Below, one piece after another: positions 1 through 64,000 of a DNA stretch of 64,000 bases (the stretch's first letter is position 1; the number at the start of each line of letters is the position of its first letter). The position numbers and the translations under genes are program-made. This stretch comes from Ascidiella aspersa (lineage: Eukaryota): positions 7,502,001-7,566,000 of the forward strand of contig OZ004607.1 in assembly GCA_963924565.1 (NCBI GenBank), given 5' to 3'. The notes below the pieces were generated by a model. It was not told the origin of the DNA and searched no databases. It worked only from the letters and a program-made list of their open reading frames with translations.

Positions 1-46
1 AAATGCACGGTCAAATGATTTAAGCAAAATAAAGTAATAACGCAAC

Positions 47-520
47 CAGGGCTTTGGAGCCAGAGCCGGAGCGTGGAGCCGTACATTTTTAACGGAGCCG
101 GAGCTGGAGCCGGAGCTCTACGTGAAATTTAAATGGAGCTGGAGCAGGAGTTGGAGCCAGTTGTCTAAAAAATAGCTCCGGCTCCGATGTATTTCATAAG
201 ATGCAATGCTTCCAGCCTTCCACTAAAAGCTGAATTCACATAATTTAACAGCAACTCTTCACAAAATTAGGAATTGTTGCCTCTTTGGCGCACCTTTTCT
301 AACTAACCATTGTGGTGTTACGTTAGTGAATATTTTCAAACGCTAGATATTGCAAATTAAGCGTTCAGCCTTAAGCCTCAGTTTTTGACGTAATGGAGCC
401 GGAGCAGTGGTATCAATAAGCTTCGGAGCTGGAGCTGGAGCTGGAGCTAACCTATGATAAAAGAGAGCTCCGGAGCTGGAGCCGGAGCCGTTTAACATTT
501 ACGACTGCTCCAAAGCCCTG
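47..520. mobile_element. MITE-like non-autonomous DNA transposon with GGAGCY hexamer arrays
   Basis: Perfect 14-bp TIR CAGGGCTTTGGAGC / GCTCCAAAGCCCTG; imperfect 8-bp flanks AACGCAAC / AACACAAG. Confidence 0.8.
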
Positions 521-1140
521 AACACAAGCTTGCTGTGACCTGCTACACAACCCACTTGGAAATGTCGAAAATTATCTAGTGGCTTTTACAAACGACAGGT
601 ACAAAAAAATACGAGTGAAAGACTTGCCATTTCGAGTTACAACGGCGAGCCAACCAGACTGTGTAATACATTTTTTTTCACACAATACTCAAAACAACCG
701 ATCACTGTCGTAATGACCTGACTTAAGTGCATCTAAGTCAGTATTTTGAAATGACTTGGCTTGACTTAAGGAATTCGGGTAAAATTACTTAACTTGACTT
801 TTTTGGACAAAGTACTTGTAATGTTAATCACACAGTGATGTAAGTTTTTGATCGGTAAGATATCTTATTTACTTGCGGGATATATTACACGATAAACATG
901 AGCGTGTTCCTTTGGTTGTGTCATTGGGGGCGAGACTAACAATAGCTTGTAATGTTTAATGGCTATTTTTAAAATGCCATTTGTAATGGTAAAAAACGGC
1001 TTAACCCGAAAAGAAAATATAAGTTAGGGAGACACTGAGTTAACTAAACACGCTACCAATTACCATATACGTGTACACATCTATCAGCCCACCTGGAATG
1101 CTTGTGTCTTAACACAAAACGTAATAGAACATTTTCGAAC

Positions 1141-4100
1141 CTTCTTAAGCTGTTCGATGAAGGTCGGGTAAACCTGTGCCATGAACTTCGAATGAAACGC
1201 GATCCCGCCCGTGTTCACCAGCTTCGCGAACACGCCGCGCTCCTTCAGTGACGTCACAAACTCCTGCACCTCCAGCGCCTCCCCCGAGATGGTCACAGAG
1301 TCGCTCGAGTTGTGGCACGCAGGGGCGACACCTGGTGGACACTGATTGAGGCATTCTTCCCAAGAAAGACCTGTAATAATTTTGTAAAAAATACAGAAAT
1401 TGTGCTAAGCATGTGTCTAATGTACTGTATAATTATTGCTCGAAATGAAGGCTAAAATTCGAAAATGAAACATCACACTAACTTTTTTTTTGACTTGGTT
1501 ATTAGTGAACCACATTTTTAATATAAATAGCAAAACAATTCATATAACGTTAACTTTAATGAGTATCGTCAGCGATCTACTTTCGGAAATAGTTTACTAT
1601 TTGTCAGTTTGGAATGAATGCCATAATATCAATAAAAATATATAAGACAGAACCTCAAAATAAAATTGTGGTGAATTAATAAAATAATTTTTTTTTACTA
1701 GCTATTGTATTGTTTAAATCAGAGATCTGCAAGATCTATTCTTGCTGTCAAACTATAGGTTGATAAACGAACCGAGAGAATTAACGATACTTGGAACAGC
1801 GATAAATGTGAATTGGCCAGTGTTTTTGTCTAGTGCCGTTTTTTTTTTTTAATAATTGAGGACCATATCAGTAGTCATATATACTAATGAAACCTGCTCC
1901 CACGTGTGTGTTAAGAACTGTGCTATATACCTTCTGAATCTAGACCTTTTCTTTATATATACTATTAACATTTTATTACTACGAAAACTCAGTATTAAGA
2001 ATTGGCTCCAGCTCTAACTTGTATGTCAACAAAATTAGACCATAGTGGACCTCTTGAAATTTCCTCATAGAGGTCCCAGAACCCAATTTGAAAAGCGCAC
2101 TTTACTAAGCTGTATTCAAATTTCGTAGTGGCGCAAAATCTTACCGACAGCTGCCATTGCTCCGTTAGGCAGACTAGCTTCCTTAATGCATTTCCCGCGC
2201 AAGTAGGCTGCCTTTAGTGTTTGCTCGAGAGTCAAGCAGCCGTCCGCGTAGCTGCAAGCCAGCTCACCCACCGAATGACCGATGATGCCCGACGGCTTCA
2301 CGCCAACCGACGAGAGAACGTCAATTAGGCCCACCTGAGGACAATAGAGAGTCTTTTTAACTAATAAATATTCACTGGCGTTTCTAGCAGTGTAATTTGG
2401 GCGGTAGTTGGGCAAATATTGAATTCAAATGCAAAAAATACAATTTTTTTTAGTAAGTTTTAGCTAACAATTTAAATAATGTTAAGTGTTTTTTGAATCA
2501 GCTTTCCAAATTTGACTCTAAATTTATTAATTAAATGATTCAAATAAACCTCTACCAGACCTGTACGGCCGCCAATCCGACAAATGCGTTGATGGAATCT
2601 TCATACGTGACGTCACCAGCTGTTAAGAGCATCTGACGTACGTTGACGTCATAACAGCGCAACGCGTCATTGCATCTGTCGATCGCTTTCGAGAAAATCG
2701 GGACACGAAGGAGATCGACTCCCATGCCTTTCCACTGGCATCCCATACCTGGTAAATGTAACGTGAAACACATGATTAAATCTAAATAAACTGTGCCATC
2801 TCCGGCAAAGCATATCGAAATCAGTTAGCCTGACCAGGATTATAGTGCAGCAAGACCAGGCTGAAAAAAACGACTAGCCTGCGGTGAGGTTCGAACTCAT
2901 GACCTCCGGTCAACAATAAATGTGTTTACTTCATTTACATGATTAGGGTAGAAATTTCAAGAGCGTAATTTACAGTCAGCAACTTTAGCTAAACGTGGCT
3001 AAGAGGAAAAATACCTAAGCTTTGTCTTGGTGGGCATAATAATAGTTTAGTTATACATCTCTGATACATGGATGCAAACAATGCATATTTTCATATTTAT
3101 TGACAAAAACATGATTGACAAAACACGATTTGGAAGCATAATTTATCGAAAAATATATCTTACATTTTTGCCGAAAGAAACTGAGCTATAATAGTAAAAG
3201 ACATACAAAGCCTATGTGCTATTGTCAGATAAACAATTAATACGGTTTACAATACTGTAAGATGTGTCCGCTGCACAATTAAAACAGACAAAAATAAAAT
3301 ACCGGAGCATATAAACCAGACGTCGGAACCGGCTCCCGCTTTGTATTGTTCGCTCACACGCACGTCACTGTCCTTCGTTGTGACGACATAACCGCGATGC
3401 GGATGCAGCAAGGGGGGAATGTCCCAGAGACCAGGTGACGTCAGGCTGTTTGCATTTTGCAGTTTTTCTGCAAGCAATTTTGAGCTTAGAAAAACTTGAA
3501 GAAGCGTACCACTGGCAATATATAAGTCCCATCAAACGAGGCGATGTTATAACTGTTGCTGTCAGGAAAATTATTAATCACAGATGGCACTCTGACGAAC
3601 GCCAATTGTGTAGGTCAGAGGTTCCCAAACATTTTGTTGACGACGCCCTTTGAAAATTTATGAAAACTTGCGGCGCCGTAATGTATTCAAAATTTCAAGT
3701 TTCAAGCTATATTAAAATTGGTATTATCAAATCATGCTTCTTTAAAATGTAAAATACTGAAAGAATTTAAAAAGTTGACATAGGTTGAAAAACAATGTAA
3801 TAGATGGCTCGGAGAAATCTCCTCGTGAACTTCGTGAAACCGCTGTTTTTAAATTTAAAAATGGTGCTGGTTTGCTTCGCTTATGTTTGTTAAAATTATC
3901 GCCTTCTGTAAAATAACGCGAAACTGTCCGACATGAGCGCACCGCTATTTACCTTCGAGGCCTTTTTCTGTCCTTGCCGTGAAGAGTTGAAGTCTCGGGG
4001 TATCTCCCGTCATAACGGGACGCATTACGTCACGATTCTCGTGCTCACTGGAGCGTAGAATGACGTGTACGTTGCTCCCGCCGAATCCGAAGGAGTTGAT

Positions 4101-7100
4101 TCCGACCAGTGCGTTGGCTGGCAGACTTGTGGCCTCCGTTACAACTTTCAGGCGTCCTTCTGTGAGACCTATATGCAACAAATAACCGATAAGTTCCAGA
4201 GCAGTGGATCTTGTGTAGGATCTTAACAATTTGTGTCACTCTGTCAATTGTATTTCTTTCTTTCACGTACATTTTCCCATTTTGTAGGACCCCGCCCTCG
4301 TTGTATTTCTTATTCGTTTATTTGCCAGTTTAATTATTTGTTTCCGTTTATGGCCCCTACTCGCCCTGTATATCGCCAACTGTTTTCCTTTCTTCGTTTC
4401 AATTACTGATTCGAATAAACCAACGTACTTACGTTTCGGAAAAACACACGACGAAACCTCTCAATGAAGTTTTTAAAGTCATATTGAAAACCACAAACTT
4501 GAGAATATCTAAAAAAAATTTAAAATATTGCATGCTCGTGGCTCCACAGGAAGGCAAGGGTTACGGTTTGTAATAGGAATTGTGTTGTTTTTTCAGAAAA
4601 GAAATTAATACGTAGTTACTTACCGAGTACTAGCTTACTGATTATCACAGCGCAAGCGGCTCTTTTTTAATTTATGGTTGCTCTTGGAAGGAGCCATGAG
4701 TTTAAAACTAATAGATAAAGATTTTAGCAACGTTTACAATTTGTATTTTACTAGAGTGTGTAGCGTTGTTAAATGCTCGTTTGAGTCCCAGTACCAGGGT
4801 AACTTTTTTTAAACAACAATGACGTACATCACAGAATATAGTTGAGTTAACATAAAAGGCATAGATAAGGTTAATTGGAAACAACTGAATGTTCAGGCAT
4901 TCGATTAGGTTTATTTTATTCATTTTCTCTGTATCAAGTTGGAACATTCTCTGTCCGCAAGGGTAAAGCACATAAGGCATCGTTTTATTAAGGGTGAAGC
5001 ACGCCGACTGTACGGTGGACGCCTAAAGGCCGATGACCTTATTAAAAGCCTGTAATAGTTTATAGAATATTTCCCTGTACACACATTTACATCAATCTTG
5101 CAAGGTTGGCCAATCAAGGATTCCTAGAAATGGCGCCTTTGTTCGGCAAACAATATGTTTACGGTAAAGTCATCTATGCGACGCTCTACGGTACATTAGG
5201 TCGACCCATAGGTTTACGGGAAAGGCGTCTCAGCCTTTGTCTAGCTTTGTATGGCAATTTTAATTCCGATAATCACATTGACAGCACCCTAATCAGCAGC
5301 TTATAATGCAACCTTCAAAAAGAGATAAAAAACAAAGGCATATGCTGGATAAAGGCAAAAAACAACAAACAGCGGGTTGATTTAAAGTTCACTGTATATC
5401 GCGACCGTTTACTATAAAGTTGATGGGACAACTGTTACGTGTGTACAATGCGAGATATTCGACCATGAGATGTCGGGTTTAAACTAGGTCAAACCAACTA
5501 CCAATAAGACAGGCCTGCACAACACGTTTCGGCCAACGATGTAATACTTTCGGTTTATTACTTGTTTGTACTTGCTTGAATTCCCTGATCACCCATAATT
5601 TTTGTAATGTTTAGCAAAAACAACAATATGCATAGTTAAGCCAAGCGTCAGTTGAATTGATTGATAGCGGGAAATAATAATTTAAAGGTTGCCTAATCAA
5701 GGAGTGCTGGGCAAACTTTTCATGTCGCTAGTCGTATTTTGAATTCAGCACTTTTATTAACGTGTGGAGAATTGTGATGGATAATATGAAGTTTTCACAA
5801 ACTGCGCTTTGAAACCAATTGTAACATCAAAATATTATTCTGGTTTACGTATTTAAAGAAGACACTGCAATGGTACAACACAGAGGATAAACCAGGTTTA
5901 TACGGGGCCATACATAAACAATAAAAATGAGATTTCCTAACATAATGACTGAAACACGAGCTTTGTTTTCATTTTTTTGTAACTCGGCTACAGCAATTTG
6001 CCTATTATAGGCACGTTATAATGGTTAGTTATATTAAGTTCACTATGCGGTCTGCCGATTTTGTTTTTGTTTGTTGCGGCCTTTGTACCATTTCTAAATG
6101 TACAGGCCCGATCTAAGGTAATACTGAAACCTACAAATAAGTCCGAATGTATTTGAATTAGAAGTAGTTCTAAATTGAATCGCGAGCCGCAGACAAAGGT
6201 TGCGTATAATACGTTATGCGGGTCTGTTTGTTTTTTGGCATTATGTTAGTACATACCTGGAATGTCAGGGTTTGGCTCCTCGAAGTGCAGATTGGGGGGC
6301 AGGGTGCCGGACTTGACGGCCAACGCGCACTTGACCACAGCGCAGAGACCACTGGCCGGCTCGCTGTGACCCATGTTGGACTTGACCGAGCCGATGAGTA
6401 GGGGACTTTCCCGGTTTGCGCACATTACCTCGTCTATGGCGCCCAGCTCTTGGGGATCTCCCGCCTTTGAGAGAGCACACAAAAGGTTCGCAGTTAAAAG
6501 GCGAGAATATTTGATATAGGTTGTGAATCGTATTATTTTTCTGTAATTCGTTTATTTATTTGAATCAATCGGACCATCTATATAGGGACGGCGCATATAA
6601 ATCATAATTAGCCAGCGAGGGGTACCTAAACCTGAGGTGGACCTGGGTCTCGGGAAACGCTCATTGCTTTAGCAAGACCACATTTTTATGGGGCATAAAA
6701 TAGAAAGCTTGTTACTTAAAAATTTCCCTTATTTTAAAACTCCTGCCCCCACAAACTCAATTTTCGCTCTTTATTGGCTTTAAGCAGCTTATAGTGGCAA
6801 CACGTTATTTAACTTTGGTTAAGTCGTTGAAAACATCCGTTTATATGGTTAACAAGATGCGTTCACCTTGGTGCCGGTGCCGTGGGCTTCCACGTAATCC
6901 AGGAGTTGCGGGTTCAAACCGCACTCTGCGTAGGTCTCTCGCAGCAGCAGACTTTGTTGGTAACCTGGAATAAGTTTAACAAATAAAAGAGAGTTTAATA
7001 ATAATTTGTAACGTTGTTGTATTTTTTATTTTATTTTTTGAATAGAAAGATAACTCAACAATACCAAGTTTGTGACGGTTAGATTACCTGAAGGAAAAGT

Positions 7101-10100
7101 GATTCCCTCTTTCTTCCGCCCATCCGTGTTGGTCTTGGCGTGAACGACGTCACAGTAACTTTGTGACGTCATTCCTTTCTTGCAAATGAAAATGGCGGCC
7201 ACGGCTTCGGATCTAGCGTACCTTGATACAAAAATTTACATTTTAAAAGCGCTTAAAAACTATTAGTCATAAATCATAATTTAATTCAGTTCTTTAAAAA
7301 ATAATGTGTCTTGAAAATTCAAAAACGTACAACTAATTTTTGTTCTCATGTGCGCCTTTAATCCCATCAACTATTTATTGGCTTGCTAAAAATGTGGTCG
7401 TTTTGACCTATTGCCCAGTATAGTAATGGTTCAAAAAACGTCGCGACTGCTTTTTATCGAGAGCACCGCAAGCTGGAAACGTATGGGAGAACCATTGGTT
7501 AAAATAAATAATGGAAACAAAGCATGTTGAATGTAAGCAAACTTGAAGGGTCATGAAAAAATGCGTATTAACTGTACCACGCTAATTCAGAGAAGAGTTG
7601 ACAGCCACACAAATTGTTTGAGATAGGAGAGCGCAAAAGGCCTTGAAAGCCGGCTGTGTTTGTCAAATGTAATGTAACTTTTTCGTCCGAAACGTTATCT
7701 CCTGTTTGCCGGCCAACTAAACATGTTCTTGTTGTTACGATGTGTTAACCTGTGCGTCCAGGGGTTATATGCGGTTATTTTTAGTTGCCTTTGAATAAAG
7801 CTGATCGGGCAATGGTAAACATAAACTGGTGGAACTCCCAAATAATTGAAGTTTGCACGTTGGCACTTCAGTCGCGTTGTTTAACAATTGCTACGAACAA
7901 TGGAGCATAATGGTTGGAGGTTGTAGTAAGACGTAATAAGAATATCAAAGCCCATACAGAAGCAGGTATCATTTTGAACGTTTCGAATAACTCTTTATTC
8001 ATTTTCAACATCGATGTTGAAAATGAATAAAGAGTTATTCGAAACGTTCAAAATGATACCTGCTTCTGTATGGGCTTTGATATTCTTATTACGTCGTGCT
8101 ACGAACAATGTTTTTAGAATCATAAAAATACTAATAGCCATTTGGCGACGTCAATATTCTTTTGTGGAACGTTCTTAGGTTAATTAAAGTTTGCGTTAGT
8201 ATGTGCTGATTGATTTCCAAACTTTATTATTTGTGTTCCATTCGGAGTTTTCATGCAATATTCGCGTAACCTATATATCCAGAAAAATGAAAATATAATA
8301 TTAAAAGTATTTTTTTTCTAATTTGGCAAATTTTAAAGTTTATAGCCTTTAGACCAGGGGTACTTAATCGGGGTCCATGGACCCCTTGGGAATCCGTGAA
8401 CTAGTTTTAGGCGGTCCAATGCCTAATTGAAATGTTATTGTATATTTAAGAAGCAATCAACTTTTTAAAGAAAAGAGTTTTTGGACCGGAATAAGGGGAT
8501 TTCTAAAGTCTATTTGTATTGTCAACACGCCACCTAATAAATCGCATTGAATTCTGAAAGGTCAAAATTCGCCACAAAACCTAATCACAATGTTAAATAA
8601 CACAAAAAATAACAACATCACAACTAACCCGTTGCCCGAAGCGTCGAAGGACTTGCACGCCCCATCCGGCGAGAGCATGTTGAGGCGCTGGAACTGCAGC
8701 GAGCACTGAGGCTTCAGCAGCAGGTTGGAGCCGCCCACAATAGCCGCGTCACAGTGTCCCTCCCGGATCGACTGGCAAGCCATCTGGAGCGCCAGGAGGC
8801 TAGACGAACACGCCGTGTCAACCGACATGCTCGGACCTTCGAGTAATTTGTTGGGTTGGTTATGAAAAGTTTAACAAACAATATGACCTCGTGCGAAAAT
8901 TACACAAACTGCTTTATGCAAACTATATAAAATACTCGGCGTTGCCCAGACGCCGTGTGTCCACCGACATGCTCGGACCTTTCAAAGATTCAAGACTCAA
9001 TTTATTTTTCTGCTTTGCAAACAATTTAAAAAAGAGCATAAGGAATAACACAAGGACAGCGAACGGACCTAAGTTACGGTCATCAAGTCGAGCCGCCATT
9101 TCAAAGGCATTTGTATCGTTAAGTGTTTATAAAGGATACGTTTGGAATCGTTATAATAGTTCGAGGGGGTCGCGATTATAAAACCCAGGTATAGGGTATG
9201 TTTGTAGGGACATTTGAGTTATGAAACTATGTATGCTCGGACCTTGCAAGGGCATTTTTATCGTTAAGTGCTGCGTACAGGAGGGATACGACTTAAAGCG
9301 TTATAATAGTTCGAGGTGGTCGTGATTATAAAATTTGGGTATAGGGTAAGTTTGTAGGGACAATATAGAGTTATGAAACTATATATTGGTTAGTGTTAAA
9401 GTTACCTTATAGGAATTAACTACCATTTTTTTAGTTTCGTAGGAAAAATAAAAGGAATGTCATTTCAAGCTATAGAGTGCTTATTTTTCATAAAAATTAA
9501 TTCAAGTTACAATCGTCGATCTTTTGGAAGCCTTGGGCAACATTGTGTATGCTTGAAATTCGTTTTTAACCGTTACAGTTACAGCATTATTAAATTCGTG
9601 GAAACGTTAAACAGTCTTTCCTTCCCCCTATATTCCCAGATAATTTTTATGCTATGCGAGATGCATATGAAAAATTTAACATACAAATTAAACTAGCGAA
9701 TTTTGGCTTCGCTAACATTAAATGTAGCATTAGCGTGCAAAAAATAAACGCGGGTCGCTGGCTAATAGGTTGTAAGCGATCATATAAAACCGAAAACGAC
9801 CACTCTGGCTCGGATCCGATCGCAAAATTGGCTTTAATACGGTTTGGTTAAAGCCAGACGATATATGTCGTCGCATACGTGACGCCAAAACGTGAATACA
9901 ACTGAAATGTGAATACAAATGACATTTTCCAGTGGTCTGATTTTACGCTAGGCCGCCCTGCGTGAAACAGCTGACATTACGTCACTGTGGTTAGACCAGT
10001 CACGTGATTATCTCGCAACTTCTGTCACGCGAAATGTATTTTAAGTTAAACCCTATATTGATGACAAACATTGGCCGAGGCCTTGCTTCCCTTGGTTTTT

Positions 10101-13100
10101 GTTTTATGTATAAATTATACCACAATTACTAAAACACAACCACGCATATAAGAAGGTTTTAGACTAAGCGAGTACACTCGAACGAGACTTGAAATATCAG
10201 AACAAGCTAAATGCCTCCCAACCTAAAAGCATCTTGTGTTTTTTTGCAAATTGTCGTTAAAAGTAAATATGCCCTAAACCTATCTAGCCTTATATGATGC
10301 TTAGCAATTGACCATTGTTTCTTGTCTTCGCCTATTATTTTTCAACAAAAAAGTGTATTGTGTTTACATACAGATTAAATTTTCCTTCGTTTAATTGATT
10401 AATATAGGCGCAAAGTAATTGCTTGTTTTTGCAAACCGCAAATTGCGGTGAATGTACTGTCCTACGAAGTATTTTACCGTAACACCAAGATGTACCTGTG
10501 ATAAAGATACAAGCCTAGTATCGGACGAATACCAATACTAACATTTTGCATCGGGTATCGGCTCAGAACCATTATTATAGGACAACCCTAACCCAAACTA
10601 TAGACGGGGATTAGACCTTCCTATGGGATGAACACCATCGACCTCATTGAAAAGCTACCGCAAGCAAGATACCTTTGAGGTCGTAAAAGTAGCTGAGTCT
10701 GTTAGCAAACATCGAAGTGGTACAACCGGTCATGCCGTAGCCTTCCAATGTCTCAGGATCGCTGGACAGAACCTCTCTCGATTCAGAACCGCTTACTCCA
10801 ACCCATACTCCAGTTCGACTGCCCGCCAACTTGCTGGGGCTTATGCCTGCGTTTACAGTGCGAAGATTATGTTGCTAGTTGTGGTTACAAACTTGGCTAT
10901 TATGTTGCTAGTTGTGGTTACAAAAGTACGACAAATAAACACTAAACAACTTCAAAACTGTTGAACAACGTAATAGGATTTGGCAGTGTTGTAATGACTT
11001 AGGTCAATGACTATACTTTTAGTGAACTTCAGTCACTGTTCTCAAATGACTTGACTTAATTTCAGCCTTTAGGATAAAGGGCTGACTTGACTTTAGTCTT
11101 TTCGACAAAGACTTGGGTTGAAATGAAGTGTTTACATTAACCTTTTTTATATAAAATCTGTTGTCTATCTTACATTTTGGACATAAAACAATTTGCTTGC
11201 TATAGGTTGCGTTTTTTTTTCAGTTTGGTTATTATCAGGTTAAGTAGTTTAACGTTAATTTTTAAGACACAGACTTGACTTGGAATTGACTTGCTCTTAT
11301 TATGTACTTTACGTGACTTGACTGGGACTTAATTAATTTAAAAACGACTTGTTTACAACAACACTGGGATTTGGTGCATTTTGAATAAGATTATGTTTCA
11401 AGAAATTAAAGAAAAAAGGTGGTGTTTAATGACAGTACTTGAATATATGTGTATACTATCTGTAAGTAAATAAGGTTTGCTTTCTTGTTTCCATTTTTGC
11501 TTTACCTGCATCTACAATTGCTTCGAAGGAAACTTCTAGAAGCAGTCTCAGCTGCGGGTCCATGTTGTTTGCTTGCTTCGGGTGAACTTCAAAGAACGAA
11601 GCATCGAACTTGTCCAGCTGCTTCAGTTTTCCATTTCGCTTCGGAAGGCCCCATAACCCTTTAATACGAAGCATTAGGCTCCCCGTAAGGCAATTGTCTC
11701 AAAATTAAGAGATAAAAAATGATAAAAAATATCAGATAAAAAAAATTGAGATAAAAATATCTGTATTGTACCTACTCTGTTTTAAATCAACAATTGGCGA
11801 ATCGCAAGACAAGACAGATAACGAAGTGACACAAAATGTGTATTATGGCGGAGATTGTTAATTTTAGAGACTGTTTTCTGCTGGTTTTTAATGCAGGCTA
11901 TAACAGGTTGGATTTATATTTTTGTCAAATTAAACGTTACACAAATATTTAAACCATCGCAATTTGGGAAATGTTATGGAATAACGTTTTAAACTGTTTT
12001 AAAAAGGTTGTGTCGTGATTTTCTTATTCCAAAATATTTGAAATCGTAAGTGTAACTATATGTTTTTATGTACGAAAATTGCGTCAATAACTTAAATGTT
12101 GTCGCAAACTTAAATTTATTTGCTTTAGTTGCAATTTCAAACATTTTCCAGCTGGGATTTGCCATGAATGACCCATTGTCCGTAACAGGCGCGCAATGCG
12201 ATTTTGCCAGCTGGGTTACGATAAATGGACTCACAAAAAAGGTAAAACAGAAATGACTACCATCTGTACTGCGCAGTTTGTGGTAACTGTTTCAATGACA
12301 AACTAATCAAACCGTACATTATGTTTTAGTTGCGTTATTGGCTACCATACCACGCCACGTTAAGAACTCGTACTTTGCATAGACGGTCAAACTATAAAAA
12401 AACGAGTTGGCGGCGTAATGGCACGTGAACAACATTACGTGACAGCCAAAGCCGAACTACCAATAAGCACAGCAGCAAAGCCGTCTGGGTGTGGTATAGT
12501 TTTTCACGTGAGAATGGTAAAACATCACTCCCAACATTAAGTTCACTATAATGCAACAAAACGTTTGTCAATTCGAATGGTCTACAGTAGGCCTACTTGT
12601 TATTATGACCAGTCAAAAATGATTTAAAAATGTATTACATACTGAAACAGGTCTGATAGTAATAACTAAACTAAAAAAAAAATACGCGCGATCTAGAATC
12701 TTACTACTTTTTTACAGTAACGAAACAGGTTGTCAAAAATGAAATTGCAAGGAAGACATAAATAATAGGAGAATAAATATAATAACAATACATGACCCAC
12801 CCGAAACCAAAGGCTAACTCTACCCAAATAATGTCAGCAAAATAACCCCCCGGACGAAAATGTGGTAGAATTCTAGGACAGTCCCAAAAAATTAACTGTT
12901 ATTTTGTATAACAAGTAGTTTAACCAATGAACAAATCGCATTAGCTATATGGATTTACCGAAATTCTAAGCTGCGCTATTTGCTTAGGTAGGTTTTAAGC
13001 AAGCTAACTACCAGAGACAAAACAACAAAAATTGTCAAATAAGAAAAAAATAAAATGGGACTTTCTTACTTACAAAAAAACGTAAAATTACACTTTACCT

Positions 13101-13228
13101 GGTTTCCAACGTCTGCTGTCTTCTGTGACTAAATCTTTTCCCGACAGAAGGTTTTGCCAAAATTCTTCAACGTTTTCCGACTCCGGAAAGCGACCGGCCA
13201 AACCTGATAGGCATATAATTTCATCCAT
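1141..13228 (-). CDS. Type I FAS-like megasynthase copy A, 5' part (KS and most of AT); gene continues beyond the left edge
   Basis: Twelve GT-AG exons: 13228-13099, 11658-11506, 10846-10673, 8836-8629, 7221-7088, 6964-6867, 6464-6257, 4168-3953, 3467-3303, 2748-2561, 2334-2145, 1370-1141. Lengths and phases match copy B except for 6 extra nt in exon 8. Motifs: [34 protein letters not shown] (KS); GMGCQW, GHSVG, AFHS (AT). Confidence 0.93.
7903..8096. repeat. Insertion containing a perfect 166-bp palindrome (7930-8095), flanked by a 14-bp direct repeat
   Basis: Two 83-bp arms with no spacer, centred on ATCGAT at 8012/8013. TGCTACGAACAATG at 7889-7902 and 8097-8110. Absent at the paralogous site near 26195. 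Confidence 0.9.
10984..11366. mobile_element. hAT-like MITE with GACTT subterminal repeats
   Basis: TIR CAGTGTTGTAA / TTACAAC(AAC)ACTG with perfect 8-bp TSD GGATTTGG. Empty site in copy B intron 2 (~22700). Relatives at ~704-830, 39515-40382 and ~42950-43314. Confidence 0.85.
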
Positions 13229-13380
13229 TTTTTTAACAAAACCAATTTTAACGTTCCCTCGAACGTTGAGATGGCAAATGTGAATCGATTTTGGGAACTT
13301 AGCCTGTTATATTCACGAACGTGGTGCGATCTTGCGCCGACCGGCATGACGTCGCAATCGGGTTACTCCCGGTCAAACGT
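13229..13380 (-). promoter_or_regulatory. Conserved proximal promoter / 5' leader of copy A
   Basis: Nearly identical in inverted orientation to 21110-21262, while introns have diverged. Contains a CRE-like GACGTCAT, SRE-like ATCGCACCAC (13321-13330, minus) and AATATAA. Confidence 0.55.
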
Positions 13381-16229
13381 CGCCACCAATTTGGGGTAAC
13401 TCTAGGTCAGATTTCATTCAGCTTTGCCTTGGTTTTTCAACAGGCGTTGCTCATGCGAACATCGATTGACTGTGGCGCGTTTTATGGCGGTTTGGAAGAC
13501 TTTGTTCGTAAATAAGCTTTGTCAGAATTCAAGTCCAGTGATTTTACAGGAAACCTTAACAATTTTTTTTAAATCTTGAACTTCAACGACATAACGGTAA
13601 AGTTGTTTTACAATGCAAGCATGGCGCCAACAAGCAATTTTGGCTCACAACTCAATTACTTAACTACATTTGCGATCACTGAAAGTAATTTGACACGCAA
13701 TAAAATGTAGAAGCGTTGTATTTTTACCGAGATTAAGTTTTAACATACACGATGCACGCAAATTAATGTAGCTAACCTTTGGCCTAAATACAGGCAAGCT
13801 CTTTTTTCTGGTGCTACACGTGTAATATCACGTTTCATGGTGGTTTGAAATATTGTAGAATGTAGATAATCTCCAAAATCCAATATTTAAACGTTTTGTA
13901 CATTAACTATAACGATTTTCACCATCTGTTGTGGATGGACGTGACAAAAATTTGTGTGATGTACGTGATTGTTAGAACGAGCCACGTCGGTCACAAAATT
14001 TTGCCTTTAAGAATAAAAAACCGGAGCTTTTTTTCTTTGTGATATATACGTCTATATATAAACAAAAGTAGCATGTTTGTTGCTTAATCAATAGCAAGCA
14101 GGTTTTTTATTAACTAAGTATATTTGTAACTTTTAAACACTATTTTTTTATGAATGTTTACTAATATAAACAACTTTGTGGTCCACAAAACTTCTCCAAA
14201 AAAAGCCTTTAGTGAGAAAACCTGCAAGATAAAGTTATTGCACTTTTCTGTTTTTTTTTACAACTAATCTAAATGCAACCAATATTCAATACAAATATTT
14301 TGATCTTTGTTTGATAAATATTAAAAACACAAAATAAATAAAAATTAGTAAATTTGTTGTTGTTGTGCAAACTCTTCCTTTTTTTAAAGTCCTTACTTCT
14401 GTATAAACACTGCTTACCAATTCTAGTTTATTACATTGTTGTTACTGACTTAAGTTAATGATATGAATTCATTTAATACCAGGCATTAAATTGGTAAAAG
14501 TATAATGTATTTCTGGGAGGACGAAAAAGTGGTGCACTAATTGAAAGGACTAAGCGGTTTAGTACAACAGGAAACTCATCACATTGGTTTGAGTTTCCAC
14601 AATTTAAAGCTTGTCTAAAGGCTAGATGGATGGTTTAACAATGCTACAAAGAAGACATCAGGCGTATGAAGCCTGTTTTGGTGGGTACTACTGGATTATT
14701 ATAGATATTGATAAGTTGGTTCATGACTCGAATATGTTTTTATCAATTTTCTATATGAAAAATAGTAGCAATTTGTCAGATGGATTTTCAAATTATTCTA
14801 CACAACATGTTGACCTTACTACTTAAAAAATAAATCTTGTAAACAAAATAAACTGTTCCTATGTGAAAAAATAATTAAAATTTGAATTTGCAGAATCACA
14901 TCTGCACGAAGGCAAAACAAACCTTACTGACCCTATAAGAATTGTGCTTATTCTGGGCTATTTATTACAACCAAAACTGTTTGTTGTTTAGCTAAACAGT
15001 GTTTCTCCATCTTTTGTGTGGCAACTAAAATACTACGCAGAAACATAATCAGCAAAACTTTAAAGACACAATTTTCTTCACTGAACTTTTTGTAAGTGAA
15101 ACTAGCATATGGCATTAGCATAAATAAGATCAAATTTAATTAACAAAGCCGTGTCTTCAACAAAAAATAAATTTGCCCAGAACCAGAACCAATCTCAGTA
15201 AATCTAATGATTATAAAACTACTGAAGTTTGGTGACCAATCAAAATATTTTTTTACCAAGTTCTACGATAACTGAACAATTCATGAGACAACCAGTAAGG
15301 GTGTATTTAACCAATCACATGAAAAGGTTTGTCCAGTCACATGAATAGGAATGGTTATATTTTTTAAGCCTTTTTGTGTATTGAAATTAACATGTCATCT
15401 TGTATGTTTTTTTCTAATATTTAGCTAAAGGCTTTATTTAAATTTTTGCTTTCAGTGATGTTAATGTAAGATCTTTTCAGCAATTGATATGACAAAAATA
15501 TCAGCTAAGCATTTTTTGCTTAACCCGGAAAAATAACTGATTTGTTGTTGCACTACTTGTCAGTAAATCATCCAAAGCAAATGATGGACAAGTGACAATG
15601 CCACTAATTTGCAATACTCCACACAACAATGTGTTGTTTTAATCGATGTGTGTATTCCTATTAGGTTAAAACTTTTAGGTCAAAATTTCATGGCCCAGTT
15701 ATCACATGTCAAACATGACATTCTTATGACATTTACAAGCATGTGTTGGTATTTTAAATACAATAAATTATTTTTTTTTTACGAATTTAAACTAATTTTG
15801 CAGTCTGAAAAGAAAGGCCCTTAAATAGATAGTACCTGGTGACATCCATATTGTATGTAATATTAAATCAAATATAGTAAAAGCATTTTATTTGAACTGC
15901 CAAATTTGTCTAGATGCATGTATCGCATAAATCCAGGATCTTTAATTGATGACACATTGACGCCCTAAAACATTGTGGAGTTTGTGTCCCTGGTAGTTGT
16001 ATTACTAGTGGGATGTATGCTATATTTTAAGCAATTTTTTATCCTGAAAATCATCAGTAACACTAATATTAGGGTGTTCAAACTTTTTGTTCATGGTAAA
16101 AATTTTTTCTTTGGTTTGAACTGCAATAATAAAGGTAATCACAATAAAGTCGTACAACTGTTATTAACAGATGAAAATATCACTCCTCAGGATCAGAATT
16201 GGTTTTCTCTAGGAGTCCACATGATCTTT

Positions 16230-19200
16230 CAGCCCCCTTCGGTTGACGACATCGACGTGAATTGATTACGTAGGCCTTTGAAGAGAACGAGTTTGGCGAA
16301 GGTCAGCTGTTGTACTTCATCGCTGCTTATTGTGACGTTGAAATCGCGCTCCAGCTTTCGATCGCCATTAATAAGTCGAGAGCCAGACCGGAGAAGGTGA
16401 CATTCTTGTTAATTTTGTTCGTGTCTTGGAAAAATCACGACAAATATTTCTAAAAAGCCCAATTTACCTATGACTTACGACCCTTCACTACTGTCCTGTT
16501 TAGTTTGTTAATTTCATTATTTAGGTTTTAAGCAAAACCTGTTAAAAAGAATCCTTTGAAAAGCAGGACAGACCAGGCCACTTAACCAAAAATTCTATGT
16601 TTGCTACGGCGTCGACGACTGAAGACGGGCATTTTTCTTTTCTCTTTTCCCTGCTCTTGGTAGCGGGACAATGCTGGATACAACGACGTCTTCTTGCTGC
16701 GAAAAGAACCGATCCTGAGAGAGGCATTTAATATGTGTTTTTTTTGGCATTAAGTGTTGAATTGTTTGATGTCGATTTCTTATGTGATCGTGGCGCATTA
16801 AAGAGTTTTAGAAATTTTGGAGCATAATAGTTGGAGGTTGTGGTAAGACGTAATAAAAATATCAAAGCCCATACAGAAGTACGTATTATTTTGAACGTTT
16901 CGAATAAGTCTTTATTCATTTTCAACATAGTTAACGTATTTTTAAATTATCGCCTGGTACCAATTAATGAGGTTATACATTGGAATAATTGCATACAAAT
17001 ACGAAACTTTAATGTTTTTGAAGGCTAAACACCAATTTTAGGCATTTTAAAGTTTAAAGGCAAAGTTTATCTTGGGGGTAATTGCCAAATGTTTACCGCT
17101 GGACGAGACATTGCGAAACATATTCTACGTGTGCCGATACAAACGTTTAAAATGTAACTGTCTCATATTTGCTGTTTTACTCCTACAACCGACATTTTCT
17201 GTTGAAAGTTCTACCGTTTGATCCGATAGCAATAACGTCAATAATTATTATTAATGACAAATAAGTAGAATAATTTAAATTGATCCTTACTCGAGATTGG
17301 TGGTCAAGTATAGAATCAATACCTTTAGTATTTTAATACTGATATTGCAATAACATCGTTGTAAATTAAGAGGACTTAAAAAATTAAAAGCCCGTAATAA
17401 CGTTTTTTAGTCGGTTCTCAAACAAATAATATTTTGCGTTGAAAAATTGCCATACTGCAAATGTGCCTATATTTAAGCATGACGCCATCGACTGCATGAC
17501 TGTTCCGCATATGACGTCATTGCCGATGGTTTCCCCACTGTACGCGAGGTCTGGCAGTCGTTTTTTTGCAGCACTCGAGTTGTTACATTAAAGTCAATAA
17601 CGGGTTTCTTATATGACAATATCACCATAGTTGTCAATGAAAGCCGCTTAGTTGTACTAATATGTTTTTTGTGTTTTTAATGGATGAGGTAAAAAGTGAA
17701 CCTTTAATCCAAGCCAGGCAGTAATAAACCAACCAGGCGCCCAACATGGCATGTTCAAATTTATTAGTAAATTAACTTTTTCAATTGGTACACCGAAAGC
17801 CTTTCCAAGCCATTAGAAACTTTGCGCGTACTGATTCTGGGACAGCGAGTCCTTCAAAACCATGGCCAGGTGAAAAATGCCGCCTACGTCATCACTTAGC
17901 AGCTCGCTGGCGCCCTCCGGCGTGCTGACTTCGCAATTACTTACTATGACGTCGGCGCCCCTCGCCCGCCATCTGGTGAGATATTGTTGCTGGTAGACGG
18001 TCTTTACTCCTGCCAAGTGGTAACACGCAAACAATAAACATTTTTTAACTCGGAGGCTTTCACGTGGCGGAAATATGCCCAATGGGCCAATGTCCACCGC
18101 GGTAGACGTTCACAGAGAGGTTACCTGCGATGACGTCACTTATGTCGCCGGGGAGTGCTTCGGTAGACACCAGCCTTCCGTTTAACAAACACCTGGAGGA
18201 TTAGGTAATAAGACTAATGTTGACAATTTGTTTTTTCGAGCAAAGTTCAGTTTCGCACCTAACAGCAAGGTCAAGGCCATTACAATATTTATTTTTCGTA
18301 AAAACAGGTTTCACGCCCGTCACAAAACCAACGATGAGAAACAATACCGAGGTTTCAACTGAAGTCATAATACCTGACTTGTTTGCCGTTTGGTTCCTTC
18401 CTCAAACATTTCAACATCCCGACGACGCCATTGGCGTTTTTGTTTCCCCTAATCCAAACAGGAGATTGGCATGACGAGACAACTTTCTGTGTGGAACAAA
18501 AACATGGTTTGCCTGCCATTCTGTATCTTAAAGGGAAATTCATTTCGGTACACTGTTTTATTTAAGTCGACTGTGCTTTTTGATTGTAGCAGTAAAGTAT
18601 TATTTAAACTAGGCTCTACTATAGGCTCCAGAACTGCTGCGGATACCTCCAAGCAAAAATTTAAGTAACCAGAATTTTTAACTAATGCTATCTTGCAAAA
18701 AATGGTTTAGGCCCAGTCAACATTCTTGCTCTTTTCGTTTATTTCATGTTAACCCTGAAATCCTTACATTGACGATTACCTCATTCACCGTTAACAAAAT
18801 ATTTTAGTTTGTTTAGCCGTTCGACCTTAGTAGACCGCCTATTACAAGAGACGTGCTTTGGAACACTGGCTCATCGTTCAAAATTACATATTTACACAAC
18901 GGAGTCAAACAAACAAAATCCAAAACCTCAAAAAAAACACCCATTCGAAATCGGAAGAGCCGACGTCAATGATTTGCGGTTCCTTAGCCGCCTGCTTATT
19001 TTGTGACGACACAAGAACAAGTTGCTTCCCAAAATTTCGTCAGACTTTTTGAGGATGATTTCTAGACATTAAACGGGAAGGGACAAAACAAATTAAAAAT
19101 ACTTCTAACCCTAATTGTGTGGCGCTGAATTCGCTTATTTGAAAGGTTGATTTACATTACACTCAGGTGATTAAAGGGTTAACAATAAAGTCAATACAAC

Positions 19201-19473
19201 TGTCAATTTTACTTGTCTTATATACTTGACTTTATTATTGAAAGCGAGTTAGTTAGTTTTCAAACCATGCAGCTATTCCCAAATTTTGTGTTAGCAGTTC
19301 TATTTAGGACACGTAGCCAGGTAATCATAGACTCACACCTAAAAAAAAAACTAGAGCAAAATTACATGTTCATCTGTTCAGCATACGAATACTCGCATTT
19401 GTGTTCTGGGTCAACAACTCTCAATAGAGCATCCGCGATTTGGTGGAAAGGAGTCTGTTTCGTTTGTTGTTGA
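16230..19473 (-). pseudogene. Deleted and degenerate 3' half of a further FAS-like paralog (remnants of exons 21-24 and 32-35 with introns)
   Basis: Collinear similarity to 36900-38410 and 44215-46837. Exon 24 is joined directly to the exon 32 acceptor region. ACP DSL reads DLL followed by a frameshifting deletion, and the exon 21 donor is mutated (CAG/ATGAAC). Confidence 0.88.
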
Positions 19474-19475
19474 AA

Positions 19476-19870
19476 TTTGCGTGTTACCACTTGACAGAAA
19501 GAAGACCGCCTACCAGCAACAATATCTCGCCAGACGGCGCACGAGGGGCGCTGACGTCTTAGTAAGTAATTGCGACGTCAGCACACCGGAGGGCGCCAGC
19601 GAGCTGTTGACTGATGACGTGGGAGGCATATTTCACCTGGCCATGGTTCTAAAGGACTCGCTGTTTCAGAATCAAAACACGCAAAGCTTCGAAGATGTGT
19701 GAGGAATCAAGTGCAATGGAACCGACAACCTCGACAGGTCAATACACGGCTAAAAGTTTCTATCTTGTTAAGACCACCAGTAAAAAACCTTATTGCAAGA
19801 TTGTTAAGCTACTGGTCTTATCTCTAGATTTGAGTCGATAAATAGCTCGCACAACTTTAATGTAAAAAAA
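19476..19870 (+). pseudogene. Inverted extra copy of KR exon 32 plus following intron
   Basis: Matches 44218-44600. Premature stop GTG TGA where copy B has GTG TGC. Confidence 0.88.
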
Positions 19871-19926
19871 ACAAGCTAGAAAAACAATTGCCCTGCAGTG
19901 AGGTTGTTTGTTTTACAGAAACGTAT

Positions 19927-20215
19927 AGCGAGGATTGGTGTATGGTTGTTTCTCGACTCGCTCTTCTCTGAGCCTGTGTTGCTCAGTTGGTAGATCGACG
20001 GTCCGAAGGTCGTGAGTTGAAACCTCACTGCAGGATAGTTGTTTTTGCAGCCTGCCCTGCTTGCATCATTGATCGACAGATTCGGTTAGTCTGAGATGGC
20101 TTGAGGTGTACTAATGACACCTAATCCGTAATCGTTGGTCAAAAAGCAGCAGAACGTGCTATAGATCACAGTTGTTGAACACACATGTGTGATTTTGTGT
20201 GTATCTTACTTTACC
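19927..20215 (+). mobile_element. tRNA-related (SINE-like) repeat
   Basis: A-box-like TGCTCAGTTGG and B-box-like GAGTTGAAACC followed by a shared body. Other copies at 40384-40564 (minus), 21668-21848 (truncated), and partial ones at ~2800-2910 and ~29385-29500. Confidence 0.7.
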
Positions 20216-21109
20216 AAGTATTTATTCATGCTGTACTCGCGATTTTAATCTTTTTGTCGAACCTAATATGCAGAGACTTATTTAAAAAATTGTCGCTTTT
20301 TGATTTGGTTGGGCCACTGTGGTCACTGTTTTGATTTGGTTGAGTCAAGTGTACATCCATATTGAGTTTGGTTTTAGGCAAATTTATTTTTTAATTGAAG
20401 ATATGGCTTTTATTAATTAAATGTGATCGTATATATGCTAATGTTTTATGTTTTTTCGCTTACAAAAAGTAAAGAAAAATTGTGTCTTTAATATTTTATT
20501 GTTTTACTTGCTGTTTAGTCGCCACGCAAAAATATTGAGAAACACTGGTTTTATAACCAAACAACAAAAATTTGAACTAAATGGATGACCAACAATTAAA
20601 CCAATTCTTATTGGTTCAGAAAAATTTGTTTACGCATGGTGCAGATGTGATACTGCCAATAAAAAAAATAATAATTCATAATATCTCAAGATTTATTTTT
20701 AATTAGACTACATTTTATGTACAATGATTTGCAAATGCATTTTAGAAATTCACCCTGATGAAGGCTTCTGACGCTGATGTCGTTCTTGTTCATGTCTTAA
20801 GGCTGGAGTCCATACCATGCCTGGTAGTAACAGCGTATTTATTGAGTACTTGGTATGGGTTGAAGACTAAAATTTCTTGTTGACGCCAAGCTTTTTACTG
20901 TATTGCAAAAAAAACGTTGAAGTTCAAGGTTTAAAAAAGTGTAAAGGTTTTGTATAAAACTTAAATGCTGACAAAGCTTATTTACGAACAAAGTCTTACA
21001 AACCGCCATAAAACACGCCACAGTCAATCAATGTTCGCATGAGATACACCTGTTAAAAACGATTTAAAGCTGAGTAAAGTCTGGCCGAGAATTAACCCAA
21101 ATTACCGGT

Positions 21110-21262
21110 AACGTTTGACCGGGAGTAACCCTTTTGCGACGTCATGCCGGTCGGCGCAAGATCGCACCACGTCCGTGAATATAACAGGATAAGTTCCCAA
21201 AATCTATTCACATTTGCCATCTCAACGTTCGAGGGAACGTTAAAATTGTTTTTGTTGCAAAA
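21110..21262 (+). promoter_or_regulatory. Conserved proximal promoter / 5' leader of copy B
   Basis: CRE-like GACGTCAT, SRE-like ATCGCACCAC at 21161-21170 and TATA-like AATATAA near 21178, all shared with copy A. Confidence 0.55.
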
Positions 21263-24200
21263 ATGGATGGTATAATATGCCTATCAGGTTTGGCCGGTCG
21301 CTTTCCGGAGTCGGAAAACGTTGAAGAATTTTGGCAAAACCTCCTGTCGGAAAAAGATTTAGTCACAGAAGACAGCAGACGTTGGAAACCAGGTAAAGTG
21401 AAATTTTGCGTTGTTTATAAGTATGATTGTCCCATTTTATTTTTTTCTTATTCGCCAATCTTTTGTTGATTTTTGTTTAAATTGCTGCGGAATAACTAAT
21501 AACTAAGCAAATAGCGCAGCCTCGGGAATTTTGGTAAATCCATATTGCTAATGCGATTTGTGCATTATAAAAACTATAAATAACAGGTGATTTTTTAGTT
21601 GTTTTTCTTTTTTTCTGTAGTTTTATATGGTTTTTGATTGGTCATGTAATAAGAAAAACTTATTACCTGTTGTTTTTCTGGCTTGCTCTGCTTCCATCAT
21701 AGATCGACAGATTCGGCGAGTCTGCGATGGCTTTTCGGTGTACTATTGATACGGAAGCCGTAATCGTTGGTCATTAAGCAACTTCCGAGGGGCTAGATCG
21801 CAGATGTTATTAAACACATATGTTTGTGTGTGTCTTTCATTATTACCTGGAGTTGTGTTTTACTATTCTTGCGCGACAAACTATATAACGGACCCCGACG
21901 GCTTTCCAGATATCCACCAAGGGAAACTTAGCAATGTTTCTGCTGTGCTTATTGCTAGTTCGGCTTTGGCTGTCACGTAATATTGTTCACGTGCCATTAC
22001 GCCGCCAATTCGTTTTTTTTTTATTTTGGCCGTCTATCCAAAGTACAAGTTATTAACGTGGTGTGGTATGGTATGGCACAATTAAAACATAATGGTCCAT
22101 TTAAAAAAGTATTCCACAACAATACTCAAATTGCGGGGGTTTAAATATTTAGGTGGTACACTGAAACTTCGAATGTTAGTAAAAAGCAGTACCATATAAA
22201 AAAAAAATTTCCATATAAAATTAATTTGATAAAAATATAAATCCAACTAACTAAGCTATAGCTTGTATTAAAAACCAGCAGCTTGATTCTGTAATTTTCG
22301 ATCTTCCTTTGAAGCAATTACGACTATCTGTTGACAAACATAACCAATGTCTTTTTAATTTTCAAACACAACGCTTGCTAAATTTTGAAACACATTCTTA
22401 CCCTAATGCTTTGTATTAAAGGGCTGTGGAGCCTTCCGAAGCGAAATGGAAAACTGAAGGAGCTGGACAAGTTCGATGCGTCGTTCTTCGAAGTTCACTC
22501 CAAGCAAGCAAACAACATGGACCCGCAGCTGAGACTGCTTCTAGAAGTTTCCTTCGAAGCAATTGTAGATGCAGGTAAAGCAAAAAAAGAAGGCAAAAAA
22601 CAACCTTACTTACAAGATATATAGATATTTAGCTACTAATATTTAACACTATACCTTTTTGCTTTAATTGCCTAAAACATTATCATATTTAAAATGCACC
22701 TAATCCTATTCCGTTATCTAGCAGTTACCAGGAAAAACAAATGTTTATTGTTTATTTGTCGTTGTCGCTTCAAGTGAAATCTGATTATCCAGTTTCCAAC
22801 CCCAACTAGCAACTTACATTCGCTCTATAAACGCAGGCGTAAGCCCCATCAATTTGTCGGGCAGCCGAACCGGGGTCTGGGTGGGGTCGACTGGATCTCA
22901 ATCAAGAGAAGTTCTGTCCAGCGACCCGGAAACGTTGGAAGGCTACAGCATAATAGGCTGTGCTACTTCGATGTTTGCTAACAGACTCAGCTACTTCTAC
23001 GACCTCAAAGGTATTGTGCTGGCAGCTGCTTTTTAATCGGTCGATAAGATTGGTTTTCATTGCGAAGGAGGGTCTAGTCCCCGTCAATAGTTGGGGGTGG
23101 TCCGAAATAAAATATCCGTATAGAAATAAAATACCAACTACCAACATCGCTAGTTTGGGCATATCTTGGTACAGGTATATCATTTTGGTTCACGGTAAAA
23201 TACTTCCTAGGAGAGTAAACTTATTGAAATTTGCAAAAAAATACACAATTGCGCCTATGTTAATCAATTAATCAACAAATAACATCTGCATGCAATCAGG
23301 ATAAATTGTTTTGATTTGTTATAAAACATTAGCGAAGACACCAGTTAAATATACTAACATCGTGTAAGCCAAGATAAGTTAAGGCCGTATTTTACTTTTT
23401 GAACACAGGAATGCTTTTTAGGTTGGGGGGCATTTAGTTTGTTATCAAATAAGTGTTGTTCGAGTGCACTAGCTTAGTCTAAAACTTGCTTATATGCATG
23501 GTTGTGTTTCAGTACTTAAATTTTAATTTATACACAAAACCAAACGAAGCAAGGCCTCGGCCAATGTTTGTCATTAATAGGGTTTACCTTAAAATACATT
23601 TTGCGTGAGAGAAGTTGCGAGACAATCACGTAAGACGTCTAATCGCAGTGAAGTAATATCAGCTCTGCCATGCAGGGCGACCTGACGTAAAATCAGACCA
23701 CTAGAAAATGTCAGTTGTATTCAGACTTGGACAACTAGATTTATTTTAGCTTTTTAAGATTAGATTTGAATTAAAATTGGAGCATTTTAGTTTTTCCAAA
23801 TTGGATTAGAATGAGATCGTTTTGAGTTTTCTCAAATTCGAGTAGAATTAGAATTACCGAATTTTAAAAAAATCACATTTCAATTAGAATTTGAACTAGA
23901 ATCACATTTAGTTTTTACAACCAATTTAATCTTATAAGAACGTGAATGGTAAATATGTGTGTGCTAATTTTCATGATTTTTGGACTGTAAAAATTACATA
24001 CAAGTCGTTCCAACCAAAAAAATGTAATTAAAATTCTGTTTTTGAACTGAGAGACTGAAAATGCCGTTGGACGAAGTAGCATTTTTAGTAAAATCCAAAT
24101 TAGATTAGAATTAGAATTAGCCACATTTTGCTCTAATTCAATGAATTAGAAAACTAGACTTATCTAGTTGTCCAGGTCTGGTTGTATTCACGTTTCTGTT

Positions 24201-27200
24201 ATTCACGTTTCACGACTGTGAAGACCTATTCAAGTCACGACTGCGACGACCTGTATCGTCTGGCGTTAACCAAACCATAATGAAGCCAATTTTGCGTTAA
24301 TTCTGAGCCAGAAATGTCGTTTTCGGTTGTTATCCAGCGACTCGCGTTTTTTTTTTTTGCACGCTAATGGTGCATTTACTGTTAGCGAAGTGAAAGGCAC
24401 TTGTTTTATATTTATTGGTAAATTCCTACTACGCATCTCGCATAACATAATAATAATCTAGCAATATAGGCGGAAGGAAAGACTGTTTAACATTTTCAAC
24501 CATTTAATATCACTGAAACGTCAAAAAACGATTTTTTAAGAATACACAATGTTGCCCAAAGTTTCCAAAAGTCGACGATTTCAACTTAATTAGTTTTTTT
24601 TCATGAAGAGAAGCACTTTTATAACTTGAAATGACAATCTTCTTCTTTGTCCTGTGAAACTAAAGAATGGAAGTTAAATCCTAAACGGGATCTTTAACAC
24701 AAAAACAATAAATTTAGCCTACCAGGATGTTATAATCGCGACCACCTCGAGCCAATGTAGCGCTTCCAAACCTGTCCTTCCTGAACTTAATCACGTGAGT
24801 GGTCCAACCTCAGTGACGTTATATCAGCTGTGCCATGCAGGGCAACCAGACGTAAAATCAGACCACTGGAAAAATGTCACGTTTCTGTTGAATTCACGTT
24901 TTGTCGTCACGAGTGCAACGGCCATATCATCTGGCGTTAACCAAACCGTAATGAAGCCAATTTTGCGTTAAGATCTGAGCCAGAAAGGTCATATCCAGCG
25001 ACCCGCGTTAATTTTTTGCACGCTAATGCCGCATTTACTGTTAACGAAGTGAAAGGCACTTGTTTTATTTTTATTGGTAGGCGGGAGGAAAGGCTGCATT
25101 TCCAGCCATTTACTATCGCTGTAACTGTAACAGTAAAAAATTTAAGCACACACAATGTTGCCCAAGGCTTCCAAAAAATTGACGATTGAAACTTGAATTA
25201 TTTCTTTTTCATGAAAAAGAAGCACTTTTATAGCATGAAATGACATTCTTCTTATTTTTCCTATTAAACTAAAAAATGGCAATTAAATCCTAAACGGGAT
25301 CTTTAACACTAACCAATACATAGTGTCCTAATTCCAATGTCCCTACAAACTTAGCCTGTACCAGGATTTTATAATCGCGACCACCTCGAACCAATACAAC
25401 ATTTCCAAACCTACCCACCTGAACACAGCACTTAACAATACAATACCTTTAAAAGGTCCGAGCATGTCGGTGGACACGGCGTGTTCGTCTAGCCTCCTGG
25501 CGCTCCAGATGGCCTGCCAGTCGATCCGGGAGGGCCACTGCGACGCGGCGATCGTTGGCGGCTCGAACCTGCTGCTGAAGCCCCAGTGCTCGCTGCAGTT
25601 CCAGCGCCTCAACATGCTCTCGCCAGATGGAGCGTGCAAGTCATTTGACGCTTCGGGCAACGGGTGAGCTGTGAGGTTGCGATTTTTTATGTTTTTTAGC
25701 GTTGTGTTTATAGATTTCGGCGAATTTTTACATTTCAAAATTCAATGCGGTTATTAGGTGGCGTGTTTTTTTTTTCTCCACAGTATCAATTTTACGCCAC
25801 ACTCTTAAGGCTAGAAACTTCCCTGCCAAAATTCATTTAATATGTGTTAAATTAAAAAAACATTCTTTTGTATATTATTTTTTTGGAGGATACATAGAGA
25901 TAACGCAAGTATTGTGATTAGAGGCTTTGGTCTTTTGACATTCAAAATTCGTGGCGTGTTTGTTTGCCAAGTATTAATTAATTGAGTTTTATATTTTATA
26001 AAAATAGAGGTTAGGCAAGCACTCTACGAGACCTCCGAATGGGAGGCAAATAACTAGATTTGGAAACCAATGGGTCACCTACTGTTACAAACCCAAATTT
26101 AAGTAACCTAAAAAAAGAATAAAAATATTTTAAGTTACCGAAAAACAAGCTCCGCAAAACCGCTATTGCTCTAATAAATGATTCTAAAAACACTGTTCGT
26201 AGTAATTGTTAAACAACGCACTTAGTGCCAACTTGCAAACTATTTCGTTGGCCGGTAAACAAGAGATAACGTTTCGGGCGAAAAAAGTAACTTTTCATTA
26301 ACAAACACAGCCGTCTTCCAAGTCCTTTTGCGCTTTCTGCCTTCTCAAACAATATGGTGGCTGCCAACTCTTCTCTGAACAAGCGTGTTACAGTCAAATA
26401 CGCAGTTTTCGTTATAGCGTGCATTTAAGTCGCATAATGGTAAGAAAATAGCGGACGTTTAGAACTTTTAGAATTTTCAAAAAACACTTTTTCAAAGCAC
26501 TTACTTAAATTTTAACTATTAGTTTTTAAGCGCTTTCGAATTTTAAGTTTCTGTATCAAGGTTCGCTAGATCTGAAGCCGTGATCGCCATTTTCATATGC
26601 AAAAAAGGAATGACGTCACACAGTTATTGTGACGTCGTTCACGCCCAGACCAACACGGACGGCCGAAAGAAAGAGGGAATCACTTTTCCTTCAGGTGAGA
26701 TAACGTTAACCGTCACAAACTTCGTATAGCGTTGAGTCACATTTTCTATTTAAAGACAAATAATTCTCGCATTACAAATAGTTATAAAAGGCTAATCGTT
26801 TTTTCTTGAATCCATTCCAGGTTACCAGCAAAGTCTGCTGCTGCGAGAGACTTACGCAGAGTGCGGTTTAAACCCGCAACTCCTGGATTACGTGGAAGCC
26901 CACGGCACCGGCACCAAGGTGAACGCATCTTGTGAAATACAAATTAACGGGTATTTTTTATTCGTTCAACAACCTAACCAAAGTTAAATAACGTGTCGTC
27001 ACTGTTAGTTGCTTAATGCTCATGGGACGAAAATTGTCAAGAAAAAAAGTTAATTTAAGGTGAGTTTAAAAATGACAAGCTTTTTCATTTTATGTCGCAC
27101 AAATATTAGGCCTTGGTATAAAACAGAGTACCAGGGTCCATGCCCCTACCTATCTAATTATAAATGATTTGTACGCGTCGTTCCTACATGGCACAGTTGT

Positions 27201-39200: not shown

Positions 39201-42200
39201 CGATATATGCTCACATATGGTTGATTTACTTTGTACTTTAAAGATTGGTTAACTTATGCATGTTGTAATAGGCAACTGGCGACGATTCTCAACTCTACTC
39301 GGACTCGAGTTCAGCGGATATGACGTAAGCGGATCGAGGATTATGGGAATGGTCCCGGCGGAAGGACTCGCCACTCACGTGACCACCGAGCCGCGGTTCA
39401 CGTGGGAAATACCCGAAAACTGGTCAGTTCTGACAACAATGTGGCCGCTATATTAAAATTATCCAAAGCAGACAGAAACAATAAATGACTTTTCTTAGTA
39501 GAAAGGGTATGTCGCAGTGTTGTAATGACTTATATCAATAACTTGACTCAAGTGCACTTAAGTCACTGTTTTCAAATGACTTGACTTGTTTTTATAAAAT
39601 GACTTGACTTGGACTGAATTTATTAACCCAAACGACTTGGGTTGAAATTAGGTGTTTTTATTTAACATTTTACTATAAAATTAAGGTTTTATCTAACATT
39701 TTGCACGTAAAATCATTATATTGTAACATGCGTTACGCCAAGGTATAGGATCCATACTTAACGGCCCGTCCGATGCCGAGCGCTGCACGAAGCGCCTTTA
39801 AACTGTATATTAATATAGGCGAACTGTAAACAACCAATAAAATACGTAAAACAATCAAAAGCGGCACGTCTAAAAACGAGCAGAAACGTAATTTGCGAAA
39901 GTCTCCAAATGTTATCAAAGCTCTCCCAAAACCCGACAGCCCTCATTTTCCTCTCTTTTACAAACAACTACAACAAGGGGAAAAAGTGCCAACTAAAAAC
40001 GTGGTAAGATAAGAAATAAAGCGTGAAAGATATAGAGGCGATATAATAAAAGAAAGAACGAGTGTGAAAAACAGACGCTCAAAGGATAAAATGCCGGAAC
40101 AATACGACACAAATAAACCATAAAATAATGCGTGTAACACATGTTGTTTTTTGCTACTTTTTAGTTGAATTACTGCTCATAATCTGTCGAGTTTACCAAT
40201 TTTAATGATTTATCGTTTTATTATTACATTAGTGGTTTGACGTGAAGATGACTTGCTATAATAATGACTTGACATGGACTGGTCTAGGGCAGCTGATGAC
40301 TTGGACTTGACTTGTTAGTTTAAAAAAAAGACTTGACTAGGACTAAGTTGACTTTCAAAAAAATGACATGCTTACAACACTGAAAGCCATTGCAGACTCA
40401 CCTAATTTGTCGATCAACGATGCATGCAGGGCAGACTAGAAAAACAACTAGACCGCAGTGCGGTTCGAACTCACGACATATGGTCAAGCCGGACGCTCTA
40501 CCAACTGAGCTATGCACGCTCAGGGAGGAGGGAGTCGAGAAATAACGATAAGCCAATCCTTGCTCAATCTGTTAGTACAAGCAATTTCATAAATATGAAC
40601 TAACAGATTGTGCAAGCATTGGCGTATAGTTGTTTGACGACTCGCTGCTGACAAGATTTTTCATGTTTAACTAATAAAAATCATCACTGTAAAGATTTTG
40701 TGGGAAAAAGAAGACTTTTGTAGGAAAAAGAAGGGATCTAATTCAAAGCAATAACAGAACCTATTTGATTTAATAAAAACATTGCTTAGTGCTTCTATAC
40801 GCTGATAAAAATAAGTCTTTTTATGATTTCCAGGACAATGAGCGAGGCCGCGACGGTTCCAGTAACCTACTCGACCGCCTACTACGCGCTCCTGGTCCGC
40901 GGCCGAATGCGCCGGGGGGACACCGTCCTGGTCCACAGCGGCGCCGGGGGCGTCGGCCAGGCGGCCATCGGCATCGTATTAAGCCGGGGGTGCCGCGTGT
41001 TCACCACCGTGTCTTCTCGCCGCAAGAGGGAGCACTTAATGGCTCGCTTTCCGCAGTTGAGTGAGGCAAGCTTCGCGAACTCACGTGACCTCTCCTTCGA
41101 GCAACACGTGATGAAGCAGACCAATGGGAGAGGTGACAGTTAATCAGTATTTATTTTCTACGAGGACAGTTACCCTTTTTACAACCCTTTACTAATTTAC
41201 TAGATTTTTCTTGCCTTTTTTCACTTTGAATGCATTAAAATGTCAAGAAAACAAGTTTAGAAGAACCGCCTTATGTTGAAGAAAGTTTGACGAAACTCAG
41301 AGCTGTGTTAATTTTGATTTAAAAAACACGTTGGTACCGGAGAAATCATGGACTATTCTTTCTAACTGACGTTTTCAAAATGTTTAAAAAGGCGTGGACA
41401 TCGTGCTAAACAGCTTGGCTGAAGATAAGCTTGAGGCGAGTGTGCGATGCGTTGCTAAGCACGGCAGGTTCCTAGAGATCGGCAAGTTCGACTTGGCGCA
41501 AAACTCAAAGCTTGGTAAGTTTTTCAGTTCATTTGGCCAATATAACACACGAGGTACTCTAGTCCAGTGATCTTCAACCTTTTTGTCCGTTGTATACCTC
41601 TAACAACTTTTTTATAACTTTCTACACCTTGCAAATAACAATGCACAAGGACTGGGGAGGGTTTTTGAACGCTGTAAACTAGATTGATAACTAAATACAT
41701 GCTTAAACCACCCGATCCGTCAGAAATTAGTGCAGTTCTAAGCAAAAAGGTCTACGACAATTAGTGCATCCAAAGGATCAAAAAGTCCGACTTTCAGAGT
41801 TTGAGGTCTTTTCAGACTTTGAGGTATATACCATGGACGAATAACTATCTTATGCCCACCCGAGTTTGGGCTTTTTCCCAGCGTTCAAATATAATTATTA
41901 AATTAACGCACATTATTTGGGTTAGGATTCGGGTTAGCGTTTGGGTTAGGGTGGGTCAAGTGTTATTAATTTTGTCTTCCAGATTTTGTCATCGGTTGGG
42001 AATTGCAATTTTGCTGTGTGCCTGAAACGGAGTAATTTTGTTTTAATTTAGTACCCCTTGGCTTACCATAATTGTTTAACGCTTGCAGACGTCAATGAGT
42101 ACTTGATCTACCCTTTTGAAACAAGTTGGAAATATAGTTTTGTTTTTGTTATTTTTTTTAAACTTGCGATAAGTCACCCTTAAAAGTTTATTCTCGCTTC

Positions 42201-45200
42201 GAAGGCATGTCGGTGTTCTTGCGCAACATTTCCTTCCACGGAATTCTGCTCGACTCGCTCTTTGATGACGACACAAACGACTGGCGGGAAACAGCCGACC
42301 ACGTGACGGAGGGAATCCGAACCGGAGTTGTCCGACCCTTGGACACCACAATATATGAAAAGTATAAGTGTTTTTTCTTTTAAGCAGAGGAATCAGGTGG
42401 CACTGTATAAAGACAAATTGTATTAGATTCTCGACAAGCTTTCGCACAACCGTGCTTCATCAGGTCAAAGTATAAATAAAACAATTAAAATGCACGTAAA
42501 AGCACAGGCGCAAGTAAAAGGCAATAAGAATGGTGACGTCTAACATATCCACAGGCACATGCTCGCAAAAGCGCGTTACTGACGCAAAAACAATTATACT
42601 ACGAGGCCTGCGCTTCGAGGTACGATGGGTGTAGTACAGCCTGCTATGAGGTGTAGTGTGACATAAAGCCCAAATCCCGATTGAGCCCGACATTAATGGC
42701 ATCGAACTTTTTAATTATGTTTTGTTCGACTGTGAGCTTTTAAGCGTAACCCTTTGCGAATGTGAAAGATACCCAAATCAGACAAACATAAAAAATAATA
42801 TTGAATAAAATTGGCAAACACATAGTGTGATATTTTTCCCGAATATTTAACTGTAAAATTATTATCGTTCTACATTGCGTGGCTTTCGAATTAAATTATT
42901 ATGTCACGAAATTATGGAAGTTTTAAACATCCTTGCTTTCTGTCCTAGTTGAAATGACTTAAGTCCAAGTGAAGTCCTTTAGAAAAATAACAAGTCGAAT
43001 CCCAGTCAATCATTATTAGAGCAAGTCACATTCAAGTAAAGTCATTCGCATAATGAATAAAACGTTAAACTGTTAAAATTGTATACTCGTCCGTGTATGA
43101 GAATTTTATCAACTATAAAAGTTACATAAACGCAGCATTTAGTAATCAAATTTTATTGAAAAAAATTATTGAAATCACCTAATTTCAACCAAAGTTTATT
43201 TGGCACAATGACTTAAGTGTAAGTCAAGTAATTTTTTCAAAAGTCTTTAGTCAAGTCAAGTAACTTAAAATCAGTGACTTAAGCAAGTCGTTGACTGAAG
43301 TCACTGCACCACAGGAAATTGAAGAATGTTCAGATAACATATAAGTAACAAGGTATTGCTGAGCAAATGTAGCAAAATATTTATATTTGGATACGATGTT
43401 TCAACGCAGGGACAAAATCGAATCAGCGTTCCGCTTCATGGCACAGGGAAAGCATATTGGCAAAGTGCTCATCGATATGGAAAGTGGAAGCGAACATATT
43501 AAAGCAATGCCAAAGTAAGGCGCATTTCAGCAGTAGTTCAATTATAATGTACCTATAGTTTAAACGTTTCCAAATATTCTTAAATTGATCAGCTTTTTAA
43601 ACAACATTCCAAAAAAAAAAAAAAACACTAAAATGTATTTCGTTGGAGTTTTTTGGAGGAAGGCAATTTTCCGTCAGAAACTTAGATAACTTATCGTTAT
43701 CATACAAACATTTATTCTTCCAAAACAGGTACATTTATTTTATAAAACTAGCTATTAGGAACTCTTTAGGAATAAATTTAAGTTTTAGTTTTACAACTTA
43801 CAACTATGAAGTTCATTTTAAATATTTTTGTTTTTAAGAACTTCCTTCGACCCTGATATGACGTACGTCATCACTGGTGGGTTGGGAGGCTTCGGATTGG
43901 AGCTCTGTGATTGGATGATTCACAGGGGAGTTCGCCGTGTCGTCATCACAAGCAGATCAGGTGAGAATAAAATTTCGCAAATTTGAAAAGGGCTGTCATT
44001 TGCATACTTAAAAACAAACAAAATCTCTTCTGGTTCGACTGGAGACCTAACGTGCCGTCAGGCTAATATATCCGATTTCGACGATTAGCTAAATGCGGCA
44101 AAAATCGGTTTACGCAACGTGTCGGGTCTTAAACTGTTTTTTTAATAAAACTTAGGCCACAGAAAAAATCTATTATACTAATACAGAATGACAGGATTTT
44201 TAATTTTTTCTGTTTTCGTGTTACCAATTGACAGGAGTAAAGACCGGCTACCAGCAACAATATCTCGCCAGGTGGTGCGCGAGCGGCGCTGACGTCATAG
44301 TAAGTAATTGTGACGTCAGCACGCCGGAGGGCGCCAGCGAGCTGCTGACTGATGTCGTGGGAGGCATATTTCACCTGGCCGTGGTTCTGAAGGACTCGCT
44401 GTTCCAGAATCAGAACGCGCAAAGCTTCGAAGATGTGTGCGGAATCAAGTGCAATGGAACCGACAACCTCGACAGGTCAATACACGGCTAAAAGTTTCTA
44501 TCTTGTTAAGACTACCAGTAAAAACCTTATTGCAAGATTGTTAAGCTACTGGTTTTATCACTTGATTTGAGTAACAGCTCGCGTAACTTAAATGTCAAGG
44601 TTTTGATCAAAAGAGTCAACCATGGTAGCTTTTTTTTAACAAAACGTCTGCCAATGGAAATTGTTATTGACTTAATAATATATTTAAGAATCCCATTTTG
44701 AGCGCCTGGTTGGTCCAACACTATATTCTCGCAGTCAAACATTTGGCTTAATTTAAAAATTCTCTTTTCACCTCACCTATTCTTACTATCAACCACGAAA
44801 ACCTTATTAATACAACTCAGCGAATTTTATTGAAAAATGCGGTAGTTTTACGTCCATATTAGAAAAATAAACTATAGAGATCGCTACGATTGGAATCTTT
44901 ACCAGCTATTTATCCATGCTGTTCTCACAATTATAATATGTTTATCCAACTTGACATACAGAGCGTCGCGGCTCCAATGCAAGCGTCTGCGACTCTTTGT
45001 CGTCTTCTCGTCGATGGTGAGCGGGAGGGGAAACCCCGGCCAGACGAACTACGGCCTCGCCAACTCGCACTTGGAGCGCGTGTGTGAGCAGCGGGCAAGA
45101 GACGGACTGCCAGCCCTTGCCGTACAGTGGGGCGCCGTCGGTGACGTGGGCGTCGCCATGGAAACCATCAGCAGTGACGTCATATGCGGAACAGTTAGGC

Positions 45201-46804
45201 AGTCGATGTCGTCATGCTTGAATGTAGGTGTAGTTGCAGTATGACAATTTGTCAACGCAAAATATCTTTTGTTGGAGAACGGACTAAAAACTTTGCTGAC
45301 GTTGGCTTTTGATTCGGTTTTTATTTTTTTAAGAGTCCTTTGCTTTATAGCGATGTTATTGCAAGATCAGTGTTAAAAATACTTAAGTTATTGACTCTAA
45401 CTTGACTCCTATCTCGAATAAGGATGTATAATAAAATAGGTTCAAAGTTAAAACCATTTTCTGGTTGACAAGTTTCTCTTTTTTAATTTTAACTGTTTCA
45501 CTAATTTGTCAATAATAATGACGTTATTGGATCGAACGACAGAACTTTTAACAAAACATTTCAGGCGTCGTAGTAAAACAGAAAATATCTCCACATCTCC
45601 AGGTTTTAACATTTGTATCGGGAAACGAAGGATATGTTCTGTACTGGCTCGTCTTTAAAATGCCTAAAAATGGTATTTAGCTTGTAAAATATTAAAGTTT
45701 CGTATTGGTATGTAATTTGTGCGGTCGTTCCAGTGTTGTTAATTCATTAATTGGTACCAGGTGATAATGTTGTATTTTTAAAAACGTGGTACGAAATCTG
45801 ACATGTTTTACTCCGGGTTAACGACACTAAAAATATCGAGAACCATCACACATTTCTGAAATTATTTAATGCGCCGCGATCACATAAGAAATCGACATTA
45901 AACAACCCAACACTTAATGCAAAACAAACACATTATTAGATGCCTTTATAAACAATGCCAAAGTATCACATATCAAATGCCTCTATACACAGCAGTGATC
46001 GGATTTCGGCATTTGTAAGAATTTTGTTGCTAATACGTCACAAAGTATTATTTGACGAAAGGTTTGTTTGTTGCAATTATATTATCTTTGGCAACTAATG
46101 TTGTTTTACGGAGAACCCTTGTTTAACATAAACCACAGGACTTTCTACACACTTTGGCTATAGGTTGTGTTTTGTCGGGTAAAATAAACTGTAGATTTTT
46201 TTTCCAGACCCTGGACCGATTCCTTTCACAGCAGGAAGATGTTCTTGTTTCCAGCATTGTTCCTGCTCCCAAGAGCAGAGGAAAGAGGAAACAAGAGGGT
46301 GGCTCCTCTATTATCGATGCCGTAGCAAAAATCTTCGGAACTCAGGCAAGATTTTCCTTTGTGTTCACTTTATTTGGAAGACTATAGTTTCTGCTTTTAG
46401 TTAATATTTGGCTTGATCCGTTTTGGCCAACCAATCATCAGTTGGGCATTTGTGGTAGGGACAGAAAAACACTTCTCGTGGCTCGGCTTTGGAAACTGAG
46501 CGCGTTAACTGTAAAAAATAAGGGAGGGGGGGTTGAAATGGCCTAGTCCGTCCCGCAAGTCGCAACATACGTTACAAGTCATGGGTAAATTGAGCTTTTT
46601 CAGAAATTTTTGTCGCAATTTATCCAGGACACGAGCAAATTGAACAAGGAAGTGACCTTCTCCAGCCTGGGTCTTGATTCGTTGATGACGATCGAAATTA
46701 AACAAAAGCTGGAACGCGATTTCAACGTCACAATGAGCAGCGATGACGTACAACAGCTGACCTTCGCCAAACTCGAGCTTCTCTCCAAAGACCTACGTCA
46801 TTAA
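21263..46804 (+). CDS. Type I FAS-like megasynthase copy B, complete, about 2158 aa, KS-AT-DH-pseudoMT-pseudoKR-ER-KR-ACP, no thioesterase
   Basis: 35 exons: 21263-21392, 22422-22574, 22837-23010, 25456-25663, 26561-26694, 26821-26918, 27273-27480, 28112-28321, 28805-28969, 29568-29755, 29981-30170, 30684-30913, 31424-31642, 32183-32465, 33803-33991, 34455-34697, 35294-35474, 35692-36047, 36234-36407, 36535-36717, 36832-36998, 37330-37497, 37971-38083, 38265-38409, 38691-38883, 39272-39422, 40834-41132, 41392-41514, 42205-42361, 43410-43514, 43839-43960, 44235-44475, 44962-45223, 46208-46345, 46628-46804. Phases are consistent and the sum is 6477 nt. Domain order and motifs follow animal FASN. 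Confidence 0.93.
23624..25420 (+). repeat. Tandem duplication of about 650 bp in intron 3 of copy B
   Basis: Units start near 23624 (interrupted by the MITE) and 24789, both with AATCACGT...CCATGCAGGGC...GACGTAAAATCAGACCACT. Confidence 0.8.
23722..24180. mobile_element. hAT-like MITE with ATTAGA repeats
   Basis: TIR CAGACTTGGACAACTAGAT / ATCTAGTTGTCCAGGTCTG with perfect TSD GTTGTATT. Absent at the paralogous site in copy A (~9900). Confidence 0.87.
29568..32465 (+). other. AT (malonyl/acetyl transferase) exons of copy B
   Basis: GMGCQW, GHSVGE (catalytic Ser), GIAFHS, LEIAPH and the post-AT linker WDHS. Confidence 0.92.
31682..32043. mobile_element. hAT-like MITE with GAACCG repeats
   Basis: TIR CAGGGAGTCGAAC / GTTCGACTCCCTG; flanks GATTTTTT / GATTTGTT. 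Confidence 0.8.
33803..35474 (+). other. DH domain exons of copy B
   Basis: [10 protein letters not shown] (HxxxGxxxxP), [20 protein letters not shown] (catalytic Asp). Confidence 0.88.
39515..40382. mobile_element. GACTT-family MITE carrying a nested insertion
   Basis: TIR CAGTGTTGTAA / TTACAACACTG; same family as 10984-11366. Confidence 0.75.
39731..40139. mobile_element. Probable solo LTR nested in the MITE
   Basis: Ends CGTTAC...GTAACA (degenerate TG..CA inverted termini), 4-bp TSD CATG, internal AATAAA. Confidence 0.5.
40384..40564 (-). mobile_element. tRNA-related (SINE-like) repeat
   Basis: Minus strand reads TAGCTCAGTTGGTAGAGCG...GAGTTCGAACC; homologous to 19927-20105. Confidence 0.7.
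43839..45223 (+). other. KR domain exons of copy B
   Basis: [25 protein letters not shown] and GQTNYGLAN (catalytic Tyr). Confidence 0.92.
46208..46804 (+). other. ACP domain and stop codon of copy B
   Basis: AVAKIFGTQ|DTSKLN...[19 protein letters not shown]...[16 protein letters not shown] then TAA at 46802-46804. Confidence 0.92.
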
Positions 46805-47473
46805 GTCACGTTGATGACGTCTACCAAAGAGCGATAAAAGATAACAAATGCCTTTTTCGCGCTTTGCGTCAACCCTTTACTGCCTCTGTAAATGTAATTA
46901 AACACGTTTTTAAGTGGAAAAAATATCCGAGGTCCGCCTGATTTACAGTTATTCTAACATTTCAATAACATAATTCTTAGTTAACATTTTGTGCGGCCCT
47001 CCGAGACCTTTCTCAGTTTGGTTTTGTGTTTTGTCCCGCGACTAGAAAAAGGTTGCCGACCCCATGCCCTGCCGTATACCGAAAAGACGAATTAAGACCT
47101 AGCAATAGCATAATTTTGTAATAGAAAATTATGGGGTATGTAGTGTCTAATTCTGCGCCCAGAAGTGTGCCGACGGCCAATCGGTTACTTAAGGTTTTAC
47201 TACTCAAAACGCGCTGTCCTACACGGTTCTCTCCCCCAAAACTTCACAAAGAAACACGCAAATATCCATGTGGCCTTTTTTTGTATTAGTTTAGCTTGAA
47301 GACCTTTTTATAGTCTGGCAACCCTGTTACAGTAATATGACAGTTTAAATCGAAGTTTGTGTGAACCTATGTGGTAATATGAGTTGTGACCTTAGTGATT
47401 ATAACCACAGCATTATGTGAATATTACGTAATAAAAGACTTAAATCAACTAAGCTGAAAACGCTAAAATTTAA

Positions 47474-47768
47474 GGCCCGTTTACACTACAGCTGCACTAA
47501 GCGGAGCTGAGCTGCACTGGGAGTGAAATTGTTTTCACTACAGCTGGAGTGAGCGGAGCTGAGCTGCACTGGGAGTAAAATTGTTTTCACTACAGCTGCA
47601 GTGAGCTGCGCTGGGCGTAAAAATCTCCCCAGAACATTACGTGTTTCTATAGCTGCACGGGACTTGTAAGCGTAAAAAGCTCGCCACAATAGAATTAAAA
47701 GCAATATACGCTTTGCTCAGCTCAGTCAAAGAGATCTCTTTGGCTCAGTGCAGCCAAGTGTCAACGCC
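47474..47768. mobile_element. Possible PIF/Harbinger-like MITE with internal ~48-bp repeats
   Basis: Imperfect TIR GGCCCGTTTACACT / AGTGTCAACGCC, TAA/TAG flanks, repeated CACTACAGCTG...GCTGAGCTGCACTGGGAGT units. Confidence 0.45.
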
Positions 47769-47946
47769 TAGTTATAGATATCAACGGGATTTAGGGCTAA
47801 CTCTGTGGTTCTTGAACTTTCTCTTTTGAGACTCCCTTGAAAGTTTGCTTGATTTGCGACGCACCGATAAAAATATTCACGGTTGACCACACAAAGTCCT
47901 AACGTGACTTGATAAAACTATTCTATTCTAAGTATCCTGTCTAGAG

Positions 47947-48437
47947 CAGTGGTTCTCAACCTTTTTTAGCTTACGGACCGGTAAAATTTCAAAACAAATT
48001 TTGCGGACCGGTGGACCTTCAAAAATCAAAATCAACCCAAAATGCAAACATGACAAAAGTATGCAACTTAAAAGCAAAGAGTGGAAACTTAAATTCATTG
48101 AGCAATTTGCTGCTGTTTTTTTTTATATCATACGTGTTATACGTGGTTCTATTAAAGTTTTTCACATACAACTGGTCCTAAAATTTACGACTTAAACGAT
48201 CAGTAGCCTAATTTTAAACAGTTGGGCACAACACTTGCATTGTGTCGTACGATAAAGTCCAAAGTAGACCATTAACTCTATGTTACGTCACAATGTTGCA
48301 AATTACGAAGCTGGCGAAGTTCTAAATTTGATGGACAAGCATTCAGCATCTTGCATTTTGTAGTTGAGATTTAAGATTGTAATATATTTCGCGGACCGGC
48401 AGGAAAGTTGACGCAGACCGGCGGTTGTGGACCACTG
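47947..48437. mobile_element. hAT (Charlie-like) non-autonomous element
   Basis: TIR CAGTGGTTCTCAACC / GGTTGTGGACCACTG with perfect TSD GTCTAGAG, matching the NTCTAGAN preference of hAT-Charlie elements. Confidence 0.88.
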
Positions 48438-49163
48438 GTCTAGAGCGAACTAGTTCGAAAATACATTTGAAGTTGGGTCTAATCGCTAAAGTACGAGACA
48501 TTTTGCTTTTATTTGGTATAAAAATTTAGTTTGGATAAAAGTAATTTAAAACGGGACTGGTAGGGTGATCAATCATAACTCATTATTACAATTCGATCAA
48601 GTTCATGTATCGACAGTATTGTATACTAAAACTTAAAACTGTTTCTATAGCATCAGGGAGTAATACTACCTGTAAGCATTTTATTACCGCTGAAGTTTAT
48701 ACCGGTATGCAAAGAGAATAATTATGTCAGGCCCTTGGAGTATTTAAATGGTGCATTAGGTATAGGACGTCGCAACGCATGGTTTGATAATTTCTGAATT
48801 TCGAGACATAGGCTACCTTTTATTTTTTATTTAAGCTGATATTCACATAATATCAATTTATTAAACTTCTTACAATGTTAGACCAAAGAGTATGTTAAGC
48901 AAGCCACAAATCGTGAACTTTAGCACAGCAATGTTGATGGTTTATGTCTCTACTTAAAGACGTAATGACAAAAGTTGTATCTTGATTTGATGATAATTTT
49001 ATGCGAACTTGAACGGAATGTTACTGTGTACTGTATGTACAATGTACATGTGCTCATATAGTTATTAAATCATATATTTTTACTGGTAAAGGGCTAGTAG
49101 CAAGTGTAAAATTTAGTTCCTGCTGCCTATTTTAAACACGCGCAACAGAAGACAGACAGAAGC

Positions 49164-52100
49164 ATGATCACCATAGAAAGTCAAGCTACTGCTGAGACTC
49201 CGCCTTGCAAAGAAACAGAAGATGTGACTCTGATTGCTACAGAACAAACACACATGGAACACAACTATCGACGTATGTTTTATGTCTAATTAGTCTGAAC
49301 AAAGTTTCAAAGTAATGAAAGGTTTTTTAGCGCTGGTCTACAATCCTGTACCACTTTTATTTTACAGTTACGAGTGGTCAAAATTAATATTGCAAGGTAA
49401 AATAAGTGTGGGATAATAAATATAATAATTAGGGCCCGCAAAAGTAAATAAAGTTAAAATTTTACAAGGAGTTCTTCTATCCTCGAATCAAAGATTAAAG
49501 TTGTTTTCACCACCTAGGGGACTGTTTCTAAGAAGTTTATAGGTCAAAATAAAGTTAAAATTTACAATCAAGTCAAAATTTGTCAAATTATGGCTTTTGA
49601 CAAAGTTTTTGTAGTTTTTGTAAAAATCGTCGTGGAAGCATGTTAAATCTGAAACTGCGACACAATTAAGCCATATTAACCCATAAAAGCAGGAAATATG
49701 TCACAATGCCCACTTGGATCAGCAGTAACTTTTATCGCAAATTGTCCATTTTTTTATTCATAGTTACACATTTAAATAATTGTTATAAAACACTTCCTCT
49801 TCATAAACGTGGTCTTTTCGAAGATCAACAGTTTGGATCTTAGGAATAGCCTACTGACATTCTGTAATACAAAAAAGCCTAAGCAAGCTAAATCTATCGC
49901 CAGAAAACACGCCGCACTTTTTAAATCCATAAAACACCTTGACTTTTCGACAAAATATTACGTTTGGGTCTGAAAGCGACAAAATATTATGTTTGGGTAA
50001 CTGGCATCAATTCAAGGAAGAACTGTTACCTCTACAAATAAGCAATTTTGTTAGGTTAAAATACAGTTAAAATTTGATAAAAATAAAGTCAAAAATTTTT
50101 TTTAAAATAAAAATGGCCCTAATAATAATAATTGACCCACCCAAACCCCAGCCCAAAATGGCACCCTTACCTTAATAATGTTAGCATAAACCCTGGACAA
50201 AATAGTAGTAGGATTCTAGACCAGCTTCAGTTTTTCACCTGCCTTCTTTAAATAATGTACAGTTTTTGGACTCTGTGTGTTTCTCAAAGCACTTGATCAA
50301 AAACTTAATATTTTGATTTGTAACCAATTTAGGTAGTAAGTGCTTTGGTGAATGATCCATTCTATATAATGTGAATTCATTAATTATGAGTTTGCAAATG
50401 TATACTTACTTTTTTTTGAAAAAAAAATGTTTGTGTTTTTCATTCCAGTACAGTACTTTAGTAAATTATTAAAATAGTTTTATTGTTTGATACCATACCA
50501 CTTAGTAATGGACATCCATAGTTAAATTTTAACCTACTGTAGTTGTACTTTAGTGACTTTGTAGGATAACTTAACTTATGCTGTAGAATTCCTATTGTGT
50601 TAAACATTCATTGATTTGTTTTTTGGAAGAGATTACGTTGACCAATACATCATGTTGTATATTTAAAGTTTAAAAGGCTACAACTAATTTACAAAAATTG
50701 CTACACCTGATTTACAACTGTAGCATTTAATGAATAGCATAAATACAAGATACTTGTACTCTTGCAAGTTGCCTATTTTGTACAAATATTATATTTATTT
50801 TAGTTATGAGCATAGATGAGCTTAACAAACTTCTGAATGACAGTCAAGTTTCAAAAAATCAAAAGAAAAAAATCAAGAAACAAATCAAATGGTTTGAAGA
50901 CACTGATGCCAGAAGGTAAACGTGGTTCCTGTCTCACTTCAGTGTATATTTGTGTAATTGCTTGGGGTTTGTTTCTAAATTGTGCTTATTAAGCTATACA
51001 TTAATTTTGAAGTATGATGATGTTAATTTGTGGGTGACGCTTTAAATTTTCGCTGCATATAAGGAGCCCAATCTTTCTAAAATATAGAGTTCTTATCAAC
51101 ATATATTTTTTCAGAGAGCAACGAAAGAAGAGGAAAATAATCACGAAGAAGCAAAATGCTGCCAAAGGAATTAAAAGAATGAAGTTTGACACTAAAATCA
51201 CCACCACAGAAAACTTTAAAGATCTCTATCACATTACTGTTGATGCAAGTTTCGATGATTTAATGCTTAACAAAGATATGAAAAAGCTTGGAAAGCAAAT
51301 TGCCTGGTGCTACAAAGAAAATAGAAGGTCTGCACAGCCTGTACAGGTCAGTTGCCTTGTCAAATCAATATTGTTTTCAGAAATTAAGGTACCATTAGTA
51401 CAGACAAAATTTCCTACTAACTTTCCCAATTGTAATGAAAATTTGCAATAGCCGAATGATTTCCATTGACAGTATTGTTTTAGGGAACAATTTTTAAATG
51501 TAGATAAATCTTTATATCTTCAAACTCTTTAAAATCTGCAAATCGTTATTTGTGACAACAAATTAAGATATATGTGTACTGTATGGTGCATACATACTTA
51601 TTTTTAATTATATAGTGGTGAACAAAAAAACGGCAACAATGGGTTAATATTCATTGCCCTTGTCTCTTTTTTTAGGTGAATTATTCTAATGTGCAAATAT
51701 ATTATTATTTGAGATTGCAGTATCACATCTGCGGTATGGCTGAAAGACTCTCTTCGATGTTGGACCCTTCCTATCCAAACTGGGACGTTCATTTTGATGG
51801 AAAAGTGTTTGAATCTTTTGCAAAAGAGTCCATAACCTATCTCACTGCCGAATCACAAAATGTCCTGAAAGAGTTAAAACCAGGCACGGTGTACGTAATC
51901 GGTGGACTTGTGGACCATAACCATGAAAAGGTATATATTTATAATGTATTTTTATCCAGATAAAGAAAGTTGTGTAAAAATATGTTTTTTTCTATCTCGT
52001 TTAGCATATTTCTTTTATAATTGTATGAAAATGCCCTGCCTCTTAAGTACTAGAGATGTAAATAAAAAAATATAATGTTTTTTTGTTTCTCAAATTTGTC

Positions 52101-53039
52101 TATAATTGTATGGACTGAGGAAATGTTGTTGTTTTATTTACCGACAGTTGGCGGTAGTGTGTCGCTTTAATTTAGTGTAAGTTTTACGCAATCCAACGCG
52201 ATTCGCAATGATCTTAAACTTGTTAATAGCGCTAGAATAACCATGCAAACTGGTTGCTGGTTCAAGGGTAACGCGTTTCCATACAAAAAGCGGCTTTTCG
52301 GTTTGACGTGTAAAAAAATTAAAAATAGTCGTTCGTTTTTGATTTCCAGGGCTTGTGCCATCGGCTCGCCATCGAGAATGGCGTTGAAACGGCGCGATTA
52401 CCTTTGGCGGAAAACTTTGATATCAAGTCGAGAAAGGTGCTCACTGTAAACCACGGTATGTAATTTGACTTCCTGTTAACGTTTGACGACTACACTAACC
52501 TTAATATATAGAATAGGATTTTAGGCGGATCGTAGAGTTCAACTTCCTGTCTATATTTTAATGTTTCGTGTTGCGGCATTCTGTTCCTAGCGTAACATAG
52601 TCTACCATGTCTGTCTAACAAATTCACCTCAACGTGCATTGCACAACGATTTAGCTTTACATCGCATTAAACAAGCTCACATTTTTCGACCGATATTCAA
52701 AATCAGTATGATTCCATACTATTGATCGTGCTTATAGATAAATGGCGTATTTTCGTTCTCAGTCGTAAAACCTTTTCGTTTCTCGCAGTTTTCGAGATTC
52801 TGTTGGCGTTTCGTTCAACTGGCGATTGGAAGGAAGCCATAACTAAAGTTCTGCCGACCAAAAAGCTGACGAACCAGTCCAGAAGATCGACGAAGAAACA
52901 TCAAAACCAAAGCGGAAAAGAAGTTGGTCCCGAAAGTGATGGGCAAGAAGAGGAAGAAGAATTTAGCGAAAGTGAAAACTTTGAAAACAAAAGCGTCGAA
53001 AAGGAGTCGGAACTAAAATCCACGGAACAGTTGAGCTAA
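49164..53039 (+). CDS. TRMT10A: tRNA m1G9 methyltransferase (Trm10/SPOUT family)
   Basis: Exons 49164-49272 (first exon less certain, but phase-compatible), 50804-50915, 51115-51346, 51721-51930, 52350-52455, 52789-53039. Motifs [65 protein letters not shown]. Confidence 0.9.
49332..50225. mobile_element. Nested MITEs in TRMT10A intron 1
   Basis: Outer TIR GCTGGTCTACAATCCT / AGGATTCTAGACCAGC (relatives ~12690-12880, ~32857-33125). Inner element 49430-50121, TAGGGCC...GGCCCTA, with perfect TSD ATAATAAT. Confidence 0.72.
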
Positions 53040-53298
53040 TATAAAAGCGCTTATCTGCCAAATGAGTTAAGCAATGTGGGTATAACGTTATACTCAGACT
53101 TGAAGAAGGTTTCGGTAAAAAACAACCAAATAAGAAAATCCTAATAGTGTCAGATAAAATCGATGTGTACCGATTGTTAACTAAAGATAATTCCTATGAA
53201 TATACATTTCGAAACGTTGACATCTTGCCAGTTTACATGACCTGTAGGCTTTGTGTTATTCCCATTAAACAGAATATAACATCGGTAGTGTTGTAAGG

Positions 53299-53504
53299 GG
53301 GTAATACTAATTTACGGAATGATGAATGGTCGGAACGCTCACTAATTTAAGTGTTACCCCGTTAAAACAATTATTAAACCAACGCACAATATTTGAGTTA
53401 CGGTGGGGGTTAGCGTTTGGGTGAAGGTGGGTCAAGTGTTATTATATTTAATAATAATACTGTGAGCGTTCCGACCATTCATCATTCCGTATTAAGTGTT
53501 ACCC
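53299..53504. mobile_element. Fold-back MITE with ~44-bp inverted arms
   Basis: GGGTAATAC...TACGGAATGATGAATGGTCGGAACGCTCAC and its inverse; perfect TSD TTGTAAGG. Confidence 0.85.
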
Positions 53505-54055
53505 TTGTAAGGTGGTTAGCAAGGTTGTGGCGATATATTCCCGGTCTTTATTTGTGTTTTCTCGATTTTTAAGATTTTCTGGCAATCTCTGCATTTACAG
53601 ATTGTAAAAATCGATCTAGTTGCAACCAAATAATTTATTTGCCAAATTTAGTTATTATGGGCCACTTTTTAAGTTTGAGAGTTTTTTTTTTTATTAACTG
53701 TCTTCTGGAATCCGTGTGTATTTAAAGATGTTTTACTAAGTTCGAGGCACTATCTTGCCAGTCAATGGTGTCTGTTCCTTAACTTGTGGTTCGAAAAGTA
53801 ATGTACCACATTGACGGTTGAAGCTCTGCCTAACGCAAAATACATGAAATAAACACAAGCGAGTTATTTTGTATTCGCAAGATCATCGAGCAGCCTTAAC
53901 GCAACAGAAAGAGTCACGTATTAAAGCGTTTAGTATCTAATTCTAACGTGTGCAAGTTTTCAAGCGGGTCGTTCTCGGCGTGAAGAATTGTCACGCCTTA
54001 TTGAGAAAGGTCATCCTGCTGTTTCCTGTTCGTTTCGTCGACAAAGCTGTTCTGG

Positions 54056-55128
54056 TTCTGCCGGCCACACCCTCTTCCCACGCGTTTTTTTTTTTTATGA
54101 AAACCATGTTTTTTGCTGTTTGGCCGGTTCCGCCCTGACAACTACCGTTTACTTCAACCGAGCGTATAATCATGGATTATATAGTATAGTCGCGACTATC
54201 AAAACTTGGACTGTTGGGCATTTCTCCGTAAAAACATGATTTTGACAATCCGGCGTTATTTTAGGGTTGCCTTTTTGTTAGGGAAGCAGACTTGAGGTTT
54301 AAAATCGAAAATCGTAAGATCAGCCACTTGTTGAAAATAAATTTATGTGCATGGCTCTGAAAAGTAATACGATAGTTAGTTTTTTCACTGCATTTTGGCA
54401 AAAAAAAAATTTTTCTGTTATTTTTGTGATAATAAAATGACATAATTTGGCTTCCAAATGGTAAATAAGCGCATGGCTAATTTTAGAACATAAATATTTT
54501 GTTCAGTAATCTATTCAACCCAGTTTACGTATTTACTGTTGTTAATCTGGAAAAGTTATACGGGTTGTTAAGACAAACTGCTGTTTTTTCATTCTGCCGG
54601 CCACACCCTCTTCCCACGCGCTTTTTTAATGAAAACCATGTTTTTTGCTGTTTGGCCGGTTCCGCCCTGACAACTACCGTTTACTTCAACCGAGCGTATA
54701 ATCATGGATTATATAGTATAGTCGCGACTATCAAAACTTGGACTGTAGGGCATTTCTCCGTAAAAACATGATTTTGACAGTCCGGCGTTATTAGGGTTAC
54801 TTTTTTGTTAGGGCAAGTAAACTCGAGGATTAAAATCGAAATAAAATGTAAGACCATACACTTGTTGAAAATAAATGAATGTGCAATTGTGCATGGCTCT
54901 GAAAAGTAATACGATAGTTAGTTTTTTCACTGCCTTTTGGCAAAAAAAAAATCCTGTTATTTTTGTGATAATAAAATTGCATAATTTGGCTTCCAAATGG
55001 TAAATAAGCGCATGGCTAATTTTAGAACATAAATATTTTTATCAGTAATCTATCCAACCCAGTTTACGTATTTACTGTTAATCTGAAAAAGTTATACGAG
55101 CTGTTAAGATAAAACTACTGTTTTTTTA
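54056..55128. repeat. Recent tandem duplication, period about 536 bp, downstream of TSSK
   Basis: TTCTGCCGGCCACACCCTCTTCCCACGCG at 54056 and 54592, with long near-identical stretches after each. Confidence 0.9.
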
Positions 55129-55235
55129 TGGGTTTAATATTAGCTGTTGTAACATTAAAAGTTATACGAGTTGCGAAAATTAATCAGTCCAACCATACAC
55201 GTTGGCGTTTCTGGCTTTATTGTTATAAACGACAA

Positions 55236-56165
55236 TCATCGTCTCGATGAAGTGGCAGATGAACTTGAAATATCGCTTCCAAGGCCGGAATCAGTGGCGC
55301 TGAGACTTGGCTGCAGTTTGCTCTTCGGTATTGTGAGTAGCCATTCGTCCTTCATGATGCGAGCCAGGTTGTATCGCTTGCTCAGATCAAAGCATAGTAT
55401 GTTGGTGACAAGCTTCTTGAAACCCTCGTTGAGCGTGTCGGCTTTCGGAAACGACGGAATCTTCTGCTGATCTTGCATGAGCTGCTTGATACTGGTGTCG
55501 CGATAAGGCATCACCCCACAGCCCATTATAAAGAGAATCACTCCTATACTCCAGATGTCGGGCACAGGACCCTGGTACGGAATTCCACGCAGAACTTCGG
55601 GTGCCGCGTAGGCCGCACTGCCACAGTACGTGGTTCCTAGCTCTTGAGGCACCAGCGTTCTGCCAAATCCGAAATCGGCGATTTTGACAACGTCGTCCAC
55701 CGTTAGGAGGATGTTTTCGCATTTCAGGTCCCTATGGATGATATTTAAACCATGAAGGTACTTTAAACCAGAGCACATTTCCGTGAAGTACTTGTTCGTT
55801 TTGAAATCACTGAGGGAACCGTTCGTCCTAATGTACTCCAACATGTCGCCATGACCAGCCCTTTCCAGCGCCATGTAAATCTTATGCCCCTCGGTAAATA
55901 CCTCGTACATTCTAATGATGTTTTTGTGCTTTACTTTTTCCATTATTTCGCATTCGCGCGGCCAAAACTTTTCCAGAAAATCTTTCGGTGCGGTTGTGCG
56001 GTTGATTATCTTCAGCGCAACGCCGCGCTCGATGCTATCTTTCTTCCATGACGCCGACTTTACCTTTGAATAGCTGCCTTCTCCCAAAGTGTTCTGTATT
56101 GTGTAACCCCTACTCAGCAGCGCTCTATCATCGTTGCTGACTAAGGAATTATTTAGTCTTCCCAT
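55236..56165 (-). CDS. TSSK: Testis-specific serine/threonine kinase (TSSK family), intronless, 309 aa
   Basis: GEGSYSKV, VALK, APKDFLEKFWPRE, HRDLKCEN, DFGF and TYCGSAAYAAPE are characteristic of TSSKs. Confidence 0.9.
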   Translation of the reverse strand: MGRLNNSLVSNDDRALLSRGYTIQNTLGEGSYSKVKSASWKKDSIERGVALKIINRTTAPKDFLEKFWPRECEIMEKVKHKNIIRMYEVFTEGHKIYMALERAGHGDMLEYIRTNGSLSDFKTNKYFTEMCSGLKYLHGLNIIHRDLKCENILLTVDDVVKIADFGFGRTLVPQELGTTYCGSAAYAAPEVLRGIPYQGPVPDIWSIGVILFIMGCGVMPYRDTSIKQLMQDQQKIPSFPKADTLNEGFKKLVTNILCFDLSKRYNLARIMKDEWLLTIPKSKLQPSLSATDSGLGSDISSSSATSSRR

Positions 56166-59100
56166 TTAAAACAGTCATAGTTACCAGTTGAGTTTGAGTT
56201 ATTTAGATCCTATTAAGTATCAAGCGCAAATTCTGCTTTAGTAATTTACTGGAGTTCTGTGACGAAACAATCTGAGGTTGACCGGTTACCAGATTCGCAA
56301 TGAACTCAAATCGGAATACGTCATTGTTTACGAATGCAAATAGATGGGCGTTCGTAATGTTAGTATTGTGGAAAATATTGTCGGGCCAGTGTGAATTTTT
56401 GTCTGTTTCTAAGCGCAAGCCAAGCAGTGTGGCGCGGTCTTTGCGCCAAATGTCACCTATCCTTTGGCAGCTTTAAACTGATGGTTATTCGCAATATTTT
56501 TCAGTATAGAAAACTAAAAGACGTGATCCCTAAATTTTCGTTGTACTTTTTCGATGTTGTTTCTTAACATTATGTTGTTTTTAATATTAGAACACTTCAA
56601 TGTTCGGTAACCAGTGTTCAGTTTTTTTTAAGATGTGCTGTAGTTGAAAGTAGGTAATAAAGTTTATTTCTGTTATTGGTAGTGTTCAATAAAAAGCAGA
56701 CAGCAGACGTTTACTGTCGATTGCGTTAGATTTAGTAGATTTTTAAAATTAAGAATCTTATTGGTTGCTTTGAACAGTTTAACTCGTATAGTATTGCTTA
56801 AAATGCACAGATGAGGTAAAAATTGTCTTGTAAATATTTATATATATTAGATCACTAAATTAAACAACTCCAAACACAGGTAATGCCAATTTATCTTAAA
56901 CTTTAAGTACCAGTTAGTTGTACCCAACATTGTAGCTTGGCACTTTAATTTAACAAAAACTTATTTATTGAAGGTCACACTTTTGGATAATTAAAAACTA
57001 ATTGTATTCAGGAGTTGCCATAACATTGTATATATTTAACAACCACCTTACTGTACTTTTTTGTACTTTTTTACTGTTGTCGGGTGAAATGTAAAACAAA
57101 CTTCCAAAATTAAGGGTATGTAAATATTTTATTTTTTTCTATAATTTGACATTACAATAACATGGTGATAACACAATAAGACTCAAACCCCAAAACTTGT
57201 TAGAAATAAGACCAAGCTTTATTGCAGCCCAAACCTATGTTATGTTTGGTAAAATTATGAATTCGGACATTTAATTCATCATTGTCAAATTCGATTTGTG
57301 CAATAATTTCTACATTAGGTATGTCACATAAGTACAAATTACTAATTAGACTATATTAAAAGTTTGTTTATCCAATAATGAAGAGCTTGAAAAACTTTGT
57401 TTGTGATTTTCTACGAATTATCCTGCTTAAATTTTGTTTTATTTTTGGTATTTTGTTTTCATCAGTATTGTTAGCATCACTTACTTTACTAAAAGAAATT
57501 GTTTTCATTAGGTAGTCGTTTTAAAATAACTGTTTTTATTAGTCTCTTTTCAAAGCACTAGATAATTTAATCAAAAGGTTATTTTTAATTGTTAACACTT
57601 AAATTAATGATAATGTTGCCTGTAACACAAGGCTGCCCATCTATGTTTTGAAAATATTAAAACAATTTTATTGCAAGGAGTTTATGACCTGTTTACATAC
57701 AGAATCCAAAAAATAGAATTAGGAATAAAAAACTTAAGTGTTTCATTTTATGGGCCCCTGGGGTCCTGGGTTACCATGGTGCAAATAAATTATGTATGCA
57801 TTGTATTTTACAAAATTGAAAGTTTATTTGTAGGGTGAACAATACAAATGGTTATTTCTAAAATTTTTGATATGATTTAAAAAAACTTTGTTATAAATCA
57901 ATATATATACATATATGTAATTTCAGCTTTGTTTTTGGTCAACAATAACAATTTAGATCATTTGGAAAACCTGTTTTAAAATTATAAAGGTCACATTTAC
58001 ATATTTAGTTCATTTAATTTGTCAAATACTGTTTATTGCAACAAATGTCCATAAAGCATTAGCATGTTTCAAAAAAATATTTTTGAAAACTAGTGTACCT
58101 CAAATAATTAACTTTTCTACAGTTAATTATGCAACACTAGGTGTAATACATTTTAAAAAACAAACAAATAACTTGCTTTTCACCAACTATATATTTGCTA
58201 AAGATTTTTTTATTCTTAAAGAGAAAATCAAAGGTGTTATGCAGCAATTAAGGATCTGAAAACTTTTAAGTTTCGGCCACTCAGGACAGTGCACAATCAA
58301 GCCACGGGCACAGGATGTCTTTGTCATTTCTTTCCTGCTTTTTAATTCTTAGAAGTTTAATTGGATATCAGCTCCCAGTGCAATCAGCTTGACAGGACTT
58401 CCAGCAAAGTGCCAGGGAAAGCATCAGTTCTCACACTTTTAGTAACATATACTGGTCAGTTATTGGTTAACTATGCTTCACAAAAGAAAGGAAGTTTGTG
58501 TGTGTTGTGAGTTTTTTAAAAAGTAATCCGGTTCAACCACATGAATATGTATCCATAAAAAAGTTTGACGCTGATTTACCCATGAGCCACATATCACTTT
58601 CCCAATTGTCAAACTTTAGCAAACTGGACTGTAGAAACTAATATTGGTTTGGTGTTAGTATTACATCGCATGAATCATTGTTGAACAGCATGTATGACAT
58701 CAAAGCCTATTTCCCTGTTTGACAAGGTTGTTGCAAAGCTATAATGATGACGGAAATGCTTTAGCCTGTTGTTCAGAAAGTTAACATCTGTATATTATTG
58801 GTGCACTGTGAGTGCGTTTTTTTTTCAAGTTTCACAAAGGAACTGATATTGTTGTATATAAGCAGTTTACTTCTCAATACTATCAATCACTTTCATAGGT
58901 TCAATATGTTGGGTATTTTCTACAGAAACTGATATTGTTACTAAGTTTCTCAGTAATGACAGATTTCCTGTCTAAATGGTTTCAGTAACCAGTATCTACT
59001 GTATATGTTCAAAAAGATTAATTGCAAAGGAAGTAATTAAAATATTTGATATGAAAAAGTGATCAGTTAAAAATTCCCTACTAAATTGTGATGCGGTTGA

Positions 59101-60621
59101 TTACTCTGTTCATACCAATTTAACTTTTACAGCACTGCATTTGTGTTTGAAGTGAATTTCAGATGTCTCTTTAATTATGGCCACCCCCACTGTTGTGGCA
59201 CAGTGTGCGAAAAACCTTCCAGCCAACAGCAGGCAGATTCTAGACGGCCAGGCATTGGAAGAGATTATGCACACACCACTGGTGCCATTGTTTACATTAT
59301 GGGGGGCAACCAAGTCACTATATAATTCATGTTTCCTTTGTGTGCCATGACACAGTGCGGTGTGGAACAAGGTTTTGACAATTGAAGTGCGGTTTACAGG
59401 CAACCGTCCAAGCAGTCTGTCAGACTGCCTGACAGCTGAGGTACCTGGATCTATCGGTTCACGATTGTTGCATGCATTGTTGCATTGGCTGGTGCACAGC
59501 CAGAAAACATTTGCACAAATTTGCCAAATATTTTTCTAGCCATCTACTCAGGTGGAAATTCTTTAGATGGTAGCTCTATTAGGTTGAATATGTCCAATAG
59601 CCAAGCCCTTTTGCAATGCAAATTATATTGTGTTTAAAGGATAGTAATTTGTTTTAGTAGGTGGACAGGCAACCACATCGTTGCTTACAAAATTATATGC
59701 AAATGTTTAAAATATATAAAAAAATGTATGTATACAAAAAGGTAGGTATAAATCTCCAAATGTATAACTTGTTGTTGCTGTCTGCTGCTCATTGATTAGA
59801 ATATTCACCATGTAAACATGCAGAGAAATGTCTATTTTTAGCATATAAATTTAAAATAACCCTTGGAAACTTTTTTTGTATGTTCCCTTCAGGTATTTTT
59901 AGATTATTAATTACGGAGTTTTATACATATGCTGAAACCATTCTTATTTGTCCAGGCTTTTTTATACTCTTTTGTGTGTAAAAAGTAGATTTAGAACTCA
60001 AAATAACCTTTTTTGCCCAGTCTTTATAATGTTTCTAATCTAAACAATGAAACATAAAACTGCCAGGGGTTATCCAACAACTCTTTTGTTTGTGTGGAAG
60101 CCAGACACTGTTGACACCTGATTATGGCCCCAGGGTGAAAGTTACCAAGCTGTAATCTACTGTAAAATTAAGAGCATTCAGACATTGGTGAAACTTTCAT
60201 GGTGCAGCTGGTTGATTCAAGGAGTTTTTGTACCAGGTTGTTGTATGAAATTGTTCAGAGAAACAAAGCATCTAGTTGAACTCAAAAAAAGTTTTATTTG
60301 ATAGGAAAATTTCTTTATATTTAGTAGCCACTAAAATGACTTTATTTTAAGATTATAGTTGTTTTATATAGTCAGTGAATTTTGGTAATATATTGTTTAA
60401 CGTTTTACATACTGCATTTTAGTGAAGTAGCGACATGTAGAACTCTAAATGATTTACAATCTCACCATGGTCCAATGTAATAGATCCAGTTAACTTTAGC
60501 AGTTTGGCCTGATTTTTTTAACCCTGGATATTTTGTGCTTTCTTATCTTCTCAGGTTAACCTAACAATCCGTTAAACCCTGCCTAAATCTGCCTGCAAGC
60601 AGCTGTTTTATGCGGACCTAA

Positions 60622-63600
60622 ATGAAGCGGCCGCAGTACAACCAATTGGGACAGTCCTCCTCTTCCCAGCCAATGCCAGTGGAACACTTTGGCGACAACT
60701 ATGTTGTCGATCCGATCCTTGACCTGCAGTTTCACTTTCAGGTTGGCTTCCATCGAGAGCCGGTTGTGGTACGCCGAAGCGAAATGACCCTCACCTACCT
60801 GAAGGAGCGTGCTTGTCAGGTTCTTGAGAAACAGGTATGTATGTGGGCCTACTGTGTGTTTTTCTAGAAATGTTTCCTGGTTTTATATTTGTTGTTAAGG
60901 TGCCCTTTCTCTGGCATGTACCCTATAGATAGCTTCTTGAAAAAATTGAACAATATTGTTTTTTGGGAATATATAAGTTAAATTATGAATTTTGAATTAG
61001 TTGTCAATGTGGAAAGATTTTAAATTAAGTGTTTTTGTCACAGTGTACAAAAACGTATTCCCTTTGCTCCCATAGACATATAGGTATATTTATAGTATTT
61101 TCTCCATTTTTATCAAAGAAATGTTTAAACACTAATACTTTACCATGTTTTTTTCTACCTATATATATATTCTTGTGATTACTTCTAGTTTGTACAAGCA
61201 CAAATCTGCCTAAAATTATCTGAAAAGATCCACCTCTTTATTCATGACACAAGTGCGAAAAACATCCTCACAATTGTTACGACTGTCGACCAGCTAAGGA
61301 ATGGTGCACTTGTCGAAGTAGTGCTATCTTGTAAGCTTATATAGTTTGTTAAGTTATGCTTTTTAATATTATAATTAGGGCGAATATTTTTTGACTTGTC
61401 AAAAAAAGTCAAAATTTACACGTTAGGTCAAAATCGAATAAAATGCACATAAAATCGTTTACAAAATTAAAAAAAAAATCAAAAAAAATCAGCTTTTTCA
61501 AATTGGTCGCTCAGTTGTTTGAAATTTATCGTTCAATTTTATCGGAAAAAATTAGTTTTGATTCATGTTCAAAGTCATTTTAACCGTATTATATCATCAT
61601 TAGAGCAATATACGGTATAAAAAACGCGCGATTAACGACGCCTAGGTTATTTAAATCAATGTATTTTTAACAGGTCAAATTTTGTCAAAATAAATTATTT
61701 TTAGGTCAAAATTTGTCAAAATTTTAATTTTTCAGGTAAAAATTTCAAATTTTTTCGGTCAAAAAATATTCGCTCCTAATTATAATTAACCATATTGCTA
61801 ATTAATATTGAATAGTCCGTATAGCCATGTACAGTAGTTCAGTAGTAAAAGAAAATATGTTAACAGGTCAATTGGTAATTGTATAAACGCTTTATAAATA
61901 AGACAAAATAAACATATATAAATATATCCATCTGATATATATTTTTTTTATTTAGAGTTGATCATTTTTCAAAATAGATAAAAATATATTATAATTTAAA
62001 AAAATATTCTTTGCTCAAGTCTTAACCTCACCTTTCCTGTCACACTGTATTTTTATTTTCTTGATGCCCATAATAACAACCTTGGTATGTGTAGCTGATT
62101 ATGGTATAAGAAAATAGTCTTTGCTGTAAGTCTTAACTGATTTTACTGTCACATTGTATTTGCCTTTTTTGTTGCTCACAATAATAACCTTGGTCTGTGC
62201 AGCTGATTATGGTGGTGAAAACTTGAAGATTCGTCCCCACATCCTGTCTGTTCATTCCTATCGCTCACCAGCCTTTTGCGATGACTGTGGAGAAATGCTT
62301 TGGGGAATTGTGCGTCAAGGATTGCGCTGTGAAGGTAATTCATATAAAGCCTGACCTTATTTTCTCAGCAGCTATCATAAAACTATATGTGTGCGTGTTT
62401 AACTATAAATCTTGTGTTGAGGATGCCCAAAACGATGTACCCTTTTGCGATTTCACATATTTTCACAAGTGTTGAAAAATAATGTGCAAAAATGTAAACT
62501 CAGAAATACCAACATTTATAGGGATACTGACAAACATAAGTTCCGAGCTCTTCTTTATTTTTATATGTCTTGTTATAAAGTCTAGGGCTTTCACAGTGTT
62601 TTTGCTTATTGTTCGCTCTGTATGCCTCTCAAACTTTGGTGTGTTTGCTTATAAAACTTCCCTGAGGGAATTGCAACTCAACACATTTCAGGCTGATTAA
62701 ATCTGACAGGCCTGGATTTTGGTTCAACGTTATAGTTGTTATCTGAACGTTCCTTTTTTGGTTTAGAATAGTTATTACTTAGCTGAGAAATCATATACAA
62801 ATTTAGTTTCAATTCTTAAAACAAGCTATCAGAATAATTTATTTTATTTGTCTTAATAAAGTATTTGTGCAAACTTTCGAACTGTATGACAATCTTAAAG
62901 GCAAAAAAGTTAGGTGGCGATTAAGTTGCTTTGGTTTCAAAATTACTGCATAACATACCAAAAATTGAATGCTACAGTATTTATCACTCTAATTTTTCGT
63001 CAGTATTCAAGTGCTCTTTGATGTGGCAGGTTGTGGCCAGAACTATCACAAGCGATGTGCTTATCGAATTCCAAATGACTGCACGCTGGCGCGGAAGCGA
63101 AAGGCATCCTCTTCAGTTTCACTTTCAACCAACGGGCCGTTGCAACCTCAACTTTCTAACACTGTAAGTGAAACTCTTTTGACTTGGGAACTGATCATCC
63201 AACTTTGCATGCATACAATGGGCCATTCTTACAGTGACTCTATGAATTTTGAGCAATTTTTTACATATTTTGTATAGCACTGAACCATGGACTAGTTTCA
63301 CCTTAGTAAAACGGCAGGTTAAGAAAATTGTATACATTCCTTTCTCTGGCATTTATTTTCGTAGAACCCCCAAAACTCTATTCACCGTTAATTTGGACAT
63401 AAAATTTTGCTGTCAATGTTTGGTAAACGTTCAGAAGATTTCTATTTTTTTGTAATTTATGCTGTAAAAGTAATATACAAATTTACTACTTGTCGTACTA
63501 TAAAATAAAGTTTCTTAAAAATAATTTTTATTCTCATAAACTATTTTATTCTTTGTTCACTTTTAATATAAAAACACCATCTTTTCAACTTTTTGTATAA

Positions 63601-63765
63601 AGCCATACTGAAGGCTAATTTTGTAAAACAACAAAGAGCTAAGCCATTCATGTTTTTTATCCTCAGTCGACTATAGATTTTGCACCCAAAACTATGCGCC
63701 AATACTCCTGTCGGCCAATCTGGAAAGAAGGCTTCCAGCAAATCAAGGTTCCCCACAGTTTCCAG
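60622..63765 (+). CDS. PRKD: Protein kinase D, N-terminal part (ULD, C1a, start of C1b); continues beyond the right edge
   Basis: Exons 60622-60834, 61189-61330, 62203-62334, 63030-63163, 63667-63765. Motifs [72 protein letters not shown]...KVPHSF. Confidence 0.92.
61376..61778. mobile_element. hAT-like MITE with GTCAAAA repeats in a PRKD intron
   Basis: TIR TAGGGCGAATATTTTTTGAC / GTCAAAAAATATTCGCTCCTA with perfect TSD ATTATAAT. Confidence 0.85.
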
Positions 63766-64000
63766 GTAAGGCTGTCACTTTGTTGCACCAGTGTTTGACA
63801 TGTTGCCAAAGAATTGATCTGCCAAGCAAATCGAACACTTTGTACAACAAAAGTAAGGTGTTGTTGGCTTTATTCTGTGGGCTGGTGTCTAGGTCAAAAA
63901 GTTATTTGCACAAAAAGTGATGATTTAAATGCCATTCAAGCTCGAAAATAGTTTTAAACTCTCCTTTCACACCATTTTTTAATAACCCTAACTAGTGAAT

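What the first reader, a model, noticed from the sequence alone, without database searches (positions are those of the whole stretch)
21263..46837. Fully reducing animal FAS-like megasynthase with no thioesterase: candidate specialised lipid/polyketide synthase
Seen: an uninterrupted 35-exon frame with intact KS (C-H-H), AT (GHSVG, AFHS), DH (H, D), ER (GAGGVG), KR (GGLGGFG, Y) and ACP (GLDSL) motifs. It terminates about 35 residues after the ACP serine, and I found no TE-like exon (GxSxG) in the 2.3 kb before TRMT10A. Established: canonical animal FASN ends in a TE that releases palmitate, and animals also encode FAS-like PKSs that make secondary metabolites. Inference: this is not the housekeeping FASN. 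Its chain must be offloaded differently, for example by AT back-transfer to CoA or by a trans-acting TE, reductase or PLP-dependent condensing enzyme. If the host is an ascidian, lipid-derived amino alcohols and alkaloids are plausible products, but that is speculative.
Basis: partly seen in the sequence, partly recalled or inferred. Interest (0 to 1): 0.88.

Follow-up and report, generated by a model that had tools for sequence, protein, structure and literature searches.

The report
Fatty acid synthase copy lacking thioesterase
A sea-squirt-like genome carries, head to head with its normal fatty acid synthase gene, an intact duplicate that has lost the chain-releasing thioesterase and still looks kept by selection; it is one of three such truncated synthases in this genome, so its product must leave the enzyme by a route not yet known.

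Summary
Window 21263-46804 (+) is an uninterrupted 35-exon gene of 2158 codons. It encodes KS-MAT-DH-pseudoME/pseudoKR-ER-KR-ACP with every catalytic motif intact and no thioesterase (TE).

The interpretation needs revising. The gene ("C") is an inverted duplicate of a canonical TE-bearing FASN ("A") on the minus strand, whose exon 1 lies at 13228. All 34 splice sites are shared. Identity is 93.5% on conserved columns, and the KS, MAT and ER exons are nearly identical.

TE loss can be read in the DNA. A 16-nt gap at ~46790 shifts the frame to give ...[10 protein letters not shown] relic of the ACP-TE linker runs to ~46842, where a ~220-bp dispersed repeat begins. No TE remnant follows.

A vs C gives dS 0.335 and omega 0.19, and neutral simulation makes the open frame unlikely without constraint. 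Synonymous divergence is patchy, which suggests gene conversion. C changes 2.3 times faster than A.

Two further TE-less FAS-like genes lie on contig 3 (omega 0.17 between them). Only gene A has a TE.

This is not a polyketide-type enzyme by sequence. It most likely builds the same saturated chain as FASN and releases it differently. Expression could not be tested.

The parts
21263..46804 (+). Gene C: TE-less FAS paralog, 35 exons, 2158 codons plus TAA
   Evidence: Exon model. Exons: 21263-21392, 22422-22574, 22837-23010, 25456-25663, 26561-26694, 26821-26918, 27273-27480, 28112-28321, 28805-28969, 29568-29755, 29981-30170, 30684-30913, 31424-31642, 32183-32465, 33803-33991, 34455-34697, 35294-35474, 35692-36047, 36234-36407, 36535-36717, 36832-36998, 37330-37497, 37971-38083, 38265-38409, 38691-38883, 39272-39422, 40834-41132, 41392-41514, 42205-42361, 43410-43514, 43839-43960, 44235-44475, 44962-45223, 46208-46345, 46628-46801. 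All splice dinucleotides are conserved in paralog A.
21263..28321 (+). Exons 1-8: ketosynthase and its C-terminal extension
   Evidence: PF00109, PF02801 and PF16197. Motifs DTACSS, EAHGTGT and KSNMGHSE are present.
28805..31642 (+). Exons 9-13: linker and malonyl/acetyl transferase
   Evidence: PF00698 on four exons. Motifs GHSVGE, YLRGKC and AFHS are present. Exon 11 is identical to A at the protein level.
32183..35474 (+). Exons 14-17: dehydratase
   Evidence: PF21089, with weak PF14765. Motifs [10 protein letters not shown] and FLDA are present.
35692..38409 (+). Exons 18-24: non-catalytic central region (pseudo-methyltransferase position and pseudo-KR)
   Evidence: PF21149 on exons 23 and 24; no Pfam hit on exons 18-22. 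This is the part most diverged from A: dS 0.63, dN 0.17, omega 0.26.
38691..43514 (+). Exons 25-30: enoyl reductase
   Evidence: Weak ADH_zinc_N hits. tblastn to FAS ER gives 66% identity over 100 aa. Motif GAGGVG is present.
43839..45223 (+). Exons 31-33: ketoreductase
   Evidence: PF08659 on all three exons. Motifs GGLGGFG and QTNYG are present.
46208..46801 (+). Exons 34-35: KR-ACP linker and acyl carrier protein; intron 34 has a GC donor
   Evidence: PF00550. Motif GLDSL is present. The GC donor is conserved in A.
46790..46791 (+). Site of a 16-nt gap relative to paralog A. It shifts the frame so that the protein ends ...ELLSKDLRH
   Evidence: Three-way alignment of C, A and fragment B. 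A reads on as ...ELLSDGSQPSAPTSS... into the TE. B has the same gap.
46802..46804 (+). Stop codon TAA
   Evidence: Sequence read directly.
46791..46842 (+). Relic of the ancestral ACP-TE linker, now out of frame and past the stop
   Evidence: It still aligns with A's exon 35, and in the old frame it resembles A's PTSSDPADDV.... Homology to both A and B ends at about 46842.
46843..47063 (.). Copy of a dispersed repeat of about 220 bp that abuts the homology breakpoint; it contains ATTAAA at 46897-46902
   Evidence: At least 38 further copies at 86-91% identity, among 2956 first-look candidates in the genome. Alignment with three copies. A role for ATTAAA as a poly(A) signal is an inference.
20915..21262 (+). 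Duplicated 5' flank and presumed promoter region shared with gene A
   Evidence: 86% identical to 13588-13229 on the opposite strand.
1..13228 (-). Paralog A (canonical FASN), exons 1-12; the gene continues left of the window to about C1:7483425 and ends in a TE
   Evidence: The TE exons lie outside the window at -16772..-17137, -17612..-17800 and -18282..-18575, with GYSFG, DGS and ADH motifs. PF00975 hit at C1:7484944-7485174.
16224..19475 (-). Fragment B: degenerate partial copy of gene C (exons 21-24 and 32-35 with C-type introns); the ACP motif is destroyed
   Evidence: It shares the 16-nt gap and lacks exons 1-20 and 25-31.
19476..19866 (+). Inverted extra copy of the exon-32 region of gene C, abutting fragment B
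   Evidence: 90% identical to 44213-44598.

Best explanation
Gene C is a real, intact, lineage-specific duplicate of the neighbouring canonical FASN (gene A).

How it arose: an inverted duplication put the two genes head to head. In the C copy, the single exon that in gene A and in a related tunicate copy encodes ACP, linker and the start of the TE suffered a 16-nt deletion. That deletion stops translation 40 residues after the ACP serine. About 40 nt further on, the exon is cut off by a dispersed repeat, and every TE exon is gone.

How it most likely works: the remaining KS-MAT-DH-ER-KR-ACP machinery is almost identical to that of gene A. The enzyme should therefore load acetyl and malonyl units and build a fully reduced saturated acyl chain on its ACP, as FASN does. 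It cannot hydrolyse that chain itself. Release must come from outside the polypeptide or from the MAT domain.

My ranking of release routes, all inferred and none shown:
1. A trans-acting hydrolase or acyltransferase outside the PF00975 family that takes the chain from the ACP.
2. MAT-mediated back-transfer to CoA.
3. Function only within a heterodimer with gene A.

Shown here: the anatomy, the origin, the way the TE was lost, and the constraint on the reading frame. Inferred: expression, product and release route.
For: Anatomy:
- 35 exons with all catalytic motifs intact.

Paralogy with gene A:
- Identical exon count, and identical exon lengths except for in-frame differences.
- All 34 introns share their splice dinucleotides, including the rare GC donor.
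- 89% nucleotide and 88% amino-acid identity over about 2090 codons.
- The 5' flank is shared.
- Gene A has an intact TE.

How the TE was lost:
- 16-nt gap, linker relic and loss of homology at about 46842.
- A dispersed repeat starts there.
- No TE relic as far as 53500, with a positive control on gene A.
- Related tunicate contigs have ACP, linker and TE start in one exon, which is the ancestral state.

Constraint on the frame:
- A vs C over 2078 codons: dS 0.335, dN 0.063, omega 0.187.
- In the 527 codons with dS above 0.45 there is no stop. Neutral drift on the C lineage for even a tenth of that distance leaves an open frame in only 1.4% of simulations.
- Fragment B carries the same 16-nt gap and is 79-88% identical to C in shared introns. 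The truncated state is therefore older than that divergence, yet C has no stop or frameshift while B is wrecked.

Precedent in the same genome:
- Two more FAS-like genes on contig 3 end shortly after the ACP.
- Both keep all motifs and share the same C-terminal tail.
- Between them dS is 0.228 and omega 0.17 over 1555 codons.

The stop lies in the last exon of the present gene, so nonsense-mediated decay is not expected. This last point is an inference from general knowledge.
Against: - No expression evidence.
- Synonymous divergence varies strongly among exons (chi-square 111, df 34, p 4e-10). Exons that are 93-96% identical sit between introns that cannot be aligned. Gene conversion from A probably keeps many C exons intact, which inflates the apparent constraint on C.
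- C has accumulated 2.3 times more amino-acid changes than A (86 vs 37, p 1e-5). This could be early decay rather than adaptation.
- On the branch after the B split, C shows 14 synonymous and 15 non-synonymous changes in 326 codons. That is too few to settle anything.
- No release enzyme was identified.
- From memory and not checked here: animal FAS stripped of its TE stalls with long acyl chains on the enzyme, so a TE-less FAS without a partner would be nearly inert.
Confidence: 0.7

Rival explanations
1. Gene C is a young, non-functional unprocessed pseudogene. The frameshift killed it, and its frame looks intact only because gene conversion from the functional neighbour A keeps overwriting its exons.
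For: - dS is heterogeneous among exons, and near-identical exons are flanked by unalignable introns. Both point to conversion.
- Protein evolution is faster in C than in A.
- The locus is full of rearranged debris, namely fragment B and the inverted exon-32 piece.
- There is no expression evidence.
Against: - The least homogenised part (527 codons, dS 0.49-1.02) is also free of stops, with per-exon omega of 0.10-0.41. Simulation gives at most 1.4% chance of this under even brief neutrality.
- All length differences from A are in frame, and all 68 splice dinucleotides are kept.
- Fragment B, of the same origin and also lying next to A, was not rescued by conversion.
- Two older TE-less FAS-like genes in this genome are under omega 0.17 with no TE-bearing partner between them.
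Confidence: 0.12
2. Gene C has no catalytic cycle of its own. It acts as a partner subunit, pairing with gene A through the nearly identical KS and ER dimer contacts and so changing the output or regulation of the FASN dimer.
For: - The KS, MAT and ER exons, which make up the dimer core of animal FAS, are the parts kept most similar to A: dN 0.026 for exons 1-13 and for exons 25-30.
- The two genes share 5' flanking sequence, so co-expression is plausible.
Against: - Nothing here tests binding, and the split exons could not be submitted as chains.
- From memory and not checked: in rat FAS heterodimers the TE serves only the ACP of its own subunit, so C's chamber would still stall.
- Keeping every catalytic motif in all six domains is not required for a purely structural partner.
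Confidence: 0.1
3. Gene C is an animal FAS-like polyketide synthase in the sense of the mollusc and arthropod AFPKs, with altered chemistry such as methyl branches or incomplete reduction.
For: It lacks a TE, as do mollusc AFPK clades 1-3 (PMC10764717).
Against: - It is nested in the tunicate FASN lineage and 93.5% identical to the TE-bearing FASN next door.
- The MAT exons are identical or nearly so.
- ER and KR are intact.
- The methyltransferase position gives no Pfam hit.
- The substitutions specific to C are conservative and lie away from the catalytic motifs.
Confidence: 0.05
4. The TE is not lost but missed. It would be encoded by distant exons, or the truncation would be an assembly error.
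For: Only 6.7 kb downstream was searched exhaustively. The genome-wide Pfam search scores only the best candidates.
Against: - The stop lies upstream of any possible donor in frame, so translation ends in exon 35 whatever follows.
- The 16-nt gap is present twice independently in the assembly, in C and in B.
- The next gene on the same strand starts within 2.3 to 4 kb.
- The only host PF00975 hit belongs to gene A, on the other strand.
Confidence: 0.03

Closest known systems
Canonical animal type I fatty acid synthase (FASN); nearest sequences Phallusia mammillata FAS (P0173), Ciona FAS (P0023, P0172) and gene A of this genome
   Same: Same domain order from KS to ACP and the same catalytic motifs. 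It has the FAS-specific pseudo-KR (PF21149) and the same intron positions as gene A. Identity on conserved columns is 93.5% to gene A and 73.7% to Phallusia FAS.
   Different: No thioesterase. [quoted passage not shown]
Animal FAS-like polyketide synthases (AFPKs) of molluscs, clades 1-3 (PMC10764717, PMC10515154)
   Same: They are FAS-derived megasynthases of animals that lack a TE, and for most of them the offloading route is unknown.
   Different: AFPKs form their own clades, are reported only from protostomes, and differ from FAS in chemistry. The same paper found only FAS, and no AFPKs, in tunicate transcriptomes. Gene C is a recent offshoot of FASN itself, with catalytic domains essentially unchanged.
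Aberrant FAS paralogs of insects that lack one or more domains (PMC5039406)
   Same: They are lineage-specific FAS duplicates with domain loss. Some are apparently functional, judged by RNAi lethality in Tribolium. Firefly and beetle FAS-like proteins of 1800-1900 aa that end about 100 residues after the KR match were among my hits.
   Different: They belong to a different phylum and arose independently. In insects the losses often affect MAT, ACP or several domains. Here only the TE is lost, and the lesion can be read in the DNA.
Two further TE-less FAS-like genes of the same genome (contig 3, 10975684-10990529 minus strand and 11055273-11073992 plus strand)
   Same: KS to ACP with all motifs intact. 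They end 47-48 residues after the ACP serine, have no TE within 16-25 kb downstream, and form a head-to-head pair under purifying selection.
   Different: They are much older: about 59% identity to A, C and Phallusia FAS on conserved columns. They have fewer introns, and their truncation is a different one, with its own conserved C-terminal tail.
Highly reducing iterative PKSs of fungi without a release domain, such as LovB released by the separate hydrolase LovG (recalled from memory, not checked here)
   Same: A working model for how a fully reducing megasynthase without a TE can turn over, namely through a separate enzyme that takes the chain from the ACP.
   Different: No sequence relationship is claimed, and no candidate partner was found here.

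Membership tests
Animal type I FAS (FASN) | Domain order KS-MAT-DH-(pseudoME)-pseudoKR-ER-KR-ACP on one polypeptide | tested here: met
   Pfam hits exon by exon, in that order.
Animal type I FAS (FASN) | Catalytic residues of KS (Cys, His, His), MAT (Ser, Arg, His), DH (His, Asp), ER and KR nucleotide-binding motifs, KR Tyr, and the ACP Ser | tested here: met
   All motifs were read in the exon translations and match gene A and Phallusia FAS.
Animal type I FAS (FASN) | C-terminal thioesterase (PF00975) that releases the fatty acid | tested here: not met
   The stop comes 40 residues after the ACP serine. There is no TE exon or relic as far as 53500, while a control on gene A was positive.
Animal type I FAS (FASN) | Phylogenetic placement within the animal FAS lineage | tested here: met
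   Identity matrix on 1364 shared columns: C-A 93.5, C-Phallusia 73.7, C-Ciona 54-55, C-vertebrate 55-57. This is a matrix of summed per-exon counts. No tree of a joined model was built.
Animal FAS-like PKS (AFPK) | Separate clade from true FAS in KS-based analyses | tested here: not met
   The KS exons are identical or nearly identical to the TE-bearing FASN next door.
Animal FAS-like PKS (AFPK) | Absence of a TE (mollusc clades 1-3) | tested here: met
   definition taken from PMC10764717.
Animal FAS-like PKS (AFPK) | Polyketide-type product (methyl-branched or incompletely reduced) | not testable with these tools
   This needs product analysis. The sequence gives no hint of it.
Unprocessed pseudogene | Stops, frameshifts or lost splice sites, and omega near 1 | tested here: not met
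   There is no stop in 2158 codons, all splice sites are kept, and omega is 0.187. Simulation argues against neutrality. Gene conversion is a confounder, so a small probability remains.
Expressed gene | Spliced, polyadenylated transcript ending after exon 35 | not tested

The most novel reading that the evidence does not exclude
Ascidians have evolved their own TE-less synthases from FASN at least twice: an old pair on contig 3 and the young gene C. These would be a deuterostome counterpart of the protostome AFPKs. They would hand fully reduced acyl chains directly to downstream enzymes of specialised lipid metabolism through a release mechanism that needs no thioesterase. Gene C would then show the first step of that transition, with the causal lesion still legible.
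Probability: 0.3. Interest if true: 0.75.

Novelty: new variant of a known kind. Interest (0 to 1): 0.58.

Why it matters
A recent survey states that every animal FAS carries a TE, that TE-less FAS-like synthases (AFPKs) may be confined to protostomes, and that tunicates have only ordinary FAS (PMC10764717).

This genome holds one ordinary FASN and three FAS-derived genes without a TE. The truncated contig-3 pair is under purifying selection, and gene C's open frame points the same way. That is a direct counter-example in a chordate.

Gene C is young enough that the steps can be read in the DNA: duplication, a 16-nt frameshift in the ACP-TE exon, a repeat at the breakpoint, and loss of the TE exons. 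Its catalytic domains are still those of FASN. It is therefore a natural experiment on what a fully reducing animal FAS does without its release domain, and on how such enzymes begin to diverge.

It also offers four closely related constructs (A, C and the contig-3 pair) for testing release mechanisms. If the gene proves unexpressed, the finding becomes an ordinary young pseudogene kept tidy by gene conversion.

Tried and rejected
- **Joined model.** All searches were exon by exon by reference, and all statistics were summed over exons. For the same reason no KS tree was made; an identity matrix from per-exon counts stands in for it.
- **Proteins of this species or TE-less tunicate relatives.** Two searches with tunicate FAS ids returned only the TE-bearing Ciona and Phallusia proteins among tunicates. 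Database coverage is thin, so this is not evidence of absence.
- **Stand-alone thioesterase.** The only other PF00975 hit (contig 20) is MenH inside a bacterial menD-menH-menB operon on a 45.6-kb contaminant contig.
- **Splice models.** The first two dynamic-programming runs chose wrong sites that were compatible in phase. They were corrected with homology at the junctions and with gene A.
- **Three-branch count (A, B, C).** Fragment B shows the same ratio of synonymous to non-synonymous changes as C. This is best explained by A-to-C conversion moving shared changes onto the B branch, so the test is uninformative.
- **Global alignment of intron flanks.** Too noisy to quantify intron divergence. 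I rely on the blastn results instead.
- **Homology beyond the breakpoint.** Weak similarity between fragment B and gene A past the breakpoint scored no better than shuffles.
- **Repeat classification.** ARAGORN found no tRNA-like part in the repeat region.
- **Earlier findings of this scan.** Nothing was found by place or by words.
Full report
**What is there.** The + strand between 21263 and 46804 carries 35 stop-free pieces. They join into one consistent gene model of 6474 nt, or 2158 codons. It starts at ATG 21263, preceded by an in-frame stop, and ends at TAA 46802-46804. There are 33 GT-AG introns and one GC-AG intron.

Pfam scans of the single exons, by reference, gave the following in this order:
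- KS (PF00109, PF02801, PF16197)
- acyltransferase (PF00698)
- DH (PF21089, with weak PF14765)
- the FAS-specific pseudo-KR (PF21149)
- ER (weak ADH_zinc_N)
- KR (PF08659)
- ACP (PF00550)

The protein ends 40 residues after the ACP serine. Every search was exon by exon, and every statistic was summed over exons.

**No thioesterase.**
- The + frames downstream have no Pfam hit.
- Eight TE-bearing FAS C-termini searched by tblastn against 46700-53500 gave only noise at E<=10. The same queries found three TE exons in the paralog described below.
- A genome-wide six-frame search with PF00975 found two places only. One belongs to that paralog. The other, on a 45.6-kb contig, is bacterial MenH between menD and menB, so it is contamination.
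- The next gene on the same strand is a TRM10-type methyltransferase, with PF01746 at 51676-51960.

**The neighbour explains the gene.** On the minus strand, exon 1 of a second FAS gene ("A") lies at 13228-13099. The gene runs out of the window to about C1:7483425.
- A has the same 35 exons. Exon lengths are identical apart from three in-frame differences, and all 34 introns use the same splice dinucleotides, including the GC donor.
- A then continues. Its exon 35 reads straight from the ACP through a linker into the start of a TE. Three more exons complete a TE with GYSFG, DGS and ADH motifs.
- Two metagenome contigs from a related tunicate show the same arrangement, with ACP, linker and TE start in one exon. 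This is the ancestral state.
- A and C are head to head and share about 350 bp of 5' flank at 86% identity.

The organism is an ascidian-like tunicate. On 1364 columns shared by all sequences:

| Pair | Identity |
|---|---|
| A vs C | 93.5% |
| A vs Phallusia mammillata FAS | 76.5% |
| C vs Phallusia mammillata FAS | 73.7% |
| A or C vs Ciona, vertebrates or protostomes | about 52-58% |

**How the TE was lost.** Aligned with A, exon 35 of C lacks 16 nt at about 46790/46791. The frame shifts, and translation stops four codons later (...ELLSKDLRH*). In the old frame the next ~50 nt still resemble A's linker. Homology then ends at about 46842.

At that point a ~220-bp interspersed repeat begins (46843-47063). 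At least 38 further copies were scored at 86-91% identity. The repeat contains an ATTAAA at 46897-46902 that is invariant in the four copies aligned. It may serve as the poly(A) signal, but that is an inference. Nothing FAS-like follows.

Between A and C lies fragment B (19475-16224, minus strand). It is a wrecked copy of C's exons 21-24 and 32-35 with C-type introns (79-88% identical), a destroyed ACP motif, and the same 16-nt gap. B lacks the repeat. The likely order is therefore frameshift first, then the B/C split, then the repeat junction and loss of the distal exons in C. This order is inferred.

**Is it kept by selection?**
- A vs C over 2078 codons: dS 0.335, dN 0.063, omega 0.187.
- Synonymous divergence is very uneven among exons, from 0.10 to 1.02 (chi-square 111, df 34, p 4e-10).
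- Introns 1-11 align at 70-86%. From intron 12 onward blastn finds nothing, although the flanking exons are 75-96% identical.
- I read this as an old duplication with continuing gene conversion confined largely to exons. That reading is inferred. It means omega alone overstates the constraint on C.

The least homogenised exons give a cleaner test. These are 527 codons with dS of 0.49-1.02. They have no stop and per-exon omega of 0.10-0.41. If the C lineage had drifted neutrally for even a tenth of that distance, only 1.4% of simulations keep the frame open; for a quarter or more, none do.

The truncated state predates the B/C divergence, which is roughly 0.15-0.2 substitutions per intron site. 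Since then B has decayed and C has not.

With Phallusia FAS as outgroup, C carries 86 derived amino-acid changes against 37 in A (p 1e-5). These cluster in exon 3, the second half of DH, and the KR-to-ACP region. None touches a catalytic motif. C is therefore constrained, but less so than A.

**Not an isolated case.** PF21149 and PF02801 searches of the genome led to two more FAS-like genes on contig 3: 10990529-10975684 on the minus strand and 11055273-11073992 on the plus strand, again head to head.
- Both keep all catalytic motifs.
- Both end 47-48 residues after the ACP serine with the same tail.
- Neither has a TE within 16-25 kb downstream.
- They are about 59% identical to A, C and Phallusia FAS and 92.5% identical to each other.
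- Between them dS is 0.228 and omega 0.17 over 1555 codons.

Both members of that pair are TE-less, so this constraint cannot be borrowed from a TE-bearing partner. TE-less FAS-derived synthases are thus maintained in this lineage, which raises the prior that C is functional.

**What it most likely does.** The KS, MAT and ER exons are identical or nearly identical to A, with dN 0.026. I therefore expect the same chemistry as FASN: a fully reduced, straight, saturated acyl chain built on the ACP. The difference lies in release.

No PF00975-type enzyme other than A's own TE was found in the host. My ranking of release routes is:
1. A trans-acting hydrolase or acyltransferase of another family.
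2. MAT-mediated transfer to CoA.
3. Action only in a heterodimer with A.

Three pieces of background come from memory and were not checked here:
- Animal FAS stripped of its TE stalls with long acyl chains on the enzyme.
- Ruminant FAS can discharge medium chains to CoA through its transferase.
- In rat FAS heterodimers the TE serves only its own subunit's ACP.

[quoted passage not shown] Insects have "aberrant" FAS paralogs lacking various domains (PMC5039406).

Gene C fails the FASN architecture on one feature, the TE. It fails AFPK membership on clade placement. It is best described as a new, independently arisen TE-less variant of FASN in a chordate.

**Limits.**
- There is no expression evidence, no product and no partner.
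- Conversion confounds the selection tests.
- The exon 8/9 junction is uncertain.
- The near-coincidence of the A/C and B/C homology ends at about 46842 is only partly explained by the repeat.

**Verdict.** This is a real and probably functional TE-less FASN duplicate, and the event that removed its TE can still be read in the sequence. It is of moderate to good interest to people working on animal lipid and polyketide synthases.

Noticed in passing
G000:C3:10975684-10990529 (minus) and G000:C3:11055273-11073992 (plus); loci L011-L012, L016-L018, L026-L029: Two further FAS-like genes, head to head about 65 kb apart. All catalytic motifs are intact, they have fewer introns than A and C, and both end 47-48 residues after the ACP serine with the same tail and no TE downstream. 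They are 92.5% identical to each other, with omega 0.17.
   Followed up: partly
G000:C20:16596-20102 (L008): The 45.6-kb contig 20 carries a bacterial menD-menH-menB operon. It is probably a contaminant or symbiont contig in the assembly.
   Followed up: partly
window 46843-47063: An interspersed repeat of about 220 bp, with 38 further copies scored at 86-91% identity among 2956 first-look candidates in the genome. It carries an ATTAAA that is invariant in the copies aligned. ARAGORN found nothing tRNA-like in it.
   Followed up: partly
window 47939-48300: A second, unrelated high-copy repeat of about 360 bp, with 39 further copies scored at 92-97% identity among 4205 first-look candidates, so recently active.
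   Followed up: no
window 40372-40566, 19927-20102, and gene A intron at window -3049..-3248: Another short dispersed element, shared by an intron of C, the A-C intergenic region and an intron of A (76-78% identity).
   Followed up: no
window 55239-56165 (minus): An intronless 309-aa open frame that encodes a complete Ser/Thr protein kinase domain (PF00069, E 2e-63).
   Followed up: no
window 62130-62351 (plus): An exon with a C1 (phorbol ester/diacylglycerol-binding) domain, PF00130. It may be the start of a PKC- or PKD-like gene running off the window.
   Followed up: no
G000:C3:23958253-23958459 (plus): The best Ketoacyl-synt_C hit in the genome (E 5e-21) lies outside the four FAS-like genes. 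It may be the mitochondrial KAS or another KS gene.
   Followed up: no
L020 and L021 (JGI metagenome samples 3300001463 and 3300001689): Two ~6-kb metagenome contigs carry ER-KR-ACP-TE exons of a tunicate FAS, 81% identical to gene C in the KR exon. Host DNA of a related ascidian is therefore present in those metagenomes.
   Followed up: partly
window 20915-30942 versus 31424-46801: There are two strata of A/C divergence. Introns and 5' flank are alignable (70-86%) up to exon 12. Introns are unalignable from intron 12 onward, although the exons there are up to 96% identical. This suggests a more recent large conversion or re-duplication of the 5' third.
   Followed up: partly
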